This document shows, piece by piece, positions 1 through 64,000 of a stretch of DNA of 64,000 bases. The stretch is from the IMG/VR virus record IMGVR_UViG_3300045988_122521, one strand, 5' to 3'. The notes under the pieces are model-generated. The model ran no database searches, was not told the DNA's origin, and was given only the letters and a program-made list of their open reading frames with translations. Each line of letters starts with the position of its first letter. The stretch's first letter is position 1. Source of the stretch: a virus. The translations under genes and the position numbers were made by a program.

Positions 1-92
1 TCCGCGCAGTGGCTCACGATCTCCGCCTTCTTCATCAGGGGGATGTACGTTCTTGCGCCCGCAAAAACGTCATTCCAGTTGGTGTTCTCCAT
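1..92 (-). CDS. Hypothetical phage protein, N-terminus only (runs off window)
   Basis: ATG at 92 with a GAGAGGAGTGG RBS. Reads MENTNWNDVFAGARTYIPLMKKAEIVSHC.. and starts 22 nt after the previous stop. Confidence 0.3.
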   Translation of the reverse strand, partial: MENTNWNDVFAGARTYIPLMKKAEIVSHCA

Positions 93-114
93 TGTTTCCA
101 CTCCTCTCAGACTC

Positions 115-303
115 TCAATGGATGTTTTCTTCCCGCTTCGCCCGCAGCCCGCAGGTACGCCACTGGGACGCATTTTCGTTGCGGCAGCTGTCCGGGCAAT
201 AATATTGGTAGCAGCAAAAATCCGTCTCCCCGCTCTGTGCGCGGCATCTCAGGGAGACTTCTCCCCGCTTTCGATAGGCATTTTCACAGGTAGGCTTGCT
301 CAT
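115..303 (-). CDS. Small Cys-rich hypothetical protein
   Basis: 62-aa ORF whose ATG abuts the stop of the upstream gene (303/304 junction). Multiple Cys; no family recognised. Confidence 0.35.
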   Translation of the reverse strand: MSKPTCENAYRKRGEVSLRCRAQSGETDFCCYQYYCPDSCRNENASQWRTCGLRAKREENIH

Positions 304-1623
304 TTACCAACCCTCCAGCGCGATGACTGCGCGCACGCTCTCCTCTCCGCAGCGGGCCGTCACCACCAGCGGTTCCACGCTGCCGCCCCAGCAGGAGATC
401 CGCGCCGTATTCCCGTCTTCTTCCGCAGTGTAGGCACTCGGATCTGCACCGCCGTATGTCCACAGCACCGTGTTCTCTGTCTCGCTGCCGCTTTCGACGT
501 ATACCGCCGTCAGCGTAGTTTTCCCATATGCCTCCAGCCGCACCGCAGGCTCCGTCTGCCAGTGGAGCCCTCCGGTGCTCTCCGCCACCGTCACCTCATA
601 GGTGCCGCAGTGCTCCTCGTTCTGCGCCAGCACCGCCGTGATCGTGCAGCTCCCGCTGCCCACCGCCGTCACATTCCCTACGGGGTCTACACGGCAAACG
701 CGCTCGTCGCTGCTGTACCACAGGTAGCGCACGGGGTGTTCCGCATCGCCGTCTGCCTCCGCGCCGTTCCGCAGGGATGCCGCCGTGAACTTCACCTTTT
801 CTCCGATGCTCATGGCCGCCCTGCCGCCTATCCGTATTTCCCAGCTGAAGGGGTACGCATTGGCCACGCGGAGCACCAGGTCATCCTTTTCTCTGTCCGG
901 CTCCGTCATCCGCGCCGTGAACCGCAGCAGGCGGCAGCTCTCGTCGTCTCCCGTGAATTCCTGCGCCACATCGCTGTATCCCGTGATCTGGTAGGCCATC
1001 CGTCCCATGATCATCCGGCTGTTGACATCCAGGTTTTCCGTCTCGCTGTTGCGCTGGATGATGATGTTGAAGTACCCCTGCATCACCAGCACCGTCTCCT
1101 GAAAGTCGTTGGCGTTGGCGTTCAGCTTCACATTTTCCACCACCATCGGTTCTTTCAGCAGGTTGCCATACCAGTCCAGATGGTTCCATGTGGCGTTGCA
1201 GCGCCGCATGATGCCCCCACCCACTGCGGAGGAGATGTTGGCGGGGTTCGTCACCAGCCATGTGCTCCCCATGGTCTCTACCTTGGCGCCCTCCGGTACA
1301 TACTCGATGCGCCGGTCCACCATCAGGAACTCCTTATAATTATCAATGGGCCGGTCTATGGCGTTGCCCTTTTTCCTGGCGTCCGCCAGACGTATCAGCT
1401 GTCGGCTCCACTCGCAGAAATTGGCGGGGTCGCTGTCCAGCCCCTGCACCCTGCACTCCACGTAGTCCGCGGCATATTTCCCATATGCCTGCACGAACCG
1501 CGCCGTCGGGTCTCCAAAGTAGGGGTTCCTTTTGTCGTTGTACTGTTCCGGCCTGTTGCTGGGTGCCTGCGGCCTTTCCGCCATCGCGGCGATATTCCCC
1601 AGTCCGGTTTTCATATCCGCCAT
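304..1623 (-). CDS. Phage structural protein with C-terminal Ig-like (Big_2-type) domain
   Basis: 439-aa ORF in the late operon. The C-terminal region carries the Big_2-like signature VCRVDPVGNVTAVGSGSCTITAV. A structural role is inferred from position only. Confidence 0.55.
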   Translation of the reverse strand: MADMKTGLGNIAAMAERPQAPSNRPEQYNDKRNPYFGDPTARFVQAYGKYAADYVECRVQGLDSDPANFCEWSRQLIRLADARKKGNAIDRPIDNYKEFLMVDRRIEYVPEGAKVETMGSTWLVTNPANISSAVGGGIMRRCNATWNHLDWYGNLLKEPMVVENVKLNANANDFQETVLVMQGYFNIIIQRNSETENLDVNSRMIMGRMAYQITGYSDVAQEFTGDDESCRLLRFTARMTEPDREKDDLVLRVANAYPFSWEIRIGGRAAMSIGEKVKFTAASLRNGAEADGDAEHPVRYLWYSSDERVCRVDPVGNVTAVGSGSCTITAVLAQNEEHCGTYEVTVAESTGGLHWQTEPAVRLEAYGKTTLTAVYVESGSETENTVLWTYGGADPSAYTAEEDGNTARISCWGGSVEPLVVTARCGEESVRAVIALEGW

Positions 1624-1642
1624 GGCCTCTCACCTCCGCGTC

Positions 1643-2365
1643 TCACAGAAACCGGTATCGTCCGTATCCGCTGCGCCCCCTCTGCACCGTGTTCAGGTAC
1701 GTGCAATCCTGCTCGTACTTGTGGAGCTCGTCCATCAGTCTCGCGCGGTTCTTTTCCTGCTTTGCGGCACCCTCTCTCATGTAGGTGCCCTCGTTCACCG
1801 TGTCAAAGCTGGCGTCCTTTATCTTCATCTGATCGTTGAGCCAGTTGCGGAAGAACCGCTCGTCCCATACGCTTGCCACGCACAGCCCAAGTATCCGCTT
1901 CTGCTCCATTGTCAGCTCGTGACCAAATTCACCGTCTGTGTAAAAGTCCAGCGTGTAGTTTTTTCCCGCCATGTCCTGCATAGGGAACGTCACCACGCCT
2001 GTTTCGGCGTTGTAGCTCGCCCCGGTGTACGGCACCGCCGTCATGCCGCCCGTCACATCCTGCTCCACAATGGCGCAGGAAAACAGCTCGTAGCCCACCA
2101 TTCCGGTGTCCACTTCCGTTTCTCCCACCAGGCTGTTTTCATCGCTGGTCCAGTAGCAGTCTCCATACGCAGGCTGTACCAGCCCCTCCGCCAGATAGGC
2201 CCGCATCTGCACCGGCTGGGAGAACAGAGGGATTGCGTTCTTCACATACAGGCTCATCCGCCGCAGAAACGCAGCCGGATTGTTGGCCGCCTCCTCCTGA
2301 AGCCGCACGTCGTCGATGATCACCATGGCGTGATCCGATATGATCTCGCTCCACTTCGTCCCCAT
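1643..2365 (-). CDS. Hypothetical late (virion-associated?) protein
   Basis: 240-aa ORF, tightly packed in the late operon. No motif recognised. Confidence 0.5.
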   Translation of the reverse strand: MGTKWSEIISDHAMVIIDDVRLQEEAANNPAAFLRRMSLYVKNAIPLFSQPVQMRAYLAEGLVQPAYGDCYWTSDENSLVGETEVDTGMVGYELFSCAIVEQDVTGGMTAVPYTGASYNAETGVVTFPMQDMAGKNYTLDFYTDGEFGHELTMEQKRILGLCVASVWDERFFRNWLNDQMKIKDASFDTVNEGTYMREGAAKQEKNRARLMDELHKYEQDCTYLNTVQRGRSGYGRYRFL

Positions 2366-2377
2366 GTTCTCCCCTCC

Positions 2378-2842
2378 TTATGCCGGAATATAGATCGTTA
2401 TCAGTTCTCCCGCCGTGCCGTCCGTCAGTGCCACGCCGTCCGCGCCGGTCGAATTTCCGCCCAGCCCCTCCACCAGCGGTGCGTTGCTGGGGTATGTGCT
2501 CCCCGACGGATACAGTGTCGCCGAAGGGAATAGCCCTTTCGTGATTTTTACAAAGTCTCCCACCTGTACCACGGAGCCGGGAGCCACCCGGTAGGTCGCC
2601 TCCCAGTCTCCGTTCCCGTACAGGTACAGGGCGTAGCCTTCACCCTCCGCCAGTGGGAAGCGCATCTGCCCGATGTTCGGGTAGGTGGAGTTGTTTATTT
2701 TCAACCCCGCTTTCCACTTTTCCAGCGCTCCGGGCGCACCATTGACTTGCATGAACCGTGCCGTGCCTTCCTCGGCCAGCGGCACCTGCACGACGGAGAC
2801 GCCCGTATAGGTCACGCCGTTGATCTTTACATCTCTCGCCAT
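2378..2842 (-). CDS. Hypothetical late protein
   Basis: 154-aa ORF, tightly packed in the late operon. Confidence 0.5.
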   Translation of the reverse strand: MARDVKINGVTYTGVSVVQVPLAEEGTARFMQVNGAPGALEKWKAGLKINNSTYPNIGQMRFPLAEGEGYALYLYGNGDWEATYRVAPGSVVQVGDFVKITKGLFPSATLYPSGSTYPSNAPLVEGLGGNSTGADGVALTDGTAGELITIYIPA

Positions 2843-2860
2843 GCGTTTCGTTCCTCTCCG

Positions 2861-3046
2861 TCAGGCTATCGTCATCACGCTGCCCGCCACACTGATCTGC
2901 GGCGTTGTCATCGTTCCTACGATGGGTGCCCCTCTTTTGTCGTGGGCGGTAGCGCCTTTCGCCAGTGTGTTGGCCGTCACGCTGTCCTTTGACAGGTCCA
3001 GCTTCACCGCGCCGTCCACCACGACCTTGTTTACGTTTTTCGCCAT
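2861..3046 (-). CDS. Small fibre-like paralog
   Basis: 61 aa. Shares VKLDLSKDSVTANTLAKGATAHDKRGAPIVGT with KIDLTTDSVVPAKLLKGITAHDKTGATITGT of the next gene. Confidence 0.45.
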   Translation of the reverse strand: MAKNVNKVVVDGAVKLDLSKDSVTANTLAKGATAHDKRGAPIVGTMTTPQISVAGSVMTIA

Positions 3047-3074
3047 CGCCCTTTTACCTCGTTTTCTCCGCTTC

Positions 3075-3662
3075 TCAGGCGCCGATGGTCAGCGTCACGC
3101 CGCCGGCCTCGTTGTCCGTCTCGCTCACGGGGATAGCGTTCACCGTCACGCTGGACAGGCAGTTGAACTCCTCGTCGGGCAGGATCTCCTGGCTGGCAAA
3201 GGTGGGGGTCACAGTCTTGGCCTGTGCCTTCATGTCCTCGCTGCCGGACATGGTGCCCTCCACGCCCAGGATAGTCACGCCCTCGCGGATGTTGGTGGCG
3301 ATGAGCTTGGCCTGCTCCGCCTCGGCGATCTGCACGGTGCCGCTTCCGTCGTGGAAGCCCAGGGGCACGGTATACACCTGCGCCTTGGTGGTGATGTTGC
3401 CCGCCACAGCGCCGTTGTTGGGCATCGTACCGGTGACCTCCGCGCCCTTCACGAATGCGGTCTTGCCCAGCAGGATCTCCGCAGCGGACGCGGTAGCGCC
3501 GGAGGTATCCGCATCAAAGGTACACGTACCCGTGATGGTCGCACCCGTCTTGTCGTGGGCGGTAATGCCCTTGAGCAGTTTGGCAGGCACCACGCTGTCG
3601 GTGGTCAGATCGATTTTTACCTGTCCGCCAATAATTACTTTGTTGATGAACTGATTAGCCAT
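3075..3662 (-). CDS. Fibre/spike-like structural protein (putative)
   Basis: Start MANQFINK with AGGAG 11 nt upstream. Has repeated G-x-T/A-x4-G-x4-GT motifs. Its C-terminal AGGVTLTIG is shared with 3655..3951. Confidence 0.5.
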   Translation of the reverse strand: MANQFINKVIIGGQVKIDLTTDSVVPAKLLKGITAHDKTGATITGTCTFDADTSGATASAAEILLGKTAFVKGAEVTGTMPNNGAVAGNITTKAQVYTVPLGFHDGSGTVQIAEAEQAKLIATNIREGVTILGVEGTMSGSEDMKAQAKTVTPTFASQEILPDEEFNCLSSVTVNAIPVSETDNEAGGVTLTIGA

Positions 3663-3951
3663 ACTCCACATCTCCTATTGTCAAAGTTTTTCCGCCGGCG
3701 GCATTACTGACTTCGTACTGCGGTATCTTCTTTACCGTCACGTCGTCTCTCATGCGTTTGGCTTTTGTATGCAGCACAACAGGCTCGTCCACCTGTGGTG
3801 TTACCTCGTATTCCCCCTCGTAGTCGGGCACGATCTCTCCGCCGGTCTGTATCACGACATCCCTGATTTCGATCTCCACAACGGGCGTTCCCACTGGGGT
3901 CTTGGCGGTGTCGGCTTTTTCTCTCCCTGCCGCAAACTGCTGCAGCGCCAT
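3655..3951 (-). CDS. Hypothetical late protein (shares C-terminal AGGKTLTIG motif with neighbour)
   Basis: 98-aa ORF. Stop overlaps the next start. Confidence 0.45.
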   Translation of the reverse strand: MALQQFAAGREKADTAKTPVGTPVVEIEIRDVVIQTGGEIVPDYEGEYEVTPQVDEPVVLHTKAKRMRDDVTVKKIPQYEVSNAAGGKTLTIGDVEYG

Positions 3952-4260
3952 TCACATCACCCCTTTGGATCTGCTGGCGGAGACGTATATGGTCTTTCCC
4001 TTCGCCCCCACGACGCTCTCGTCGTTGAACTTGATCCGCGCCTGTACCGGCGGCGTTCTTCCTGCCTTGAAGGTGAACGTCTGCTCCTGCGTCAGCGGAA
4101 ACAGCCACTGCCCGTTTTCCTCGTCGTAGCGCACCGCGCCTGGATACGTTCTGGTCAGGTTCCCTATGGTGATCTCCAGCGTCAGCACCATCTCCGGCGT
4201 GATCAGCAGTTCTCCCTGCCGCAGCACGACGGGGATTGAGTAGGCATCCCCCTGCATCAT
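3952..4260 (-). CDS. Hypothetical late protein
   Basis: Start MMQGDAYS, preceded by a GGAAGGAGGG RBS. 102 aa. Confidence 0.45.
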   Translation of the reverse strand: MMQGDAYSIPVVLRQGELLITPEMVLTLEITIGNLTRTYPGAVRYDEENGQWLFPLTQEQTFTFKAGRTPPVQARIKFNDESVVGAKGKTIYVSASRSKGVM

Positions 4261-4312
4261 GGCCGTTCCCTCCTTCCCGCATGTCTCCAAAGTGGTCGCG
4301 ATCTCGACCGCT

Positions 4313-5152
4313 TTACTTGGTGTCCTTCTCGTTCATATCCTCGATGATGGCGATAAAGTCGCCCTTTTCGTGTCCCTGGCGCTTGCTCATGGCGTTCAGT
4401 TTCACCGTGCGGTCGCGGGTCACGCAGGTGCTCCCCTTCCGATAGGCATCGGCGTACATCTGCGCCACCATCATCTTGTGCCCCTCGCACAGCGCAGGGT
4501 AGATGTCCAGCAGCGCATCACCAAGCTCCACCATCTTGGCGAAAGCTCTCTTGTCCAGCACCTCGCCGTCCTTATAGTCCACCCCCAGCGCCTCGCGCTC
4601 CTCTCCGGTCAGCCCGCTGACCACCATCAGCCAGCGCTGCGCCATATAGCGGCGATTCGCCTCCGTCAGGATGCGGCTCAGATCGGGCTTCGGCACATAG
4701 AAACTGCCGGTCTTTCCCACGATGTTCCCGTACATTCCGCCGTCGCCGAACTGCACCACATTGTCATCCGCCACAGGCGCCATCCACAGGAAATGCACCT
4801 GCTCGGCGCTGGTGCTGACCTGCACGATCTGAGGCACCGCCTGCTGCGGGAGGTTCCGCAGCGCTGCTTCCACGGCGGCAGCCGCCGCCTTTTCGCTGGC
4901 TTCCTTCACGATCTGCTCCACCTGCTCGGCGGTATACATGACAGGACTCTCCGGTGCAGGCAGCACGGCCTCTTTCTCCACCTGCACATCTTCGCCCTTC
5001 AGATCCGGTCTCAGTTCCGTCAGCGGCGTTTCACTGCCGTCCGATCCCACTGCGGTCACGTTCTCCGCCGGCACCGTGAGCAATTCCTCCTCGCCGGTCT
5101 CCGCCGCGATCTGGGAGGCCAGCTGGCTCCCGTTTCTCTTCTGTCTGCCCAT
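4313..5152 (-). CDS. Hypothetical late protein
   Basis: Start MGRQKRNG with a GAGAGGAG RBS; the longer ORF-track start lies in the tRNA spacer. 279 aa. Confidence 0.5.
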   Translation of the reverse strand: MGRQKRNGSQLASQIAAETGEEELLTVPAENVTAVGSDGSETPLTELRPDLKGEDVQVEKEAVLPAPESPVMYTAEQVEQIVKEASEKAAAAAVEAALRNLPQQAVPQIVQVSTSAEQVHFLWMAPVADDNVVQFGDGGMYGNIVGKTGSFYVPKPDLSRILTEANRRYMAQRWLMVVSGLTGEEREALGVDYKDGEVLDKRAFAKMVELGDALLDIYPALCEGHKMMVAQMYADAYRKGSTCVTRDRTVKLNAMSKRQGHEKGDFIAIIEDMNEKDTK

Positions 5153-5282
5153 GTTTTCGCTCCTCTCAGATTTTTCATGGCTTGACTGCTTAGCTGTTTC
5201 TCCGCAGCACGTCAAGGCTCCCGCCGCTGCCCCGTTTACACGTCGGCGTGCTGCATACCCGCGGCTTCGCCGCACATCCTTG

Positions 5283-5358
5283 TGGCGGAAACGGCAGGAC
5301 TCGAACCTGCGGCCCTCTGATTAACAATCAGATGCTCCTCCAACTGAGCTACGCTTCC
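5283..5358 (-). tRNA. tRNA-Asn: tRNA-Asn (anticodon GTT), CCA encoded
   Basis: Hand fold: acceptor GGAAGCG/CGTTTCC, D arm GCTC-AGTTGGAG-GAGC, anticodon arm TCTGA-TTGTTAA-TCAGA, T arm GCAGG-TTCGAGT-CCTGC. 76 nt. Confidence 0.85.
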
Positions 5359-5531
5359 GTAGGGGGCTTTCGCCCCCGTATAAAGTCCCTTTCGGGCGAA
5401 AACGATCCACCGTTTTCATCTGAATGTCTCCCCTGGGTCACATTGTGGAGAGGTGCGGGGAGTTCTGTTTTATGGGCGCACTTTCCGGTCAGCTGCTGTG
5501 GTTCTCGACCTCGGCAGCGTCTCTCCGCTTT

Positions 5532-5606
5532 TGGCACAGACTCAGGGATTCGAACCCCATCCTGCGGTTTTGGAGACCGCCGTTCTCCCGATCAAACTCA
5601 GTCCGC
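5532..5606 (-). tRNA. tRNA-Trp: tRNA-Trp (anticodon CCA), CCA encoded
   Basis: Hand fold: anticodon arm GCGGT-CTCCAAA-ACCGC, T loop TTCGAAT. The acceptor has two G-U pairs. 75 nt. Confidence 0.7.
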
Positions 5607-5648
5607 ATACGGGGAGGGGCTTTCTGCCCCATCCCCCTCCTCGCTTTG

Positions 5649-6866
5649 TCAGATCGTCACGTGTGCGATCTTGGAGGCAAACGTAGCCACGCTGTCCAGC
5701 GCGATGGTCAGATTCAGTCCGATCTCAAAGTCGCCGGTGCGGGTGGGGTCCATCTCAATAGAGATGGGCGTGCCGCTGGTGTAGCCGATGGTCAGGGGCT
5801 TTCTGCCGTTGCCCGCCAGCATCCAGATGTCGTTCTCGCTGAGCATGGTCTCCACGGTGGTGTTCTGAGTGCCGGGGATGATAACGTCCCGCATGGGCAT
5901 CAGGCGCACCGCCATGAACTCGCCCAGGTAGCCGGCCTTGGTGTAGTCGGCACCCAGCAGCGTGGCGATAGCGGCGTCCATGTTCACGTTGGTGGAGCCG
6001 GTCACGGTGTTGGGCAGTACCTTGCTCAGGGCCACGGTGCCGCCGGTAGCAAACACGTCGGAGATGGTGGTGTTGTTCAGCGCGGCGATCTTGTTGGCGC
6101 CCTTCACCCAGTTCTGGTTGTTGAAGGTGAAGTTCAGGTTGGTGGGGATCAGGCTGGTGTCCTCCGTGGCGGTGGTCATGGCCTCGTTCCACATACCCAT
6201 GGTCTTGGCGTACATACCCGCCACCATGTTGGCGAAGAAAACGCCGAAGTCCATGTTGGTGCCCACCAGCTGCATCCACTTGGCGGTGATCCAGCAGCTC
6301 TTGGGGGTGGGGTTCAGCGTGTAATCGCGGGAATAGAAGCGATTACGCGGCACGCTGCGGCTGGCGCCCCAGCTGGAGTCCTGGAAAACGGGGATGTCGT
6401 TGCTGCCGATGCTCACGGCGTAGGTCTGGCCCAGCTCGATCTCCACGGTCTCGGCGAAGTCGCTCAGCGCCTCGGAGTACACGGCGGGCAGAATGGGGAT
6501 GATGACCTCCTGCCAGATGCCCTGCAGCACGGCGTAGAAGCGGGCGTTGCCGTAATACTCGCCGCCGTTGCGCTTGAACTCTTCCCAGCTCTCGGGTGCC
6601 TTCTTGCCGGTGCTGGCGCAGGCCAGCTTGGCGGCATACAGCAGGCTCTCCCGCTGGAACTGCTCGTTCAGCTGCTTGTAGCCCCGGTCGTTCATGGTGC
6701 GCTGCACGGTGGTGTTCTGCCCCTTGGCGCTCAGAACGGCCATCTTGCCCTTCAGGGCGTGTTCATAAAACAGCACGCGGCCCTTGGCCACGATGTCCTC
6801 GCGCTGGTCGTTTCCGTTGATGGCGAAAACCTCATTGGAAACGCTGTTCAGGTTCAGCTTTGCCAT
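5649..6866 (-). CDS. Major capsid protein (putative)
   Basis: 405-aa ORF with high third-position GC, in the canonical portal-scaffold-capsid position. No diagnostic motif could be verified by eye. Confidence 0.6.
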   Translation of the reverse strand: MAKLNLNSVSNEVFAINGNDQREDIVAKGRVLFYEHALKGKMAVLSAKGQNTTVQRTMNDRGYKQLNEQFQRESLLYAAKLACASTGKKAPESWEEFKRNGGEYYGNARFYAVLQGIWQEVIIPILPAVYSEALSDFAETVEIELGQTYAVSIGSNDIPVFQDSSWGASRSVPRNRFYSRDYTLNPTPKSCWITAKWMQLVGTNMDFGVFFANMVAGMYAKTMGMWNEAMTTATEDTSLIPTNLNFTFNNQNWVKGANKIAALNNTTISDVFATGGTVALSKVLPNTVTGSTNVNMDAAIATLLGADYTKAGYLGEFMAVRLMPMRDVIIPGTQNTTVETMLSENDIWMLAGNGRKPLTIGYTSGTPISIEMDPTRTGDFEIGLNLTIALDSVATFASKIAHVTI

Positions 6867-6889
6867 TTCTTACTCACTCTCCTCTCTTG

Positions 6890-7483
6890 TCACGCGGTCA
6901 CGGTGCTGACCTTGCAGGCCCACACGTCGTAGTACACGAAGCTCTGCCCGGCGCCCTCGGTGAAGTTGCCGGTGCCCTTCAGCTTGAAGTAAATGGCGCC
7001 GGTAGCAGTGGGGGCGGCAGCGGCGGGAACCAGCAGGCCGTTGGCGATGGTGAAGACGGTGTTCTCGCCGATGGCGGTGCTCAGGTTGCCCTCGCCGAAG
7101 CGGTAGGCGTGCTTGCCGTCAAACACGATCTCGGTAAAGGTGCCGTCCCGGCCGGCGGGGATGCCCAGCCCCAGCGTGGCGGTGCCCACGGCGTAGTTGT
7201 TGCCGTTGCGTCCGTTCAGCGTGGGCCACTCGTAGGTGTTGCAGGCGTACACGCCGGTGTCGGCGTTGGCGGCAGCACCCGCAGCGGTCATATAAAAGGC
7301 GTTCTCGTTCTTGATGCCCTTGAAGCCCGCGCAGGGAAGTTGCTCGCCGCGCACCACCAGCAGGCCCGCGGAGCAGTCCGCATCCGCCTCGGACACCTGA
7401 TAGCGTCCCGTGATGTTGCACAGTTCGTTGAACTCGTTGTTGGTGATCCGCGGCTCAAACGCGGTTTTCTCAATGTATGCCAT
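6890..7483 (-). CDS. Hypothetical head-module protein (decoration/accessory?)
   Basis: 197-aa ORF between the scaffold-like and capsid genes. Confidence 0.45.
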   Translation of the reverse strand: MAYIEKTAFEPRITNNEFNELCNITGRYQVSEADADCSAGLLVVRGEQLPCAGFKGIKNENAFYMTAAGAAANADTGVYACNTYEWPTLNGRNGNNYAVGTATLGLGIPAGRDGTFTEIVFDGKHAYRFGEGNLSTAIGENTVFTIANGLLVPAAAAPTATGAIYFKLKGTGNFTEGAGQSFVYYDVWACKVSTVTA

Positions 7484-7506
7484 GTTTGTTCACTCTCCTT
7501 TTCGTT

Positions 7507-8901
7507 TTACTTGCCGGCGTCGATGCCCCACTTGTTCAGCAGAGCGTCCACACCCTCGCTTCCCTCGCCGCTGTTGCCGGCGATGCGCTGCCAGGCGTAG
7601 GTGGTCTTGCGCTTCTGTGCGCTGCGCTTGTCGCTCTCCATCACGGCCTCGCCGCACACGGCCAGCACCGCCTCGCGCACCAGCTTCTCGCCCAGCCACG
7701 CACCGTCCTTGTCGCAGCTGTTGGCGTACAGTCCGGCCTCGATGTTCTCGTTCACCGCCTTGATGGCGTCCTCCGCCACCTTTTCCTCCCGGTTGGCGTT
7801 GAAGGCATCCAGCGTAGCCTTGGCGGAAGCCTTGCAGGCGCTCAGCCGGCGCTTGCTCTCCGCCTCCTGCATGGCGCTGATCTGCTCGTTGGCTGCTTCC
7901 AACTTGGCGTTCAGGCTCTTTACATCGCCGTCGGTCTCCTTCACGGAGGCCACGGTGTAGTCCACCACGTCCGCCACATCGGCGTTCAGCTCCACCTCGC
8001 CCACGCTCAGCACGATGTGCGCCGCGCAGGGCATGATCTTGCTGGCGATCACCTCGCCGTTGTCGTCAGCGTTAAAGGTGTAGCCGAAAAGATTGCCGGA
8101 AGCGTCCAGCAGCGCCACGTTCAGCCCGTCCTTGCTCATGGAGAGCACCTTGTGGTTGGGAAACTTGGTCTGCATCTGCTCCATCGCTCTCTTGTTCATG
8201 TTGCTTTTCACTCCTTTTTTTGTGTTTTTGTCGGGTTCGTTGCCGTCGCTGCCCTCTGCGGCTGTGTGCAGCGACGCGGCCCGCAGCTTCAATTCCTTAA
8301 ATTCCTCCTGCATGGCCGCCAGCTTTGCGATGCTCGCCCCCGGTATCGCCGGGTTTACTCTGTCTCCCAGAATGGTCACGCCTATGCCCGACCATTTGGT
8401 AAACACGTCCACATCGCCCTCTTTGTGGCTCTCCGACACCATTGTCTCGGCGGAAACATCCATCGTGCCCTGTTCCACGATCTTCCGCGTCAGCTCCGGG
8501 GCGTAAAAAGCAAATAGCCGACCCTTCGCTCTGAGCCATGTATGACCGCCCCTCTCCACAAGGGTAAAGTCCTTTTCGTCGTCGGACAGCGTTCCCACGA
8601 TGCGCTCCGCCGTCCCCTCCATGAAGGATTGGTACTCCTCCCCGGTCTTTGGATCCCGGCGCTTGCTCATGTTGTGTCCGTCCCCCACCTGCTGCCCCAC
8701 ATAGGCGATCAGAATGGGCTGCCCGATGAAGGTCTTGTAGTAGTCCCGCAGGTTGCGGTAGTCCCACTTGTTCCGGTTCTCGCCTTCGCGCATGACCCAC
8801 AGCTCCACGCCGAACTCATACTCGTTCAGCTTCTGCATCACCTGTAGGGTGCCGCTGGCGCTCACATTCTTGGGCAGTGCCTTGGTTTTCAGCGAGCTCA
8901 T
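7507..8901 (-). CDS. Scaffolding / prohead-maturation protein (putative)
   Basis: 464 aa. Globular N-half followed by a long Ala/Glu/Lys-rich coiled-coil-like C-half. Lies downstream of the portal. Confidence 0.45.
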   Translation of the reverse strand: MSSLKTKALPKNVSASGTLQVMQKLNEYEFGVELWVMREGENRNKWDYRNLRDYYKTFIGQPILIAYVGQQVGDGHNMSKRRDPKTGEEYQSFMEGTAERIVGTLSDDEKDFTLVERGGHTWLRAKGRLFAFYAPELTRKIVEQGTMDVSAETMVSESHKEGDVDVFTKWSGIGVTILGDRVNPAIPGASIAKLAAMQEEFKELKLRAASLHTAAEGSDGNEPDKNTKKGVKSNMNKRAMEQMQTKFPNHKVLSMSKDGLNVALLDASGNLFGYTFNADDNGEVIASKIMPCAAHIVLSVGEVELNADVADVVDYTVASVKETDGDVKSLNAKLEAANEQISAMQEAESKRRLSACKASAKATLDAFNANREEKVAEDAIKAVNENIEAGLYANSCDKDGAWLGEKLVREAVLAVCGEAVMESDKRSAQKRKTTYAWQRIAGNSGEGSEGVDALLNKWGIDAGK

Positions 8902-9434
8902 TCGTCCTCACCGCCTTCAAACAGTTCTCTGCACCAACTGTCAAAGGTGGCGCGGCTCATTTCACCGTTGTCCCACATGGTCCAGGCGTCCAGCAGCTTC
9001 CGCCGGTCGTCGGTGTTTGCGATCTGTAGTTCCTCCGCCTTCAGCGACAGGGCGTTGAACTCCCCATCCGCCGTGGCGCGGATAAATCCGCCCAGTGCCT
9101 CGTTGACACCGTCCACAATGGCCACGCACACCTCGAATACCCGGTCCAGGTCGTTGTCAAAGTCCTCGTCCAGCTCCGGCGTACCTGGGTACATCAGCCG
9201 CAAATGGTAGTCGTGGGGTATCTCCGCGAACTCGTCTATCCGCTCCGGCTGCTTATGCTCCAGTTTATGGATCGCATCCGACAGAAACGGCATACCCATG
9301 TCGCACAGCACCCGGTCCTTGATGTCCGCGAACCACTTTTCCGCGTTGCCGTATGCCTCCATCACTCGGCGCATCGGCTCCCGCATAGGCGCGAACCGCG
9401 GGTTATCCCAGCTGGCGTATTCCTGTGCTCTCAT
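8898..9434 (-). CDS. Hypothetical head-module protein
   Basis: 178-aa acidic ORF. Its stop overlaps the next start by 4 nt. Confidence 0.5.
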   Translation of the reverse strand: MRAQEYASWDNPRFAPMREPMRRVMEAYGNAEKWFADIKDRVLCDMGMPFLSDAIHKLEHKQPERIDEFAEIPHDYHLRLMYPGTPELDEDFDNDLDRVFEVCVAIVDGVNEALGGFIRATADGEFNALSLKAEELQIANTDDRRKLLDAWTMWDNGEMSRATFDSWCRELFEGGEDE

Positions 9435-9655
9435 GTCCTCACTCCCTCTCTCCGCAAAATGAAAATGGAGCCGCAGCCGGTGTTCTCCACCGGTGCAGCC
9501 CCCTTCGGCTTTTCTCGCAGTCCCTTTACCGCGATTATTCTCTTTTCCACGGCCATCGTGCCTACCTCATTACCCCGCGCATCAGCGCAAGCCTTCGGTC
9601 GCGGCAGCCGCGTTTTCTGTTTTCGTTCCCCACTGTCGCAGGGGCTCTCGCCGCC

Positions 9656-9832
9656 CTATCGCTCCATCGGCACCTGCATAGCCGTGCCTTTCTTTTTCTT
9701 CACCGTGTGTACGGTGTGTGCCTTTATGGCAAGCCCGTCCGCCGTCCGGCGTATCTCCACGTCGTTGCCGCGGGCCAGCTCCCGGTTGATCTCGTGCAGG
9801 TCGTCCGCTGTCAGTATCGCCGTCATGCTCAT
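9656..9832 (-). CDS. Small hypothetical protein
   Basis: Start MSMTAILTADDL just after the portal stop. 58 aa. Confidence 0.4.
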   Translation of the reverse strand: MSMTAILTADDLHEINRELARGNDVEIRRTADGLAIKAHTVHTVKKKKGTAMQVPMER

Positions 9833-9836
9833 TCTC

Positions 9837-11639
9837 TCAGTCTCCCGCGTCCTCTGACGCTTCCTGCCCCTCGGTCCCCGGCGTCCCTTCCGATACCGGT
9901 CTGCCCCCGGGGTTAATTGCCCTTTTGGCTTCTGGGGTCTGGCCGCCACTTCCGTTTCCGCCGTTTTTCGCTTCCGTAAACGTGGAACTGAGAGGTTTCC
10001 TCAAATCCATAATGCCGGATTCCAGCATCGCGCGGCTTATGGACATATCATCCAGCAGGGACATATTGTTCATAGCCAGATATTTTAGCGTTGCCGGCAG
10101 TATGCCCAGCGTCATATCTTTTCTCAGGCTTTCTCTCAAATCATTGTCCGTGGCAATGTCCCCGAAACACTCAAATCGCCAGGAATATTTCAGGTTCAGC
10201 CCATCCATGATGCCCTGCATCATCCGCTCGTAGCAGCGGTATATCTGCTCGGCAAACTTGCTCTCTATCTGCAAGCTGATGTTCGCCACGCCCGCCCGCG
10301 GTTCGTCGCTGGTGGGGATCAGTGCGCTCAGCCCCGCCTTCGCCATGGTGTAGCCGTACCCTGCGGAGCTTATCTTCGTGGCGCTGGGCGCCTCTGCCAG
10401 CTGGTGCAGTTCCATGTTCCGCAGGGGCGCCGCATACCAGCCAATGCCGCTGGTGTTGTTTTCCGCCAGTTCGTCGTAAAACCGCGTGCGGAAAAGCTCC
10501 CAGCCGGCGTTGCTCAGCTTGTAGCTATCCGACTGCTGCCGGTTGGCATCATCTGCATACTCTATCTCCCCTGTCAGCAGAGAGATCAGCGGGTTCTGCA
10601 CCAGCTCCAGCTGTATCTGCTCGTACTGGGCGATCTGGATAAACGACAGGAAAAGTCCCGTCAGTGGAGATACCACCGCCGTCTGCGCATCGTCTATCTC
10701 AAAGGGGTATACCGCGTCCACCGGCAGCGTCACCCAGTAGCACCATTTCCCGTTCTGATAGTACACGTCCGGGTCTCCCGGCAGCACGCCGCCGTCCTGC
10801 TCCGCTGCTGTTTTCAGCTCGGTAAAGCGGTTCATATTGATGGTGTTCTTCGCCGCGTATACATACCGGGTTCCCGCGCCCTTGGGCGGTCTCGCCGCCA
10901 CCTGGGTGAATATGCCCCAGTAGGGCTTAAACAGGTCCCCGAACTGCGCCGGCTCACAGCCCGGCTTCAGGAAGTACATCATGTTAAAGGCCACGGTGTA
11001 CTTCGACACGCTGTTGAACCCCACGATCTTCACCCAGTCGCTGGGCAGCTGCTGCATAAAGGCGTAGTTCACCTTGTTGTGGGGCTTGTCCACGCTCACG
11101 CGGGGATAGTAGAATACCTTGCCCTCCTGCACCGCCTGCCCCGCCAGCTTGTGGGCCGTGGTCTTTACGTCCAGCTTGCGCCGCAGCTTCTCCAGCAGCT
11201 TCCACTCCCGCCAGAAATCGTCGTTCTTCGCCGTGTCCTTGTCGGTGAACTCCGGGGCGATGTAGCTGTGATACGTCAGCAGATCCTGGTACATCTTCCG
11301 GGTGTGGAAAAGCGGATAGGCCGTAAATTCCAGCCCGTGCTCCACCTGCCGCAGCCCCTGCTCATTGCCCAGCGGGGCGGTCAGCATCTCTGCCACCGTA
11401 TTCTTGGTAAAGTCCTCCGGCAGCGAGGAGATGGCCTGCACCCTTCGGTTCTGTATATAGGGGTTCACCCGTGCCGACTGGCTCATGCTCACCCGGCTGA
11501 AGGCGCTGGCCAGCGCCCCTGCCGGCATATTGCCGTACTGCTCCGCCAGCGCGTTGAACCGCTTGAATATCTCCGGGTAGGTGCCGCAGGCTACGCTCTG
11601 CAATTCACTTGTCAGGTTCCTCCGCTTCTCCTGCTCCAT
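9837..11639 (-). CDS. Portal protein (putative)
   Basis: 600-aa ORF immediately downstream of the large terminase. Size and position are typical of a portal. Confidence 0.65.
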   Translation of the reverse strand: MEQEKRRNLTSELQSVACGTYPEIFKRFNALAEQYGNMPAGALASAFSRVSMSQSARVNPYIQNRRVQAISSLPEDFTKNTVAEMLTAPLGNEQGLRQVEHGLEFTAYPLFHTRKMYQDLLTYHSYIAPEFTDKDTAKNDDFWREWKLLEKLRRKLDVKTTAHKLAGQAVQEGKVFYYPRVSVDKPHNKVNYAFMQQLPSDWVKIVGFNSVSKYTVAFNMMYFLKPGCEPAQFGDLFKPYWGIFTQVAARPPKGAGTRYVYAAKNTINMNRFTELKTAAEQDGGVLPGDPDVYYQNGKWCYWVTLPVDAVYPFEIDDAQTAVVSPLTGLFLSFIQIAQYEQIQLELVQNPLISLLTGEIEYADDANRQQSDSYKLSNAGWELFRTRFYDELAENNTSGIGWYAAPLRNMELHQLAEAPSATKISSAGYGYTMAKAGLSALIPTSDEPRAGVANISLQIESKFAEQIYRCYERMMQGIMDGLNLKYSWRFECFGDIATDNDLRESLRKDMTLGILPATLKYLAMNNMSLLDDMSISRAMLESGIMDLRKPLSSTFTEAKNGGNGSGGQTPEAKRAINPGGRPVSEGTPGTEGQEASEDAGD

Positions 11640-11976
11640 GCGCCGCCTCCTCGTCTATGCGGGAGCGCTCTTTTTCCAGCTCCCTCTCCCACGCGTCCAG
11701 CAGCTCGTTCAGCCGCTTCTGCGTGTCAGCCATGTTCTTTTTCACCCCGCCCGCCAGCACCGCCGCGATGCAGTCCGCCAGCCACAGCCGGTCTCGCTCC
11801 GTCAGGCGCTTCAGATCAGCGCCTTTGATCTCCACCGTCTGCATTTTCTTCGGTGCCGCAGTGCGGTACAGCAGCACATACCCCGCCGTTATCCGCACAA
11901 AGCGCTCCTTTTCCGCCAGCGCCACCGTTTCGCCTGTCACCCGCGCCGCGTACAGTCTGTACTTCCTTGCCGCCAT
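11605..11976 (-). CDS. Hypothetical protein between terL and portal
   Basis: 123-aa ORF. Overlaps the portal start by 35 nt. Confidence 0.4.
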   Translation of the reverse strand: MAARKYRLYAARVTGETVALAEKERFVRITAGYVLLYRTAAPKKMQTVEIKGADLKRLTERDRLWLADCIAAVLAGGVKKNMADTQKRLNELLDAWERELEKERSRIDEEAAHGAGEAEEPDK

Positions 11977-11977
11977 T

Positions 11978-13834
11978 TCAGCATATCCTCCCGCCGCGCC
12001 GCGCCGTCACCGTGCGGCCTCCCGCGCCGGCTGCCGCCGCTCTGTGCGGTGCCGCGGCACGGTTTTTGTATTTTGCCAGCTCCGCGTCCCAGTCGCTCTT
12101 GTGCCGCACCGCCTGCGCCAGTTCCTCTCGCTCCAGTATCTGCGCCACCCGCAGCGCATATTTCAGCGCCGACCATATATCGCGCTGTATGTGCTTGGAA
12201 ATGCGTTCTTCCTTCTGCGTCGTGCCGCTGGCCACCTTTTTCAGGTTCTGTATCTGCCCCACCAGCTCCCGGGTCTTTATGTAGGGGTCGGCCAGCATGG
12301 CATCCATGCTGTCGTCCTTGATCCGGTGGTACTTCTTGTAGTTCTCCACGCCCTCGTTCACGTTAGAGCACAGCAGCTCCACGTTCCGGTTCTCGAATTG
12401 CAGTTCCGCGTACCGCACCATCTCCGCGTCCGGATCCGTCACGCCAGCGCCGCCCGCCTTGATGGGGTACAGGCACGGCACGGCGTTCTCCTGTTCCAGT
12501 TCCGTGAATCTTGCGTGGTTCCTTACGCACAGCGGCGCAAGGCCGTCTCCCAGGTCCATCATCAGGTTCTCCACCACGCTGGTGCCGTACTGCCATGCGT
12601 CTATGGCCAGGTACGTGGGTGCTCCGCCCTCATAGCAGAAGCGGCTCCACACGTCCTTGATCCGCTGTGCCTGCATCATGCTCTTTACAGGAGGGTTCCA
12701 CACGTCCACATACACCGCCTGCTTCAGGTAGCGGTCCCGCTTCAGCCAGTCCGTCTGCCGTGTGCATTTCAGTACCACGCAGGCGCATTTCGCGTTTTTC
12801 TTGTCGTCGGCGTAGGATACGTCATACCCCACGATGTAGATCACGTCCTCCGGCTTCAGTTTGTTGCCTATGTCGTAGGCGCAGTGCCGGTTCTCCGCGA
12901 TCATCAGTTTGCGGCACTCCGCCAGCACCTCGTCCCGCACGATGGGGTTGCTGTCCGCCCCGGTGTAGCGGCTTTCCATCTCGCGCATCCATCGCTCCGG
13001 CGTCAGTTTCGTCCGCAGCTTCTGCGCCCACGAATAGGGCCGCATCTGCTGCAGTACCACACACTCCCACGATATGTCATAGGCATAGGCGCTCTCGCCC
13101 GCCAGCATGGCTTTCATATTCTCGCACCGCGTTTCGTAAGCGTGGTTCTGCTTCCGCCCCGCGCTGGTAATGGCGTGATCCTTGTAGGGGATATAGTTGG
13201 GGTCCGGCTTACCGTTTACATTGTGCGTCAGTCGCACAGCCGGCAGCACCACCGTCGTGTATTCCGCGAAGTCGAACGCCGGATTTTCTTCCTGTGCGTA
13301 CTCCTCCGCCGTCACGTCGTGAATGTTGTCACCGCGCATGGCGGATATGTAAAAGGCACTCCCGCAGTCTGTCTCTATCTTAAAGTCGTCCTTGCTCTCC
13401 GCCGTCACCCGCCACTGTCTGGACAGTGCCGGGTAGTCGTGTTCTATCTGGCGGAAGGTCTTGCTGCCTATGGTCGCCATTTGTTTGTATGCCGGGCCAT
13501 AGTAGGCACTCTGCGTCCCTGGCCATACCAGCCCGTTCAGTTCTGCATACTTGAACTTCGTGCTGGTCTTTGTCACGCCTCGCGTTCCGGTAAAGGAAAC
13601 AGAAGCCTTGCGGGCGTATACCCGCACCATCACCCGCTGCAGCAGTTCCTCGTTGGCAAAGTCCGCCGTCGGGCTCCTGAATACGTCCAGCGCCTTATCC
13701 GGGTAGAATCGGCACACCCATACCAAAAATGCCCAAAAGGCGTCCTCATAGTTTTCGTAGCTACGCTCCTGCGTGGGCTTTTTTGTCACCCAGCCCAGTC
13801 CGGCCACATACGCTTTACCCGTTCGCCTCGCCAT
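11978..13834 (-). CDS. terL: Terminase large subunit (putative)
   Basis: 618 aa, Walker-A-like FTGTRGVTKTS, directly upstream of the portal-size gene. Confidence 0.7.
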   Translation of the reverse strand: MARRTGKAYVAGLGWVTKKPTQERSYENYEDAFWAFLVWVCRFYPDKALDVFRSPTADFANEELLQRVMVRVYARKASVSFTGTRGVTKTSTKFKYAELNGLVWPGTQSAYYGPAYKQMATIGSKTFRQIEHDYPALSRQWRVTAESKDDFKIETDCGSAFYISAMRGDNIHDVTAEEYAQEENPAFDFAEYTTVVLPAVRLTHNVNGKPDPNYIPYKDHAITSAGRKQNHAYETRCENMKAMLAGESAYAYDISWECVVLQQMRPYSWAQKLRTKLTPERWMREMESRYTGADSNPIVRDEVLAECRKLMIAENRHCAYDIGNKLKPEDVIYIVGYDVSYADDKKNAKCACVVLKCTRQTDWLKRDRYLKQAVYVDVWNPPVKSMMQAQRIKDVWSRFCYEGGAPTYLAIDAWQYGTSVVENLMMDLGDGLAPLCVRNHARFTELEQENAVPCLYPIKAGGAGVTDPDAEMVRYAELQFENRNVELLCSNVNEGVENYKKYHRIKDDSMDAMLADPYIKTRELVGQIQNLKKVASGTTQKEERISKHIQRDIWSALKYALRVAQILEREELAQAVRHKSDWDAELAKYKNRAAAPHRAAAAGAGGRTVTARRGGRIC

Positions 13835-14834
13835 CGGTGTTCACATCCTCTGCGTTTGCTTTGGGCTTACCCGGCTTTTTCTTCTTTTTCACCGGGCGCA
13901 TCCGCACCAGCCCCAGCTTTTCGTAGGCTTCTTTCTCCGCCTCGTTTGGTTTCTCTGCAAACTCGCCCAGATTGTCCTCCAGCCGCATCTCGTCCGGCAG
14001 TTCTGTCAGCTCCGGCAGTCCGTCGTTCTGCCGCATCCGGTTTTCGTTTATCAGTATCATCTGGTCGGCAGCATCCCGCGTGTAGGGATATTTGCACGGC
14101 CGTCCGAAGAATATACGGAATGCCTCGTCCGGTTCGCAGGGCTTCCCGTTTTTCAGCAGTCCCGCCCGCTCCAGCGCCACCACCATGTTGTCCAGCCGCA
14201 GGTCCTCCACCGGCTTCGTGTCCTTCTTTCGCAGGTTTTCCGATGCCAGGTTCTCCTGTATCATGCTGGATAGCTTCTTGGCCTTGTCAATGGCGCCCAT
14301 CTCCGCGGCGTCGTTCATCTGCTTTGTCCACTTCGCCACGTTCCGCAGGATCAGCTGCTGCTTGGCGCTCACCGCCTGCTCCCCGCCAAAGTCGGCACAC
14401 AGCGCGTTATAGATGCGGTCAAACTCGTTGTAGTCCTCGCTGGTGTAGGGCATTTTCCCCGTTCCCTCGCCCCAGTCGGCGGCCTGCCGCTTGGTGCCCT
14501 GCCTGCCGTCCCGTGCGCTCTTCTCCGCGCTCACCGCCTTGGTGAAGTTGCCGTTCTCCAGCCCCTCTCCGAATATCTTGGTGATGTCCGTCAGCCCATC
14601 GAGAAAGCCCAGTTCTCCGCCTCCCGGCGTCCGGTCCAGTTTCTTTTTCGCCAGCTTATCGCAATAGGCCATCCACTTGTTTTTGCTCCCGCTCGCCGGC
14701 AGCGCGTTCATGTCGAAGGGCTTGTTGAAGCGTATGCAGGCATAAAAATAAGCCAAACTCTCCCCCACCGCGTCTGCCAGCTGGTTGTAATACGCCTGCT
14801 GCTTTTCCGCGCTCACCGGTTCCAGTTCAGCCAT
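13815..14834 (-). CDS. Terminase small subunit / packaging accessory protein (position-based)
   Basis: 339-aa ORF, first gene of the late operon, overlapping the terL start. Lys-rich C-terminus. Confidence 0.4.
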   Translation of the reverse strand: MAELEPVSAEKQQAYYNQLADAVGESLAYFYACIRFNKPFDMNALPASGSKNKWMAYCDKLAKKKLDRTPGGGELGFLDGLTDITKIFGEGLENGNFTKAVSAEKSARDGRQGTKRQAADWGEGTGKMPYTSEDYNEFDRIYNALCADFGGEQAVSAKQQLILRNVAKWTKQMNDAAEMGAIDKAKKLSSMIQENLASENLRKKDTKPVEDLRLDNMVVALERAGLLKNGKPCEPDEAFRIFFGRPCKYPYTRDAADQMILINENRMRQNDGLPELTELPDEMRLEDNLGEFAEKPNEAEKEAYEKLGLVRMRPVKKKKKPGKPKANAEDVNTDGEANG

Positions 14835-14855
14835 GCCGCACTCCTCTCTTTTAGG

Positions 14856-14899
14856 TAAAAAAAATGGTACTTGCAGAGTCTTCCACTCTTACAAGTACC
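14856..14899 (-). terminator. Rho-independent terminator immediately upstream of the late operon
   Basis: Minus-strand hairpin GGTACTTG..CAAGTACC (34 nt, near-perfect) followed by a T9 run. It ends about 20 nt before the terS-like start. Confidence 0.6.
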
Positions 14900-14932
14900 A
14901 TTGTCGCAGTTTTCCAGAATGGTGAGGGACTT

Positions 14933-15163
14933 TTAAGTCCCTTTCTTATTTTTTTCTTCCCGGCCCAAAAGATAGTCCACAGTCACGCCGAAATAGTCCG
15001 ACAGTGCCTCCAACGAGGAGGACTTTGGTTCCATCTCTCCTTCCTCATACCGTCGTATCATGTGCTGGCTCAGTCCGCACAGCTCCGCCAGCACCCGGCG
15101 CTTGAGATGCTTTCTCTCCCGCAGCATCCGCAGCCGCCTGCAAAACACCTCATTGACAGCCAT
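14933..15163 (-). CDS. XRE-family HTH DNA-binding protein
   Basis: Start MAVNEVFCRRLRMLRE. Typical HTH_3 pattern ..LAELCGLSQHMIRRYEEGE..P....L..L.DYFGVTVDYLLG. ATGA overlap with the upstream gene. Confidence 0.7.
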   Translation of the reverse strand: MAVNEVFCRRLRMLRERKHLKRRVLAELCGLSQHMIRRYEEGEMEPKSSSLEALSDYFGVTVDYLLGREEKNKKGT

Positions 15164-15441
15164 CAGCCGCCCTCCCGTTCCGGTTCGCGCTTCATGGCTT
15201 CCAGCAGCTGCTGTGCTTCCATGTCGGAGATCACGAGTCCCTTGGCCCGCCGCGCCACGATGCTGGCAAGGCGATCCTCCCGCGCCCGCTTTCTGCTCTT
15301 GTAAAACGCGCACTTTCCGCACTCCGCACATACCAGCGTGTTCAGCCCCGCGCACTCTCCCTTTTCCGACACATACAGGTCGCAAGTGACCTTGGGCTTG
15401 TACGGCCTTGCGCCCACCACCATTTTCTTCCCGCTGTTCAT
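15163..15441 (-). CDS. Small Cys-containing hypothetical protein
   Basis: Start MNSGKKMVVG with a GGAGG RBS and an ATGA overlap with the upstream membrane-protein stop. Has CAECGKC. Confidence 0.45.
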   Translation of the reverse strand: MNSGKKMVVGARPYKPKVTCDLYVSEKGECAGLNTLVCAECGKCAFYKSRKRAREDRLASIVARRAKGLVISDMEAQQLLEAMKREPEREGG

Positions 15442-15825
15442 TTCTTCCGCCTTTCCTCCTGCCACGCTTCCCATGCTACCCATCCGGAGATCACCGCCGT
15501 GTACAGGATCACGCTGCAGCATACGCAGCCGATGGCCGTTTCGTATACCCTGCCGTACACCAACAGCACCGCCGCCAGCAGCCCCAGCACCACGGTCAGC
15601 AGGCCGAATGCCGCTATGTATCGTTCCATCATTACCCGTCTCCTCCTTGTCCAAGTCCTCCGCCACCACGGCGTATTTTTTGATCTTTCCGTGCCATGCC
15701 TTGCTGACGATAGAGTGGAATATCCGTGCATTGGCACAGCCCAGCGTGGCCGCGCACTGCACGGCGTTGCCGAAAGCCAGCACCTCATCCGTCCGGGCGT
15801 CATACACGGTGTAGTACATCCTCAT
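15163..15825 (-). CDS. Open frame starting MRMYYTVYDARTDEV..; only the first ~65 aa look protein-like (see finding)
   Basis: GGAGGG RBS before the ATG at 15825. There is no in-frame stop until 15163, so the frame runs through the membrane-protein gene and into the next gene. Confidence 0.25.
   Translation of the reverse strand: MRMYYTVYDARTDEVLAFGNAVQCAATLGCANARIFHSIVSKAWHGKIKKYAVVAEDLDKEETGNDGTIHSGIRPADRGAGAAGGGAVGVRQGIRNGHRLRMLQRDPVHGGDLRMGSMGSVAGGKAEEMNSGKKMVVGARPYKPKVTCDLYVSEKGECAGLNTLVCAECGKCAFYKSRKRAREDRLASIVARRAKGLVISDMEAQQLLEAMKREPEREGG
15438..15632 (-). CDS. Small membrane protein (2 predicted TM helices)
   Basis: Start MMERYIAAFGLLTVVLGLLAAVLLV with an AGGAGG RBS. Hydrophobic, unlike the overlapping frame. 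Confidence 0.5.
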   Translation of the reverse strand: MMERYIAAFGLLTVVLGLLAAVLLVYGRVYETAIGCVCCSVILYTAVISGWVAWEAWQEERRKK

Positions 15826-16136
15826 GTCTTGGCTTCCCTCCGTTCGCCGTAGGAGCAGAAGTCCTCCGGTTTGCGGCTCTGCCATGCCTCTGGATGTACG
15901 TTTCCGTCCGAGTAGATTTTCAGGCAGACACCCATGTCGTAGTGCTTGCAGTCCTTACACCGCACTACCAGAGCAACATCGGCGGGCTTGAAACAATCTA
16001 CCTCATCGAGCATATCGTCAACCCAACAGGCACGACACCAGCATCCGTTGTGGTCTTTTCCCTCCGCCTTGCACGGCTTGCAATAATGCTCCTCTACGCT
16101 TTTCTTAAACGCTTCCCTGTCAATGTATTCGGACAT
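15822..16136 (-). CDS. Cys-rich hypothetical protein
   Basis: Start MSEYIDREAF. 104 aa with several CxxC pairs. Confidence 0.5.
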   Translation of the reverse strand: MSEYIDREAFKKSVEEHYCKPCKAEGKDHNGCWCRACWVDDMLDEVDCFKPADVALVVRCKDCKHYDMGVCLKIYSDGNVHPEAWQSRKPEDFCSYGERREAKT

Positions 16137-16138
16137 TG

Positions 16139-16693
16139 TCAGCACTCCTCCACATAGCACCAGCTTTGGGGTGGGCGACCGATAACCCGGCCATCACAAT
16201 CCATTTTGGTATAGTTGTAATAAGGGCAGGCACAGCAATCGGCATCGACTCTACATAGCGTCTTGAACTCACTCAGTTCCCTCGGCGTGTCATAGGCCAC
16301 CAGGTCGGAGATATGCCACCCATAGCCTTTTGCCGTGCGCAGATACTCGTGCATTTCTCTAAGGGTAAGACACGATTGCCGAGCCACATTGTTTGTCGTT
16401 GGCTGGTCGCCGCCCTCGACATAGTAGCTTCCGCCAGCGGATTTCGTTTCCAGCCCGTAGATTCGGTCACAGGTGAACTCCCCGATGACCTTTCCGCCGC
16501 CGTAAAATTGCGGCTTTGGGTACTCCGTCTCAATAAAGTCTTCATGCGGGTACTTCGCCTGCGTGCAGTAGATATAGCACTTGAACGGCGGTGCCATCCG
16601 CGGCCTCGTCTTGCGTACCTCGATGGTTTTCTCCCCGTTGGCGATCTTCTCGCACCACTTCGGGCGGATGCTGATCAGTACAGCTTTGCTCAT
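16139..16693 (-). CDS. ASCH-domain protein
   Basis: MSKAVLISIRPKWCEKIANGEKTIEVRKTRP is an ASCH-like N-terminus. Paralog of 38358..38945; both end RPPQSWCYVEE. Confidence 0.65.
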   Translation of the reverse strand: MSKAVLISIRPKWCEKIANGEKTIEVRKTRPRMAPPFKCYIYCTQAKYPHEDFIETEYPKPQFYGGGKVIGEFTCDRIYGLETKSAGGSYYVEGGDQPTTNNVARQSCLTLREMHEYLRTAKGYGWHISDLVAYDTPRELSEFKTLCRVDADCCACPYYNYTKMDCDGRVIGRPPQSWCYVEEC

Positions 16694-16917
16694 TTCTCCC
16701 CCTCCTGCTTCAATATCCCCATGTCTACACACAGATCGATCAGTTTGTCATCGTTCAGGTCTATGGCTCGCTGCGCGATGTCGCGCAAATACCCTGACAA
16801 CAGTTCGAGACCAACTGCAATTCCGAATGCGTTTGCCTTGACCGTCCTGCTTCTACTTTCGCTCAAGGTCCTGTCAATGGTCGAAAGCAGGTTGTTATAA
16901 TCCATCTTTATTCTCAT
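16690..16917 (-). CDS. Hypothetical protein
   Basis: 75-aa ORF with a 4-nt overlap with the next gene. Confidence 0.45.
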   Translation of the reverse strand: MRIKMDYNNLLSTIDRTLSESRSRTVKANAFGIAVGLELLSGYLRDIAQRAIDLNDDKLIDLCVDMGILKQEGEK

Positions 16918-16932
16918 GCAGTTATCCCTCCA

Positions 16933-17091
16933 TCAGCTCATATTACGCACTGTCAGCGCAGTATACAGCAGGCACGCGCCCAGCCACTGCAAGCTGGTAG
17001 CCCAGTCTCCTTTGCCGATAATGTTCACCACGAAACTTCCCAGGGCTCCGGCCACCATCAGCAGCGGGAAAACAATTTTCAAAATTTCCAT
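16933..17091 (-). CDS. Small membrane protein
   Basis: 52 aa, MEILKIVFPLLMVAGALGSFVVNIIG... Below the ORF-track size cut-off; found by hand translation. Confidence 0.4.
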   Translation of the reverse strand: MEILKIVFPLLMVAGALGSFVVNIIGKGDWATSLQWLGACLLYTALTVRNMS

Positions 17092-17309
17092 CACTCCACA
17101 TCCACATACGCCAATCTCAAAATATCGTCTACTAAACTGTCACAGCTGTCGCAGATGTAATCACCAGAATCATCGTAAAACTGATATGCTGTGCATGGTA
17201 CAGCTTTAATCCCGGTGTATAACTCCAAACGTCTGATAAATTCGCCGTAATCGGATTCTTCAAGCGTTCTAAGCTCTTGAAACTGCTGTCTTGTGATGCT
17301 GTTCATCAC
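17091..17309 (-). CDS. Hypothetical protein
   Basis: 72-aa acidic ORF, packed in the operon. Confidence 0.45.
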   Translation of the reverse strand: MMNSITRQQFQELRTLEESDYGEFIRRLELYTGIKAVPCTAYQFYDDSGDYICDSCDSLVDDILRLAYVDVE

Positions 17310-17641
17310 TCCACCTCCTGACCCCAGAATTCTTTACGACAGTCAGCGCACAGCCGTTTTGTACAGTTACCGTATCTGTTCCGGCAATCAGTGGAAATGC
17401 GCTTTGGGCATAGCACCAAACACCCGCTGCTGTCAATTTCCCCCTCCGGATACTGCTTCAGAAATACGCTCTGCCGCGTTTTGCGCGGGTGCAGTGCAGA
17501 CCATTCCTCGACAGTGGCAACCTCGAGTTCCGGATTGTCATCTTCTGTGCAGCCCTGCCCGGTAGCGTAAACCGGGCAGGCAACACAAGGCCGTTCGGCG
17601 CACATTCTCTTGCGCTCTTGCAGAAACCTTACAGCGTCCAT
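17306..17641 (-). CDS. Cys-rich hypothetical protein
   Basis: 111 aa with many Cys (CAERPCVACPVY.., CLVLCPK, CADCRKE). Confidence 0.5.
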   Translation of the reverse strand: MDAVRFLQERKRMCAERPCVACPVYATGQGCTEDDNPELEVATVEEWSALHPRKTRQSVFLKQYPEGEIDSSGCLVLCPKRISTDCRNRYGNCTKRLCADCRKEFWGQEVE

Positions 17642-17884
17642 TTACTTCTCCCTCCATTTGCACTCGTCACAGGCGCCCTCGTGTGCTTGTTTGTACTTCC
17701 CGCAGTATTGACATAGCTCGTTGACAAGGGCCTTGCGGTCTGCCGCCAGCTTCTCGTTTGCGGCCATCAAACTACTATTGGTACCATCCAACTGCGAAAT
17801 GCAGTTACAAGCAGCTTCTAACTCGTCACGCAGGTCAATTAGTCTTTTTCTCAGCTTCGCAGTGTACTTAGTCACCAGATCCAT
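17642..17884 (-). CDS. Hypothetical coiled-coil protein
   Basis: 80-aa ORF. Confidence 0.45.
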   Translation of the reverse strand: MDLVTKYTAKLRKRLIDLRDELEAACNCISQLDGTNSSLMAANEKLAADRKALVNELCQYCGKYKQAHEGACDECKWREK

Positions 17885-18329
17885 CGTCCTCCTCCTTTTC
17901 CCACCGAATTTTCATTTGTGCCGGGTATAGGTCAACCTCCGGTCTGCGCTTACCCGTCCACCGCAAACCGCCAGCCTGTCCCACGCATTTCCAGCCGCTG
18001 GCTTTCAGACTCACACCGCTTTCGCTGTCCAGTATGTAGGTCACAAGCCGCTTATAGCCCATCGCCCTCGCCGCCCGCCAAGCGGCGGCGTACAGCATGG
18101 AACAGGCGTTGCGGGTTCCGTCTGTGCAGAGGCGGTTTACTTCCAGCGTCCACCCGTCGTCTAAATGCCGCGCCACAGGTCTGCCCACAATAGCCACGCC
18201 CACGATTTCCTTTCCGTCCGTGCAGCCGATGGAAAACTTGTGTCCCACCACCGGTTTATGGTGTCGGTGGTGCTGCTCCACAAAGGCGTTCGCCTCCTTG
18301 AGCGTCATCGGGCATACTTCAAGGCTCAT
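17868..18329 (-). CDS. GNAT-fold protein, possibly Mom-like DNA-modification enzyme
   Basis: 153 aa. The pattern LKEANAFVEQHHRHHKPVVGHKFSIG..GVAIVGRPVARHLDDGWTLEVNRLCT..NACSMLY resembles phage acyltransferase-fold (Mom/XF1762-like) families. Assignment is from memory. Confidence 0.4.
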   Translation of the reverse strand: MSLEVCPMTLKEANAFVEQHHRHHKPVVGHKFSIGCTDGKEIVGVAIVGRPVARHLDDGWTLEVNRLCTDGTRNACSMLYAAAWRAARAMGYKRLVTYILDSESGVSLKASGWKCVGQAGGLRWTGKRRPEVDLYPAQMKIRWEKEEDDGSGD

Positions 18330-18598
18330 TTCTGCTCCTTCACCGCCACGGCCTTGGCAAACTGCGCCAGTCCATCACTCATGTCCGCGATCTGCGCATC
18401 CCGCCGCAGTACGGTGTCCCGCAGTCCGGCGTTGGCTTTCATCAGTGCCTCGATGTGCCGCTGCTGGTTCTCGATCAGGTCGGCGGCGGCATCCAACACT
18501 CGTTCTTGGCAACGCTGCCTATCATTGTGGATTGTGCAGCCATGACACTCTCCCTCGGCACAGCACCGCAGCGCGGTCACAATCTCATCTCTTGTCAT
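18326..18598 (-). CDS. Hypothetical protein, paralog of 19078..19374
   Basis: Shares MTRDEIVTALRCCA, AADLIENQQRHIEAL, LRDTVLRRDAQI and GLAQFAKAVAV with its paralog. Confidence 0.5.
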   Translation of the reverse strand: MTRDEIVTALRCCAEGECHGCTIHNDRQRCQERVLDAAADLIENQQRHIEALMKANAGLRDTVLRRDAQIADMSDGLAQFAKAVAVKEQK

Positions 18599-18599
18599 G

Positions 18600-19097
18600 T
18601 CATTCCTCCATAAGTTTCATAAAACATCCCCAAAATGTCTGTGACTTCTTTCCGCTATGATGCCCAAAAAGCGGGCGTTCTCCGATTGCTGCCCACACAT
18701 CTGCTGCTGGTATCTGAGTTTCAGCCCACTTGAAAATCAATACGCCGTCAGGCTTCAATACGCGCATACATTCTTGAAATCCGTCATGCAGCATTTCGCG
18801 CCAGTTCTCGCCGAGCTGTCCGTACTTCTTCCGCATCCACGCATTTTCTCCAACGCGGCGCAAATGCGGTGGGTCAAAAACAACAAGAGAAAATGTGTTG
18901 TCCGAAAACGGCAGATCCGTAAAATCGCACTGTATGTCTGGATGGATGATGCACTTGCGCTCAGAATCGTGGTAGGTGCTTGACCAGACCGCGGAACATT
19001 CCTCGTCGCGGATATCGCAGTAGACTACCGCCGGATGCTGCTTGTCAAACCAGATAGTCCTGCTTCCACACGTCACGTCAAGTATCTTCTTTTCCAT
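18600..19097 (-). CDS. SAM-dependent (DNA?) methyltransferase, small
   Basis: Start MEKKILDVTCGSR with a GGAGG RBS. Has a DPPH motif (VVFDPPHL) and a glycine-poor motif I LDVTCGS. Confidence 0.55.
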   Translation of the reverse strand: MEKKILDVTCGSRTIWFDKQHPAVVYCDIRDEECSAVWSSTYHDSERKCIIHPDIQCDFTDLPFSDNTFSLVVFDPPHLRRVGENAWMRKKYGQLGENWREMLHDGFQECMRVLKPDGVLIFKWAETQIPAADVWAAIGERPLFGHHSGKKSQTFWGCFMKLMEE

Positions 19098-19374
19098 TCT
19101 GCTCCTCCCCCACCGCCACGGCCTTGGCAAACTGCGCCAGTCCCTCGCTCATCTCCTCGATCTGCGCATCCCGCCGCAGTACGGTATCCCGCAGGGCGGC
19201 GTTAGCCTGCAACAGTGCCTCGATGTGTCGCTGCTGGTTCTCGATCAGGTCAGCGGCAGCGGACTTTAGCGGTGGCAGACATACTTCCACCCTGTACATC
19301 GGACACTTGAGGCAGTCGTCGCATTTTTCGGTCGCACAGCACCGCAGCGCGGTCACGATCTCGTCCCTTGTCAT
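19078..19374 (-). CDS. Hypothetical protein, paralog of 18326..18598
   Basis: 98 aa. See the paralog entry. Confidence 0.5.
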   Translation of the reverse strand: MTRDEIVTALRCCATEKCDDCLKCPMYRVEVCLPPLKSAAADLIENQQRHIEALLQANAALRDTVLRRDAQIEEMSEGLAQFAKAVAVGEEQNGKEDT

Positions 19375-19375
19375 G

Positions 19376-21316
19376 TCATTCCTCCTCCGGAAAATGTTTC
19401 TTCGTCACGGCGATGGGAAACGGCTCGATCTCGCTTGCCCACAGCGCCGTGCCTTTTCCATGTATGCGCTCCCAGATCAGCGGGAAACCTGCGATGCCGT
19501 CGAACAAGCTCCCCAGCGTCGCGCCCTCCGGCAGATACCGCGCCATACGCCGCAGCATCCAGTCCCAGAAGGGCAGGGCGATGGAGTTACCCAGTGCCTT
19601 GTACCGTGGGCTGTCCGCACTTCCTTTCGCTTTTATTTCGCGCCCGCGTTTATCTGTTTTAACCCAATCTCCGATGTCCGTCCATCCGTCCGGGAAACCC
19701 TGCAGCCGTTCGCATTCCATCGGTGTCAGGCGGCGCACGACCATGTGTGTGATAGCAAGGTCTGTGCTGTCCTTAAAGTCCCGTTGCTTGCAACTGCTTG
19801 CAACCTCGGCGGCGCGGTAATCTCCAAACCCATTCATCTGGTATGTCAGCGGCACTTGGTTTCCGCCCGTGCCCATCCTCGCCTGCAAACTGGGGGCCTG
19901 CTCCCCACACTCGCGGATGACGTCACAGGCGTGTGTCATGTCCAGCGCCACCACTGCGGGCTTATTCCCGCCGCACTCGGCGTTCAGTGTAGGAGACAGT
20001 TCCTCTTGATAGCCGATGCTCCGCGCCTGTTCACTATTGCCCAGCTTAAAACCGGCGGCGATGAAGGTCTGCTGTTTCATTCCCGGCTGTGCGCCCAGCG
20101 CACCAGCTACATCATGGAGGTCGCGCACCTCGTCCCGCTGATTTGTGGCAAAGGCCATCACCGCTGGGGTTTGGTTCGTCCCACTGGGCGCCGCCGCCAG
20201 CACGGGCGACACTTCCTCACCGTACCCGATGCCGCCCGCCTGTGCGCCCTGTCCGGCCTTAAACCCGGCGCACAGTACGCTGTCCCGCGCCATGCCGCCG
20301 TTTCCGCTGCCATCGTGGTTGCGGCTTTCACCGCCGCCCTGCCATCTTGTAGCCTTGTCGTTGATGGGGATAGCCACCACCGGCTGATTGTTCCCGCTCA
20401 TGCCCGCCGCTGCGGTCAGTGTGGGCGCGCGGTCGTCTGTCCGCAGTTCCGCGCCGCCCTGCTGTGTGGCCATGCAAAAAATTGCTGGGTTATTTACCCC
20501 TCCGCCAATGCCACCTTGCAATGTAGGAGCTTCGCCGCTTGTGCCAAAAATACGCTTACTTTGGCAATCCCACGGAGTTATACAGCTTTGGAAAATTGTC
20601 TGATCGTTTCCCGTACCCAGCGTTCCGCTTTTCTCCGTCTGCACTAACGCGCCTTTTCCTCCTCCGTCACACCCCCCCCTGATGCGGACTGCATAAGAAG
20701 CACCTGCTTCAGCAGCTTCGGCAAATCCTTCCCCCGCCTCTCCGCTCTCCGCAATATCCCCTGACACACTTTTGCGCTCAAATTGTATTTGGGCAGCGGA
20801 TTCTCCTCCAAAATCTGCGACAACCGAGATTCTTCGGCGACGCTGTGGGGTCCCCAGACGGATAACATTTCCTGTACGGCTGTCTCGGATGGTTTTTCCC
20901 CAGTCCTTAGCGTCGTGAGTTCTCCAAGCGATAGACCACCCATCACCGTCGATGGCGCCTGCCTTTGTCCATTTCCACTTTTCCGGCAGTCCAGATAGAG
21001 AAAATCCTGGTTCTGCGATACGCGCAATTTCCTCCAGCACGGCGTGGAAGTCCCGTCCTCCGTTGCTGCTGTATGCGCCCGTGACGTTTTCCCACACAAG
21101 ATACCGAGGTCTGACCATGTTACCTGTCCGTCCATTTCGTTTGTCCTCCGCTCTCATTTCTTTCACGATGCGCACCTGCTCCATAAACAGGCCGCTTCGC
21201 GCTCCCGCCAAACCGGCTCGTTTCCCGGCGATGGAAAGGTCCTGACAGGGACTTCCGCCCGTTACCACCCACACCGGGTTGATCTCCGCGCCGTTGATAT
21301 TAGTAATATCTCCCAA
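19376..21316 (-). CDS. DNA (cytosine-5)-methyltransferase, multi-TRD and circularly permuted (motif order IV-VI-VIII-TRDs-IX-X-I-II)
   Basis: Motifs, N- to C-terminal: GGSPCQDLS (IV), YLVWENV (VI), TPQRRRR (VIII). Then five TRD-like xPTL/xPSL repeats, RRLTPMECERLQGFPDGWT, GNSIALP (X), LFDGIAGF (I) and WASEIEPF (II) at the C-terminus. Confidence 0.8.
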   Translation of the reverse strand: MGDITNINGAEINPVWVVTGGSPCQDLSIAGKRAGLAGARSGLFMEQVRIVKEMRAEDKRNGRTGNMVRPRYLVWENVTGAYSSNGGRDFHAVLEEIARIAEPGFSLSGLPEKWKWTKAGAIDGDGWSIAWRTHDAKDWGKTIRDSRTGNVIRLGTPQRRRRISVVADFGGESAAQIQFERKSVSGDIAESGEAGEGFAEAAEAGASYAVRIRGGCDGGGKGALVQTEKSGTLGTGNDQTIFQSCITPWDCQSKRIFGTSGEAPTLQGGIGGGVNNPAIFCMATQQGGAELRTDDRAPTLTAAAGMSGNNQPVVAIPINDKATRWQGGGESRNHDGSGNGGMARDSVLCAGFKAGQGAQAGGIGYGEEVSPVLAAAPSGTNQTPAVMAFATNQRDEVRDLHDVAGALGAQPGMKQQTFIAAGFKLGNSEQARSIGYQEELSPTLNAECGGNKPAVVALDMTHACDVIRECGEQAPSLQARMGTGGNQVPLTYQMNGFGDYRAAEVASSCKQRDFKDSTDLAITHMVVRRLTPMECERLQGFPDGWTDIGDWVKTDKRGREIKAKGSADSPRYKALGNSIALPFWDWMLRRMARYLPEGATLGSLFDGIAGFPLIWERIHGKGTALWASEIEPFPIAVTKKHFPEEE

Positions 21317-21338
21317 GTGCTTTATGGCGCGTCATCTC

Positions 21339-21614
21339 CTAATCTCCAAACACCACGCCGCACTCGTCCTTCAGCACGTCCTTGATGTGCTTGCGCTTGA
21401 TGCGGCCTTCGTTGATCTCCTGCGTGATCTTTTCCAGGCACTCGTACAGATACGCGATACTCTGCGTGTCGCGGCTGTCCGGCGTCTCCTCCTGGACGTG
21501 CCAGCCGCACTTGTCGATCAGCGCCATCGCCACCATGTCCATGCACTCCTGCGTGCCTCTGCGCTTGCCGTCCATAAAGATACGGTCGTCCCGGCTCAAA
21601 TGCTGCTTGCCCAT
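21339..21614 (-). CDS. Hypothetical protein
   Basis: Start MGKQHLSRDD, overlapping the upstream stop (TGATG). 91 aa. Confidence 0.45.
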   Translation of the reverse strand: MGKQHLSRDDRIFMDGKRRGTQECMDMVAMALIDKCGWHVQEETPDSRDTQSIAYLYECLEKITQEINEGRIKRKHIKDVLKDECGVVFGD

Positions 21615-21892
21615 CAGCCCGCCTCCCCGTCGCACCGGCGCAGGCGCAGGCTCTCTGCCAGATCACCTTTTTTGTCGTATCTCTCGCGCAGGCAGTTGCT
21701 GCACTCCGGCTTCGTACATGTCAGGCACTTCTCGATGTCCGCCATATTTTCGCCTCTGGGCAGCTGCGCCGCATCTGGGGCAAACCGCCCCCCTCTGCGA
21801 AGGTTCCCCTCCATCCTATCCGCCGAAAACCACGGCAGCACGCTTCCCTGTGCCATGCGGAGCATCCGCGGCAGTGCTGTGCTTCCTGTCAT
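21614..21892 (-). CDS. Hypothetical Cys-containing protein
   Basis: 92-aa ORF with CLTCTKPECSNC. Confidence 0.4.
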   Translation of the reverse strand: MTGSTALPRMLRMAQGSVLPWFSADRMEGNLRRGGRFAPDAAQLPRGENMADIEKCLTCTKPECSNCLRERYDKKGDLAESLRLRRCDGEAG

Positions 21893-21897
21893 GTTCC

Positions 21898-22368
21898 TTA
21901 AACCTCCCTCACGCTGATGCCATGGATATACAGCATCAGTTTTCTTTTCATCACGAATACCCTGTATGTGGCGCTGGCGGTGTCACGAAAGCCCTTGGAG
22001 TCCTCCACCACCGTCTCGCCGTCTTTCTGGTACACAAAATCAGCTACATAGTTGATTGGCTGCTCCCTCGTACCGTCCGGATGCACCTGCTTTGGGATCA
22101 GTGGATACTGTACCTGTCTCCGCAGCCCCGATATTTCGCCTGCCCTCTGCATCAGCCACAGATCCATGTACCGCCGAGCTTCCCGCCGGCTGTCGAAGTG
22201 CATCTGCGTGCCATCCGGCATGGTCATATCCACAGGTTTGGCGTGAAGTTTGTTGCCTTTCTTGGGACTTTGGTTCTCCTGCGGCGTCTGCTGTGCCTGC
22301 ATTTTCTGCAATATCTGTGCCTGTGCTTTCTGGCTGAAGCGGCCTATGTCCTCCATTGTCAGTCCCAT
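21898..22368 (-). CDS. DUF1064-like protein
   Basis: The pattern FDSRREARRY..L....GEI..L..Q..Y.L........YVADFVY....ETVVEDSKG is typical of DUF1064 phage proteins. Confidence 0.6.
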   Translation of the reverse strand: MGLTMEDIGRFSQKAQAQILQKMQAQQTPQENQSPKKGNKLHAKPVDMTMPDGTQMHFDSRREARRYMDLWLMQRAGEISGLRRQVQYPLIPKQVHPDGTREQPINYVADFVYQKDGETVVEDSKGFRDTASATYRVFVMKRKLMLYIHGISVREV

Positions 22369-22377
22369 ACTCTCCGG

Positions 22378-23730
22378 TCACTCCTCGACGGTGCTCGTAT
22401 CCAGACGCTTTCTTCTGGGACGCCGATGGAACCGGTCCACCGGTTCCTCATCTTCCGTTCTCTTGCTCACCTCCATGAATGTCATCTTTGACCCGTCGAA
22501 ATAGAGGTTCACATCTCCGGTGCGTCCACGCCGATTCTTCGCCACGGTGCATCCTACCTGCGTATCATCTCCTGGGTCTGTTTTCCAGAGGAAGATGACC
22601 TTCACTGCGTTCTGCTCCAGCTCTCCGCTGTCTCGCAGAGAGGACAGCTTGGGCTTGTCCGTCTCGTTTACCGTGCGGGACAACTGCGCCGCCGCCACAA
22701 TGGGTATCTCCATCTCCGATGCCAGCAGTTTCAGTTCTCTGCTGATGCCGCCCAGTTCCAGATTTCGGTTTTCGGCCCGCTTGTCTTTTTCACCGATCAT
22801 CAAGCCCAGATAGTCCACCACGATCATTTTCAGATCCTCGATGCCCAGCGCCAGCTCTCGGATACGGCTCACCGTCACGTCCGGCCCATCGTAAAAATAG
22901 ATTGGCAGTTTCGATTCCACGCTGGCGGTATAGGCGATGTTCATCCACAACTCCTCGTCCGTCTCCGGAACGCCGTCAATGAGCTGATCCATGGTCACAC
23001 CCGCTGTCCGCTTGGCCAACAGGCGCTCTCCCACCTCTCCAGCCAGCATCTCCGCCGTGATGTGTAGCACAGTCTTCCCTTTTCGTGCAGCAGCCTCCGC
23101 CATCTCCATGCACATGGCACTCTTGCCGCACCCCGGCCGCGCTCCCACGAGGATCAACTGTCCAGGCCACAAGCCTTTCAGGGTCGCATCCAGCAGCGGG
23201 AACCCCGTGTCGATACGTCCCTCCTTTTTGCCGGAGATGCTGTCCATGGCCTCGCTCATGGCATCCGCCATGGTTTTCAGCCGTCCGCCCCGCCGCGCTT
23301 TCATCTTCTGGTGGCAGATAGCCGCCACAGCCGCCTGCGGATCTTCTTCGTTCTGGAGCGCTTCCGTTACACGCTCACAAAACCGTTCGTTTTCAGCCGC
23401 TTTATGTATCAGCTGTGCGTGGAGCTCTGCGTTGGCGGTGGTCACGGTGATCTCACTGCACTGCCGCAGGAACTGCAGCGGCTCTGCGACCATATCCTTG
23501 ATGGCCTCCACGCCGGATGCGATGTCAAAATGCCGTCCTGCCCGCGTGTCCTGCAAGCAGCGGTCAAACACAGCCCCGCATACCGACAGGCTGAAATCGT
23601 CCTTCTCCACCAGCTCGGCCAACTTCCGCACCAGCTCCGGTTTCTGCAAGAGGACACCCACCAGCAGATATTCCATCTCCGCGGTGTCCCTGTGGCGGAG
23701 CATCGGCGCAGGCATTATCTCGTTTGCCAT
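22378..23730 (-). CDS. dnaB: Replicative DNA helicase DnaB
   Basis: 450 aa. Walker A GARPGCGKSAMCME, plus IVVDYLGLM and SRELKLLASEMEIPIVAAAQLSR. Confidence 0.9.
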   Translation of the reverse strand: MANEIMPAPMLRHRDTAEMEYLLVGVLLQKPELVRKLAELVEKDDFSLSVCGAVFDRCLQDTRAGRHFDIASGVEAIKDMVAEPLQFLRQCSEITVTTANAELHAQLIHKAAENERFCERVTEALQNEEDPQAAVAAICHQKMKARRGGRLKTMADAMSEAMDSISGKKEGRIDTGFPLLDATLKGLWPGQLILVGARPGCGKSAMCMEMAEAAARKGKTVLHITAEMLAGEVGERLLAKRTAGVTMDQLIDGVPETDEELWMNIAYTASVESKLPIYFYDGPDVTVSRIRELALGIEDLKMIVVDYLGLMIGEKDKRAENRNLELGGISRELKLLASEMEIPIVAAAQLSRTVNETDKPKLSSLRDSGELEQNAVKVIFLWKTDPGDDTQVGCTVAKNRRGRTGDVNLYFDGSKMTFMEVSKRTEDEEPVDRFHRRPRRKRLDTSTVEE

Positions 23731-23737
23731 GATCGTC

Positions 23738-24832
23738 TCACTCCTCCTTCACCGGCCCCTGCTCTTTTACCATGTCGGCGAATATCTCGTTGAAGTACCG
23801 TTTCAGGTCAAAGGTGCTCTGCACTTTCTTCCCCCACCACGGGCTGTTCAGTGCGAAATAGAGTACGTTGTCCACCGTATCCCACGCCACACCGTTCTGC
23901 TCGTGAAGTTCGTCCAGCGCCGCGGCCTGCCTTTGCATCTCTGCTTCGGTGGGATTTGCCCTGCCTGGGTTATCTCGGGCCTTTTCCTTGGCGAGGTACT
24001 GTGCGATCTGGTATGCTTCGCTGGTGTGGTCAATGGTGGGATTCCCGTCCACAGGTGTGAATTCCTGTGTGTAGTTCCCCTCAAGGGTTTTCTGGAAGTT
24101 GTCAGGGCTGGTGATGAGCCAGTCGAAGCTGGCCACGAAGCCGCGCTTGTTCTTCCCCTTCAGGAACGGACTGTTCTTCACGTTCTCAATAGCTTTCAGC
24201 ACACCGTCCACGCCATTTTCCCGGATGCGTGCTTTCAGCGCCCGTCCCCGTTTGGTCTCCGCCGTGACCTTCATCACTTGGGTCAGGCCGGTCTCATTCC
24301 ACGCCGTCACGATGCGTCGGACATCGCCTGTCCGACACACAGGCTCTTTAGAGCCTGTATATATTTCTGACTCTATCTCTGACTCTATCTCTTTCTCTCC
24401 GTAACCGATTTCGCACGGTGTTGTAACAACGTTACGCTCTGGCTGGGGCAAAGCATTGTTTTTCCGCGCCCGATAGTCGCGCATCCGCTGAGCCGCGGCC
24501 CCTTCACTGCCCACATTTTTCACGGCGTAAGGAAGAAAAACCTCCGTCAAATCGTCAGATGCTTCCGCCAACCCGCAAGAAATAAGATAGCGCAGTGTGA
24601 CTTCCACATTGGCGGGATCTTCGTCCATGTCCAAAGCCAACTCGTCGGCAAACTTTTCTTCCAACCCAGACCACTTTAGGATGCCGTCGTGCTTCATCGC
24701 CATGAGCTGCATTTTCAAGTAGATGATGACGTATGTATCTCCTCCGGCTATCTTCCGCAGTTTCTTGATGCGTTTTGAGGTAAAGAAGTCGTCGTACAGT
24801 TTCAGCCAGAAATACCGTTTTTCTTCTGCCAT
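23738..24832 (-). CDS. Phage replisome organizer / DnaD-like replication protein
   Basis: The N-terminus EKRYFWLKLYDDFFTSKRIKKLRKIAGGDTYVIIYLKMQL matches the replisome-organizer N-domain pattern. Directly upstream of dnaB. Confidence 0.7.
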   Translation of the reverse strand: MAEEKRYFWLKLYDDFFTSKRIKKLRKIAGGDTYVIIYLKMQLMAMKHDGILKWSGLEEKFADELALDMDEDPANVEVTLRYLISCGLAEASDDLTEVFLPYAVKNVGSEGAAAQRMRDYRARKNNALPQPERNVVTTPCEIGYGEKEIESEIESEIYTGSKEPVCRTGDVRRIVTAWNETGLTQVMKVTAETKRGRALKARIRENGVDGVLKAIENVKNSPFLKGKNKRGFVASFDWLITSPDNFQKTLEGNYTQEFTPVDGNPTIDHTSEAYQIAQYLAKEKARDNPGRANPTEAEMQRQAAALDELHEQNGVAWDTVDNVLYFALNSPWWGKKVQSTFDLKRYFNEIFADMVKEQGPVKEE

Positions 24833-24845
24833 AAAGATCACTCCC

Positions 24846-25406
24846 TCAAATGCTCAGTTCGTAGTCATCGTCTCCGCCGTCCTGATCCCACGGCAGCAAC
24901 TCCTCCTCGTCGATTTCCTGCGGCTCCGCCGTGCGCTGAGATACGGCGTTCTGCGTCACACCGGAGACTCCTGCCGGAGATTCTCCCGCGCACAGTTTTT
25001 CCAGTTTTGGCAGCAAGTCGGCCAGTCTCAAAAACACCTCTACCGGCACCTGCAGCAGTGTTTCCAAGGCCCCCAGAGGTATCACATGGTCCGCGCGGAG
25101 TTCGCTCCACACTTTCTCCTCGCCGTCTCTGGTGGTATACGGTCTCTGCCGCCAAGTACCTACCACACATACCGCGTCTCCTTTTTCCAGGCACGCGCTG
25201 AGTTTTGCTGCGGCATTTTCTCCCACGGCACATACGTTCATGAACTGCTTGCTGTCGTAGCCCATGCCGTATTCCACCTTCGGAGTGCCCTTCTTGGGGA
25301 TCTCGCCTATGCGAGGGTCCCGACTGACGGAACCAGTACAGATCATGTATTGGCTCCCGTCAGCCTTGCCCTCTCCATCCAAGCGCTTACGGACAAAGAG
25401 CGGCAT
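24846..25406 (-). CDS. SSB-like OB-fold protein (putative)
   Basis: 186 aa between recT and the replisome organizer. Acidic C-terminal tail DQDGGDDDYELSI, reminiscent of SSB tips. Confidence 0.4.
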   Translation of the reverse strand: MPLFVRKRLDGEGKADGSQYMICTGSVSRDPRIGEIPKKGTPKVEYGMGYDSKQFMNVCAVGENAAAKLSACLEKGDAVCVVGTWRQRPYTTRDGEEKVWSELRADHVIPLGALETLLQVPVEVFLRLADLLPKLEKLCAGESPAGVSGVTQNAVSQRTAEPQEIDEEELLPWDQDGGDDDYELSI

Positions 25407-26422
25407 TACTGCTCACCCTCCCCGAAGAATCCGGCGGAGTAGTCTCTGGCTTCTGCAGCGCTCTGTGCGCGTCTGCGGGCGGGGGGCGTGTCGTTGCTCC
25501 CCTTCGGCTCTGCGGTGCTCTCAGCAGACGCTGTGGGGGCGCCGGAAGACGTTCCCTGTTCTTCGGTGCGGTCCTCATCCTCCACCACGTGGCCGGTGGT
25601 GGGAATAACCGGCTCGGTCTCCATCCCGTCTCCCGCGGCGATCACAGCGTCATCGCCGTCCTCACTGAAGTAACTGCGTACCTCGTTGCTCAGGGGTGCG
25701 TATCCGCTGTTGAGAAGCTGGCGGAGCATGGTCTTACGGCACATCTTGTCCTGCCCGCCGTTCACGTCGTACCACGGCGTACCGTTCAGCAGCTTGCTCT
25801 GCTCCTTGGCGTCCAACTCGCCGTTGATAAGTGCTTTGTACTTGTCCAGTTTGAAGGCCGGAGAATACCTGTCCGCGTGACGGAGCAGCTTGTCCATGCT
25901 CCAATACTCGTATCGGAATGTGCCGTCCTTCAGTTCGAAGTAGGCGTAATAGCCGATGACCTTGTGGGTCTCACGCTCCTCGTCCGTCTCGTACTTGGCC
26001 AGGTTGATGACCGGCTTACCCGTGCGGCGGGAACGCCCTTCCAGTTCGCCCTCGCGTACCTCCACGCAGTCGATGTCCGCGTAGTAGCCCGTGGACATCG
26101 CCAACTGTATGTATCCCTTATAGGCCAACAGATACGCGGCCATGCTGCCGTAGGGCACGATGTAGTAGCCGTGGCCGTAGATCAGACCCATGCCCTCGCC
26201 CCGCAGGCCCGCGGCAATGATGCTGCCTGGGTCACAGGCTTTCAGGGCTTCGCTGGCGCTCACAGCACCAATCAAAGTGCTGGTGAACCGTGCCGCCATT
26301 TTGTCGTTCTTCAGCGCCCGCGAGATCATCTGCTGCGTGTTGGGGGCCGTGATGGCCATGCTGAAAGTGGGCTTCTTGGCCTGCGCCATCTGCGCAAAGC
26401 CCGCCTGATTCTGTGTTTTCAT
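25406..26422 (-). CDS. recT: RecT-family single-strand annealing protein
   Basis: 338 aa with a RecT-like core (..ALKACDPGSIIAAGLRGEGMGL..YIVPYG..). Clustered with a YqaJ-type exonuclease. Confidence 0.75.
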   Translation of the reverse strand: MKTQNQAGFAQMAQAKKPTFSMAITAPNTQQMISRALKNDKMAARFTSTLIGAVSASEALKACDPGSIIAAGLRGEGMGLIYGHGYYIVPYGSMAAYLLAYKGYIQLAMSTGYYADIDCVEVREGELEGRSRRTGKPVINLAKYETDEERETHKVIGYYAYFELKDGTFRYEYWSMDKLLRHADRYSPAFKLDKYKALINGELDAKEQSKLLNGTPWYDVNGGQDKMCRKTMLRQLLNSGYAPLSNEVRSYFSEDGDDAVIAAGDGMETEPVIPTTGHVVEDEDRTEEQGTSSGAPTASAESTAEPKGSNDTPPARRRAQSAAEARDYSAGFFGEGEQ

Positions 26423-26437
26423 GCTCCTTCTCCTCCC

Positions 26438-27388
26438 TTACTCCTGCGGCACCGGCATAAACCGGATACCGTTCTTCTGCATATAGGCTTTCAGCCCGTC
26501 CAGCTGCCGCGCCGTTCCGAATACGCGGAAGTCCACCTTGTACTCGGGGACATTCGCGGCAGCGGGCATTTCGCAGCCATCCTCGTCCACAAGATCGTTG
26601 CCCTGCTGCGCCTGCTGGGGCTCCACCGTTCCTACGATTCCGACCACCTCGTACTCGTCCAACTCGCCGATGCACTCCGGCTTCAGCGGCGCTTTCTGCT
26701 GCTGCGCCGCCGCGTACTTCGCCGCAGCCTCTGCCTCCTTGCGCCTGCGCTCCTTCTCGGCGGCTTTCATGCGGCTCAGTGTTTCGTTTTTCACCAGCAC
26801 CGCGCTGATGTTCCGGGTGCGGGTGTACTCCTCCAGCAGTGTGGTCTCAAAATCGCTGTGCAGCGCCCGGATGGCACTCAGGTCTGCGCGGCACTTATCA
26901 ATGACCGCGCAGATGTCTGCCTGTGCCGTGCCCTCGGCGTAGGTGGCGTTCAGCCACTTGGGGTTGAAGCAGTCGTCAAAAGTCAGCCACTCCGCCATGT
27001 CGCCCACCACCTGGGCGAAGTATGCGGCCAGTCGGCTCTTTTTCTCCTGCTTCACCGCCTCCTCCATCGCTTTGATCTGCACGTCCAGCGCGTTGGCGGT
27101 TTCCTCGCACAGAGCGGTCAGCTCCTTGCACTTGGACTCGAAGCTGCTGTATGCCTCCAGTGCCGCCGCCTTTGCCATCTTGCGGCTCTCGTCGATGCGG
27201 GCGCTGACTTTGCGTACCGCCGCGCGATACTGCTTGGCCTGTGACATGCTCTCTGCTGTCACGGCCATCGTCCGCAGGGGTTCCAGGTTCTCCGTCAGCC
27301 ACGCTTTCGTCTCGTCGAAATTGGCTTCGATCTGGAACTGCCGCAGGGGGGCCAGGTCTGTGGTGATACGAAATTCCGCCGCGCTCAT
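26438..27388 (-). CDS. DUF1351-like phage protein
   Basis: Start MSAAEFRITTDLAPL. Coiled-coil protein in the position typical of DUF1351, next to recT. Confidence 0.5.
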   Translation of the reverse strand: MSAAEFRITTDLAPLRQFQIEANFDETKAWLTENLEPLRTMAVTAESMSQAKQYRAAVRKVSARIDESRKMAKAAALEAYSSFESKCKELTALCEETANALDVQIKAMEEAVKQEKKSRLAAYFAQVVGDMAEWLTFDDCFNPKWLNATYAEGTAQADICAVIDKCRADLSAIRALHSDFETTLLEEYTRTRNISAVLVKNETLSRMKAAEKERRRKEAEAAAKYAAAQQQKAPLKPECIGELDEYEVVGIVGTVEPQQAQQGNDLVDEDGCEMPAAANVPEYKVDFRVFGTARQLDGLKAYMQKNGIRFMPVPQE

Positions 27389-27621
27389 GCTGTCACCTCC
27401 GCGTCGTACTGGGTAATGTACTTCACCCTGTCCGCCCACCTAACGTCAATGACGCTCTCCGGCAGGTCCACTTCGGTAATGATGGCCTTCTTCGGGTCTC
27501 CCTCGCCGCCAGGTGCCAGAACCTTGTCTCCCGCTTTCAAAGGGAGGTCAGTGCGGAACGTGTAGGATCTTCCACCATAGCCGTTCATCTGCGGCTTGTA
27601 GTACATCGCCTTGACGATCAT
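27385..27621 (-). CDS. Hypothetical protein
   Basis: 78-aa ORF with 4-nt overlaps on both sides. Confidence 0.45.
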   Translation of the reverse strand: MIVKAMYYKPQMNGYGGRSYTFRTDLPLKAGDKVLAPGGEGDPKKAIITEVDLPESVIDVRWADRVKYITQYDAEVTA

Positions 27622-27968
27622 GCCTGCACCTCCTCCGCACCGCAGTGCGCCTTGATACTGCTGGACATCTCTTCGGTCTCGCCCTCCACATCTACAAGGG
27701 AGTCTCCCATAACCCCCATCTTGACGAGTGTATAGGCCATTCGCACAGCCGCGTCATCGGTGCAGTTCTTCTTGACGGCGCGGTCTACGCCGTCAAGGCA
27801 CTGCGCAAGCATGACAATGCTCAGGTTCTCGCCTCTCGTTGTAGCTTGAAACTCCAAGCCGTCATCCTTTTTACGCCCATAAGCCATCATGGCGAAATCC
27901 AGGTTATCCTGCTCACACAGCACCTCGCCGGTCTCTGCGTTAGTCATCGTCATTTTCAGTTTCATCAT
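27618..27968 (-). CDS. Hypothetical protein
   Basis: 116-aa ORF. Confidence 0.45.
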   Translation of the reverse strand: MMKLKMTMTNAETGEVLCEQDNLDFAMMAYGRKKDDGLEFQATTRGENLSIVMLAQCLDGVDRAVKKNCTDDAAVRMAYTLVKMGVMGDSLVDVEGETEEMSSSIKAHCGAEEVQA

Positions 27969-28324
27969 TTGTCCTCCTTCTTGGACACGCTCTTGCCGCT
28001 CTTGCGGGAAGCAGGCTTCTTCTTATCAGCAGGTTCCTTCACCGCCTGCGCCGCGGCCCATGCCGCGTCATCCTCGTCCATCTTCTGGCGGATACGTCCA
28101 TCCGCGTCGGTGATATGCTTCACCGAGCTTTCCGCCAGGCGAACCAGCAGCCCCGCCGTGCCAATAGGCACGTTCTCCGCCACATAGGCGGTGGCGGTCC
28201 CGTCGTACTTGTCCTCCTCTCCCTCCTTGGGCATCACCACTGCGCAGATCACGCCGCAGGCGTTCCGCACGAATACGCGTTCCTCGCCGCTGTCCATGTC
28301 CAGCACGGTCACTCGAAATGCCAT
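27965..28324 (-). CDS. Hypothetical protein
   Basis: Start MAFRVTVLDMDSGE. Lys-rich tail. Confidence 0.45.
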   Translation of the reverse strand: MAFRVTVLDMDSGEERVFVRNACGVICAVVMPKEGEEDKYDGTATAYVAENVPIGTAGLLVRLAESSVKHITDADGRIRQKMDEDDAAWAAAQAVKEPADKKKPASRKSGKSVSKKEDK

Positions 28325-28343
28325 GTCTGTCTCCTTTCGTTTT

Positions 28344-29072
28344 TCAAAGTCGTAATATTGCCGCAGGGGGAACCCCTGTAAGCACATTGTTCTGGTAGAA
28401 GCCCGTCTCCTGCTCCAGCAGCCATGCCATATTCGACGCCTGCTCCGTCCCCTCGAAGTGATAGGTGCGTATGCTCAGGTCGCCGTCCATGTTCTCCAGA
28501 CTTGCCATCAGGTCTACGAACTCGTACCCAGTCGCCAGCATTTGGTGGAGTATCTGGCAAAAATAGTTGCTGGGAATCTGCCCATCCCACTTCGCCCACC
28601 CTGCCTTGCCATTGGGTGAGCTGGTTTTTATCTCCAAAACACCTTTCCGCCCGTGCTCGTCGGTGATCTCGCCGTCCAGTGTGGCGAATATGTAAGGCCG
28701 CTCCGCCTGATACAGAATGTCGTAGGGGAAGTAATCCACCGTGCAGTTGGGGTGCATGGCGGCGTACAGGCTGCGCAATGCCGGTTCCATCCGCACACCT
28801 CGGCTCACCGCCGCGCTGCCGCTCAGGTCCCTTGCTTTCTCTGCGCCCACTTTCAGCCGCCACAGTTCCAGTTTCGACATCCACGGGGACATCCCCACCA
28901 CCGCGGCAGCTTCACTGGCGCCGATGCCCTGCATCCGTCCTTCCAGCCATTCCTCCCTGGTCTCAAAGTGCAGTCGCTCCGTTTCCTCCATCTCCTTCCT
29001 GCAAACAAAAAGAGCGCCGCCAAACAGTTCGGAATTTCCGAACCACTCGACGACGCTCCGCCCTTCTGCCAA
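28344..29072 (-). CDS. YqaJ-type (lambda-exonuclease-like) recombination exonuclease
   Basis: REEWLEGRMQGIGASEAAAVVGMSPWMSKLELW is a YqaJ N-terminal pattern. Start uncertain: TTG at 29072, or ATG at 28991. Confidence 0.7.
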   Translation of the reverse strand: MAEGRSVVEWFGNSELFGGALFVCRKEMEETERLHFETREEWLEGRMQGIGASEAAAVVGMSPWMSKLELWRLKVGAEKARDLSGSAAVSRGVRMEPALRSLYAAMHPNCTVDYFPYDILYQAERPYIFATLDGEITDEHGRKGVLEIKTSSPNGKAGWAKWDGQIPSNYFCQILHQMLATGYEFVDLMASLENMDGDLSIRTYHFEGTEQASNMAWLLEQETGFYQNNVLTGVPPAAILRL

Positions 29073-29092
29073 ACTGACTTATGGCAGGTACG

Positions 29093-29227
29093 CTATTTGG
29101 TTTTTACCTCTGCCCTGCTAACCTTAACGATTTTCACGCCATCCTTTAGGGGTATCAGTTCAATGCGAAAGTTCTTCGCCAGTGCCGCATTGATCGCCGC
29201 GACCTGCTCCGCTGTTATTCCTGCCAT
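29093..29227 (-). CDS. Small hypothetical protein
   Basis: Start MAGITAEQVAAINAAL. 44 aa. Confidence 0.35.
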   Translation of the reverse strand: MAGITAEQVAAINAALAKNFRIELIPLKDGVKIVKVSRAEVKTK

Positions 29228-29243
29228 CTTTTCTTCCTTTCCC

Positions 29244-29432
29244 TCACTCAAAAAGCCCCAGGGCTTTACAGCTTGTCCACACGCCCACAAGGGCGAATCC
29301 CGCGAGAAGCAGCAGCCATAACGAGCCGCCGTTCTCCACTTCTCCGATGACGCCCCACGCCAGAAATGCGCTCACGCCCAGCAGAATCTTCCACTTCCGG
29401 CCGCGCCGGCGCTCATTCCGCGTCCTGCTCAT
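29244..29432 (-). CDS. Small membrane protein
   Basis: 62 aa. Basic N-terminus followed by two hydrophobic segments. Confidence 0.4.
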   Translation of the reverse strand: MSRTRNERRRGRKWKILLGVSAFLAWGVIGEVENGGSLWLLLLAGFALVGVWTSCKALGLFE

Positions 29433-29583
29433 CCTCAGCCTCCTCCATGTAATCCTCTCCGCACACGGGGCAAAGATATTCTCTGCGTGTTTCCCAGCCG
29501 TTTTCCCCGTCCAGGTTCTCTTTCGTCACGCAGACCACCGGCGTGTCAAATTTCACGCCGCAGATCAAACACCGCCAGCTCAT
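29413..29583 (-). CDS. Small zinc-ribbon protein
   Basis: MSWRCLICG....CPVCG, with an acidic tail. ATGA overlap with the upstream stop. Confidence 0.45.
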   Translation of the reverse strand: MSWRCLICGVKFDTPVVCVTKENLDGENGWETRREYLCPVCGEDYMEEAEDEQDAE

Positions 29584-29825
29584 AGCGTTATGGCGGCGCG
29601 AAGGTCTTCGATGGGGATGTGCAGTTTGCGGCAAGCCTTTTGCAGCTCGCCCAGCGTGAAGTCCAGTGGGGATTTCCTACGACGAAGCAGCGTGTGCGGC
29701 TTCATGCCCAGTGCCTCGGCCAGCTCCTGCTTCTGAACGCCCTCCCGTTCCAGTGCGCCGTACAGCAGCGTCACGATCTTGTCCTCCGTGGGATTCTTTG
29801 TGTCCAAATACGTCACTCTCGGCAT
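29580..29825 (-). CDS. Small putative DNA-binding protein
   Basis: Start MPRVTYLDTKNP. HTH-like QKQELAEALGMKPHTLLRR. Confidence 0.45.
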   Translation of the reverse strand: MPRVTYLDTKNPTEDKIVTLLYGALEREGVQKQELAEALGMKPHTLLRRRKSPLDFTLGELQKACRKLHIPIEDLRAAITL

Positions 29826-30613
29826 ACCTGCACCCTCCTGTCCATGACCGCCTCGATGCCACGGGCGGTCAAAATTTCGTGGATCATGAGCCGCCCCTTT
29901 TGCGTCCACTGCGTCTGCATGATGGTGTCGGGTCGTCCATCAGAGCGGATGATCTGGATGGTCTTGGACTTGGTATAGCCCCTGCCCATGTGCTTGGCGT
30001 ACAAAAGCCACTGACCATTCACATTCCGCTGGATACCGCCGTCGTGGAGTATCTTGTTGAGTTTCTGCGCCGTCAGGCCGTAATCCGCCGCGATTTGCGA
30101 GGTAGCCATTGTTCCCTTACTCTCCAAGATGGTGTCCACATACTGCCGGATGGGTTCAAAGTCAGCGATAACCTGTGCCTGCTGCTGGTTCTCCACAAGG
30201 AGCCGCAGTTTTGCTTCTTCCGCATCCGCCAAGGCGCGGAGGGCGGCGGGGTAATCCTTGGGCAGCGCATAGCCGCCGGTCTTGCGGATAGATGGCAGGA
30301 CTTCCTTTGTTACCCAGTCCGTGAATTTCTCCGCCGTGGGAAGTTTGGAGCTAAACACGAGGCGGTACAAGTCGCTCTCCGGGATGAAAGACATTTCCGA
30401 CTTTTGTTCTGTTGTTACACCATGTTGGTTTGTGGTCAAGGAGACCCCGTCGCGTTTCACGACACCCCTACAATGGCGGGAAATGGCATCGCGGGGGTTG
30501 CTGTATCCCAGTGCCCGCGCCGTGTCAGTGGCGCAGAAAAGGATAATACCGTTTTCCTCGATGGTGCGAATGCTGCCGAACTCCGGGTTATTGAATACCT
30601 GCATCTCGTTCAT
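29813..30613 (-). CDS. Antirepressor (Bro-N + KilA-C-like)
   Basis: MQVFNNPEFGSIRTIEENG..FCATDTARALGYSNPRDAI is a Bro-N pattern. The C-half resembles phage antirepressor KilAC. Confidence 0.75.
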   Translation of the reverse strand: MNEMQVFNNPEFGSIRTIEENGIILFCATDTARALGYSNPRDAISRHCRGVVKRDGVSLTTNQHGVTTEQKSEMSFIPESDLYRLVFSSKLPTAEKFTDWVTKEVLPSIRKTGGYALPKDYPAALRALADAEEAKLRLLVENQQQAQVIADFEPIRQYVDTILESKGTMATSQIAADYGLTAQKLNKILHDGGIQRNVNGQWLLYAKHMGRGYTKSKTIQIIRSDGRPDTIMQTQWTQKGRLMIHEILTARGIEAVMDRRVQVCRE

Positions 30614-30813
30614 TTCGTAAGCCCTCCCCTGAGAAGTTCGTCTATCGTGCAGCCGTACATATCCGAAATCTTCAGTAACGTATCTGCCGAAGGCTTATAC
30701 AAGTCACATTCCCAACTGGATACGGTTACGCGACTTACTCCAAGTTTTGCCGCAGCCTCTTCTTGAGAAAGGCCCGCCTTAATGCGCGCCAGTTTGAAAC
30801 CATTTACTTTCAA
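30610..30813 (-). CDS. Cro-like XRE-family HTH regulator
   Basis: 67 aa, LSQEEAAAKLGVSRVTVSSWE. Divergent from the CI-like gene. Confidence 0.75.
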   Translation of the reverse strand: MKVNGFKLARIKAGLSQEEAAAKLGVSRVTVSSWECDLYKPSADTLLKISDMYGCTIDELLRGGLTK

Positions 30814-31068
30814 TTCTTCACTCTCCTAACCTTTTTCACTTCGCGCAACAAAGCTTTGCTTAGCGCGGCTTGACAATTTGCTAAGAATGTGATTTAATAC
30901 AGTTTGTCTGGAACCATATTTAACGCAATCTTTGCATCACTGCATCCGCTTCGTATGCGCCTTGCTTTTCACTTCGCATACTTAGTATATCACTTCGTAT
31001 TGCTAAGTCAAGGGGTTTGGGAGAGGTTGCGTCCGTTTCTATATTTTGCACAAAAAAGGAGCCAATTT
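30814..31068. promoter_or_regulatory. Lysogeny-switch intergenic region with repeated operator-like motifs
   Basis: CACTTCG(C/T) occurs 3x (30837, 30970, 30991). TTGCT(A/T)AG occurs 3x (30856, 30878, 31000). Plus-strand promoter TTGACA(30870)-17 nt-TTTAAT(30893). Confidence 0.5.
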
Positions 31069-31416
31069 ATGGACATTACGACAATGCTCTACCGCATAGA
31101 CTGCCTTGTAAAAGCCAAGGGGTGGACGAAGGAGGAATTTTACGCGATGGTGCCTATTTCTTCCTCCGCCGTTGCCCAGTGGAAAAGCAAAGGCCGTGTG
31201 CCAAAAGACGTCAATATCTTGCGTATGGCCGAGATTTTGGAGGTTGACCCTGATTATTTGCGCTGTAAAGACCTTAAGGAAAGCACAAAGCCCGCAGATC
31301 TTTCGACCAACGAGCTTCATGCCGCACTTATGAATGTCCTTATAGGGCTTTCCACCAGCGAAGTAGCAGACGTTATTTCTTATGCTGCAAAGCTAAGAGC
31401 ATCTCATAAAGACTAA
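31069..31416 (+). CDS. CI-like XRE-family repressor (putative)
   Basis: Start MDITTMLYRID with an AAGGAG RBS. HTH ..SAVAQWKSKGRVP.. Divergent from cro-like. Confidence 0.65.
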   Translation: MDITTMLYRIDCLVKAKGWTKEEFYAMVPISSSAVAQWKSKGRVPKDVNILRMAEILEVDPDYLRCKDLKESTKPADLSTNELHAALMNVLIGLSTSEVADVISYAAKLRASHKD

Positions 31417-31646
31417 TCATATCTTCTCTTGTCATTCCGTCCAACAATTTCCTTGCTTCCTGTTCGTTCATTTCTCTACCCCCCTCGTATGTCGTTTTGT
31501 GGCGTCTGCTTGGTTCAATCGTACTCTATGTGCGCCACGGTGTCTACGTTCATTTTGGGGAATCGCTCCCCGATTTGGGTAATTGTCCCCCAAATATGGG
31601 CTTTTATGGATGAAATAGTATCCGTTACCGAAGAAAGGGGAAAATC

Positions 31647-32258
31647 ATGTCAGAAATTCAGGAACTTGCACAGCATATTCAGGACTTCCCTGCCCTTGTC
31701 CATAAAGCCAGAATGGATAAGGGCATCACCAACGAGGAACTGGCCGAACTGTCCGGCATCAGCTATTCCGCCGTCTGCAAAATGCAGTCCGGTGAGCGCG
31801 ATCCAAAACTGTACGATGCTGTCGCGGTGATGAAAGCCGTCGGCATATCCGCCGACCAAGTGTTTGACATCCAGCCTCCCGCATCAGCTCCGTCCGCCAT
31901 GCAGGAACGCATCCACGAGCTGGAGTTGGATAACGCCGTCAGCTCCGGCGACGTGGTGCGCCTGAAGCAGGTCAACGGACTTTGCACCCAGCGCTTGGAT
32001 GCCGTTATCCGCCAGCGCGATCATTACAAACGCTGGTCTGTGTTTTCTTCAATTTTTTCCGCGATCCTATCCCTGTTCTTAATTGTTTATCTTCTTTTCG
32101 ACTTCCGCAATCCCCATGCCGGTTTCATCCTCCGAGACGGACCTTCAGCGTTTGCGTGGCTTGTCATCCTCCTTGTGTCTATTTCTATCGGCGTGTGCAG
32201 CATTGTCGGATACTGCGTGCTGCGCGATACTGCAAAGAAGACCTCACTCCGAAAATAG
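31647..32258 (+). CDS. Membrane-anchored HTH protein (lysogeny-module accessory)
   Basis: N-terminal HTH (ITNEELAELSGISYSAVCKMQSGER) plus two C-terminal hydrophobic helices. Confidence 0.55.
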   Translation: MSEIQELAQHIQDFPALVHKARMDKGITNEELAELSGISYSAVCKMQSGERDPKLYDAVAVMKAVGISADQVFDIQPPASAPSAMQERIHELELDNAVSSGDVVRLKQVNGLCTQRLDAVIRQRDHYKRWSVFSSIFSAILSLFLIVYLLFDFRNPHAGFILRDGPSAFAWLVILLVSISIGVCSIVGYCVLRDTAKKTSLRK

Positions 32259-32358
32259 AACGGCAGTTCTACCGCGTTCTACATTATATTCCACAAGTTC
32301 ATTGGATTCGATGAACAATTTTCACAAGTTTCTTGTTAATTTTTGCCAAAAAAAGAGA

Positions 32359-32383
32359 AAGCCGCCCAATCGGACGGCTTTTC
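32359..32383 (+). terminator. Rho-independent terminator
   Basis: AAGCCG-loop-CGGCTT followed by TTTT. Confidence 0.5.
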
Positions 32384-32466
32384 CATATAAGCTCTATTCC
32401 CGCCAACACCATCACGAGTCTTAAAGAAAGGAGCCTACAACAGTAGGGTAACACAAAAATATCAAA

Positions 32467-33621
32467 ATGTCAACGAAGTGCAAGTCCTGTAAGCGCGAAG
32501 TCCCCGACAACGCTACGTTCTGCCCCTGGTGCGGTCAGAAGCAGGTGCGGGAGCGCAAAAAGGACGGTATTATCAAAGTCCCGGAGCCCAAACAGCTTCC
32601 TTCCGGCAACTGGCATATCTATCTCGCCGCCGAAAAGCGATCTGTCACCGAAACGACAAAAGACCGATGTATTGCAAAAGCAAAAGCCGTCCGCGCAGGT
32701 TTTGTGGAGCAGCAAAAGAAACTGCCGGCCTTAACATGGTCTAAGGCCATAGATCAATATATTGCCGACCGTTCCGAGTCTCTTTCCCCTGAAACTATAC
32801 GAGGATACCGAATCATTCAGCGAAATCGCTTTCAGGACATTATGCAAAAGCCTATAAGCACACCAGTCAACTGGCAAGCGGAAATCAATGCCGCACTTTC
32901 CGTTCTGGCCGATAAGTCCGTAAAAAACGCATGGGGACTTATGACTACCGTTATGCAAGCAAACGAAATGACGGTTCCCCGCGTCCTGTTCCCTGTGCCG
33001 GAAAAGCGCGAGCGCCAGTTTCTTGACCCCCAACAGATCATTGCGTTTTGCGATGCGGCAAAAGGTGATTCCTGTGAGATTCCCATGCTGCTGGGGCTTC
33101 ACGGCTTGCGAATGTCTGAAATTAAGGCGCTGCGTTTCCCAGAGAGTTTTGACATCAAGAACGGCAATGTTCTTATTTCCGGCGCTGTCGTACGCGACGA
33201 GCACAACAAAGAGGTTTTCAAAAGGCGCAACAAAACAAAGCAGTCCACCAGAATAATTCCAATCATGATCCCGCGCCTTAGAGAGTTGCTTGAGCTGCAA
33301 AGGGAAAGCGGCTACATTGTACGACAAATGCCCAGTACCATTAACCGGCACATACACATTATCGCTGAAAAAGCGGGACTGCCCAGCATCACAGAGCATT
33401 GCTTGCGCCACTCCTTTGCATCCCTTGGCTACCACTTGCGCCTTTCGGAAATCGAAGTCATGAGCATGGGGGGATGGTCGGACAGTTCTACCGTCCATAA
33501 CATTTACCTGCACCTCGCCCAGCGGGACCGTCTGAAAGCGGAAAACAAGATGGCGAAATTCTACCGTACCGCAGAGAAACTTCCCGCCGCCCACGGCACA
33601 AACCAAGAGCAAAAGAGATGA
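32467..33621 (+). CDS. int: Tyrosine integrase with N-terminal zinc ribbon
   Basis: CKSCK..CPWCG zinc ribbon. Catalytic contexts LRMSE (R), HCLRHSF (HxxR), GGWSD, NIYLH (Y). Confidence 0.85.
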   Translation: MSTKCKSCKREVPDNATFCPWCGQKQVRERKKDGIIKVPEPKQLPSGNWHIYLAAEKRSVTETTKDRCIAKAKAVRAGFVEQQKKLPALTWSKAIDQYIADRSESLSPETIRGYRIIQRNRFQDIMQKPISTPVNWQAEINAALSVLADKSVKNAWGLMTTVMQANEMTVPRVLFPVPEKRERQFLDPQQIIAFCDAAKGDSCEIPMLLGLHGLRMSEIKALRFPESFDIKNGNVLISGAVVRDEHNKEVFKRRNKTKQSTRIIPIMIPRLRELLELQRESGYIVRQMPSTINRHIHIIAEKAGLPSITEHCLRHSFASLGYHLRLSEIEVMSMGGWSDSSTVHNIYLHLAQRDRLKAENKMAKFYRTAEKLPAAHGTNQEQKR

Positions 33622-33687
33622 TTTTCGATATGAATTTCAATACGCCAAAAACAAACCCTGTATTCATGCGGTTTTTAAGCCGTTTTT

Positions 33688-33716
33688 CAGGGGTTCAAGT
33701 CCCCCCACTCCGACCA
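33688..33716 (+). other. tRNA 3'-end fragment (att core candidate)
   Basis: T arm GGGGTTCAAGTCCCC plus acceptor strand CACTCCG-A-CCA. No complementary CGGAGTG 5' half within about 100 nt upstream. Confidence 0.6.
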
Positions 33717-33729
33717 TAAAAAGGAGATG

Positions 33730-33757
33730 CCCGCAACCGTTGTGGTTGCGGGTTTTT
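33730..33757 (+). terminator. Rho-independent terminator after the tRNA fragment
   Basis: CCCGCAACC-GTTG-TGGTTGCGGG followed by TTTTT. Confidence 0.65.
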
Positions 33758-33880
33758 CTTGTATTCATGCGGGTTTTCAGGGTTTTGCAAAAAACCATCT
33801 TTTGCCGAAGCAGTCTAAAAAACGCCGCTCATATTCAAAAAATAATCAGTAATTTTCGATATGAATTTCGATATGAAAAA

Positions 33881-33910
33881 CCAGCCCCGTTGTCGGAGCT
33901 GGTTTTCTTT
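33881..33910. terminator. Bidirectional hairpin terminator
   Basis: CCAGC..GCTGG stem flanked by an A-run and a T-run. Lies at the 3' end of the minus-strand 3D-domain gene. Confidence 0.45.
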
Positions 33911-34568
33911 ATCTCTGTTCATCACACCACCACACAGTTTCGTGCCGCACACCCGCCGTCTGCGCCTCCTCGTGGGTCATTAAGATGTCAACATGGTTTC
34001 CCCTCACGCCCACGTCCAGGGCTATGTATGTCTTGTCTCCGATGATGACTGTGCTGCCGGTCGGTATCACGTCCGGGTCGGTCGCCACGCAGGAGCCGGG
34101 ATATACCCACTGGCCGCTGGCGGTCAACACCCGGCCTAACTCGTCCTGGTTCATGTGTGCGTACTTCTCAACGCAGTCTGCACAATAGCCGGTAATAATG
34201 CAGTCCTCCAGCACGTTGCTTTTGGCCTTTATCGCCTCCCGTATACGCTCGGCCTCATCCGGGGATTCTTCTGCTATATCGTCCGCGTCGCTGTCTGCGA
34301 TGGCAGCCGCTCCCCATTCTAAGCGCAGGACGGTGTTCGTGGCTTCTACCGGCGCTTTGTCCTCTGCATTGGCTCTCCACGGAGCGATCAGCGCGAAGAT
34401 CAGGAAAACCAGCAGTACAGCCTCCAGCAGCAGGTGCTTGTGTTCCCGACGCACAACGCGGCGATACTCCGACCGCATAACAACAAACGGTCCGGGGCAT
34501 AGGCCGAGAGCGGCGGCGCGTGTGATGTTGTCGCTCATAGCGTTATAGATGATTTGTTCCCGTTTCAT
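33909..34568 (-). CDS. 3D-domain cell-wall-binding/lytic protein, membrane anchored
   Basis: C-terminal 3D-domain pattern VATDPDVIPTGSTVII......DVG..G.HVDI. One N-terminal TM helix. Start MKREQIIY with a GAGGAG RBS. Confidence 0.65.
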   Translation of the reverse strand: MKREQIIYNAMSDNITRAAALGLCPGPFVVMRSEYRRVVRREHKHLLLEAVLLVFLIFALIAPWRANAEDKAPVEATNTVLRLEWGAAAIADSDADDIAEESPDEAERIREAIKAKSNVLEDCIITGYCADCVEKYAHMNQDELGRVLTASGQWVYPGSCVATDPDVIPTGSTVIIGDKTYIALDVGVRGNHVDILMTHEEAQTAGVRHETVWWCDEQR

Positions 34569-34701
34569 TTGTCTTATCCTTCTCCTCATACAGCGGACAC
34601 CCGCAGTTCACAAAATCAGCGCAATACGGGCTATCCCCGTTGCAGCACGCCCACGTCCATTCCTCGTGCCATTTGCAGCCGACACAGCATTTGCTTTTCA
34701 T
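34543..34701 (-). CDS. Small Cys-rich protein
   Basis: 52 aa, MKSKCCVGCKWHEEWTWACCNGDSPYCADFVNCGCPLY.., found by hand translation. ATGA overlap with the upstream stop. Confidence 0.35.
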   Translation of the reverse strand: MKSKCCVGCKWHEEWTWACCNGDSPYCADFVNCGCPLYEEKDKTNETGTNHL

Positions 34702-34901
34702 GTCCTCACCTTCTTACTCAGTCTGTTCCAGCTTGCCGTAGCGGCGCTCTGGCTCCACCCTGACAGAGTGAAACCGCAGCTCGCGCAGCGCACATAATAC
34801 CTTTCCGGCACATGAATACCGATTTTGCGCTCCCCGCTGTCTCTTCCGCAGTGGGGGCAAACCTCCAGTTTCCCTCGCGGCTGTCTGTTGTACTGGTTCA
34901 T
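34698..34901 (-). CDS. Lar-family restriction-alleviation-like zinc-ribbon protein
   Basis: The pattern LEVCPHCG....VRCASCGF......SAATASWNR matches the Lar family. GGAGG RBS. Confidence 0.5.
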   Translation of the reverse strand: MNQYNRQPRGKLEVCPHCGRDSGERKIGIHVPERYYVRCASCGFTLSGWSQSAATASWNRLSKKVRT

Positions 34902-35281
34902 GTCCTGTCCTCCGTTTGCCCGCAAACAGGCAAGACCTCAAGTTTCCCCGTTTTCGGGTTATAATACGTTTTACACTGACTCTTGAGGATACGGATACAC
35001 CAAGCATACGGCTTATCATCGTCAACGACGCCGATGGGAAAGCCATCGTAATAAAAATAGTTTTGATCGATCGCCAAGCGCGCTTTGTTTCTCTGCTCCC
35101 AAACAGGATTCTGCACACTGCTTCTTGCATTGCGCGGAGGATTCCCCTCCAAAGGCTTGTTCGGCTGATACCCCTGATACCCCTGCCGTCCATGCCCATT
35201 GTTTTTGAAAACGAGGCCGATAAATGCGGCGAACCCGCCGATCAGAACGAGGCCGACGAGGACGCCCAAAACAGTTTCCAT
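34898..35281 (-). CDS. Membrane-anchored hypothetical protein
   Basis: N-terminal TM helix METVLGVLVGLVLIGGFAAFIGLVF. 127 aa. Confidence 0.5.
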   Translation of the reverse strand: METVLGVLVGLVLIGGFAAFIGLVFKNNGHGRQGYQGYQPNKPLEGNPPRNARSSVQNPVWEQRNKARLAIDQNYFYYDGFPIGVVDDDKPYAWCIRILKSQCKTYYNPKTGKLEVLPVCGQTEDRT

Positions 35282-35334
35282 TATGTTTTCCTCCTCACAT
35301 ATGTGTGTTTTTGTCTACACCGATATAGTCGCTT

Positions 35335-36015
35335 TCACCACATCCTGACCTGCGCCGTATGCTCCGCAAACCGCTGCTCCTGCAGCCGGAAATATGTCGG
35401 CTCGATCTCGCACCCGACAAACTCAAAGCCAAGATCGTAGGCCGCTATTCTGCTGCTTCCGCTGCCGAGGTGCGTATCCAATATGCGCCAACCTTCTTTG
35501 GCGTACTTCTGCATCAGCCACTCGTACAACGCCACGGGCTTTTGCGTGGGATGGATGCGCTTTTCATTCAGCGCCTTATTCCCCTGCTGGGTCGTGCCTT
35601 CGGTGATGCTTTTCCCTTGGAACATACCGTTCCACATATACCGAAAGATGCGCACGCTGTCGTGACAGTTTGTGGCCGCCAACTCACAATCTGAAAAAGA
35701 ACTGTTTTCGTTGCACTTGTCCCAGACGATACGACCGGGCGGGAAAACGACATCAAAGTAATTGCAGCCCCATACGATATATTTTTTCGCCACGCGCACC
35801 AACTCGGAAAAGTAGTCGATGCCCGGCACATCCCACTTCGGGGATATGGGATAGTCCCGGTGTACGCCGATGGGGCTGACCTTGCAGCCGTAATACCCTC
35901 TGCGTTCCGGGCCGGTGAAATACGGCGGGTCTACAATGGCAAGGTCAAACGCCTTATCCGGTAGCGCCCGCATATACTCCATGCAGTCCACGTTCAATGC
36001 GATCTGCGCGCTCAT
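35335..36015 (-). CDS. DNA methyltransferase, N4/N6 (beta-class, DPPY)
   Basis: LAIVDPPYF, then HPTQKPVALYEWLMQKY and ILDTHLGSGSSRIAA. ATGA-coupled start. Confidence 0.85.
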   Translation of the reverse strand: MSAQIALNVDCMEYMRALPDKAFDLAIVDPPYFTGPERRGYYGCKVSPIGVHRDYPISPKWDVPGIDYFSELVRVAKKYIVWGCNYFDVVFPPGRIVWDKCNENSSFSDCELAATNCHDSVRIFRYMWNGMFQGKSITEGTTQQGNKALNEKRIHPTQKPVALYEWLMQKYAKEGWRILDTHLGSGSSRIAAYDLGFEFVGCEIEPTYFRLQEQRFAEHTAQVRMW

Positions 36016-36263
36016 TCCATGTACTCCCTCCACTTCTTATCCAGCCCCTTCGCCCGTAGTGTCCTGCCATTCATGGTGTACTGGCGCATCCGAAGCATAA
36101 AACTTTCCTCGTGGCAGCGGTCGCAGTAACCGTGCGTGGCTATGTCCTTCATGCGGTTCCTCTGCTGCTCGTGCGTCAGGTACACGATGTACTCCGCTTC
36201 CATCTCCTTGATGCACTTGGGGCACAGCTTGGCGGTGCGGACCGTCCAGATGGCCTTATCCAT
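36012..36263 (-). CDS. Zinc-ribbon hypothetical protein
   Basis: Start MDKAIWTVRTAKLCPKC...CDRC. 83 aa. Confidence 0.45.
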   Translation of the reverse strand: MDKAIWTVRTAKLCPKCIKEMEAEYIVYLTHEQQRNRMKDIATHGYCDRCHEESFMLRMRQYTMNGRTLRAKGLDKKWREYME

Positions 36264-36624
36264 TGGGGAGTTCTTTCCTTTCACGCATTCTTTTCTCAAC
36301 GGAAGCTACAGCGTGGAGGATGTCGTAAGTGTCAACCCGTGAAAGAGGGTCAACGGTAATGACGTCCTTCCCGATGTATCTCGCATAGTCGTACTCCAAT
36401 TTTGCCCCCTTGCTCACCTGCCATCCGAGCTGGAAAAGAACCACATCGGCGCTCTCCAGCATGGCGAAGCAAATACGCATATAGTCGGCCGGCTTCATAC
36501 CCTCCGGCAGCTCCGCCGGATTTAGGACGGTGTGCCCCGCCTCCTGCAGCATGGCCGCCGTAGCCTTGAACTGTGCCTTATAATGCGGATTGCCTGTGAT
36601 ACGTCCTGCTATATAGATTTTCAT
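36256..36624 (-). CDS. DUF4406 / nucleoside 2-deoxyribosyltransferase-like protein
   Basis: MKIYIAGRITGNPHYKAQF...L...GH.VLNPA......YM..C...L..ADVV..L.GW..S.GA..E matches the DUF4406 pattern. Confidence 0.6.
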   Translation of the reverse strand: MKIYIAGRITGNPHYKAQFKATAAMLQEAGHTVLNPAELPEGMKPADYMRICFAMLESADVVLFQLGWQVSKGAKLEYDYARYIGKDVITVDPLSRVDTYDILHAVASVEKRMRERKELPNG

Positions 36625-36635
36625 TTCTCCATTTC

Positions 36636-37196
36636 CTACTCCAGTTTGTCCAGAGCCTTTCCGATGAGTTTCCAGCGGTCAACGCCAATGTCCCGCGCCT
36701 CCAGCAGGCCACGCCGCACCACGTCAGGGGCCACCTTGCCGCCGGTAGCGTCGGACACTCTCTGTGCCCAGCCAAGTTTCGTTCTTTGCTGGTAGGCTTG
36801 TAGCCGTATAAAAACCTCCCGCTTGATCTCCGCCATCGCGCCCTTGGGCTTAAACGGCGTGGCGGGTTCGGTCGGCTGCGGTGCTGGGTCTGGATGGGAT
36901 TCGTTGCCATCACGCTGTCCGCTTTCCTCCTGTACCTGCACAAACGCGCCAATGGGGCGAATATCGTCCTTGTTGAGTATTTTTATCGCTGGTACGCCCT
37001 CCGGTACGACCGTATAGATGGCGTCCTCATTCTCCACGCCCAGCGCAGGAAACTCCTCGACGGCGTAGGACGTGATGACATCCTCCGGCAGCACCAGCAC
37101 GCCCCGCACCAGCCCCTCTATGATATAGTTGGTTACGCCCTGCACTATCTGCATACCGCCCTTCACGCGGACAATCAGCACCTTTCGTTCCGTCAT
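36636..37196 (-). CDS. Hypothetical protein
   Basis: 186-aa ORF. Confidence 0.5.
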   Translation of the reverse strand: MTERKVLIVRVKGGMQIVQGVTNYIIEGLVRGVLVLPEDVITSYAVEEFPALGVENEDAIYTVVPEGVPAIKILNKDDIRPIGAFVQVQEESGQRDGNESHPDPAPQPTEPATPFKPKGAMAEIKREVFIRLQAYQQRTKLGWAQRVSDATGGKVAPDVVRRGLLEARDIGVDRWKLIGKALDKLE

Positions 37197-37834
37197 TTCT
37201 GTTTTTCCTTTCGCAGTTCATTTACAGCGTCTACCAGTTCGTTGATCTTATCCTGCATGACTTGCGTGTCTGGCGCGTATCTCATAGTCCCGTTTTCGGA
37301 CTTACGCACGCTCCCGCAGTGAAGAATCTCCTTGGGCTTCTGCACTACTGCTTTCTCATTCTCCCACCGTCCGATGCGCTTATAGCCATTGAAGCCGTTT
37401 TCCGCCTCGTACTTGGTGATGCAGTCCTCCTCGAACCCACGCTCCCGGCATTTCTCACACCGGCAGATGCTCTTGATGTACCCCACCCGGCCATCCACGG
37501 TCTCCACAAAATCTCCCTCGCGCAGGTACTCCGGCATCATCAACAGTTTCGTGGAGCTCAGCTTGTCGAGATCATCCTTTTCCGCATATCCGCAATCCCT
37601 GAGCATCCCCCTGATAAGTGCAAAGTCGTACTTGCCAATGCGAGTAAAATTCTGCGGCAGATCCTCTATATTGCCACTCCAGCCCGTCTGCGTCCCATCG
37701 TCCCACTTGAAAATGAAGCTGTGAAGCCGCCCTGGCCTCTGGTAAGAAAACACATATCCGGTAAGCGTTTTAGATGATGTGCCATCGGCATGTTCCAACC
37801 TCACATAATCTCCCACATGAAAAGTGTATATCAT
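37193..37834 (-). CDS. Hypothetical protein
   Basis: 213-aa ORF. Confidence 0.5.
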   Translation of the reverse strand: MIYTFHVGDYVRLEHADGTSSKTLTGYVFSYQRPGRLHSFIFKWDDGTQTGWSGNIEDLPQNFTRIGKYDFALIRGMLRDCGYAEKDDLDKLSSTKLLMMPEYLREGDFVETVDGRVGYIKSICRCEKCRERGFEEDCITKYEAENGFNGYKRIGRWENEKAVVQKPKEILHCGSVRKSENGTMRYAPDTQVMQDKINELVDAVNELRKEKQK

Positions 37835-38358
37835 TTCTGCTCGACCTCCTTCAGCGCTTTCTCCGCCTCCTCGCGGGTGAGGAATACGGTCTTACCGATT
37901 TCTCCGGCGTTTATACCTGACAGCGATTGCCAAACAAACCCTTCTACAATGTCCCACTCGATAAACAAGCCGAACAATTCCACGCGGATGGCTCTAACTT
38001 TATACACACTGATCGTTTTTCGACCCGTTACTTCGTAAAGCCTATCGCCCACCTTGCAAGGCGGCACCACAATCCTGCCGTCTTTGTCAGCTTCTTGATA
38101 TTTTTTGAGTTCCATGAGTGCGCTGTGCAATTTTGCCATTTCCAGGCCGCTAAAGTGCTCCTCTTGCATTGACTTGATTTCCCCGGGCGTCAGCCCCGTG
38201 TCCTCGTAGGCGGCAAGGCGATCCTTGAGGCGATTGCGGCAGTACAGCGCGGTGCAGTCAGCCATCGGCTTACCATGCTTACCCGTCCAATCCGCTTTGC
38301 ACTTCTGGCAGTCCATCATTGCCTGTCCATCGGTGTCGCGCTTCGTCAGTCGTTCCAT
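37831..38358 (-). CDS. Hypothetical protein
   Basis: Start MERLTKRDTDGQ. 175 aa. Confidence 0.5.
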   Translation of the reverse strand: MERLTKRDTDGQAMMDCQKCKADWTGKHGKPMADCTALYCRNRLKDRLAAYEDTGLTPGEIKSMQEEHFSGLEMAKLHSALMELKKYQEADKDGRIVVPPCKVGDRLYEVTGRKTISVYKVRAIRVELFGLFIEWDIVEGFVWQSLSGINAGEIGKTVFLTREEAEKALKEVEQK

Positions 38359-38945
38359 CACTCCACCTCCTCTACATAGCACCAGCTCTGGGGCGGGCGT
38401 TCAAGCGTTCTCCCACACTCAACAAGATTGATACTCCCGTCAGGGTTGTAGTCATATTTTTGATATGAGCAAGCAATCATGCGCGATTGACACGATTTAT
38501 CATCATTTTTATACATGCACACAGGAGAAAACTCGCTCAGTTTCTTCAGCGGATCGTAGATTTTCAGGTTGGAGATATGCCATCCGTAGCCAGCCTTCGC
38601 TTGCAGATACTCGTGCATATCTTTGAGGGTAAGGCACGACTGCCGCGCCACATCGTTTGTTGTCGGCTGACCCTCACCCTTGACAGAGTAGCTGCCGCCG
38701 GGTGAGCGCGTTTCCAGCTCATAAATGCGGTCGCAGATAAACTCGCCAATGATCGTTCCGCCAACCTCCATCTGTACCCATTTATCATTGATGATATGGG
38801 GAACAGTTCCTTTTGTCCGGTAAATGTAGCACTTAAACGGCGTTTCCAGCTTCGGACGGGTCTTTCGCACCTCAATGCTCTTTTCGCCCCTACAAATCTT
38901 CTCGCACCACTTCGGGCGGATGCTTATCATAACGGCCTTGCTCAT
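38358..38945 (-). CDS. ASCH-domain protein (paralog of 16139..16693)
   Basis: MSKAVMISIRPKWCEKICRGEKSIEVRKTRP ... RPPQSWCYVEE. Confidence 0.65.
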   Translation of the reverse strand: MSKAVMISIRPKWCEKICRGEKSIEVRKTRPKLETPFKCYIYRTKGTVPHIINDKWVQMEVGGTIIGEFICDRIYELETRSPGGSYSVKGEGQPTTNDVARQSCLTLKDMHEYLQAKAGYGWHISNLKIYDPLKKLSEFSPVCMYKNDDKSCQSRMIACSYQKYDYNPDGSINLVECGRTLERPPQSWCYVEEVE

Positions 38946-39448
38946 GCCTTTTTCTCCTTCCACGGTGTATCCACGCACTCCGGCTTCTTGCAGCGCATCT
39001 CGATTGCCCACAGCAGATTCCATGCCGCCGCCAGCAGGTGATCCTCGTCCTCCTGCCCGTCCAGATACTTCGCCGCGTGTCGCATGGCGCTGTCCATCAG
39101 GCTGCTGGTGGGGATGCCTTTATCGACATTATGCGTCCCATACTTGAGTGCCCCTGCCTCGCAGTGCCTGCTTACCTCGATGATCGCCGCCCACGGGAGA
39201 AGATCCATGCGGCCTTTCCCGCTGTGCATATCCCTCTGCGCCCCGGTGCTGAAGGTGGTACGCTCCCCGCTGTCCTTGATACCGCCCACCACGCCCGCTT
39301 TTGGCTTTTCGGCAGACTTTTCAAGAATCTCACGGATTGGAGACCCTGCTGCCTCAATTTCCTTGTAGCAGTCCGGGCAGTAGCAGTAAATATTTGAGCC
39401 GGATACTGCCGCATCAAAGTCCTTTCCGCATTTTCCGCATACGTTCAT
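38942..39448 (-). CDS. dNTP diphosphohydrolase-like (dATP/dGTP pyrophosphohydrolase N-domain-like) protein
   Basis: The pattern KDSGERT.F.TGA.RD...GKGRMDLLPW.A...VSRH.E.GA.KYG..N..KGI......DSA.RH......G.DEDHL.AAAWN recalls DUF5664-type domains. Assignment is from memory. Confidence 0.45.
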   Translation of the reverse strand: MNVCGKCGKDFDAAVSGSNIYCYCPDCYKEIEAAGSPIREILEKSAEKPKAGVVGGIKDSGERTTFSTGAQRDMHSGKGRMDLLPWAAIIEVSRHCEAGALKYGTHNVDKGIPTSSLMDSAMRHAAKYLDGQEDEDHLLAAAWNLLWAIEMRCKKPECVDTPWKEKKA

Positions 39449-40017
39449 GTTTCTATCTCTCCTTTCGGTCGTTCCAACGGTCTGTACACCGTCTGCGTTC
39501 CCTTAATGTGCGGTATGTGCCACACACACCACATCACATCCATCAATGGGCTTCCGCCGTGGTCGTCCTTGAAAAAGAAGTCCGGTCTCCATGTCAGGGG
39601 CAGAATGTAACTGGGCGGGAACTCATCAAACAAAGATAAGCGGCGTTTCGCGTGCCAGAACTGTGACTTCACCAGAAACGCAAATGGCTTGCCCAGCTCC
39701 GCTGCCCTGCGGATAAACGCCTCCGCCAGCGAGAAAGGCGGGTTCGTGATAATCCAATCAGCCGCGTCAATGCTGGACTTCAAGAAGTCCGTCCCATCCA
39801 GAATGTCCGTTGTATAAACGGTCTCAAAGTACGTCTGAAGCACACCGGCCATATCCCCCTCACCTGCCGCCGGTTCCCAGATCACCGTGTTCTCCGGCAG
39901 ACGAAGGAAATCAAGCAGTGCCACCGTCACCTCCGGCGGCGTCGGGTAAAAATCCGACTCCCTTCTGCCAATCGCGCTGTTGCCGCCCGCTATGCGGCTC
40001 GCCTGTAAACTATCCAT
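39445..40017 (-). CDS. N6-adenine DNA methyltransferase (NPPF)
   Basis: Start MDSLQASRIAG. FYPTPPEV, WEPAAGEGDMA (motif I), ITNPPFS (motif IV). Confidence 0.7.
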   Translation of the reverse strand: MDSLQASRIAGGNSAIGRRESDFYPTPPEVTVALLDFLRLPENTVIWEPAAGEGDMAGVLQTYFETVYTTDILDGTDFLKSSIDAADWIITNPPFSLAEAFIRRAAELGKPFAFLVKSQFWHAKRRLSLFDEFPPSYILPLTWRPDFFFKDDHGGSPLMDVMWCVWHIPHIKGTQTVYRPLERPKGEIET

Positions 40018-40019
40018 TG

Positions 40020-41093
40020 TCAATACCTCACTCCGATGTAGTCCAGCACCCGCGCATATCCCAGGCCGTCTTTCGTGGGCTTCCACAGACCGTCCGTGTC
40101 GAATGCGCCGCCGCCGATGCAGAATTGGTAGTGCTTCGGGTGCGTTTCTTTCATGCGCTGAAATCGGTTGATCCCCTTTTCCAGATGCGAACCGAAACCG
40201 CAGAACATACAGCCCGTTCTTTGGCAGCCAGTGCAATGCAGCTGGCAGTCCACCAGCGTCGCGTCGTAGTCGTTCTCGCCGTCGCTGGCCACGATGTCGC
40301 CGTACACGCTGGCGTAGGGGAGTTGACGCTCCACGATAAATTGCAGCACATCCTGCTCCGTCCAGAAACTCATGGGCTTAGATAAGGGACGCCTTCCCTC
40401 AAAAGCGTTGCAGCCGGTTTCGCGCCATTTTTGCATACGCAGAAGACTTTCCTCCGCCATTGTTGCCGTCGTGGGCTTGACATCCGCTCGGTGCTCATAG
40501 CTCTTTGCCGGGGACTTTTTCATAATTCCACAGCACTTGTCTGATATGAGAAATGGAGCCGAAAGCAAATACGCCCACTTTTCACAGTTGTACATACTCT
40601 TTTCCCCATCGGCGCGTAAGACTTCCCCACGCAATAGCTTCATACTTCGGCTATCTGGTGAACGCCGCGCGGTTTCTATCCGGTGCGCTACGTCTTTACC
40701 GATGATGCTGTACCCGTACTTCGTCACCACCTGCCGAATGTTCATCTTCGGACGTAGACGGTGGAGGTTGACGGTCACGCGGGGGAACTCCCTCCGCAGC
40801 CAGTCGGCGTACTCATTGACGAACTTCTGTATCTCCGGGTACTCCAACCCAGTGTTCACAAACACCAGATTCAGCTCCCACGGCGGCGTCCTGAAGCTCG
40901 ACAGGTACCGCGCCGCCAGATACGCCAGCACCGTGCTGTCCTTGCCGCCGGAGAAACTGACATAGCACTGCCCGCCCCATGCGGTGTACCACTCGTTCAG
41001 CTTTTCATAGGTCAGCACTTCTTTGTCCTGCACGTCCAGTGCCATCAGTTTCTTCGCTGCCTCTTGCGTCAAGGGTCGGTTGGTTAATCCCAT
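40020..41093 (-). CDS. PAPS-reductase-family (PP-loop ATP pyrophosphatase) protein with C-terminal Cys cluster
   Basis: PP-loop SFSGGKDS. C-terminal CQLHCTGCQRTGCMFCGFG. 357 aa. Confidence 0.75.
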   Translation of the reverse strand: MGLTNRPLTQEAAKKLMALDVQDKEVLTYEKLNEWYTAWGGQCYVSFSGGKDSTVLAYLAARYLSSFRTPPWELNLVFVNTGLEYPEIQKFVNEYADWLRREFPRVTVNLHRLRPKMNIRQVVTKYGYSIIGKDVAHRIETARRSPDSRSMKLLRGEVLRADGEKSMYNCEKWAYLLSAPFLISDKCCGIMKKSPAKSYEHRADVKPTTATMAEESLLRMQKWRETGCNAFEGRRPLSKPMSFWTEQDVLQFIVERQLPYASVYGDIVASDGENDYDATLVDCQLHCTGCQRTGCMFCGFGSHLEKGINRFQRMKETHPKHYQFCIGGGAFDTDGLWKPTKDGLGYARVLDYIGVRY

Positions 41094-41103
41094 CTCTATC
41101 CTC

Positions 41104-41385
41104 CTATAAACTGAACCACAGGTAATCCCGCAGTTTTTTCTTAGCTCTCTGCACGCTTCGACTTATCGTGGACTTATTTACCCCGAACCGCTCCGCCAGC
41201 TGCTCCATCGTCAGGCGCTCCGAATAGTACGCCAATAAGTACATCCGCTGTTTCTCCGGCAACTTGGACAGCGCTGCCGGCAGTTTTCTTTTCAGCCGAA
41301 GAAGCCTTTCCGCATTGTCCTCTGCCATCTCGTCCCGAAACCTTTGTGCGCCCAGCAGGTTTTCGAGGACAGTTTCTCTCGGCAT
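41104..41385 (-). CDS. Sigma-70 region-4-like HTH protein (C-terminal part of a split sigma-like gene?)
   Basis: LPEKQRMYLLAYYSERLTMEQLAERFGVNKSTISRSVQRAKKKL. The ATG at 41385 lies inside the upstream ORF. Confidence 0.55.
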   Translation of the reverse strand: MPRETVLENLLGAQRFRDEMAEDNAERLLRLKRKLPAALSKLPEKQRMYLLAYYSERLTMEQLAERFGVNKSTISRSVQRAKKKLRDYLWFSL

Positions 41386-41593
41386 AGTCGGCTCTGAACT
41401 CCTCATCGAGCCAATACCCCCTCTCGTAATATGACCGGCAGGCTTTCTCCGCACGCCGCAGATCGCGATATACCTCGCGCATCTTATTTTCTATGTACGG
41501 AGATGGTGGCTCTGCAGCTCGTAGCCGTTGTATCTGTACCTGTACCCTTTCGGCACTCTCTGCGTACTGCTCTGCGATTTCGATCAGAAGCAC
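41174..41593 (-). CDS. ORF with protein-like first ~70 aa, then runs out of frame across the region-4 gene
   Basis: GTG start with a GGAGGAGGTGG RBS. MLLIEIAEQYAESAERVQVQIQRLRAAEPP...YWLDEEFRADYAE is followed by an Arg/Gly/Ala-rich tail. Confidence 0.35.
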   Translation of the reverse strand: MLLIEIAEQYAESAERVQVQIQRLRAAEPPSPYIENKMREVYRDLRRAEKACRSYYERGYWLDEEFRADYAERNCPRKPAGRTKVSGRDGRGQCGKASSAEKKTAGSAVQVAGETADVLIGVLFGAPDDGAAGGAVRGK

Positions 41594-41650
41594 TTAGCGC
41601 CACCTCCTCCAACTTGCCGGTAACTTGCTCTCTCCCTTTACGGCGTGATG

Positions 41651-41698
41651 ATAATAGCACACCGTGTAAACACACATTTCACCGCTTTTTTGAAAAAA
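41651..41698 (-). promoter_or_regulatory. Composite promoter-like motif, copy 4
   Basis: Minus strand reads TTTTTTCAAAAAAGCGGTGAAATGTGTGTTTACACGGTGTGCTATTAT. About 60 nt upstream of the GTG at 41593. Confidence 0.45.
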
Positions 41699-42136
41699 TA
41701 ATGCAGGGTATCACCCCTGCTTCGCCTACATATGGCCCGTCCCACAGCCACGCGCCACAAAGGTCGTTTCCCTCCCTCACATACATGGCGCTATGCGCCC
41801 GCCGAAATTTTATTTTTTTGCCCCGCCCTTTTGGCGGGTTCCTTTTTTCGCTCCGGTTTCAAAACCACCCCCACCTCCTAACTTGCCTGTAAATTGCCGT
41901 AGCAGCGTCCATTGTTCTTATTACTGCATAAAAACCGCGAGAAGTGACGTGTAAGGGAACATTCGTGGGGGGAGGAGAGTTAAGCGCCGCGGGCGCTTTC
42001 CGCCGCCCCTCCGGATTGTAAACCACCCCCCCCCACCGGTGCCGCGCGGCAGTGGCTACGGGCGGCGATGGCCGTCGCAGGGTTGCCCGTCCTGCATTTT
42101 TGCGCCATTTTTGCAAGAATATTGCATCACGCCGCC

Positions 42137-42177
42137 GGTTTCCGTGCGCATTATTGTATATAATGCAAACGGAAACC
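42137..42177. repeat. 41-nt inverted repeat around an AT-rich centre
   Basis: GGTTTCCGT-gc-GCATTAT-tgtat-ATAATGC-aa-ACGGAAACC. Contains a TATAAT-like hexamer. Confidence 0.6.
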
Positions 42178-42821
42178 ACTTTTCCTTGCAAGTTTTCTTG
42201 CGTTCCGGGTTTTAGAGGCGTTCCGTCCGTTCTCATAGCAGGGGTTCGCCGCCCTCGGCGGTGTGGCGGTCGGTGTCTGGCGGATGGTCAAGGCGTGGCC
42301 CTGCTCCCGCTCCGCCTGCCGCCTGTCTCTGCGCCGGTGGCTGTTGGCCCCGAACATTGGCCGCGGGGTGACTCCTCTCCCCTCCTCCCTCCGCCGCTCT
42401 TTTTCGGTGGAGATGGTCGCCCGCTGGTGGTGGCTGCTCTGCTCTGGTGCTCTCCTTCTCCGGCTGTCCTGTTGGGGGCTTTGGCTCTCGGTTCTTCTCT
42501 GCTGGGGGTGGTTATATACGGTAGTATATTTAAGTGTTTTCAACCGCGCCCGCAATTAACGCGCGCGCACGCGTGAGGGGCTGCCGCTGCTCTTTCCCGC
42601 TCCTTTGCCCTCTGCGGGGCCGCTGGCGGCGTTTTAGCCTGGGGTCTGGTGTCGGGGCATTCCTTCGACGCTTGGAAAGCGTGGCGGGGCGTTTCTGCCC
42701 GTTTTCTATATTTCCGGCGGCATTGTCAAAAATCCGCACGGGCATAAAATTAGCGCCGCTGGGGCGGTTTTGGTTCCGTCCTGGCGGTGCTGGTTTGGGC
42801 TCTTCGGTTGTCTGTTTTGGG

Positions 42822-43097
42822 TCAGGCGGTGACGATCTCGGCGGGGCTGGGGCTGCCGTGGAAGTCTCCGGCCCACGCCTGATATATTGCGCCGTGTTCC
42901 CCTACTGCCGTTACCCATCCGCGCACGGTGGCGGCCATACGGCACGGGACGCGGGGCCAGCGGCGGCCCACGTCAAGCCAGATTTGCAGGCCGTCCGCTG
43001 CTGCGGCTCTGATCTCCGCGGCGGTGTATAGCTGTGCTTTACCCTCTGGGGCGATGTTGTACAGGGTTCCCGGGCTGGTGGTGTTGTTGGTCGTCAT
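42822..43097 (-). CDS. Hypothetical protein
   Basis: 91-aa ORF. Confidence 0.4.
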   Translation of the reverse strand: MTTNNTTSPGTLYNIAPEGKAQLYTAAEIRAAAADGLQIWLDVGRRWPRVPCRMAATVRGWVTAVGEHGAIYQAWAGDFHGSPSPAEIVTA

Positions 43098-43140
43098 GGT
43101 GTCTTGTCTCCTTCCTGCGCCTTGCTGGGCGCGTCCGTGG

Positions 43141-43401
43141 TTAGTCCTCTATGATCTCGCAGCAGATGCCGCCGTCCAGGCTCTGGCATACGATGCCCGC
43201 GCCGTATCGCCTTAAAAAGTCGTTCAGCTCGTCCCGGTCAAGGTACCTTTCCCCTTGGTCGTCCTCGGTGTACCAGTGTTCCACGGCGGCGAAAACGTGG
43301 ATTTCCTCCGGGTAGTATAGGCCGATGTATTCGGCCAGCTCTTCCAGGTTGCGGAACTCCAAAAAGCGCCCCGCCTCCTGTTTCTGCTCGGTCCTGCTCA
43401 T
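43141..43401 (-). CDS. Hypothetical acidic protein
   Basis: 86-aa ORF with a 4-nt overlap with the upstream gene. Confidence 0.5.
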   Translation of the reverse strand: MSRTEQKQEAGRFLEFRNLEELAEYIGLYYPEEIHVFAAVEHWYTEDDQGERYLDRDELNDFLRRYGAGIVCQSLDGGICCEIIED

Positions 43402-44006
43402 GCTTCCGCCTCCTCTCCCTGCTGGGCGTGGTAGCGCTCCCGCATAGCCCGCAGCCGCTTAGATACGGCTTGATGACTCATCATCAGGGCCGCGCCGATC
43501 TCCTCGACGGTGTAGCCCTTGGCGGTCATGGTCAATATAACGCGGTCGGACTGGTCGCGGGCGACGCTCTCCACGCTCTCGCGGATGATGGCGGCGCTTT
43601 CGGGGCTGGGGGCCACGGCGTCACACGCCGCGCCGCCCTCCGTGTCGATCTGCCAGCGCTCCGCGCCGTCGTCGTCTACGGTGGCGGAGATGGCGCGGGC
43701 GTGTCTCTGCTCCGCTCTGCTGATGCTGTGCGCGGCCTGGGCCGCTGCGCGGTACAGGATTACAGACAGCGGCGCGGGGTCCTCCTGCGTCTCGTTGCGC
43801 GTCAGGGCGGCGGGGATCCGCGTCCAGGCATCGGCGGCGACGGTCTGCGCGTCGTCCTCCGTCTCAATCCATGCCGCGCCCGTCTGGTTGCGGGCCTCCG
43901 CGCGGCGGCGGACGGTCCAGGCCATCGCCACCAGCGCGTCAAACTGCCGCTCTCCGGTCATCTGCGCCCATTCGGCGCGGGCGGTCTTGGTGTTAATCTT
44001 AGTCAT
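43398..44006 (-). CDS. Sigma-factor-like / region-4 HTH regulator
   Basis: C-terminal DRVILTMTAKGYTVEEIGAALMMSHQAVSKRLRAMRE. 202 aa. Confidence 0.55.
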   Translation of the reverse strand: MTKINTKTARAEWAQMTGERQFDALVAMAWTVRRRAEARNQTGAAWIETEDDAQTVAADAWTRIPAALTRNETQEDPAPLSVILYRAAAQAAHSISRAEQRHARAISATVDDDGAERWQIDTEGGAACDAVAPSPESAAIIRESVESVARDQSDRVILTMTAKGYTVEEIGAALMMSHQAVSKRLRAMRERYHAQQGEEAEA

Positions 44007-44472
44007 GGTTTGTTTCCTCCTTGATTTTTTGCCTCATTCCGGTTATACTCAAGGCGGCGGGGGTAAGGCTCCCCGCTCACCTTTTGGTGTGGGTCTGCGG
44101 TGTGCTTTGGTCGGCGATCCGCAGGCCCTTTTTTATTCGGCCTTAGCGGCCCTAATCATTCGGGCAGCTTCTTCCGGTGTGGTCGCGGTGGTTTCCACCA
44201 GCCGCGCCAGCGTTTCCAGAAACGCGTTAAACTCGGCGTTCGTCATCCCGTCGGGCATTTCCTCACTTCCTTTCAAAAGAGGCTCGCGGTTTTTTCCTCT
44301 GCCTTACATTTAATATTATAAACTGTGTGGTTTATTTTTTCAATTGTATAGTTTAACAAAATATTTATCTTTTATTTGTGTGGCTTGACAAAAGCAATAA
44401 AATAGTTTATTTTGGTTGCAAAATGACGGCCCGCCGGTAGACTATACAGCGAGGCCGCAGGAGGTGAAAGAA

Positions 44473-44733
44473 ATGCAGACATCAAAACTTATCCGGCGCG
44501 TGCTTCTTGAACAAGACTTTAACGCCGCCCAGTTGGCGGCAAAAATCGGAACAAGCCCGCAGAACTTGGGGCAAAAGCTCCGGCGTGATAGCTGGAGCGT
44601 TTCGGATCTGGCCGACATTGCCGCCGCCCTGGGCTGCGGCTTCTCCGTGTCCTTCCACCTGCCGGACGGTCAGACGTTGAGCGCAGAGCAGCCCGCCCCC
44701 ACCAGCGACACCGGCACCACCCCCAACACCTGA
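44473..44733 (+). CDS. XRE-family HTH protein
   Basis: Start MQTSKLIRRVL with an AGGAGG RBS. FNAAQLAAKIGTSPQNLGQKLRR. Confidence 0.65.
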   Translation: MQTSKLIRRVLLEQDFNAAQLAAKIGTSPQNLGQKLRRDSWSVSDLADIAAALGCGFSVSFHLPDGQTLSAEQPAPTSDTGTTPNT

Positions 44734-44768
44734 ACAGCGCCCCGCGCTTTTTGCGGGGAAACAAGAAC

Positions 44769-44802
44769 AGCGCCCCCAGAAATTTTCTGGGAGCGCTTTT
44801 TT
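44769..44802 (+). terminator. Rho-independent terminator
   Basis: AGCGCCCCCAGAAA/TTTCTGGGAGCGCT followed by T6. Confidence 0.6.
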
Positions 44803-44834
44803 CATGCCCTGAACAGGGCGGAAAGGAGAACACC

Positions 44835-45269
44835 ATGCAGAATCTTTTGAAATTTGAGGACATCCGCACCGGCGGCGCGTATATCGCCGTTACCACCTCC
44901 GGCGACCTGTTCGCCGCCAGCTACAGCGAGGATCATAAAAATATGTTCTTCGCCATCCCGTCAACGTATCAGATCGCAGGGTATCGCCCCGCCGACCTGG
45001 ACGAGGGCGACCGCGTGCGCGTCCACCTGTACGACAACAGCGGGCGGGAGATCGTGACGCGCCATTTCGGCGACGTGTTCACCGTCCGGCGGGAATCCGG
45101 GCGGCTGGGCATCGACTGGAACACCGAGCGCAGCCCCTACACCAGCCGCGGCGAGGTGTTCGCCCCGCTTTCCACCTTTGCACCCTCCGTCATCTTCGAG
45201 CAGATCGGCACGGGGTATAAATTCTATTGGGACAACATCACGAACAGCATCAAGCGAAAGGAGCGCTAA
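44835..45269 (+). CDS. Hypothetical protein
   Basis: Start MQNLLKFEDIRTGG with an AAAGGAG RBS. 144 aa. Confidence 0.55.
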   Translation: MQNLLKFEDIRTGGAYIAVTTSGDLFAASYSEDHKNMFFAIPSTYQIAGYRPADLDEGDRVRVHLYDNSGREIVTRHFGDVFTVRRESGRLGIDWNTERSPYTSRGEVFAPLSTFAPSVIFEQIGTGYKFYWDNITNSIKRKER

Positions 45270-45273
45270 AAAA

Positions 45274-45375
45274 ATGACTCTAATTTCATACATCGTCACC
45301 GCCACCGGCGCCGCCACTCTGGCGGCGTTTTTTGTTCGCCTGCTGGATCGCATCGACCGCCCCGGCAAGCGCTGA
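45274..45375 (+). CDS. Small hydrophobic peptide
   Basis: 33 aa, MTLISYIVTATGAATLAAFFVRLLDRIDRPGKR. Starts 5 nt after the previous stop. Confidence 0.3.
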   Translation: MTLISYIVTATGAATLAAFFVRLLDRIDRPGKR

Positions 45376-45432
45376 ACAGCCGCTCCGCCGCCTCTGGGGA
45401 GTTGGGCGCACCAGCTCCACCCCAGCGAGAAA

Positions 45433-45472
45433 AGTAAATTTTGCCGCCCGTGTTTACACGGCGGCGCATACT
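45433..45472 (+). promoter_or_regulatory. Composite promoter-like motif, copy 1 (weaker upstream half)
   Basis: GTGTTTACACGG at 45450-45461, then CGGCG-CATACT. About 25 nt before the 45493 start. Confidence 0.4.
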
Positions 45473-45492
45473 GAAAACAGGAGGAACACCAC

Positions 45493-46779
45493 ATGAACAC
45501 CATCAAAACCGAGTCCATCCGTTTCTATTGGAACGGGATCAAGATCAACGGCGGAAAACTGACCCGCTGCGGGTACTACACCAGCGACACCGAGACCAGC
45601 GCCAGCGTTACCATCTTCGCCCGCGATTGCGGCCGCCTGCCCCGCGACCTGTTCGCCGTTAAAAATGATACAGACCTTTACACCGACTATTTCGACAGCG
45701 ACCGCGCCACCCTAACCCCCGAACACCCGCTCTACAAGTACGCCCGCGCCGCCGCCCTGAAGTCCGCCATGCGCGGCGAGCCGGAGTATATAGCCCATCT
45801 GGAACAGGCGGAACAGGACGCCAAGACCCCCGGCCGCTACCATTGGCGCAGCGCGGACGCCATCCGCGCCGAGATCGACCAGCGGCAGGCGCAATTTGAC
45901 CGCAACGCCGCCGAGCTGGCCACGCTGCCCAAGGGACACCCCACCGCCGCCGACGTGGAAGCCGTCCACGAGATGAACACCGCCGCCGAGTCGGCGCGGC
46001 TGGCGCGTGAACACGCCGAACAGCTGGAACGCCGGGAAAAGGCCATCCGCACCCGCAACGAGAACCGCGCTTTCATCGAACAGACTGCCGCCGCACACCC
46101 CATCAAGGACGGCGCCCCGGTCGTCACCGTAGAATGGAGCGAAAACGGCGCTTTTGATGATGGTATGAAATTCTCCGTCGCCGCCGCCGAGATCATTTTC
46201 AAGACGCTGGACGAAAAAATTTCCGCCGGTCAGGAACGCGGCTATGACAAAACCAGCTTTTCCATTGCGTATACCGACGCCGACGGCGAGCCGAGCACCT
46301 ATGAAGGGCGCTATGATCTGGGTGACAACGACGGCGGGCTCATCGCCCACATTCGCAGCTTTGGCGCGTTCCTGCGCGACAAGGGCAATTTTGGCAGCGG
46401 CAAGCCCACCGACGAGGAAAAGGAGACCGGCGCGGCCATCGTTGCCGTGGCTGACCTGCTGGAACAGTACACCGAGGGCGGGCGCGTGGTCTCCGTCATG
46501 CCCGCGCCATGGCTGGAAGAATGCCAGCGCCGCAAGGCTGAACAGGCACAGCAGGAGCAGGAACAGGCCCGCCAGGACTTCGCCGACATTCTGGAATCGG
46601 TGCAAATGCTGACGGATGAACAGATTGAACGTGCTGTTTTCGCCATCAGCCCCACCGACGCGAAAAAGCTGGACGTGGCCCGCTTCTTCCTGCAGGAGCT
46701 CAGCCGCCGCGACGAGGCAAACGCCCTGGCGGTGTTCCGTCGCTGGAAGCGCGGCGAAAATCCCGAACAGCCCGACTAA
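45493..46779 (+). CDS. Large hypothetical protein of the type seen in Firmicutes mobile-element accessory regions
   Basis: 428 aa. No catalytic motif recognised. Confidence 0.55.
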   Translation: MNTIKTESIRFYWNGIKINGGKLTRCGYYTSDTETSASVTIFARDCGRLPRDLFAVKNDTDLYTDYFDSDRATLTPEHPLYKYARAAALKSAMRGEPEYIAHLEQAEQDAKTPGRYHWRSADAIRAEIDQRQAQFDRNAAELATLPKGHPTAADVEAVHEMNTAAESARLAREHAEQLERREKAIRTRNENRAFIEQTAAAHPIKDGAPVVTVEWSENGAFDDGMKFSVAAAEIIFKTLDEKISAGQERGYDKTSFSIAYTDADGEPSTYEGRYDLGDNDGGLIAHIRSFGAFLRDKGNFGSGKPTDEEKETGAAIVAVADLLEQYTEGGRVVSVMPAPWLEECQRRKAEQAQQEQEQARQDFADILESVQMLTDEQIERAVFAISPTDAKKLDVARFFLQELSRRDEANALAVFRRWKRGENPEQPD

Positions 46780-46842
46780 AAAATCCACATCCCCACCACG
46801 AACAGCCCGCCCCGGAGGTCACGAGGGCAGAAAGGAAACAAA

Positions 46843-47193
46843 ATGAACGACCGCACCGCCGCCACCGCCGCCCGCTTTGGCATTACGGAACAGTGCGCCG
46901 CGCTGGAGCGCGACCTGCTGGACATTCCCTGCGCCGTCGAGGTGGAATTTGACCTTGATGGATTCTATGACCACCTGCAGCAGGTGATCCTGCTGGTGAA
47001 ATTCGACATTCCCGCCGCGAACAGGGACTATTTCCGCGACCTTGCCACCCTGCGTCAAGGCGTGATCGACACCGCCGCCGCGCACGGCCTGACTCGCACC
47101 CCAGACACCATCGAGAACTACGGCGAGCACCTGTATTTCGTTTTCCACCACGGCAGCACATGGGACCACCCCATGACCGAACAGCCCGACTAA
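46843..47193 (+). CDS. Hypothetical protein
   Basis: 116 aa. Ends EQPD with the same 16 nt as the previous gene. Confidence 0.5.
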   Translation: MNDRTAATAARFGITEQCAALERDLLDIPCAVEVEFDLDGFYDHLQQVILLVKFDIPAANRDYFRDLATLRQGVIDTAAAHGLTRTPDTIENYGEHLYFVFHHGSTWDHPMTEQPD

Positions 47194-47218
47194 ACCACTA
47201 CAGCAAGGAGGAAACCGC

Positions 47219-47593
47219 ATGAACACCGAACGCAAAAACTGGATTTGCACCGATCCCGACTGTGCCCAATACCGCCGCCAGGCGCCGGAACACGGCCACA
47301 ACGTCTTTGAGCTGGCACAGGTAAACCAATACGGCGCCGGCCTGTTCCGCGTCGCCCACGGTTTTGTCTATCTCGACAACGACTTAGACGGGCGCGAGCG
47401 CGACTCGCTGTGCGAGCTGTACGACTGGGACACAGAGATCATCAACAGCCCCGACTTCAACGCGATTTTGGCCGAGACAGTTTTCGAGACATCCGCCCCA
47501 GAGTACGACACCGACGCAGAATTTCCCACCTATACGAACGCCGCCCAGGCATTAGGCCGACTCATAGGTGTTGACGTTTCCGCCATCATCTGA
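47219..47593 (+). CDS. Hypothetical protein
   Basis: 124 aa. Confidence 0.5.
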   Translation: MNTERKNWICTDPDCAQYRRQAPEHGHNVFELAQVNQYGAGLFRVAHGFVYLDNDLDGRERDSLCELYDWDTEIINSPDFNAILAETVFETSAPEYDTDAEFPTYTNAAQALGRLIGVDVSAII

Positions 47594-47614
47594 ACAACGA
47601 AAGGAGAAATCACC

Positions 47615-48445
47615 ATGTCCACCATCAAGTATCCCATCCCGGAGGCGTCCGCCGCCCGCGCCCACTGCGCCGCCATCGCTGCCAATGCCGCCGTTTTGAA
47701 AGACGTTATCACCGGCGACCCCACCAGCGACACCGCTACCAACGCCATTTCCGCCATCCGCCACAGCCTGGACGAGCTGGAAGCCTACGCCGAACAGCGC
47801 CGTCAGGAAAACAGCGAACAGCGCGACGATACCCCCTATAAGCACGTCTATTTCCGCCTGAACTCCGGTTATGTATGGGGCAAGGGAATGGACCAGGACA
47901 AGACCGAGAATTTCTATAGCGACATTTTGACCCTGTTCGCCGCCGAAGGCTGGACGATCACCCAGCCGTACCGGAACGGCAACGGCGCCGCCGTCGCCAA
48001 TGGGAACAGCTCCCTTTATATCCACCCCCAGGCGGTCAGCGGCTACGTCACCGAGGATTTGATCCCCGCCGTTTCCGCCGCGCTGGAACACGGCTGCACC
48101 TTCCAGCACTACGCCACCGACATCTACGATACCGCCTATAACTGGACGGCCCGGCAGTACCGGGACTATCTGCACAGCAAGCGCGGCGACATCAACGCCG
48201 CCCTGCTGGAAGCCTTCAAAACGCCCCGGCGCAACCTCTATAAATTCGACTACAACGCCCTGCCCGTGGTCATCAGCAAATTCCACGTCCAGCGCCTGGA
48301 CGGGCAGAACGGCCATTGCACCGGCGACATCACCGAGCAGGTCATCCGCGAAATGTTCACCGCCCTTGTGAACACCGGCAGGATCGACAAGGGCGAGACC
48401 AAACACGGCCCCGCCTACCGCACCGCCCCCAAGCGGCGCACATGA
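47615..48445 (+). CDS. Hypothetical protein
   Basis: 276 aa. Confidence 0.55.
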   Translation: MSTIKYPIPEASAARAHCAAIAANAAVLKDVITGDPTSDTATNAISAIRHSLDELEAYAEQRRQENSEQRDDTPYKHVYFRLNSGYVWGKGMDQDKTENFYSDILTLFAAEGWTITQPYRNGNGAAVANGNSSLYIHPQAVSGYVTEDLIPAVSAALEHGCTFQHYATDIYDTAYNWTARQYRDYLHSKRGDINAALLEAFKTPRRNLYKFDYNALPVVISKFHVQRLDGQNGHCTGDITEQVIREMFTALVNTGRIDKGETKHGPAYRTAPKRRT

Positions 48446-48466
48446 ACAGAAAGGAGGAACCACGCC

Positions 48467-48688
48467 ATGCCCACACGACCCGCCATCCGCACCGATACCA
48501 CCGAACAGGAGCGCCAGCACCTTCTGGCCGTCGCCGCCGCCCTGCGCACCGCCGCGCCGTATCTGAGCCGTGAACAGCGCCAGCACCTCCGCCAGACGGC
48601 GGATCGCTGCATCGAACACCACCGCCGCACGGCCCACACCGCCGAGCTGGCCGCGCTCATCGCCCAGCGCGACGCCCTCACCGCCTGA
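48467..48688 (+). CDS. Hypothetical protein
   Basis: 73 aa. Confidence 0.45.
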   Translation: MPTRPAIRTDTTEQERQHLLAVAAALRTAAPYLSREQRQHLRQTADRCIEHHRRTAHTAELAALIAQRDALTA

Positions 48689-48724
48689 ACACCAAACCAA
48701 AAATCTACAAGGAGGCCACCGCCC

Positions 48725-50626
48725 ATGTTTACCTACGCCACCAAGAAAAACCGTTACGGTGATGAACACATCGCCGTATTTGCCAACGGCTCCCAGATTG
48801 CCGAGATCAAGCCAAGCTCCTACTATGGCAAAAATGAGTACATCGTCAGCGCCACCATCGGCGACGACGACCGCGGCGACTGCCTGGGCCGCACCTCCAC
48901 CATCGCCGGGGCGAAAAAGAAGGTACGCGCCTGGTACAGCGAACACAGCGACGCCGTGGCCGCTGCCGCAGCGAACAGCCGCGCCGCCGATCTCCGCCGC
49001 CTGCCCTCCTTCGACAACAGCGGCTTTTACCCCACCCCATCCAAACTGGCGGGGAAAATGCTCGCCTGCGTGTCCTGGGAAGGCGTCTATGCCATCCTGG
49101 AGCCCTCTGCCGGAAAAGGCGACCTGGCCGACGCCGTAGATCGCCACATCCGCGCCCGCCGGAATAAGATCAGCAGCCGTATTTATATCGACGCCGACGA
49201 GCCGTATCTGGACTGCATCGAGCGCGACAGCGACCTTGCTGCCCTCCTGCGCGGCAAGGGGCGGCACGTGGTCCACGACGATTTTCTCACCTTCCGCAGT
49301 TGCAAGCAGTACGACCTCTGCATCATGAATCCGCCCTTCGACAACGGCGACGAACACCTTTTACACGCCCTGTCCATCATGGAGCGCGGCGGCCAGATCG
49401 TCTGCCTGCTGAACGCGGAAACCATACGCAATCCCTACACCAACCGCCGCAAAATTCTCTTGCATCAGCTGCGCGAACACAGTGCCCGCATTGAATTCAT
49501 TGAAAACGCCTTCCGCCATGCCCAGCGCCCCACCGACGTGGAGATCGCGCTGGTCTATGTGAACATACCAAAAAAAGAAGTCCCCAGCGACATCCTGTCC
49601 TCCCTCCGCCGCGCCATCGAAAAGAGCACCCCAAACAGTGAACAGGCCACCGGCCTCGCCTCCGCCGACTGGCTTCAGAACATGATCGACGGCTACAACT
49701 TCGAGGCCGCCCTGGGCGAAAAACTCATCAACGAGTTCGCCGCCCTCTGTCCCTACATGGACCCAGGCAACCAGCACGGCGAGCCCCTGTTGTCCCTCAA
49801 AGTGGGCGACAGGAACACCGGCAACAACGCAACTCTGCTGAACGCCTACCTATGCGGCCTGCGCGCCAAATATTGGGGAAACCTCCTCCAGCGTCCCGAA
49901 CTCACCAGCAAAATGACCTCCGCCATGCAGCAGGACTACAACGGCAAGGTCAATTCCCTTTCCGAGTACGACTTTTCCCGCTACAACATCGAAACCGTCA
50001 TGCGGGAGATCGCCCACCAGCTTTCCCGCGGCGTCGAGGATTCCATTCTTGAGCTGTTCGAGACATTCTCCGCCAAGCATTCCTGGTACCCGGAGTGCGC
50101 CAACAACATCCATTACTATAACGGCTGGGCGACGAACAAGGCCCACAAGGTGGGTATGAAGGTCATCATCCCCTCCAACGGCTGCCACGCCTCCTATGGC
50201 GGCGGTCTGGACGCTTGGCGGGTAAGCAGCCTCATATCCGATTTGGAGCGGGCAATGAACTATCTGGACAGAGGCGAAACCTCGTTCCACACGCCCATAG
50301 ACCACGCCGTCCGCATCGCCAACGAAGCCTACACCAACAAGGCAGATTTCACCTATTTTACCTGCACCTTCTACAAAAAGGGCACCTGCCACATCAAGTT
50401 TAAGCCGGAGGCGTCCCGCATCATCGACCGTCTGAACATCTTTGCCGGTCAGAAAAAGAACTGGCTGCCGCCCACCTACGGCAAAAAGCACTACGCCGAC
50501 ATGACCGCCGAAGAACAGGCCGTCATTGATGACTTCCAGGGTGCCGAGTCTTACGAAAAGACCATCGCCGACCCCTCCATGCTCATCACCTCCGGCAGCG
50601 CCCTCATGGCGCTGCCCGGAATGTGA
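48725..50626 (+). CDS. N6-adenine DNA methyltransferase with large C-terminal extension (orphan)
   Basis: FYPTPSKLAGKML, ILEPSAGKGDLA (motif I), CIMNPPFDNG (motif IV). About 380-aa C-terminal domain. No cognate endonuclease nearby. Confidence 0.7.
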   Translation: MFTYATKKNRYGDEHIAVFANGSQIAEIKPSSYYGKNEYIVSATIGDDDRGDCLGRTSTIAGAKKKVRAWYSEHSDAVAAAAANSRAADLRRLPSFDNSGFYPTPSKLAGKMLACVSWEGVYAILEPSAGKGDLADAVDRHIRARRNKISSRIYIDADEPYLDCIERDSDLAALLRGKGRHVVHDDFLTFRSCKQYDLCIMNPPFDNGDEHLLHALSIMERGGQIVCLLNAETIRNPYTNRRKILLHQLREHSARIEFIENAFRHAQRPTDVEIALVYVNIPKKEVPSDILSSLRRAIEKSTPNSEQATGLASADWLQNMIDGYNFEAALGEKLINEFAALCPYMDPGNQHGEPLLSLKVGDRNTGNNATLLNAYLCGLRAKYWGNLLQRPELTSKMTSAMQQDYNGKVNSLSEYDFSRYNIETVMREIAHQLSRGVEDSILELFETFSAKHSWYPECANNIHYYNGWATNKAHKVGMKVIIPSNGCHASYGGGLDAWRVSSLISDLERAMNYLDRGETSFHTPIDHAVRIANEAYTNKADFTYFTCTFYKKGTCHIKFKPEASRIIDRLNIFAGQKKNWLPPTYGKKHYADMTAEEQAVIDDFQGAESYEKTIADPSMLITSGSALMALPGM

Positions 50627-50656
50627 GCGAACACCACACGAAAGGAGCACCACACC

Positions 50657-51412
50657 ATGACCCCCGAAAAGCTTTTGGAAAACCTCTACGCCATCGCCTA
50701 TTCCCTCCCGGAACAGGAACGCCGCTTTTTCTGCGCGCTGGAACCTGCCATCGACCCATGCGGCGGTGACACGATCAACGCCGGCCACCAACTGGCGCTC
50801 CTGGTCCGCGCCATCCGCACCGATATGGCCCAGCAATACCGGAGAGACGATCAGCGCCGCACCCGTGATGCCGCCCTTCGCCGTATCGGCAGGGCATCCG
50901 CATCAAAGCAAGGCAAAATCCGTCCCCACTTCGCAGGCGCGTTTCTGGACGAGCAAGGCCGCCAGTGCGTCACAGACGGCTTCCTGCTCATCCGTCTGAA
51001 CACACCATCCAACGTGCTGGAATGGGCGCCCACGCCCAACGATCCCCACGTATACGATCACATCCCCGAACTCCTGAACAGCGCCGCGGCCACTGTCACG
51101 CTGACGCTCCCCACGGCGGCAGAAGTCCGCGCTAAGATCGCCAGCGACAAGGCGAAATTCAAAGCCTCCTCCCGTCCCAGGTACGAAAGCGTCTCCACCT
51201 GCTTTAACTGGGGAGACGGCCTGCCCATGGTCAATTCCATCTACCTGCTGGATATTCTGGAGGCGCTCCCTGGATGCACCGCCTCATGCCGCCCCGATGA
51301 GCTGTCCTGCGTCTATTTCCACAGTCCGGACGGTGACGCCATCATCATGCCCGTCCGCAAGTACATAACCCGCAGCGAAGAGGATTCCGACGAACAGGAG
51401 GAACAGGAATGA
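50657..51412 (+). CDS. Hypothetical protein (weak beta-clamp-domain-like motifs)
   Basis: 251 aa. CVTDGFLLIRL and the C-terminal AIIMPVRK recall sliding-clamp motifs, but this is speculative. Confidence 0.5.
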   Translation: MTPEKLLENLYAIAYSLPEQERRFFCALEPAIDPCGGDTINAGHQLALLVRAIRTDMAQQYRRDDQRRTRDAALRRIGRASASKQGKIRPHFAGAFLDEQGRQCVTDGFLLIRLNTPSNVLEWAPTPNDPHVYDHIPELLNSAAATVTLTLPTAAEVRAKIASDKAKFKASSRPRYESVSTCFNWGDGLPMVNSIYLLDILEALPGCTASCRPDELSCVYFHSPDGDAIIMPVRKYITRSEEDSDEQEEQE

Positions 51413-51600
51413 AAAACAAACTGTGCCCCTACAAGAAGACCTGCCGCGACATCTGCTACGGCGAAAATCCCTGTGCCTTTGCCAAAGCATTTGACGGCCT
51501 CGCCCGCAAGATCGACCTCAAGACTGTCTGCATAGAATCACTACGCGCCGAAAACGCCGCGCTGAAGGCGCGGCTGGAACAGGAGGAACACAACGTATGA
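51409..51600 (+). CDS. Small Cys-rich/coiled-coil protein (paralog of next gene)
   Basis: 63 aa, ..FDGLARKIDLKTVCIESLRAENAALKARLEQ. Confidence 0.5.
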   Translation: MKNKLCPYKKTCRDICYGENPCAFAKAFDGLARKIDLKTVCIESLRAENAALKARLEQEEHNV

Positions 51601-51884
51601 GCCACATCTGCAAAATGACCGGACTGGAGGCCGCACTGCCCTGTGCCGCCCCTCAGTGCCCCGCCTACGGCGATTGTGCCGCCGCCTATGAAAAATCCCA
51701 GCAGGGCTTCCAACTGGAACAGCGCCCCAAAACAAACCTTGAACACTTCCGCGAGATGACAGCCGAACAGCTGGCGGCGTGGATCATGTGCCCCTACTCC
51801 ATCGACCCCGACCTCTGCATCGGCAAGGACTGTATCAAGTGCTGCGCCGACTTCCTAAACGCGCCCTATGACGGTCTTGCTTGA
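51597..51884 (+). CDS. Cys-rich protein truncated by an in-frame TGA relative to its paralog
   Basis: Ends ..APYDGLA-TGA. The next 29 codons (to 51974) read KIDLKTSCTESLRAENAELKAKLKQSGVI, homologous to the paralog's C-terminus. Confidence 0.5.
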   Translation: MSHICKMTGLEAALPCAAPQCPAYGDCAAAYEKSQQGFQLEQRPKTNLEHFREMTAEQLAAWIMCPYSIDPDLCIGKDCIKCCADFLNAPYDGLA

Positions 51885-52060
51885 AAAATCGACTTGAAGA
51901 CATCCTGCACAGAATCCCTGCGTGCAGAAAATGCAGAGCTAAAGGCGAAGTTGAAGCAATCCGGCGTTATCTGACGCCCGCCGCTGAAAACTCCCCGTTG
52001 CACCCCCGGCAAAACCGTGATAAAATTAAGCAAAAGTAAATTTTCAAGGAGGAACAGAAC

Positions 52061-52381
52061 ATGGAGATCAACACCCACGGCAGAAAAATCAACTTGGAAA
52101 CATTGGCCAACGCCTCCGACTCCACCAAGGGACTCGGCTCCCGCACGGGGGAGTATGTGGAGATTTTTTACGACAAATCCACCGGCGATGTATGGGGAAA
52201 GTATCACTGGGATCGTGAAGAATGGACAGTCTATCACGATGAGGACGTTACAAAGGTCGGACTCGCCACCCGCTACAAGACCCAGCAGCAGATCGCGGAC
52301 ATGATCGACAACACCCTGACGGAGGACGAACAGACCGAGCGCGAAAACGCCGAGTATTTGAGAGGAGATTCTTGCACATGA
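52061..52381 (+). CDS. Hypothetical protein
   Basis: 106 aa. Confidence 0.5.
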   Translation: MEINTHGRKINLETLANASDSTKGLGSRTGEYVEIFYDKSTGDVWGKYHWDREEWTVYHDEDVTKVGLATRYKTQQQIADMIDNTLTEDEQTERENAEYLRGDSCT

Positions 52382-52914
52382 ACACGCAGGAGCTGATCCA
52401 GCGATACAAAATCGCCCTGAAAATTGACGAACACGGCCAGCCCACCGGGAATCTGGTTGTGTACCGCGCCGACAAAGCGGCTCTTGCCGCCATCAAAGCC
52501 GCAAAGCCGGAGATCGTCGCCGCCCTGCTGGCGCAGCGCGAAGCAGGGCTCCGCGCCGAACAGGAACGGCTGGCAAAAATCGACGCCATTCCCGGACTGC
52601 GGGAGATCGAAGCCGCCCGCATCGATCTGGTAAATTGGAAATTGGAATTTGACGCCAGCTTCGACGGCGAGAACGGCGGCGGTGTGGGCGTCCGCCCCAA
52701 GCCGAAGTATGACATGGACGCCATGTATGCCCAGTACCCTCGCGCCAAGGCATTTTTGGAAGCCCAAAACTTTGCCGAATCTGACAACGACGCAAAAGCT
52801 ACCGCCGGGAGAAAAGCACTGGAGGCCATCATCAACGGCGAAAACTACGAACAGGCCATCCACACCATGAACAGCGAGTGGGCGGCTTACTGCGAATCCC
52901 ACCTCTGGGATTGA
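52378..52914 (+). CDS. Hypothetical protein
   Basis: Start MNTQELIQRYK, with an ATGA overlap with the upstream stop. 178 aa. Confidence 0.5.
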   Translation: MNTQELIQRYKIALKIDEHGQPTGNLVVYRADKAALAAIKAAKPEIVAALLAQREAGLRAEQERLAKIDAIPGLREIEAARIDLVNWKLEFDASFDGENGGGVGVRPKPKYDMDAMYAQYPRAKAFLEAQNFAESDNDAKATAGRKALEAIINGENYEQAIHTMNSEWAAYCESHLWD

Positions 52915-53063
52915 CCCGAACCGCCGCCCACCTATCGACACGCGCGCCCCGCGCCCACGATCGACAAATAAGACCACCTGCCGGACGTGGGCGCGTTTTC
53001 CCTTTTTTTGTGCGAACAGCGCACATCGAAAATCCCGCAAAAAATGGAAAGGAGAGCAAAAAA

Positions 53064-53615
53064 ATGGCCCTCATCACCTGCCCGGAGTGTCACGGTCAGG
53101 TCAGCGACAAGGCCGCCGTTTGTCCGCATTGCGGATATTCAATCGGTGAACAGCCTCCCCGGCAAACCGAAGGCAAAGCAGAACAGGCAGACAATGCCGA
53201 ACATCAGTTTTGCATCGACCGCATACACGCCGGCAAGGTCTACATCAGCTGTAAATGCGGCTGCACCATCGAAAAGCCGTTTTCCTTTATCTCTCGGAAC
53301 AGCCAGGAAAGCTACACGCTGAACCAAACGTTGGTTTGCCCTCAATGTCATGCGGAGGCTTTGGCCAGAACGGATCTATCAAACGTCCCATCTAAGCGCA
53401 TAACCACGCCGCCTCCCCGTTACGGAAACGCCGATTCTGGCGTATGCCCGTTTTGCGGAAAACCCAACATCCAAACTGTCAAAAAAGGCTTCGGTATCGG
53501 CAAGGCTGCCGTTGGCGGTCTGCTACTTGGTCCTGTCGGTCTGTTGGGCGGCGCAATCGGTGCAAACAACATCCAGTTTGTTTGCCTCTCCTGCGGCCGA
53601 AAATGGAGTAAATAG
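53064..53615 (+). CDS. Multi-zinc-ribbon protein with C-terminal glycine-zipper membrane segment
   Basis: CPECHG..CPHCG, CPQCH, CPFCG, CLSCG, plus GIGKAAVGGLLLGPVGLLGGAIG. Confidence 0.55.
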   Translation: MALITCPECHGQVSDKAAVCPHCGYSIGEQPPRQTEGKAEQADNAEHQFCIDRIHAGKVYISCKCGCTIEKPFSFISRNSQESYTLNQTLVCPQCHAEALARTDLSNVPSKRITTPPPRYGNADSGVCPFCGKPNIQTVKKGFGIGKAAVGGLLLGPVGLLGGAIGANNIQFVCLSCGRKWSK

Positions 53616-53617
53616 CA

Positions 53618-53647
53618 AAACCCCGCGCGGCATCAGCCGCGCGGGGT
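53618..53647. terminator. Bidirectional terminator between convergent genes
   Basis: AACCCCGCGCGGC-atca-GCCGCGCGGGGTT. Confidence 0.6.
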
Positions 53648-53902
53648 TCATTTCTGCTGCACTATCTCATAGCAAGTGGGATCGTCTGACTTCCCATACA
53701 GTCCGCAAATGTCCCGGTTCTTACATTCACCGCATCTCCATCTGCGCTCTGTTCGTATCGCCGCAGCCACAAAGCAATCACAATGGTTGCCACGACGGTT
53801 ATACGTACAATACGAATTCCTGGCGCACATCTTACATGTCTGTTGCCCCCGATTTGCCGGATTCGCGCGGTTTCTGAACCCGAACGAGAATGGCCTGTAC
53901 AT
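53648..53902 (-). CDS. Small Cys-rich protein
   Basis: 84 aa with a GGGTGGAG RBS and several CxxC pairs. Confidence 0.4.
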   Translation of the reverse strand: MYRPFSFGFRNRANPANRGQQTCKMCARNSYCTYNRRGNHCDCFVAAAIRTERRWRCGECKNRDICGLYGKSDDPTCYEIVQQK

Positions 53903-53941
53903 CAAAACTCCACCCTTTCATTAAATTCTTGAAAATCTCTC

Positions 53942-53982
53942 TTGACATTTATGTCCGCACAATATATAATTGTTGTGCGGAC
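53942..53982 (+). promoter_or_regulatory. Sigma-70-type promoter with overlapping palindromic operator
   Basis: TTGACA(53942)-17 nt-TATAAT(53965). Perfect 10-bp inverted repeat GTCCGCACAA(53953)/TTGTGCGGAC(53973) spans the -10. Confidence 0.65.
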
Positions 53983-54001
53983 AACAAAAGGAGGTGCGTA
54001 T

Positions 54002-54166
54002 ATGTCCCCGAAGGCTGGGCGTCCGTTCTCCGATAACCCTAAAGCGGAAAGGCTCTATATCCGAGTGACCGCTGAAGAAAAAAAGCGTATCATGGACTTC
54101 TGCGATGAACACAAGGTTTCCGCTCTCGACCTGATACGCAAGGGAATGGACACTATAAAAAAATAG
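54002..54166 (+). CDS. Ribbon-helix-helix (CopG/MobC-like) protein
   Basis: MSPKAGRPFSDNPKAERLYIRVTAEEKKRIMDFC..KVSALDLIRKG. Probably autoregulates through the upstream palindrome. Confidence 0.5.
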   Translation: MSPKAGRPFSDNPKAERLYIRVTAEEKKRIMDFCDEHKVSALDLIRKGMDTIKK

Positions 54167-54254
54167 AACAATCGGTCAGCAGTTTGGCGACGGCCCCGAT
54201 TGTTCTATTCGCCAAAGCCGCATGGGCTTCGTCTAAATCTCATTATAGACGCCG

Positions 54255-54292
54255 CCCCTGCGAAAGTCAACAGCTTTCCGCAGGGGATTTTT
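54255..54292 (+). terminator. Rho-independent terminator
   Basis: CCCCTGCG..CGCAGGGG followed by ATTTTT. Confidence 0.55.
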
Positions 54293-54300
54293 GCGCCCAT

Positions 54301-54343
54301 TTTCAAAAATCCGCCTGTGGGTGTTTACACGGTGACGTATGAT
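54301..54343 (+). promoter_or_regulatory. Composite promoter-like motif, copy 2
   Basis: TTTCAAAAATCCGCCTGTGGGTGTTTACACGGTGACGTATGAT. About 40 nt before the rha-like start. Confidence 0.45.
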
Positions 54344-54381
54344 CCTCATACACAAAAAACTCATACAGGAGGATAAATTCA

Positions 54382-55176
54382 ATGAATGACCTATTGACCA
54401 TCAGCAACGGCCAGCCCACCGCCAGCAGCCGCGACATTGCGGGGCACTTCGGCAAGGGGCACAACCACGTCTTGCGCGACATTGACGCGCTGAAAGGAGA
54501 TGTGTCCAATTTTGGACAGATGTTCTTCGACACAGAAATCCCCGACAGCTACGGCAGGCCACAGCGAGCCTACCTTATGAACCGCGACGGCTTCACGCTC
54601 CTTGCCATGGGTTTCACTGGCAAGGAGGCGTTGGCGTGGAAGATGAAGTACATCAACGCCTTTAATGCCATGGAGCAGGAATTGCGCTCCCAGCAGCAGG
54701 GCTTGACCGAAGCGGATTTCTCCGCCCTGTCCTACGAGGCCCGCGCCATCATCAAGATGGAGCTTCAGCAGAAACAGCAGGCGAAACAGATCGCCGAACT
54801 GACCACCCAGCAGCAGGAGACGCGCACGATGGTGAACCAGACACTTTCTGCCATTACCCGCCCCTCTACTTCTGACGCAGAGGATTGGAAAGAGGACATC
54901 AACCACACCATCCGTCAGATGTGCGAGGAATACGGTCTCAACTACCACACCACCATCGGCGAGATGTACGCCGAATTGGAAAAGCTGGGCAGTGTCAACC
55001 TCAGCGTCCGGCAGAAAAATCTGCAAGCGCGTATGCGCCGCGGCGGTGCCACCGTGGCCGAGTGCCGCCGTATAAGCAAACTCCACGTCATCTCACAGGA
55101 AAAGAAACTGCGCTGGTTCTACGAAGGTATCGTCCGAGCCTACCGCGCCCAGCTTGCCGCCTCCCGTATGCACTGA
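54382..55176 (+). CDS. Rha-family phage regulatory protein
   Basis: The N-terminal TASSRDIAGHFGKGHNHVLRDIDAL matches the Phage_pRha pattern. Confidence 0.75.
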   Translation: MNDLLTISNGQPTASSRDIAGHFGKGHNHVLRDIDALKGDVSNFGQMFFDTEIPDSYGRPQRAYLMNRDGFTLLAMGFTGKEALAWKMKYINAFNAMEQELRSQQQGLTEADFSALSYEARAIIKMELQQKQQAKQIAELTTQQQETRTMVNQTLSAITRPSTSDAEDWKEDINHTIRQMCEEYGLNYHTTIGEMYAELEKLGSVNLSVRQKNLQARMRRGGATVAECRRISKLHVISQEKKLRWFYEGIVRAYRAQLAASRMH

Positions 55177-55303
55177 ACTCTTTGTGTCCGCTTTTCGGAC
55201 GGCTGCAACCAAACCGACGAAATTCGTCGCGCCGCCGCCTGATTACACCCTGTATACCCCCATTCACCCCATACACCATTTATACAACAGGAGGAAATTT
55301 ATC

Positions 55304-55522
55304 ATGACAGTTCTTGAAGCGTGCGCCATGCTGGAGCTTGGCGACGGCATCAAACCCAACATCGAACTTACCTTCGGCTCCAGTGGAGTTCCCTTTAACC
55401 CCAAAAACAGCCTTGAGATGATGGCCTACGGCGACTTCCTCATCGAAACCTGCCACGTCTGGGAGGGCGGCGTCAACCTCGTCCTCAAGCAGCAGTTCTG
55501 CAAGAAGAACTGGAACGCATAA
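55304..55522 (+). CDS. Hypothetical protein
   Basis: Start MTVLEACAMLELGDG with an AGGAGG RBS. 72 aa. Confidence 0.45.
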   Translation: MTVLEACAMLELGDGIKPNIELTFGSSGVPFNPKNSLEMMAYGDFLIETCHVWEGGVNLVLKQQFCKKNWNA

Positions 55523-55534
55523 GGGGGGGGCAGC

Positions 55535-55699
55535 ATGATTCCAGCAACCATCCAGATCGGTGATCCCGTCACCCAGTACATCGAAGCCACCAACCGCAAG
55601 GCCACCGGCAAGGTGATCTACATTCATCCTCTGCGCCGCTACTACATGGCGGAATTTTCCTTCCGTTTCGGCAAGTTCCGCGAGTGCTTTATGCTCTGA
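55535..55699 (+). CDS. Small hypothetical protein
   Basis: 54 aa, MIPATIQIGDPVTQYIEATNRKATGKVIYIHPLRRYYMAEFSF... Found by hand translation. Confidence 0.35.
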   Translation: MIPATIQIGDPVTQYIEATNRKATGKVIYIHPLRRYYMAEFSFRFGKFRECFML

Positions 55700-55704
55700 A
55701 AAAT

Positions 55705-55750
55705 TTTTCAAAAAAATCCCCCGAAAGGTGTTTACACGGTATGGTATCAT
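55705..55750 (+). promoter_or_regulatory. Composite promoter-like motif, copy 3 (heads the RNA island)
   Basis: TTTTTCAAAAAAATCCCCCGAAAGGTGTTTACACGGTATGGTATCAT. Confidence 0.45.
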
Positions 55751-55889
55751 CCTTTTGCCAAAGGGAGACAGGCTCTTTGACTCTCCTTCGAGTGTAAGAT
55801 AAGCTCCGACCCGTAAGCAGGAGCTGCGCCGGTCAACGTGGCGGTAGCCGCGCCCAGCGTCCCCAGTGCGATTCTGGCAGGGGCCATCC

Positions 55890-55962
55890 GCAGATGTAGC
55901 TCAGTCGGTAGAGCACCGCGCCAGGAGGTATGTCGTTGGTTCGAGTCCAACCGTCTGCACCA
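55890..55962 (+). ncRNA. tRNA-like element 1 (canonical acceptor, D and T arms, CCA; aberrant 15-nt core)
   Basis: GCAGATG-TA-GCTC-AGTCGGTA-GAGC-AC[CGCGCCAGGAGGTAT]GTC-GTTGG-TTCGAGT-CCAAC-CGTCTGC-A-CCA. No 5-bp/7-nt anticodon arm is possible. Confidence 0.5.
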
Positions 55963-56123
55963 ATTCTACGTGGACACCGCGCAAGCGGGATAGCCGTATG
56001 GGCGATGCGAAGTCCTGAAGTAAGCCCCTCAAGCCTCGATGTTGTAATTGCGCCTGTGATCTGCTGGCAAAAGCGAGGCACGGAAAAGATCTGGCGGCTC
56101 GGAAAGACGAGCACCCCCCTCAT

Positions 56124-56205
56124 GCAGACGTAGCTCAGTCGGTAGAGCACGCAGCGTTCCCGGCGCTGATTCCCGTCGTTGGTTCAAGTCCAACCGTCTG
56201 CACCA
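56124..56205 (+). ncRNA. tRNA-like element 2 (same scaffold as element 1; 24-nt core)
   Basis: The core GCAGCGTTCCCGGCGCTGATTCCC contains stem CAGCG/CGCTG with loop TTCCCGG (CCC in the anticodon position). It is out of canonical register: 2 extra nt on the 5' side and a 9-nt 3' segment. Confidence 0.5.
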
Positions 56206-56530
56206 TAGGCGTGACCTCTTGCCTCGCAGCCGCACGGAGCGTAAGCCTGCGAAAGTGGTCTTTCCTGTGCGCTGTACGAAAGCGGCAGGACGAAGAAATT
56301 TATGTATTGGCTGGCACCGGCTTTGTAAAGATGAACGGATGCGACCGACGTACCGGCGCAGGGCTGAAAAGTTCCGTGGTTGGTTCGGGTGCCGGCGTGT
56401 GCGGCGAAAATCCGAGGCGAAACCTGTAGATGTGGAAGCGGCGTGGTGGCGGCCGTCTTTGGACAAGGCCGCCGTGTAGGTCAGTAGCCATCCGCACCGG
56501 CACCCCGCCAACTGTGTCCCCGCAAAATAC
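56206..56530 (+). ncRNA. Candidate structured RNA spacer (GNRA-rich)
   Basis: No credible ORF. Many short helices capped by GAAA/GTAA loops (56251, 56278, 56406, 56419). Perfect hairpin GGCGGCC..GGCCGCC. Confidence 0.3.
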
Positions 56531-56607
56531 GCAGCGTTAGTGTTTAACGGTCAGCACATCGGTCTTCCAAACCGAGAGTGGCGGTTCGAATCCGCTACGC
56601 TGCTCCA
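56531..56607 (+). tRNA. tRNA-Gly: tRNA-Gly (anticodon TCC), CCA encoded
   Basis: Acceptor GCAGCGT/ACGCTGC, anticodon arm TCGGT-CTTCCAA-ACCGA, T arm GGCGG-TTCGAAT-CCGCT, discriminator T. Confidence 0.85.
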
Positions 56608-56778
56608 TGCCCGCCTGGTGGGCGACTTCCCCCATCAGGAATGAAACCTCCGCATCTGGCAGCGGTGTCGCCGGGTGGAATCAGCCGGTAGCAAGATTCG
56701 GGCGTGACAGCGAACGAAGGAACGCCCCATCGGCAGCCGCACCGGAGAGCTATGCGGCAAATCTAAAGAAAGGGACGG

Positions 56779-56787
56779 TGCTATAAT
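56779..56787 (+). promoter_or_regulatory. Extended -10 promoter (TGcTATAAT)
   Basis: TG at 56779-56780 and TATAAT at 56782-56787. No good -35. Confidence 0.4.
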
Positions 56788-56792
56788 CGTGT

Positions 56793-57028
56793 TTTTTATC
56801 AATTACCTGTTCTGGGTATCCGGCGCGGTGCCGTTCCTTGCGATCCCCGCCTGCGCCCCCGCCGCAGGCGCCCGCGAAATCCCTGTGCGTGTGCGCCGAC
56901 GCACGAAGATCAGGCGGACGGGCAGATGGTTCACAGCCGGATTCACTTAGTGTCCACACTCAGCGGGGTATACAAAGTCGAAACGAAAAACGGAGAGGCA
57001 GCGCCCTCTGCGCCCCCTCTCCGTTTTA
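56793..57028 (+). ncRNA. Candidate ~235-nt non-coding transcript ending in a strong terminator
   Basis: Bounded by the extended -10 promoter and the hairpin ACGGAGAGG..CCTCTCCGT+TTTT (56990-57028). Only low-complexity ORFs cross it. Confidence 0.3.
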
Positions 57029-57031
57029 TAC

Positions 57032-57162
57032 GCGGAAGCGCCGTCAGGGGCAAACGACATTTTTTCTACCGCATACAAATCGCACACATGACCTCCCTCA
57101 TCCTTTCTGTTCGTTCGTTGGTGTTGTCGTTTCTGCGGGTTCGAATCCCGCCTTCCGCTCCA
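57032..57162 (+). ncRNA. tRNA-like element 3: tRNA-Gly-type acceptor/T arm enclosing a ~90-nt insert
   Basis: 5' GCGGAAG pairs with 3' CTTCCGC-T-CCA. T arm GCGGG-TTCGAAT-CCCGC. An 8-bp helix AAACGACA/TGTCGTTT closes the insert. Confidence 0.45.
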
Positions 57163-57305
57163 CGGTCCATCATGGACCTCCTTGAAAAGCTGTGGCCGTA
57201 AGAAACAGCTCTGGGTGTTGTTCCCCCAGCTCCTGCTGGAATGCAGGCAGGCCATTTCACCCCCATCTGGGCGGCGAGGTTTGGACCGACCCGCCGCCCA
57301 CCTCT

Positions 57306-57381
57306 GGGATGTTAGCTCAGCAGGCAGAGCAGACGGCTCATAACCGTCCGGTCACGGGTTCGATCCCCCTACATCCCACCA
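57306..57381 (+). tRNA. tRNA-Met: tRNA-Met or tRNA-Ile2 (anticodon CAT), CCA encoded
   Basis: Acceptor GGGATGT/ACATCCC, anticodon arm GACGG-CTCATAA-CCGTC. One mismatch in the T stem. Confidence 0.8.
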
Positions 57382-57446
57382 GCCGCAAGGCGAAAAAACA
57401 AAGTCAGCGAAATCCCCATTTTTTTACAGAAAGGAGGACCTATATC

Positions 57447-57719
57447 ATGACCAAGAGCGAATTCATCGCCGCTGTGGCGGCGGGCGCCAACGTTTCCAAG
57501 GCAGAAGCCGACCGCGTGATCGCCGCCGCCGCCAACACCCTCACCGGTGCCATGTGCAGCGGCGACAACGTGAGTATCCCCGGCTTCGGCATCTTCACCA
57601 GCAGGATGCGCGACGCGCACCCCGGCAAAAATCCCGCTACCGGCGAGACCATCACCATCCCCGCTAAGCGCGTGGCGGTGTTCAAGCCCGCTAAGCAGCT
57701 GAAAGACGCTCTGAACTAA
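57447..57719 (+). CDS. hup: HU-family DNA-binding protein
   Basis: 90 aa, MTKSEFIAAVA...GFGIFTSRMRDAHPGKNPATGETITIPAKRVAVFKPAKQLKDAL. AAAGGAGG RBS. Confidence 0.9.
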   Translation: MTKSEFIAAVAAGANVSKAEADRVIAAAANTLTGAMCSGDNVSIPGFGIFTSRMRDAHPGKNPATGETITIPAKRVAVFKPAKQLKDALN

Positions 57720-57749
57720 TGCGCGCTTGCGCAGAATATCCCCCATCAT

Positions 57750-57783
57750 GAGCCGGACGGCCAAGCGCCCTCCGGCTCGTTTT
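57750..57783 (+). terminator. Rho-independent terminator after hup
   Basis: GAGCCGGA..TCCGGCTC followed by GTTTT. Confidence 0.6.
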
Positions 57784-57847
57784 GGAAGCGAAATTTACGT
57801 TTCGTTTTGTATATAAGTCAGCAAATAACCAAACACATTCAGCCAAA

Positions 57848-57869
57848 TTTTCGCAAGTGTTTGCGAAAA
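57848..57869. promoter_or_regulatory. Palindromic operator-like site upstream of the cysteine desulfurase gene
   Basis: TTTTCGCAA-gtgt-TTGCGAAAA in an AT-rich promoter region. Confidence 0.4.
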
Positions 57870-57926
57870 TATCCCAACAACCTAAGACACCACTTATGAA
57901 ACTTCTTATAAAAAAGGAGAATCCCC

Positions 57927-59000
57927 ATGATCTACTTCGACAACGCCGCCACCACACCGCCCGTTCCCGGCGCATTTGGTGCCGCCACACAGTGCGCCAT
58001 CTTCGGCAACCCTTCCAGCGCCCACGCCGTTGGGCGCGAGGCTAAGGCCGAACTGGAATCTTGCCGTGCCATCATCGCCGACAAACTGAACTGCGAACCG
58101 GACGAGGTGTATTTCACCTCCGGTGCCACCGAAGCTTGCAACTGGATGGTCAGATGCCTCCGGCTGGAGACCGACGCCATCAACTACAACGACACCGTTC
58201 ACCACGCCGTTAGCGAGGCTGCCCGGTCATACCTCGTGCCCATCGCTACCCACGGCAAGCCCTCCGCCATCCTATCCCTCGTCAACAACGAAACCGGCCA
58301 GATAAGCAATGTGGACGCTTTCTGCCGCAAGAATCGCCCCCACCGCATCGCCCTTGACGCCACCGCCGCCGTAGGACACATCCCCGTGGACTTCAAGGCG
58401 CTGGGTGCGGACTACATGGCGTTCGGAGGCCACAAGTTCGGATCCCTCAAGGGCATCGGTGCACTCATCGTCCGCCGCGGCTGTCCCATCGCCCCCATGA
58501 TCTTCGGCGGCGCACAGGAGCGCGGTATGCGCGGCGGCACGGTCTCCGTCCCCCTTGTCAGCTCTATGGCCGCCGCCCTCACCTGGCGCTCCCTCCACAT
58601 GGCAGAAAACGAGAAAGCTATCCGCGCCGTCGCTCAGGAGCTTATCATTTCCCTTGGTTGCCACCATGTGGATTTCGACATCAATCTGCCCGGCGGCAAA
58701 AGCAGCAAGGATTGCGCTCCCCACATCCTCTCCATCCGCTTCCCCGGCGTCTACGGCGCGTCCCTCGCCGCCGCCCTCAGCGTAAACGGCATCATGGTGT
58801 CTACCGGCTCCGCCTGTTCCTCCGGCGACAACGCCGCCTCCGCCAACCTCATGGCCAGCGGCCTTACCGAGCAGGAGGCACTGGAGACCATCCGCTTCTC
58901 CTTCGACTGGTACAACACAACCGCCGAGGCCGCCGAAGCCGCCCGCACCATCTCCAGGCTTCTCCCTTCGCTCCGCCGCGGCAAAAGCGGCAAAAATTGA
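57927..59000 (+). CDS. Cysteine desulfurase (NifS/IscS-like, class V aminotransferase), short form
   Basis: 357 aa. PLP lysine context GGHKFGSLKG. Active-site loop STGSACSSG. Confidence 0.8.
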   Translation: MIYFDNAATTPPVPGAFGAATQCAIFGNPSSAHAVGREAKAELESCRAIIADKLNCEPDEVYFTSGATEACNWMVRCLRLETDAINYNDTVHHAVSEAARSYLVPIATHGKPSAILSLVNNETGQISNVDAFCRKNRPHRIALDATAAVGHIPVDFKALGADYMAFGGHKFGSLKGIGALIVRRGCPIAPMIFGGAQERGMRGGTVSVPLVSSMAAALTWRSLHMAENEKAIRAVAQELIISLGCHHVDFDINLPGGKSSKDCAPHILSIRFPGVYGASLAAALSVNGIMVSTGSACSSGDNAASANLMASGLTEQEALETIRFSFDWYNTTAEAAEAARTISRLLPSLRRGKSGKN

Positions 59001-59082
59001 AAAAAATTCCCCGCGCCGGTTGCAAAATTGCCCCCTGTCGGTAGACTATACTATGATAAATCTTTAGAAGGAGGACATCCAC

Positions 59083-59361
59083 ATGTCTATGAATTCCGCA
59101 AAGCTGAAGCAGTACCTCTCCCTCAAGGACACCGCCGCCCTGGCCAAGGGCTTCGCCGCCTCCGTTTCCGCCGCCGATCCTCAGAGCGACAGCGATCACG
59201 CCTCCGTGGCGCTGGAACTGCCCCACCCCGCCGCGCTGGACGGTACGGCGAAATCGGTATTTGCCGCGCTGTGTTCCTTCGCGGACAGCATCTACATGGC
59301 CGCCGGCGAAACCACCATCCGCTTCACCTTCGCAGTGGAGAATATGCAAAAGGAGGAATAA
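59083..59361 (+). CDS. Hypothetical protein
   Basis: 92 aa with an AAGGAGG RBS. Confidence 0.45.
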   Translation: MSMNSAKLKQYLSLKDTAALAKGFAASVSAADPQSDSDHASVALELPHPAALDGTAKSVFAALCSFADSIYMAAGETTIRFTFAVENMQKEE

Positions 59362-59365
59362 CGCC

Positions 59366-59539
59366 ATGCTCGTCACCAACGTCGTCAAACGCGAATATCC
59401 CCTCACCGTCCGCCGCAAGCGGGACGGCGAGGTGTTTACCATGCTCATCGAAGCCGAGTCCGAAGCCGCCGCCCGTCTCCTCCTCCCCGACACCGTGGAA
59501 CTGGTGGAGACGCCCAAGCGCGGCAAGGAGGGGGTCTGA
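59366..59539 (+). CDS. Small hypothetical protein
   Basis: Start MLVTNVVKREYPL. 57 aa. Confidence 0.4.
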   Translation: MLVTNVVKREYPLTVRRKRDGEVFTMLIEAESEAAARLLLPDTVELVETPKRGKEGV

Positions 59540-59542
59540 TAT

Positions 59543-60574
59543 ATGCCCCGCACATCTGCCGCCGAGCGCAGACTCTGCGCCGCCACCGACGCATACCTCA
59601 AAAACTGCGCCGCCACCGACTTTTCCCCCCGCACCCTCAAAAACTACACCTACACGCTGGAGGACTTCATGAATTTCTTCATCGAGTCCAAGGAGAATTA
59701 CGCCGACCCCAACTACGCTACCATCCTTCTGTGGCGAAACTCCCTCATTGAGCGGCAGTGCTCTCCTTCCACCGTCCGGCAGTATCTCATCCGCCTCCAC
59801 GCCTTTTTCGAGTTCGCCTGCGACCCTCAATGCGGCGGCTGGTATCAGACGAACCCTGTCTCCAAGCGCCTGCTGCCCAACACGCGGCGGGAGGAACTGC
59901 GTCCCTATGACCCGCTCCTCACCGACCAACAGGTCATGAAGCTATGGCGAAATGACCGTCCTCCGCGTGCCAAGGCCGCCACTTACCCCCGCAACTACGC
60001 CATCGTCATCCTTCTCCTCACCACGGAACTGCGCAACGCGGAGCTGCTGCACCTCACCCCCGCCGACCTCTACTGGGACGATGGCGAGATTTTCGTAGAA
60101 TACGGCAAGGGCAACAAGTTCCGCCGTGTGGACTTCCCCGACATTGCCCAGTCTGCCGTCCGCATCTACCTTGCCAGCGGCATCCGCCCCCGCGGCCTGC
60201 CGGATACCGCGCCCCTGTTCGGCACTACCAGCGAAAAGGGCGTTTTCGGTGCCAGAAATCGGGACTGTGGATGGTCCGCCGGTTCTCCCACATGGCTTTC
60301 CGCGCTGGTGGAGCGCCACGTCAAGGCCGTCACCGGCGTCCCCAATATCCGCACCCACGACCTGCGCCACGTCGGCGCACGTCTCGACCTCAATGGCGGT
60401 ATGGCGCAGGAGGAACTGCAGGCAAAACTGGGTCACGCCTCCCCCGCCATCACCCAGGTCTATTCCGGAAAGCTCATGGGCAAAGCGGGTAAGCGCTCCG
60501 CCATTCTGGTACTGGAAGCCCGAGAACGGCAGGCGGAGATCAACGAAGGCCTCTTATCCGCCTCTTCACAATAA
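59543..60574 (+). CDS. Tyrosine recombinase, XerC/D-like
   Basis: 343 aa. Catalytic contexts ELRNAEL (R), THDLRH (HxxR), LGHAS (H), QVYSG (Y). Confidence 0.85.
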   Translation: MPRTSAAERRLCAATDAYLKNCAATDFSPRTLKNYTYTLEDFMNFFIESKENYADPNYATILLWRNSLIERQCSPSTVRQYLIRLHAFFEFACDPQCGGWYQTNPVSKRLLPNTRREELRPYDPLLTDQQVMKLWRNDRPPRAKAATYPRNYAIVILLLTTELRNAELLHLTPADLYWDDGEIFVEYGKGNKFRRVDFPDIAQSAVRIYLASGIRPRGLPDTAPLFGTTSEKGVFGARNRDCGWSAGSPTWLSALVERHVKAVTGVPNIRTHDLRHVGARLDLNGGMAQEELQAKLGHASPAITQVYSGKLMGKAGKRSAILVLEARERQAEINEGLLSASSQ

Positions 60575-60575
60575 G

Positions 60576-60612
60576 AAAGGACACTCCTTGCGAAAAGGGG
60601 TGTCCTTTCTTT
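60576..60612 (+). terminator. Rho-independent terminator
   Basis: AAAGGACAC..GTGTCCTTT followed by CTTT. Confidence 0.55.
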
Positions 60613-60634
60613 GTATTTCTCCCAATTGCAAAAG

Positions 60635-60663
60635 TTGACACGCATCGAGTTCTGCGCTACAAT
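60635..60663 (+). promoter_or_regulatory. Sigma-70-type promoter
   Basis: TTGACA-17 nt-TACAAT. Confidence 0.6.
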
Positions 60664-60694
60664 GCACACACCAAATAAAGGGGGGTATTCTGAT

Positions 60695-60910
60695 ATGAGC
60701 GATCAGGAAAATGTGTATTGTACCTGCGGCGGCTCCCGTTCTGTCACCACGGGATTTGAGGACGATTTCGGCTATTGGTATGTTTGTACCAGATGCGGGA
60801 AACGGCTGGATGGGGAGCATCACTACTACAACCATTACGACGGAGAAGATCACGAAGTATTCTGGACGGCAGACGGCGGCATCGAGACCGACGACTCCGA
60901 TAATGACTAA
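60695..60910 (+). CDS. Small zinc-ribbon-like acidic protein
   Basis: MSDQENVYCTCGG...CTRCGK. 71 aa. Confidence 0.45.
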   Translation: MSDQENVYCTCGGSRSVTTGFEDDFGYWYVCTRCGKRLDGEHHYYNHYDGEDHEVFWTADGGIETDDSDND

Positions 60911-60926
60911 CACAAGAAAGAAGAAG

Positions 60927-60960
60927 GAGAGCGCCGAGGTAAATCGGCGCTCTCTTTTTT
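60927..60960. terminator. Terminator shared by convergent genes
   Basis: GGAGAGCGCCGA..TCGGCGCTCTC followed by T6. Overlaps the amidase stop. Confidence 0.55.
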
Positions 60961-61651
60961 ACACCCCAAGAAGTTTTCCCCAAGTCCCCTTACCGGCAAT
61001 ACCGTCGGCACCCAGCGAATATTTGGTCTGGAACTTCTTCAGCGCCGATTCGGTGCCGGATCCGAAATCACCGTCCGTACCGGCCGCGCCGCAGCTAAAG
61101 CCGTAGGCGATGAGCGCCGCCTGCAGCGTCTTCACGTCCGACCCCTTCATGCCCTTGGAGAGCATCCGCACCTGCATGTCCAGCTTCGTGGTCTGCACAT
61201 CAGGCGCTGGGTCCGCCGTGCCGTAGGCGATGGCGTCGAAGGGGAAATATGTACCAGGACACCCCGTGGCGTTGACGTCGCTGTGTTTCTGCACCTTGCT
61301 GATGCCGTACTTCTGCTTGAGGTATGCCACCAGCTCCGCGCCGGCCTGCCGCTGGACAGCGCCCATCTGTTCCTTGTCGAAGCTGCCCTCGAAGCACACG
61401 CCGATGCTGTCGTAGTTGTTGTTGCCGGCGTGTGCACCCATCACGTTCTCCGGTCTGCCGCGGTAGATGGAACCGTCCTTCCGCACGAGGAAGTGGTACC
61501 CGATGCCCGCCCATCCGTTGGCTACATGCCAGCTGTGGATCTGCTGGGCCGTGCAGGTTTTGGCGGCGGCGTGATGCAGGATGATGCGGGTCGTGGACTG
61601 ACGCTTGACCAGCGTTCCGTTCCACTTATAAGTAGGCTCAATGAATCTCAC
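60959..61651 (-). CDS. N-acetylmuramoyl-L-alanine amidase endolysin with PG_binding_1 domain
   Basis: Amidase_2/PGRP-type N-half (ILHHAA..GYHFLV..H..D...GCPG). C-terminal TLQAALIAYGF..DGDFGSGTESALKKFQ. Confidence 0.85.
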   Translation of the reverse strand: MRFIEPTYKWNGTLVKRQSTTRIILHHAAAKTCTAQQIHSWHVANGWAGIGYHFLVRKDGSIYRGRPENVMGAHAGNNNYDSIGVCFEGSFDKEQMGAVQRQAGAELVAYLKQKYGISKVQKHSDVNATGCPGTYFPFDAIAYGTADPAPDVQTTKLDMQVRMLSKGMKGSDVKTLQAALIAYGFSCGAAGTDGDFGSGTESALKKFQTKYSLGADGIAGKGTWGKLLGV

Positions 61652-61883
61652 TGTTGTCCACCATCCCTTCCGTCTCCACCTGTACGCCCTTGTTGTACTG
61701 CGCCGTACTGATGCCCAGCAGAGCGCCCAGCAGCGCCGTCACAGCAGAGATGGTCATCGCCACCTGCTCCGCGTATGGCCAGCCCCAGACAGGCGCCAGC
61801 GCCACATAGAACGCGCTCAGCGCCGGCAGCGCGATCATGACTACCCACTTGAGGACATCGTACACCTTACTGTTCAGTTTCAT
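61638..61883 (-). CDS. Holin (phiLC3-like pattern)
   Basis: 81 aa, KVYDVLKWVVMIALPALSAFYVALAPVWGWPY..ISAVTALLGALLGIS. Directly upstream of the endolysin. Confidence 0.65.
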   Translation of the reverse strand: MKLNSKVYDVLKWVVMIALPALSAFYVALAPVWGWPYAEQVAMTISAVTALLGALLGISTAQYNKGVQVETEGMVDNSEIH

Positions 61884-61922
61884 ATCGACCTTTCCTTTCC
61901 GGCTCTATGAGCCTGTCCATTT

Positions 61923-62054
61923 TCACACGGCCATTTCCGTGCCCGTGATCTCCTGATACTCCTCTTTCGTCAGGATGCCTTTCCTGACGGCGTTTTCCAC
62001 CATCGCCGCCGACCAAAGCCCCTGCTCATACCACCGCTTGATTTTTTCAGCCAT
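61923..62054 (-). CDS. XkdX-family small phage protein
   Basis: 43 aa, MAEKIKRWYEQGLWSAAMVENAVRKGILTKEEYQEITG.. Found by hand translation; GGAGG RBS. Confidence 0.55.
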   Translation of the reverse strand: MAEKIKRWYEQGLWSAAMVENAVRKGILTKEEYQEITGTEMAV

Positions 62055-62055
62055 A

Positions 62056-62412
62056 TCACACCTCCATCAGCGTGTCCGTCATCATAGCCGTGTACGTTAC
62101 CTGCGCTTCGATGCGGTCCAGCTGACTGGGCGCAGCGGCAGGGAGACCGGCACGATCCGCCTCCACTTCCTCCTCCGTCCGCAGCACACACGCGCCATTC
62201 TCCCATTTCCAACGGGGAATACCGTCATCCGTATAGAGTGCATCAAAATACAGGCTCTGGCAGAGGTCGAATTTTTCACCAGCCCCCTCGTCGATGCACA
62301 CCCACTGTTCCACGTCCTTGATGTTCCCCATGGTGTATCCGCCCTCGCACTGAAGGATGCGCCCCTCCTCATCCGTGCGGACGTACACCTTGGATGTCAT
62401 ATTGATCGGCAT
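62056..62412 (-). CDS. Tail-fibre-associated protein (XkdW-position)
   Basis: Start MPINMTSKVYVRTDEEG. C-terminal LDRIEAQVTYTAMMTDTL. Confidence 0.4.
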   Translation of the reverse strand: MPINMTSKVYVRTDEEGRILQCEGGYTMGNIKDVEQWVCIDEGAGEKFDLCQSLYFDALYTDDGIPRWKWENGACVLRTEEEVEADRAGLPAAAPSQLDRIEAQVTYTAMMTDTLMEV

Positions 62413-62428
62413 CTTCACCTCTCCTTTT

Positions 62429-63394
62429 TCACAGCTCCGCGCTGAGCATGATCTGCGCGCCATTGAGCGCGTAGAGATTGTATGTCTCCCCAGCCGTCAT
62501 CCCCGTCGTGATAAACACCAGACTTCGGATAACGGTGCTCTTGTTGTCCGTCATGCTCCATCCTCCGATAGCCATCGTCACATCGACAGATGCTTCAGCG
62601 GTTTTTCCCACCTTCAGCAGTGCATAATCGTTCACGGATACCGTAGGCACCGCACGCATTGCCACCGGCAGCTGGAAAGTTACCCACAGATTCGTCGCCG
62701 CGTTGGCGAACCCCATCGCAATAGGGTTGTTGGTGGTTTCAGATGCCGACTGCATCACTTGCAGATACCGTTTGCAAATATTGGACTGCTCCGCAAAATC
62801 GGGGATCTCGTTCAGTATCCAATTCCCGTCCTCGTCCTGATGGGCCAACGTAGACACCCCGCCGATTTCCAGTTTTACCGCCTTCAGGTCGATGCGCCCG
62901 CCATCCGGAACACCGAATCCCACAGCTCCGATGTCCTTGGTGCTCACTTTCAGGACATTCAGCGTATTAGCCTTCAGCGTCATTCCGATATTAGGGTCCG
63001 TCCCGTCCGCCGTCATGATATAGGCGCTGCACGAACCAAACACTGCCCCTGTCAGCACCGACAGCGTGGCCACTTCCGTCACCGGCCACTCCAGCTTCTG
63101 CTGGTAGTACACGCGGACACCGGTACTGGATTCCTCCAGCTTCAACACTCCGTCACCTACCGTGGCGTAGCACTGCGCCGACCGCGCCTGCCACCGGTCC
63201 ACGGTAAAGCCCGCACCTCTGTATACCGTCTTTCCGCGCTGATTTACCGGATTTCCGAAGTACCAGTTGTGCAGCAAATTACGGTTGCAGATATTGTTGG
63301 ATACGTACTCCAGGTTATCGCTGATCTCCTGCATCGCCTCCGCCGTGATGGCCGGAGGTGCGTCATTGTTCCACGTAGGTGCCGTGTATGCCAT
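62429..63394 (-). CDS. Tail fibre / receptor-binding protein (putative)
   Basis: 321 aa. N-terminal PTWNNDAPPAITAEAMQEISDNLEY and NLLHNWYFGNPVNQRG are typical of Firmicutes prophage fibre proteins (from memory). Position supports the call. Confidence 0.45.
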   Translation of the reverse strand: MAYTAPTWNNDAPPAITAEAMQEISDNLEYVSNNICNRNLLHNWYFGNPVNQRGKTVYRGAGFTVDRWQARSAQCYATVGDGVLKLEESSTGVRVYYQQKLEWPVTEVATLSVLTGAVFGSCSAYIMTADGTDPNIGMTLKANTLNVLKVSTKDIGAVGFGVPDGGRIDLKAVKLEIGGVSTLAHQDEDGNWILNEIPDFAEQSNICKRYLQVMQSASETTNNPIAMGFANAATNLWVTFQLPVAMRAVPTVSVNDYALLKVGKTAEASVDVTMAIGGWSMTDNKSTVIRSLVFITTGMTAGETYNLYALNGAQIMLSAEL

Positions 63395-63421
63395 TTCATC
63401 GTCTCCTTTCTCGTTTCCGCG

Positions 63422-64000
63422 TCACAGCGGCCACAGCGTATCGCCCTGCCGGATCAGTATCTGTGCCCCATCGGCATCGCCGACCTCAGCCCACGGTACG
63501 GAACATATGAGCGCCTGCTGCCGCGTGGCATCCTGTGTTTTGCTGGTGATCTCGCCGTTGATAAACACCTTTATCACCTCTCCCTTCCGGTTCTTCAAAA
63601 ACAGTGTATTTTGTGTGAGCCCCAGCGCAAACAGAGCGTTTCGCTTCTCCAGCGTGTCCTGGTATTCGCCCTCGCCGCTGACCTCCCCGAGATACCCGCT
63701 GAGCGTGCCATTCTGGTAGAGCTGCGGCGACATCTGCACCGTGGGATACCGCGTAAAATTTTCCAGCAGCGACGGGCGGTTTCCGCTGTTCACCGTTCCG
63801 CTCTCTACGTTCAGAGAAAATCGGAACAACTCCTCCACGCGGAAAACGCCGCTCTCCTCTCGGCAGGAGAGGAGCGTCCAGTCCCACAGGCACACCTTCA
63901 CCGGTTCTCCGATCAGCGCATCCGTTGCAAAGGACGTAGCATCTACGCCGAAAACATAGTAGATATAGGTCCCCTGTGATGCCGCCGCACAGTCCAGCAC
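63422..64000 (-). CDS. Tail/baseplate protein, C-terminal part (N-terminus beyond the window)
   Basis: The open frame reaches the window edge. Lies upstream of the fibre gene. Confidence 0.35.
   Translation of the reverse strand: MLDCAAASQGTYIYYVFGVDATSFATDALIGEPVKVCLWDWTLLSCREESGVFRVEELFRFSLNVESGTVNSGNRPSLLENFTRYPTVQMSPQLYQNGTLSGYLGEVSGEGEYQDTLEKRNALFALGLTQNTLFLKNRKGEVIKVFINGEITSKTQDATRQQALICSVPWAEVGDADGAQILIRQGDTLWPL

Follow-up and report, generated by a model that had tools for sequence, protein, structure and literature searches.

Does the gene at positions 19376..21316 of a 64,000-nucleotide phage sequence (IMG/VR record IMGVR_UViG_3300045988_122521; the whole stretch is referred to here as the window) encode a working C5-cytosine DNA methyltransferase with its conserved motifs in a permuted order, and, if so, where is the chain broken, how could such an enzyme have arisen and what might it do for the phage? 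An earlier note, which gave no strand, had described the frame at this place as a circularly permuted, multispecific-type C5 enzyme. The frame is present on the minus strand, as are all the features described below; it comprises 646 codons counted from a TTG and contains all the peptides quoted in that note, and the motif order of its product is III-IV-VI-VIII-repeats-IX-X-I-II.

The product matches PF00145 with an E-value of 2.6e-25 and 90 bits (cut-off 22), and its best model in PADLOC is 'orphan methyltransferase' (E=1.5e-77); the NCBIfam dcm profile gives 86.8 bits, under its cut-off of 100.65, because the match is split. In the PF00145, NCBIfam dcm and PADLOC profiles alike, residue 2 of the product aligns to profile position ~48-52, so that the first ~50 profile positions, corresponding to motifs I-II, are absent from the N-terminus. 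When aa 600-646 were moved to the front in silico, one contiguous PF00145 match (positions 1-131) was obtained and the score rose from 90 to 110.6 bits. A phmmer comparison with PDB placed aa 2-56 on M.HhaI 59-113, aa 149-167 on M.HhaI 152-170 (motif VIII) and aa 526-545 on M.HhaI 270-289 (motif IX).

The new N-terminus is motif III (GDI, aa 2-4, 21305..21313, equal to M.HhaI G59-I61) and not motif IV, with which the frame had been thought to begin: the N-terminal GDIT is identical to M.HhaI G59-T62. Next come motif IV (GGSPCQDLS, aa 20-28, 21233..21259), with the catalytic Cys24 intact, motif VI (VWENV, aa 74-78, 21083..21097) and motif VIII (QRRRR, aa 158-162, 20831..20845). Beyond a long variable region, motif IX (RRLTPMECERLQGFPDGWT, aa 528-546, 19679..19735) and motif X (GNSIALP, aa 576-582, 19571..19591) lead to a junction at which the old C-terminus is fused to the old N-terminus (FWDWMLRRMARYLPEGATLGS, 19508..19570), followed by motif I (LFDGIAGF, aa 604-611, 19484..19507) and motif II (SEIE, aa 628-631, 19424..19435), downstream of which the ORF ends with ..KKHFPEEE*. 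Motifs I, II, III, IV, VI, VIII, IX and X are thus all intact within a single uninterrupted frame, and the canonical linear order from I to X is not kept. The PF00145 match and the motif positions on M.HhaI together confirm a permuted C5 enzyme.

The permutation break sits between motifs II and III. The chain has the Type B (II|III) topology defined for engineered permutants: residue 2 corresponds to M.HhaI G59, with GNSIALP..LPEGA-TLGSLFDGIAGF across the junction and ..SEIEPFPIAVTKKHFPEEE* at the end. The permutation point had been called exact, and it is: normal-order relatives read VTK(I/L)RFPD-M(L/V)HVGDITKL, suggesting that an internal Met was turned into the new start. At the other end of the ORF, GAGGAGGAA, which encodes the terminal EEE, is also the Shine-Dalgarno sequence of the next gene (ATG at 19374). 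The start codon of the permuted gene itself is uncertain. Relatives begin with ATG-(I/L/V)-H-L-G-D-I, and the window has ATA at this ATG, which leaves as starts either the TTG (LGDI) or a GTG at codon 15; the gene caller picked the GTG, which would delete motif III, and the TTG comes without a well-spaced Shine-Dalgarno sequence.

The variable region (aa 208-527, 19736..20695) consists of about nine TRD-like repeats, U1-U9, of ~33-39 aa each. The previous count of about five tandem units was correct with respect to the tandem arrangement and too low in number; six of the units carry an (S/A/G)(P/T)(T/S/V)L core, in short xP(T/S/V)L. Some repeat pairs are significantly similar to each other (U5/U7, z=13; U3/U8, z=5.3). 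The same repeat architecture is common in a much larger, normal-order parent family.

What these units recognize can be read in two ways. The repeats could together make up one large recognition domain, of single or relaxed specificity, instead of the independent TRDs known from the Bacillus phage enzymes, a reading that we consider quite conceivable, if a little short of probable. It would agree with the small size of the units (33-39 aa; the TRDs of SPR and phi3T are longer), with the match to only one TRD core of SPbeta MtbP, which is weak (window aa 254-279 to MtbP 304-328, pairwise E=0.03), and with the presence of the same repeats in hundreds of relatives, none of which has an assigned specificity. 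The distribution of the units argues the other way. They are spread mosaically among relatives, U1 and U2 each being found in some relatives only; U6 matches a normal-order enzyme at 96% identity, against 44-69% for the core of that enzyme; and homologue lengths range from 467 to 693 aa. The units are therefore gained, lost and swapped independently of the catalytic core, which is the pattern expected for autonomous recognition modules and makes multispecificity of the window enzyme plausible. As for the label 'multispecific-type', the architectural likeness (tandem TL-type units, the mosaic and the weak MtbP match) holds, and the likeness goes no further than architecture.

Another question is whether the gene encodes an active enzyme at all. 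In 40 of 80 viral relatives, a 4-nt TAGA insertion creates a stop and a frameshift right behind the catalytic Cys codon, which should inactivate these copies, and further frameshifted variants are found among the relatives, including the cultured Faecalibacterium phage FP_Toutatis; these insertions and variants point to frequent loss of function in the permuted clade. Recoding at the TAGA insertion was considered in the form of a +1 shift, a hop or TAG reassignment, and no mechanism fits the sequence. The window copy might likewise be an inactive remnant, that is, a pseudogene in decay or a DNA-binding protein devoid of catalytic activity: it lacks the ATG start of its relatives, its motif I contains GIAG and not GxGG, and the G tract described below produces out-of-frame alleles. 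The FDGIA(T/G)G version of motif I is, however, also present in active DNMT3 enzymes. Moreover, every catalytic and cofactor motif of the window copy is intact in one open frame, and purifying selection acts on all motif blocks throughout the permuted clade, the variability of third codon positions being 2-9 fold above that of positions 1+2 in the IV, IX, X, junction and I-II blocks. Considering also that engineered equivalents of the II|III topology are fully active (PMC5944983), an inactive remnant appears unlikely.

The methyltransferase gene contains a second, overlapping ORF of 163 codons in the +1 frame (20644..21135), which, like the G tract, is absent from the earlier note. Its ATG (21133-21135) is preceded at a distance of 8 nt by the Shine-Dalgarno sequence GGAGGA (21144..21149); in the codon window over this sequence, the ratio of third-position to first+second-position variability falls to 1.13, the lowest value in the upstream part of the gene, with neighbours at ~5. 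The N-terminal ~90 aa of the product, encoded over motifs VI-VIII, are predicted to be disordered and are followed by a C-terminal helical module (LSQILEENPLPKYNLSAKVCQGILRRAERRGKDLPKLLKQVL); the C-terminal helices are the only part that AlphaFold2 modelled with confidence. Over most of the conserved module (aa ~100-152 of the +1 ORF, 20680..20838), selection acts on the +1 frame, and the methyltransferase frame encodes a low-complexity linker. The codon-position signature is inverted from ADFGGE to the G tract, and downstream of QRRRR the +1 frame is more conserved than the methyltransferase frame.

The +1 ORF produced no match in Pfam (E<=10), NCBIfam, PHROGs or PADLOC, a PDB sequence profile search returned a chance match to TraM only, and Foldseek of the model against PDB yielded nothing at E<2. 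In E. coli Dcm (pairwise E=0.04) and SPbeta MtbP (pairwise E=0.0013) alike, the best hhalign matches of the module, weak and of low probability, are to the post-VIII segment; as far as these profile alignments go, the C-terminal module resembles the part of canonical enzymes that comes after motif VIII and opens the small DNA-recognition domain. An overlapping +1 ORF of this kind was not found described in our literature searches.

The reach of this ORF is wide. The +1 frame is free of stops in 75 of 83 loci, and the ORF occupies the +1 frame at each of the six distant phage loci that were inspected (P1-like RCS47, Streptococcus, Ruminococcus, Mycobacterium, Vibrio and Caulobacter). When codons were shuffled synonymously, the chance of an equally long frame without stops came to P=0.0002-0.033, depending on the lineage. 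In 33 normal-order and ~16 permuted relatives, the +1 ORF extends over the TRD, IX and X as well, and in the 33 normal-order genomes, which come from cultured bacteria and MAGs, the +1 module is the N-terminus of the sole ORF with these elements. Altogether, 4208 representative protein clusters contain the +1 domain, almost always from residue 1. The +1 frame of P1 dmt includes ..LLSQVLEQTSIPQR...

Could the +1 ORF nonetheless be a non-functional shadow of the methyltransferase frame, with the single chain self-sufficient? High GC favours long spurious ORFs, the predicted disordered N-terminal half is less conserved than the methyltransferase frame, and there is the lack of a family or fold match. 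Yet the +1 frame stays open in low-GC phages (39-43% GC, P ~0.001-0.014), the codon-position signature downstream of motif VIII is that of selection on the +1 frame, and when Clostridia, P1-like and Streptococcus phages are compared, the module is better conserved than the methyltransferase frame; the 33 normal-order genomes and the 4208 clusters that begin with the +1 domain likewise speak against a shadow, which we regard as quite improbable. To judge from these patterns, purifying selection maintains the +1 ORF, the conservation of which extends from Clostridia phages to P1 dmt, Vibrio phages and mycobacteriophages. Many relatives would have this ORF as the N-terminus of a separate 'beta' subunit that carries the recognition modules together with IX-X, an alpha/beta pair being present, for instance, in Angelakisella massiliensis (L143), whereas in the window it would yield a stand-alone product of 163 aa, probably acting in trans with the single-chain enzyme. 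The conservation suggests that both polypeptides may be needed.

The two frames meet at a G8 homopolymer (20672..20679; C8 on the plus strand), the length of which in relatives sets the downstream frame. Three forms of the locus are found among relatives by tract length, namely a single chain, two overlapping ORFs and an out-of-frame form, and tract length alone accounts for the frame relation in the loci with a G tract. Alleles with G6, G7 and G8 have 100% identical 300-nt flanks (L009/L010, L033, L062), and pairs of G7/G8 and G7/G5 alleles occur at 99.3% flank identity. If hypermutable, the tract could interconvert the three forms; errors of assembly are a conceivable source of the length differences from contig to contig. 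The +1 ORF and the poly-G frame switch suggest a basically two-subunit enzyme family with overlapping genes. Two ways of joining the frames in translation were considered. Programmed frameshifting of the ribosome at the tract is not supported: read in the +1 frame, the sequence offers a formal -1 heptamer, 'G GGG GGT', but the downstream 97 nt fold no better than shuffles (z=-0.03). A +1 frameshift just after motif VIII, which would give one canonical chain, was rejected, as it would lose part of the module or of a strand because the module starts on the same nucleotides as the strand after QRRRR.

The circular permutation proposed in the earlier note is a conserved family trait, and purifying selection extends over the junction of X with I and over the C-terminal block of motifs I-II. 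All of the best 120 protein matches share the order, 69 of 80 IMG/VR loci were scored as permuted, and so are a few MAGs and FP_Toutatis; in nr, there is one permuted family member, MBD8996066.1, annotated as 'DNA cytosine methyltransferase'. An order that recurs in protein matches, phage contigs, MAGs and an isolate is therefore no assembly artefact. The specific artefact to be weighed against permutation, a normal-order gene duplicated in tandem and then collapsed or wrongly joined in assembly, is effectively ruled out: duplication is the accepted evolutionary route to permutation, a tandem intermediate could look alike and the window is one assembled sequence, but the same order, termini (M-x-HLGDI.., ..HFPEEE*) and flanking genes recur in dozens of independent contigs (JGI, ENA, Logan, NCBI), including an isolate phage genome, substitution patterns at the junction and at both ends of the permuted gene are of the coding type, and motif I is seen both upstream and downstream at no locus examined. 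Our literature searches did not find a natural II|III-permuted C5 enzyme described. Judged from its sequence, the window product is a naturally permuted, phage-borne enzyme with a motif order previously unreported in nature.

Taken as a whole, the locus is best explained, with a probability of roughly three in four, as a gene for a naturally permuted orphan C5-cytosine DNA methyltransferase with exchangeable TL-type modules, an overlapping +1 ORF and G-tract conversion. The ancestor probably belonged to the large normal-order family of mobile-element methyltransferases, and the likely route was duplication and fusion, after which the internal Met (..RFPD|M-x-H-x-GDI..) would have been taken into use as the new start. 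In the permuted enzyme, the AdoMet-binding strand pair (motifs I-II) has left its N-terminal place and is fused at the C-terminal end of the chain, immediately after the motif X helix, and the chain starts at motif III. Since the N- and C-termini adjoin in the C5 fold, the permuted enzyme would be expected to fold as an ordinary C5 enzyme, and by analogy with the known C5 fold and the engineered permutants, motif X should pack against motif I. An AlphaFold2 model of the full protein from a 49-sequence alignment had a mean pLDDT of 31 and no usable fold, because too few sequences were aligned and a permuted query does not allow normal-order homologues to be included.

The carrier is a gut phage, either temperate or lytic, with high-GC Clostridia as hosts. 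The C5 gene is part of a DNA-modification island directly behind the replication genes, in which a replisome organiser, DnaB and a resolvase-like gene are followed by the C5 methyltransferase, a second small methyltransferase and a Mom-like gene. Methylation of the phage DNA would allow evasion of host restriction, and the long variable region of exchangeable TL-type recognition modules may confer several specificities.

A broader reading, which we put forward tentatively and hold to be possible rather than probable, is that a widespread family of mobile-element C5 methyltransferases (Clostridia phages, P1 dmt, Vibrio, Caulobacter, Streptococcus and mycobacterial phages) would be a two-subunit enzyme in which beta starts 370-500 nt inside alpha in the +1 frame, and that the gut-phage clade, permuted at II|III and equipped with a poly-G toggle, would be a three-state phase-variable anti-restriction methyltransferase. 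With the second subunit starting inside the first gene, the start of the DNA-recognition domain would be overprinted on motifs VI-VIII. Few overlapping genes as long and as old as this are known in bacteria and phages. If the +1 ORF is conserved across phyla, as appears to be the case, also inside the well-studied P1 dmt gene, a second product is concealed in many genes annotated as 'DNA cytosine methyltransferase'. A homopolymer switch combined with exchangeable recognition modules would affect the escape of gut phages from restriction and also the methylation-based assignment of hosts in viromes. Furthermore, the permuted clade and its normal-order parent family are a natural test case for permutation by duplication.

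Among known systems, the window enzyme shares a permuted PF00145 domain, with X before I, with the natural permuted methyltransferases M.BssHII, M.Alw26I, M2.Eco31I, M.Esp3I and M2.BsaI (zeta class / type H). The comparison with M.BssHII made in the earlier note is apt to this extent and otherwise loose, given that the break sites differ: in every natural permuted C5 enzyme hitherto described, the break falls in the variable region (PMC5944983), so that their order is IX-X-I..VIII and both domains are intact, whereas the window enzyme is broken inside the large domain, at II|III. With M.SPRI, M.Phi3TI, M.Rho11sI, M.H2I and M.SPBetaI/MtbP, it has in common that it is a phage orphan C5 enzyme with several TL-type units in tandem, which in the window enzyme are candidate recognition modules; these Bacillus phage enzymes differ in having the normal order, the post-VIII segment in frame (MtbP 243-279) and an experimentally proven multispecificity, that of the window enzyme being putative.

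The two polypeptides, the second of which (the +1 ORF) overlaps the first in another frame, recall M.AquI (alpha/beta) and M.EcoHK31I, in which the beta chain is encoded in another frame inside the alpha gene (PMC2836561). The beta chain of M.EcoHK31I carries motif IX, whereas the phage +1 ORF carries the post-VIII segment and, in the 'T' alleles, also the TRD, IX and X (and I-II); unlike that of M.EcoHK31I, the overlap of 370-500 nt is conserved over bacterial phyla and phage families. As in phasevarion methyltransferases, which have homopolymer or repeat tracts in mod/hsd, the length of a coding G tract alters the frame between otherwise identical alleles. Unlike in plain ON/OFF phasevarions, two of the three G-tract frames correspond to different architectures, the switching within a population being putative.

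The closest parallel is artificial. The engineered 'Type B' permutants reported in 2018 were the most active topology and had no natural example in REBASE, and engineered enzymes cut between VIII and the TRD work as complementing halves (PMC5944983), a situation mirrored by the two-ORF alleles of the phage family. As in engineered Type B, the new N-terminus of the window enzyme falls in the interval from motif II to motif III, and the old C- and N-termini are fused directly to each other. The II|III cut thus gave engineers their best-behaved permutant and led them to ask why it is absent from nature, yet gut phages use it abundantly; unlike the CG-specific laboratory constructs with one TRD, the window enzyme is natural, phage-borne and endowed with a long repeat region.

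The methyltransferase is encoded on the minus strand by an ORF of 646 codons (19376-21316, from TTG in the ORF translation) that contains all the peptides quoted in the earlier note. Pfam PF00145 matches the protein with E=2.6e-25, aa 2-98 aligning to profile positions 48-131; the NCBIfam dcm model gives the same pattern, with the N-terminal part of the profile missing, and in the best PADLOC model, 'orphan methyltransferase', aa 2 falls on profile position 52. In the phmmer comparison with PDB, aa 2-56 correspond to M.HhaI 59-113, both opening with GDIT, aa 149-167 to HhaI 152-170 (motif VIII) and aa 526-545 to HhaI 270-289 (motif IX). Because the GDIT at aa 2 aligns with M.HhaI residue 59, the chain begins at motif III, rather than at motif IV as proposed initially, and the motif order is III-IV-VI-VIII-variable region-IX-X-I-II. 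When residues 600-646 were put in front in silico and PF00145 was rescored, aa 1-146 of the rotated protein gave one uninterrupted match to profile positions 1-131, with an increase in score from 90 to 110.6 bits, so that the suggested circular permutation is borne out by both HMM and motif mapping and the rotation. Structure prediction for the full-length enzyme produced no usable model.

The 120 best-matching proteins in the databases (467-941 aa; from JGI, ENA, Logan and NCBI) all have the permuted arrangement; nr entry MBD8996066.1, labelled 'DNA cytosine methyltransferase', is one clade member. A scan of IMG/VR identified 151 related stretches, and in 69 of the best 80 loci the motif positions indicated a permuted gene; among GTDB species representatives, the relatives are mostly of normal order, with only about 4 permuted, every one a MAG. 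The query also matched the cultured Faecalibacterium phages FP_Toutatis and Lelie, and inspection of the FP_Toutatis locus revealed the permuted gene. An assembly artefact, the alternative raised in the earlier note, is refuted by the presence of the same arrangement in 120 proteins from independent sources and in a cultured phage. Furthermore, among 50-56 distinct sequences, variability at the third codon position is 2-9 fold higher than at the first two positions in the blocks of motifs IV, IX and X, the X to I junction and C-terminal motifs I-II. Purifying selection therefore maintains the permuted arrangement. At the level of sequence comparison, the observation as a whole is confirmed: the permutation is real, natural and conserved, with a topology apparently not previously reported in nature.

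The permutation point can be read directly from the normal-order relatives, as the earlier note anticipated in calling it exact: across it, Oscillibacter valericigenes reads ..VTKIRFPD-MLHVGDITKL.., Angelakisella massiliensis ..VTRLRFPD-MVHVGDITKL.. and Streptococcus phage Javan102 ..VTTKRMPEVKHLGDVSEI.., and the permuted proteins end with ..VTKKHFPEEE and open with M-(I/L/V)-HLGDITK. The internal Met directly before motif III would have become the new start, and a stop would have arisen directly after ..FPE; the old C-terminus (GNSIALPFWDWMLRRMARYLPEGA) continues straight into the old N-terminus (TLGSLFDGIAGF). The Met start and the fused termini match the predictions of the permutation-by-duplication model; no tandem intermediate was seen among the loci scored by motif position. 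The gene calls of the 120 proteins mostly open with M-(I/L/V)-H-L-GDI.. or the nearby LGDI../(M/V)W(V/C)(V/I)TGG.., and most end with ..KKHFPEEE or ..WFGEE. In the window, GAGGAGGAA, coding for the terminal EEE, also serves as the Shine-Dalgarno (SD) sequence of the next gene. The ATG of the relatives (ATG-ATA-CAC-TTG..) is ATA-AAG-CAC-TTG in the window (21316-21345, minus strand), so the start must be TTG (the Leu codon of HLGDI) or GTG (codon 15, picked by the gene caller). The latter would remove motif III, and the doubtful start codon is a real uncertainty that matters for the predicted activity.

The variable region (aa 208-527) is divisible into about 9 units of 33-39 aa (U1-U9), 6 of which have an (S/A/G)(P/T)(T/S/V)L core, with a G-rich stretch and then ..P-x-V behind it. 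The tandem (A/S)P(T/S/V)L-type units described in the earlier note are thus present, in a number closer to 9 than to the 5 estimated there. Several unit pairs are more similar than shuffled sequences (U5/U7, z=13.2; U3/U8, z=5.3; U2/U8, z=4.5). U6 is 96% identical to its counterpart in the normal-order Angelakisella enzyme and 84% to that in the Oscillibacter enzyme, with catalytic core identities to these enzymes of 44-69%; among the relatives compared, U1 is matched only in FP_Toutatis (72%) and U2 only in Oscillibacter (55%). The length of the homologues, 467 to 693 aa, is set by the units present or absent. A weak similarity (pairwise E=0.03) links aa 254-279 to a TRD core of the multispecific SPbeta MtbP (KRVYSPEGLSPTLTTMGGGHREPKI). 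The units behave as expected of putative exchangeable recognition modules, and a multispecific enzyme is plausible. The same repeat architecture occurs outside the permuted clade as well.

Within the methyltransferase gene, we identified a 163-codon ORF in the +1 frame (20644-21135, minus strand) that has its own ATG, with GGAGGA 8 nt ahead of it. It yielded 764 predicted-protein matches, mostly called as 'hypothetical proteins' of 150-190 aa, is stop-free in 75 of 83 close loci, and keeps its frame position in all 6 distant phage loci examined: the P1-like RCS47 dmt gene (163 codons), Streptococcus phage Javan102 (135 codons, 39% GC), Ruminococcus phage NatCom_2329 (140 codons), Mycobacterium phage Lucky2013, Vibrio phage PS10B.1 and Caulobacter phage DMCA. 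It was also found in 514 plasmid records, nearly all from Enterobacteriaceae; the matches listed lie, as in P1 dmt, within genes that carry a Dam-family adenine methyltransferase annotation. When the codons of the methyltransferase frame were shuffled synonymously, an equally long stop-free +1 frame appeared in 0.02-3.3% of shuffles per lineage. From ..ADFGGE, directly after motif VIII, to the G tract, methyltransferase position 1 (position 3 of the +1 frame) is the most variable, and the ratio of position 3 to positions 1 and 2 drops to 0.37-0.77. On the 3' side of QRRRR, conservation is higher in the +1 frame than in the methyltransferase frame (55% vs 36% in the P1-like phage, 46% vs 33% in Javan102, 76% vs 62% in the related locus L001), whereas 5' of it the methyltransferase frame is the better conserved; the apparently conserved methyltransferase-frame peptide ILFER and the +1-frame peptide KYYLS.K share their coding nucleotides. 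Among 1.84 billion representative proteins, a profile search detected the +1 domain in 4208 clusters (2208 at E<=1e-10), and in nearly all of the best 150 it occupies residues 1 to ~150 of proteins of 137-712 aa, as would a genuine N-terminus. The absence of stops, the inverted codon-position signature, the better conservation 3' of QRRRR and the N-terminal placement show this predicted ORF to be more than a mere shadow. It is apparently an undescribed, widely conserved overlapping gene; by these patterns, purifying selection acts on it, and its conservation extends to distant phages and includes the P1-like dmt.

In the AlphaFold model of the +1 product, the first ~80 residues are disordered and residues ~100-152 form a confident three-helix module (pLDDT 70-91); fold and family searches returned no match. 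Many of the products (N-termini of database proteins P0241-P0385; L001, 4001-4552) open with ..GQ(M/V)SLFDLD.W.GK..., a Q-x-S-L-F-D stretch that we take to resemble the beta-clamp-binding pentapeptide QL(S/D)LF. Such a stretch is found in strict form in 18 and in relaxed form in 55 of 145 products; the window version is degenerate (QVTWSDL).

The two frames meet at a G8 homopolymer (20672-20679, minus strand; ATCAGGGGGGGGTGTGAC on the coding strand), and in the loci carrying this junction the frame relation is explained by tract length alone. In one context, a single chain results from G7C or, equivalently, the G8T found in the window; G8C, G9T and G5C each shift the downstream part to the +1 frame (two-ORF form), and G9C shifts it to the third. 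A second context runs from G6C through G7C or G8T to G8C. Scored by the frames of their motifs, 51 permuted viral loci are single-chain, 14 two-ORF and 2 third-frame. Loci with G6 (L009, L010), G7 (L033) and G8 (L062) have 300-nt flanks that are 100% identical on both sides, and for G7/G8 and G7/G5 pairs the flank identity is 99.3%. This pattern is the signature of a presumably hypermutable homopolymer, and the locus apparently carries a homopolymer frame switch; no RNA structure suggesting ribosomal frameshifting was detected 3' of the tract (z=-0.03). Three independent database proteins (P0185, P0187, P0234) switch from the methyltransferase to the +1 frame at one spot, in the peptide DWGK/PSETAVQEM, which coincides with an A5 run in the window (about 20895-20905, minus strand; GGGGAAAAACC). 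From these protein sequences, we infer either a second frameshift-prone homopolymer or recurrent sequencing errors.

Another variant is a TAGA insertion directly 3' of the catalytic Cys codon (CCT TGT-TAGA-CAG GAT) in L002 (about 3900-3910) and in 40 of the best 80 of the 151 IMG/VR loci (L005, L007 and L008, for example). It sits in a nearly invariant, AT-richer 5' cassette of ~110 nt that codes for a 27-codon micro-ORF, VKHLGDITKINGAEIEPVWCITGGSPC, ending with ..GGSPC and a stop; the large ORF of these alleles opens with MGQRLNPFGVLQVVHLVRQDLS. About one quarter of the 120 proteins open with MGQRLNPF.. (or MNPFGV..), the peptide of the frameshifted TAGA allele. The window gene is free of the insertion. 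Other frameshifts occur in several database proteins and in FP_Toutatis (L090, 1492-2903), where the annotation divides the permuted gene into two 'DNA methyltransferase' CDS: owing to a frameshift located between motifs VI and VIII, III-IV-VI continue in frame into the +1 module (201 aa), and the second ORF encompasses VIII-TRD-IX-X-I-II. Loss-of-function alleles thus appear common in the clade. Inteins also disrupt some relatives: P0031, a permuted relative of 941 aa, has Hint/LAGLIDADG domains between motifs VI and VIII, and the dmt gene of Escherichia phage RCS47 (L083, 1147-4434) has an intein exactly at motif IV (GGTP-[C..HN]-CQAF).

Upstream of the methyltransferase gene are a replisome organiser/DnaD-like gene, DnaB and a resolvase-like gene. 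Downstream, a DNA-modification island (17868-19374, minus strand) includes a small methyltransferase (18600-19130, phrog_954) and a Mom-like DNA-modification gene (17868-18329, phrog_1384), each preceded by a paralogous gene of ~90-98 aa (19078-19374 and 18326-18598, respectively). Direct repeats of 159 nt (18332-18490/19102-19260, 89% identity) and 52 nt (18558-18609/19334-19385, 94%) look like traces of cassette insertion by recombination. Among phage records, the nearest come from uncultured phages of human faeces. The match to the orphan-methyltransferase model and the modification-gene context fit a possible anti-restriction role.

Two overlapping ORFs make up the locus in 33 normal-order genomes (among them Angelakisella massiliensis, Owariibacterium komagatae, Lawsonibacter hominis, Flintibacter muris and Anaerotruncus sp.): ORF-A (267 aa in Angelakisella) with motifs I-II-III-IV-VI-VIII, and ORF-B (540 aa), which begins ~370 nt within ORF-A in the +1 frame and encompasses the module and recognition units as well as motifs IX and X. 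Another 12 normal-order genomes (e.g. Oscillibacter valericigenes) and the window encode a single chain in the methyltransferase frame, and at such loci the +1 ORF stops after the module. In Mycobacterium phage Lucky2013 (L086, 1191-2391), gene 113, a 'DNA methylase' of 279 aa, has I-VIII without IX or X, and the +1 ORF homologue (1360-1839, opening MTFDQLDLFPS) shares its frame with the annotated downstream gene 114, from which a stop at 1837-1839 parts it. Given the two-ORF and single-chain genomes, the family looks like a split alpha/beta enzyme that would have been repeatedly fused. The best hhalign matches of the +1 profile, both weak, are to E. coli Dcm 293-338 (E=0.04) and SPbeta MtbP 243-279 (..RLREILEDFVDEKYYLNE.., E=0.0013) and fall at the same structural place, so the module appears to resemble the post-VIII segment of canonical enzymes, which we take to be the start of the small DNA-recognition domain in the M.HhaI structure. 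The 163-aa product would provide the single-chain enzyme with this piece in trans. The overlapping gene and the homopolymer frame switch make the locus more interesting than the earlier note realised.

Such a split has natural precedents in M.AquI and in M.EcoHK31I, whose alpha gene contains the coding sequence of the beta chain in a different frame, and the engineered halves Mpe[62-279] and Mpe[280-61] complement each other (PMC5944983). As for the permutation, REBASE has been searched for permuted enzymes by Slaska-Kiss et al. 2018 (PMC5944983), who reported no natural enzyme there with a break between motifs II and III, and our literature searches found no report of a natural permutant broken between motifs II and III. 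The comparison with M.BssHII in the earlier note holds in that the window encodes a permuted C5 enzyme; with its break between II and III, it lacks the feature that defines the M.BssHII type. The zeta-like class is the sole permuted m5C class recognised in a 2023-2025 classification of prokaryotic methyltransferase topologies. With its N-terminus at motif III, the window enzyme is, as judged from its motif order, a natural example of the II/III topology, that of the engineered 'Class B' permutants (N-terminus between II and III), which were the most active by far (PMC5944983).

Follow-up and report, generated by a model that had tools for sequence, protein, structure and literature searches.

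A conserved composite motif at candidate phage-specific promoters of an uncultivated human-gut phage

Phage-specific promoter classes are a known means of timing gene expression. For sigma-70-family holoenzymes the spacer is ~16-17 bp, dictated by the distance between sigma2 and sigma4 on the core enzyme. ECF promoters pair an AAC-type -35 with a CGT-type -10 at ~16-17 bp, and the group-5 sigmas TcdR, UviA and BotR use a TTTACA -35 hexamer with a normal spacer. Sigma-54 promoters carry GG at -24 and GC at -12, 10 nt apart. Phage sigma cascades, including those of SPO1 gp28 and phiEco32 gp36, use a ~17 bp spacer or a single -10-type element; to our knowledge, none of these promoters has a -35-like hexamer only 7-8 bp from its -10, nor are we aware of a characterised activator whose binding site lies 4-5 bp upstream of a -10 hexamer.

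Several phages act on the host polymerase in other ways. Middle promoters of T4 keep a host-type -10 and carry, in place of the -35, an asymmetric MotA box that is read by a monomer and serves post-early genes; its centre is at -30 and its distance from the sigma-70 -10 is 12 +/- 1 bp (PMC2988021). Ltr family II ('LtrA', Sigma70_r4) comprises late activators of Gram-positive phages, and Ltr proteins serve one promoter upstream of terS, with 7-nt direct repeats just after the ltr gene (Quiles-Puchalt 2013, PMC3753634). In Thermus phage P23-45, gp39 relocates sigma4 and yields -35-independent promoters with no new upstream box (PMC3950348).

Four intergenic copies of a composite motif

We analysed a 64-kb stretch of DNA (the window) that represents an uncultivated, temperate human-gut phage encoding an integrase and a CI-like repressor. 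An earlier note had reported GTGTTTACACGG at four sites, each followed after 5 nt by TATTAT, CATACT, TATGAT or TATCAT. This description holds in full: the 64 kb contain four exact copies (Table 1), the match count at <=2 mismatches was equalled in 0 of 100 dinucleotide-preserving shuffles, and direct reading of the sequence places a -10-like hexamer exactly 5 nt 3' of every copy. A scan of the window with a profile of 18 non-redundant family sites recovered only these four (W1-W4; E 8e-4 to 2.4e-3), with the next match at E 0.33. All four are intergenic and oriented toward the downstream unit, with a ribosome-binding site or tRNA at a distance of 20-140 nt; no copy was found inside transcription units. 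The composite heads separate units on both strands, as had been claimed, and terminator-like hairpins precede three of the four copies.

Table 1. Positions of the composite sites and associated features in the window (each box is an exact copy of GTGTTTACACGG)
Feature	Position	Strand	Details
W1, putative promoter	41651..41696	-	TTTTCAAAAA 41696-41687; box 41673-41662; spacer TGTGC; TATTAT 41656-41651
W2, putative promoter	45428..45472	+	A-rich GAGAAAAGTAAATTTT; box 45450-45461; spacer CGGCG; CATACT 45467-45472
W3, putative promoter	54300..54343	+	TTTTCAAAAA 54300-54309; box 54321-54332; spacer TGACG; TATGAT 54338-54343
W4, putative promoter	55705..55750	+	TTTTCAAAAA 55705-55714; box 55728-55739; spacer TATGG; TATCAT 55745-55750
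Terminator-like hairpin, U-run	41703..41720	-	Directly upstream of W1; -12.8 kcal/mol, z -3.3; end of early leftward unit
Terminator-like hairpin, U6	45307..45329	+	120 nt upstream of W2; -17.5 kcal/mol; end of early rightward unit
Terminator-like hairpin, AUUUUUG	54255..54294	+	Just 5' of W3; -21.7 kcal/mol, z -3.45
Early promoter, canonical host type	44343-44315	-	TTGAAA-17-TATAAT; divergent pair
Early promoter, canonical host type	44385-44413	+	TTGACA-17-TATTTT; divergent pair
P_D, third promoter class	44414..44447	+	GGTTGCAAAAT-N10-CGGTAGACTATAC; second copy 59018-59051
93-aa sigma region-4-only gene	41104..41385	-	Second gene downstream of W1; candidate reader
202-aa ECF-like sigma gene	43398..44006	-	Sigma2 and sigma4 domains; early leftward operon; candidate reader
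LPD25-domain gene	45493-46779		Downstream of W2
rha	54382-55176		Downstream of W3
tRNA cluster	55890..57381	+	Downstream of W4
Portal gene	9837-11639		

W1 (15.8 bits, E 7.7e-4), which also occurs in the relatives L038, L059, L116, L118 and L123, is followed by a small ORF, the region-4-only sigma gene, PAPS reductase and then the whole leftward arm. At W2 the box is a full palindrome (CCGTGTTTACACGG), and a GGAGG ribosome-binding site begins 7 nt past the hexamer, ahead of the ATG at 45493; the homologous site in relatives reads CCCTTGACACGG-GGAA-CAGACT. The tRNA cluster would be transcribed from W4. The earlier note had also placed TTTTCAAAAA upstream of three of the four boxes, and it is indeed found there, at gaps of 13, 11 and 13 nt. 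As such, however, it shows no conservation among relatives, in which upstream conservation is seen instead in an A-tract spanning -45..-41 with respect to the putative start. At W1, the T-run of TTTTCAAAAA has a second role, as U-tract of the terminator just upstream.

At W1, W4 and their relatives, a GCCRAAGGG leader is conserved 3' of the hexamer. It could signal an RNA-level role at those two sites, but it is missing at W2 and W3, and folding of the leaders gave no significant structure (z 0.17 and -0.11). The wider idea that the sites are not promoters at all, and instead are recombination, packaging or replication sites or an RNA-level element, is very improbable given that every copy is intergenic, co-oriented with a nearby gene start or tRNA and coupled to a -10-like hexamer.

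Conservation and spacing of the box

The composite is found at homologous positions in ~45 related phage contigs despite diverged flanks, in agreement with the element specificity suggested in the earlier note. Two forms occur, GTGTTTACACGG-N5 and CCCTTGACACGG-N4, which can be present together in one genome; the majority form in relatives is CCCTTGACACGG-N4-TAnAnT, as opposed to GTGTTTACACGG-N5-TATNAT in the window, and the box in most relatives reads TTGACA rather than TTTACA. An alignment of 18 non-redundant sites has an invariant TT.ACACGG, an A at hexamer position 2 in 18/18 and a T at position 6 in 17/18, and the distance between box and hexamer is fixed at 4-5 bp throughout. Between the TTKACA core and the hexamer there are 7-8 bp. 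Among 23 aligned sites, no base is conserved at -35..-30.

These features were compared with known promoter classes. The W-site hexamers have the TAnnnT pattern of a canonical sigma-70/sigmaA -10, but there is no -35 at 16-18 bp, which bears out the earlier remark that the motif does not fit sigma-70 geometry. The sites are not ECF promoters: no conserved element lies 16-17 bp to either side of the box, and the hexamer follows the TAnnnT pattern. Sigma-54 promoters are a poor match as well; TGACACG resembles TGGCACG, but GG is replaced by GA or TA, the GC element is lacking and the spacing exceeds theirs by 1-2 nt. An analogy with TcdR had been suggested on the basis of TTTACA, a hexamer that the TcdR/UviA/BotR promoters do share. 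It did not survive the comparison, because here the hexamer lies 8 bp from the -10, most relatives carry TTGACA and neither sigma-like protein gave an NCBIfam match narrower than the sigma-70/ECF superfamily.

Two arguments favour taking the TATNAT hexamer as the -10. If the box were instead a -35 with a 17-nt spacer, the W2 start would fall past the conserved GGAGG; moreover, only with the hexamer as -10 does the A-tract at -45..-41 match the established placement of UP elements relative to the promoter. On this assignment transcription would start ~7 nt past the hexamer, which would be a sigma-70-type -10 at -12..-7. The A-tract would occupy the place of an UP element, no -35 hexamer would be present, and the asymmetric box (GTG)TTTACACGG would span ~-29..-18 (TTKACACGG at ~-26..-18), followed by the 5-nt spacer. 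Its TTKACA core would thus be a -35 look-alike situated about one helical turn too near the -10. The layout is unusual: the -35-like hexamer, followed by a conserved CGG, lies 7-8 bp from a -10 of normal type, and a true -35 is absent.

Weak hexamers (CATACT, TAGACT, CAGACT) occur among the sites and, together with the lack of conservation at -35..-30, suggest that such promoters should need help. A TGn directly 5' of the hexamer, as in extended -10 promoters, is present at W1 and W4. One might accordingly ask whether the host sigma uses these sites as -35-less or extended -10 promoters, with the 12-mer acting as an asymmetric repressor operator that silences the units, for example in a lysogen. 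The phage does encode a CI-like repressor as well as an integrase, the box lies across part of the core promoter as an operator would, and mycobacteriophage L5 gp71 recognises comparable asymmetric 13-bp repressor sites containing TTGACA. We nevertheless regard this account as improbable: TGn is found at two of the four sites, the weak hexamers of most relatives lack it and would make poor promoters unaided, no box copies lie inside transcription units as stoperators would, and the fixed distance to the hexamer in 18/18 sites suggests a positive polymerase contact, not mere occlusion.

With the TTKACA core 7-8 bases from the -10 instead of ~17, a phage-made factor is probably needed to read the W-type promoters. 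The box is non-palindromic in most sites, which indicates a monomeric reader. Our leading, though still tentative, interpretation is that the four sites are phage-specific promoters, probably of the middle phase, that need a phage factor for the box, with the 93-aa region-4-only protein as the preferred reader. The -10 would be read by ordinary sigma region 2 within RNA polymerase, most likely that of the host main sigma, while a monomeric, phage-encoded helix-turn-helix of sigma-region-4 kind would read the box and replace the absent -35 contact. In this way the W sites would restart transcription past the terminators that close the early units and turn on the leftward arm, the 45493 operon, rha and the tRNA cluster. 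A more specific proposal seems rather unlikely: that a free-standing sigma region 4 supplied in trans (a 'split sigma') reads a -35-like TTGACA/TTTACA box situated one helical turn nearer the -10 than sigma-70-family holoenzymes permit, with region 2 of the host or phage sigma reading the -10. If so, polymerase would be redirected in a manner not described before.

Candidate readers of the box

Two sigma-like genes had been noted near W1, at 41104-41593 and 43398-44006. The second is a real ECF-like sigma gene, whereas the first consists of two out-of-frame overlapping ORFs, with sigma region 4 confined to the 93-aa product of 41104-41385. In NCBIfam, neither protein matched models more specific than the sigma-70/ECF superfamily, and the 202-aa protein fell below the cut-off of that model. 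The 93-aa protein matches Sigma70_r4_2 (E 1.4e-11) and scores 55 bits against the sigma70-ECF superfamily model (cut-off 43), covering model positions 91-165 only; further matches are YlxM and region 4 of FliA, SigF and SigE. Ten nt separate the end of its gene from PAPS reductase.

Every contig spanning both positions has the box together with the 93-aa protein, a co-occurrence that rests on pattern-based detection and on ~20 kb per distant-clade contig. In a clade at 45% identity the box is absent, and no 93-aa relatives were detected by the same pattern-based search of ~20 kb per contig, which a diverged orthologue could escape. Within the protein, covariation with the box variant is confined to C-terminal residues, WFSL versus QFCL, and is explained by linkage to a box copy 0.3 kb away. 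The gene itself lies downstream of W1, whereas a factor of this kind is usually encoded in an early operon; a positive loop would first need read-through or basal expression.

Compared with described systems, the proposed arrangement resembles the T4 middle promoters, at which AsiA and MotA appropriate sigma: a host-type -10 is kept, an asymmetric, monomer-read box replaces the -35, about half of the sites have TGn and the genes would be switched on after the early phase. It differs in that the box here ends 4-5 bp from the -10 and that the protein proposed to read it consists of sigma region 4, not of a double-wing fold; no MotA or AsiA homologues were found among the proteins scanned. With LtrA it shares a small phage protein whose sole recognisable domain is Sigma70_r4 and which is proposed to read promoter DNA, but the window has four scattered single boxes, each joined to a -10. 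We reject assignment to the Ltr late-promoter system, since the region-4 gene adjoins PAPS reductase instead of terS, repeats are lacking and the portal and packaging genes are ~25 kb away. Like gp39 of P23-45, the arrangement would free transcription from the -35 contact, although through a new upstream box; no gp39 relatives were detected.

The 202-aa protein is the other candidate. It gave weak Sigma70_ECF matches that fall below curated cut-offs and contains a conserved DDAQTVAADAW motif, which we take to resemble sigma region 2. Its AlphaFold model has a mean pLDDT of 78.5, and in a fold search of the PDB the best ~13 matches were all ECF sigmas, with probability up to 0.99 but E of only 5e-3 and low TM scores; judged from this predicted structure, it is a genuine two-domain ECF-like sigma. 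It could replace the host sigma and recognise both box and hexamer itself. Its gene follows a canonical early promoter just upstream of W1, and an early sigma gene just upstream of later promoters is the classic order of phage cascades, much as SPO1 gp28 and phiEco32 gp36 combine an early phage sigma with phage-specific promoters heading later units. The W sites, which begin units after terminators, are in keeping with such a cascade. The region-2 motifs are also conserved in the 45% clade, whose positionally equivalent 'class 2' sites have hexamers (TATGAT, TACGAT, CATACT) resembling those of W sites.

Even so, direct recognition by the 202-aa sigma is doubtful, and we place it behind the 93-aa protein. 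The geometry is wrong for a two-domain sigma, the box being 4-5 bp and its core 7-8 bp distant from the hexamer, and in the 45% clade the sigma is present but the box is missing. Natural recombinants uncouple the two: L038 has the other region-4 helix variant, yet all its sites are GTGTTTACACGG-type, and L059 has a sigma wholly of the other type beside a GTGTTTACACGG-type W1. The helix-turn-helix variant of the 202-aa sigma does not follow the box variant. The link between the motif and the two sigma-like genes drawn in the earlier note is not established by these comparisons, and the recombinants do not tell the two candidate readers apart. Finally, the GGTTGCAAAAT..CGGTAGACTATAC class, with its normal 16-nt spacing, is found with the 202-aa sigma in every clade and is a better fit to it than the box.

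Promoter classes across the phage lineage

This latter class, P_D, precedes a Cro-like HTH gene (ATG at 44473), occurs in conserved form at every family locus and is similar to GCGGGACAAAT..CCGGTAGCTATA of the 45%-identity clade. Host-type promoters of the canonical TTGACA-17-TATAAT kind are also present in the early control region of the same phage, so W1-W4 form a separate promoter class. The canonical early promoters and the terminators frame the W-headed units.

Together, three promoter classes, two sigma-like proteins and the terminators that bound the units provide a first regulatory map for an uncultivated, widespread lineage of human-gut phages (~60-90 kb). If the region-4-only protein reads the box, it would represent a new way of retargeting RNA polymerase and would provide a compact, orthogonal pair of promoter and factor.

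A repeated composite element in the window and its relatives

The box GTGTTTACACGG is present in four exact copies in the 64-kb window (W1-W4; Table). All four are intergenic and oriented toward their downstream units, and 5 nt to the 3' side of each lies a hexamer (TATTAT, CATACT, TATGAT or TATCAT); in three of the four, TTTTCAAAAA is found 11-13 nt upstream. This arrangement, described in an earlier note on the sequence, was confirmed. None of 100 dinucleotide-preserving shuffles reached the box count at two or fewer mismatches. A genome-wide motif scan, which that note had suggested as a check, was performed using a profile of 18 non-redundant family sites, and it recovered only the four sites in the window (E 8e-4 to 2.4e-3; next best match E 0.33).

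Coordinates of features in the window
Feature	Coordinates	Strand	Sequence, setting or downstream unit
Box W1	41662-41673	-	small ORF, then sigma-region-4-only gene, then PAPS reductase
Box W2	45450-45461	+	45493 operon (LPD25 domain in its first gene)
Box W3	54321-54332	+	rha
Box W4	55728-55739	+	cluster of four tRNA genes
W1 leader	41625-41644	-	GCCRAAGGG(A/C)
W4 leader	55753-55770	+	GCCRAAGGG(A/C)
Weak fifth site	38487-38509	+	TTGACACGA-N5-CATCAT
Canonical early promoter	44343-44315	-	TTGAAA-17-TATAAT; divergent early control region
Canonical early promoter	44385-44413	+	TTGACA-17-TATTTT; divergent early control region
Perfect canonical promoter	53942-53970		TTGACA-17-TATAAT
Convergent promoter	54270-54242		TTGACT-17-TATAAT; strand opposite to the preceding entry
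54-aa ORF	54002-54166		in cassette 53900-54300
Third promoter class	44414-44447	+	GGTTGCAAAAT-N10-CGGTAGACTATAC (TTGCAA, 16-nt spacer, TAGACT)
Third promoter class	59018-59051	+	as preceding
202-aa protein gene	43398-44006		early leftward operon
Region-4 ORF	41104-41454	-	93-aa product from 41104-41385
139-aa ORF	41174-41593	-	overlaps region-4 ORF
ORF-poor gap	41700-42820		between early leftward operon and W1
Low-GC island	30000-34000		mid leftward arm
Integrase	32467-33621		in low-GC island; opposite strand to leftward arm
CI-like repressor	31647-32258		in low-GC island; opposite strand to leftward arm
Ant	29813-30613		adjoins low-GC island
tRNA	55890-55959		
Degenerate tRNA 3'-end copy	56376-56406		
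tRNA genes (Asn, Trp)	5283-5606	-	among leftward-arm genes, just past portal

Two smaller features accompany these sites. A leader, GCCRAAGGG(A/C), begins 6-7 nt past the hexamer at W1 and W4 and is conserved in their relatives (e.g., at 18320-18340(-) and 30675-30690(+) of contig L001); it is lacking at W2 and W3, and no significant RNA fold was found in the W1 and W4 leaders. A weak fifth site, antisense within a minus-strand gene and with no ORF downstream, is kept in related contig L096 and is absent from the profile-model matches.

Viral and metagenome contigs were searched with two query proteins, the 202-aa sigma-like one and the 93-aa region-4 one. About 45 related contigs carry the composite at the same genomic places as the window, with neither its position nor its orientation varying across the family. 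The majority form among relatives is CCCTTGACACGG-N4-hexamer (TAGACT, CAGACT, CATACT, TATACT, TACAAT, TAGCAT, TATAAT or similar), and the minority form, GTGTTTACACGG-N5-TATNAT, is shared by the window with L038, L116, L118, L123, L004 and L059. Both forms are present in one genome, L118, at 5592(-), 4598(-) and 9717(+). In an alignment of 18 non-redundant sites, TT.ACACGG and the A at hexamer position 2 were invariant, and T occupied hexamer position 6 in 17. Only the W2 copy of the box is palindromic, asymmetry being the general rule. When 23 sites were aligned on the hexamer, an A-tract was apparent at -45..-41 (A in 14-18 of the 23) and no base was conserved at -35..-30. TTTTCAAAAA is thus a local variant of a less strictly defined A/T-rich element; at W1 its T-run doubles as the U-tract of the upstream terminator. 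For remoter relatives of the 93-aa protein (L093, L097, L099-L112), simple 9-mer counting revealed no repeated promoter-like motif.

Predicted promoter geometry of the box sites

Terminator-like hairpins with U-runs, closing the preceding units, lie upstream of three of the four box copies. Because canonical host-type promoters are found elsewhere in the same phage (Table), the four box sites form a class of their own. Taking the TTKACA core as a -35 element with a 17-nt spacer would put the start at W2 and in its relatives past a conserved GGAGG ribosome-binding site, and no conserved hexamer was found at 16-18 bp from the box. When the hexamer is taken as the -10, the predicted start falls just 5' of this GGAGG at W2, and the A-tract falls at the proximal UP-element subsite of bacterial promoters. 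This choice would place the TTKACA core at about -26..-21, approximately one helical turn nearer the -10 than a real -35, and in this respect the earlier statement that the composite does not fit sigma-70 -35/-10 geometry holds.

Sigma-54 promoters have a similar geometry (-24/-12), but the box sites lack their GG and GC dinucleotides; the reverse complement of the box does not match a Spo0A box. The previously suggested analogy with TcdR-type sigma factors was not sustained, as the spacing does not fit, TTGACA replaces TTTACA in most relatives, and among NCBIfam models neither sigma-like protein matched anything narrower than the general sigma-70/ECF superfamily model. We read the four sites, with starts predicted from sequence, as a genuine and conserved class of promoters that is specific to these phages and unusual in its geometry. 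That they are not promoters at all seems to us highly improbable. The asymmetric box might instead be a repressor operator placed on host promoters that lack a -35 element, which we regard as unlikely.

The phage and its probable host

MT835520.1, a human-faecal 'Bacteriophage sp.' contig of 58 kb that carries no annotation, is collinear with the 5.5-58 kb part of the window (88-90% identity), and among 50,697 phage records no relatives of the portal protein were found other than in this contig. The phage represents an uncultivated lineage. The only match in a genome scan was a 69-kb MAG contig with the label Staphylococcaceae; this contig probably represents the phage itself. Strong GGAGG sites, TTGACA/TATAAT promoters, and the Spo0A_C and SleB-type genes of related contigs suggest a Firmicute host, probably one of the spore-forming Clostridia.

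Leftward genes extend from ~44.3 down to 0.3 kb, rightward ones from 44.4 to 60.9 kb. The leftward arm encodes PAPS reductase, DNA methyltransferases, Ant, a DnaD-like loader, DnaB and portal, and is interrupted by a low-GC island (48-50% versus ~58% elsewhere). The 1.1-kb gap preceding W1 has no convincing ORF; its plus strand is rich in pyrimidines, and short inverted repeats occur within it (e.g., GCATTATTGTATATAATGC near 42148). All relatives, among them a clade with only 45% identity in the sigma, have a comparably sized gap after the sigma gene; an Rfam search of the gap in the window gave no match reaching a family's gathering score. In the cassette upstream of W3, the -10 of the perfect canonical promoter is flanked by an inverted repeat, TGTCCGCACAA..TTGTGCGGACA; this promoter drives the 54-aa ORF, and the convergent promoter is accompanied by a bidirectional hairpin. 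The tRNA at 55890-55959 was called by Rfam and missed by ARAGORN.

Candidate readers of the box

The 202-aa protein matches sigma models weakly by sequence. Its family alignment includes conserved DDAQTVAADAW and LYRAAAQAAHSISRAEQRH motifs, which we take to resemble sigma region 2, as well as a C-terminal helix-turn-helix. In the AlphaFold model (mean pLDDT 78.5), about the top 13 PDB matches are ECF sigma factors aligned over the whole length; match probabilities reach 0.99, yet E is only ~5e-3, and a difference in the orientation of the two domains keeps the TM scores low. We accept the protein as a divergent ECF-like sigma. Of the two sigma-like genes previously proposed, this one stands, whereas the other (41104-41593) comprises two ORFs that overlap out of frame, with a recognisable domain only in the 93-aa product. 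In sigma models, the latter matches the region-4 part alone, and its PDB matches are YlxM and region 4 of FliA, SigF and SigE. At the domain level it resembles the LtrA family of late regulators; however, those proteins act at one terS promoter, located immediately after their own gene, by way of 7-nt direct repeats (PMC3753634), an arrangement that differs from the setting here.

The overlapping 139-aa ORF has a strong ribosome-binding site and lies in the +1 frame relative to the region-4 ORF, as it also does in L038 and L044. Substitutions between relatives are conservative in its first ~65 residues but not in its tail. The overlap contains a G5 run (GAGAGGGGGTATT); frameshifting or slippage might fuse both ORFs here, or this may be a small gene that has no stop codon close by.

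Co-variation between box form and each of the two proteins was examined in natural recombinants. L038 has only GTGTTTACACGG-type sites, yet its 202-aa sigma has the other type of region-4 helix, and in L059 a sigma wholly of the other type lies beside a GTGTTTACACGG-type site; the helix variant thus does not track box form. Neither do the STIS/STVS residues of the 93-aa protein. Only its last few residues do so (WFSL versus QFCL), owing to linkage, a box copy being only 0.3 kb away. Given that L118 carries both box forms, the same single factor probably reads both, and co-variation therefore cannot name the reader.

The pattern across the 45% clade, sampled via loci L067-L071 and L157-L161, is more suggestive. 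These phages keep the 202-aa sigma together with a GCGGGACAAAT..CCGGTAGCTATA promoter class with normal 15-16-nt spacing; in the sampled loci the TTKACACGG box was not found, and neither, by pattern-based detection, was the 93-aa protein. The sigma thus seems to travel with the normally spaced class and the box with the region-4-only protein. The third promoter class of the window is conserved across the family, resembles the numerous GCGGGACAAAT..CCGGTAGCTATA sites of the 45% clade, and is a possible target of the 202-aa sigma. In L067 and L071, the places corresponding to W1-W4 are occupied by a different repeated composite, ATGTTGCATA..TTTGCTATGMT or TGTAACATAAWTCATTTTT-N8/9-TAYGAT/CATACT, whose -35-like hexamer is 19-21 bp from the -10, that is, too far rather than too close.

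A model in line with the earlier note, in which the 202-aa sigma reads the whole composite, is favored by the order of the cascade but disfavored by both the geometry and the phyletic pattern, and we rate it somewhat below the reading that follows. We tentatively favor a view in which these promoters, specific to the phage, depend on one of its own factors. An ordinary sigma region 2 would read the sigma-70-type -10, and the missing -35 contact would come from a phage helix-turn-helix of the region-4 type sitting on the box, most likely that of the 93-aa protein. One main weakness of this assignment is that the gene for the 93-aa protein is itself downstream of W1. The logic would be shared with sigma appropriation in T4, although the T4 MotA box is 12 +/- 1 bp from the -10 (PMC2988021), as compared with 4-5 bp for the box of this phage family.
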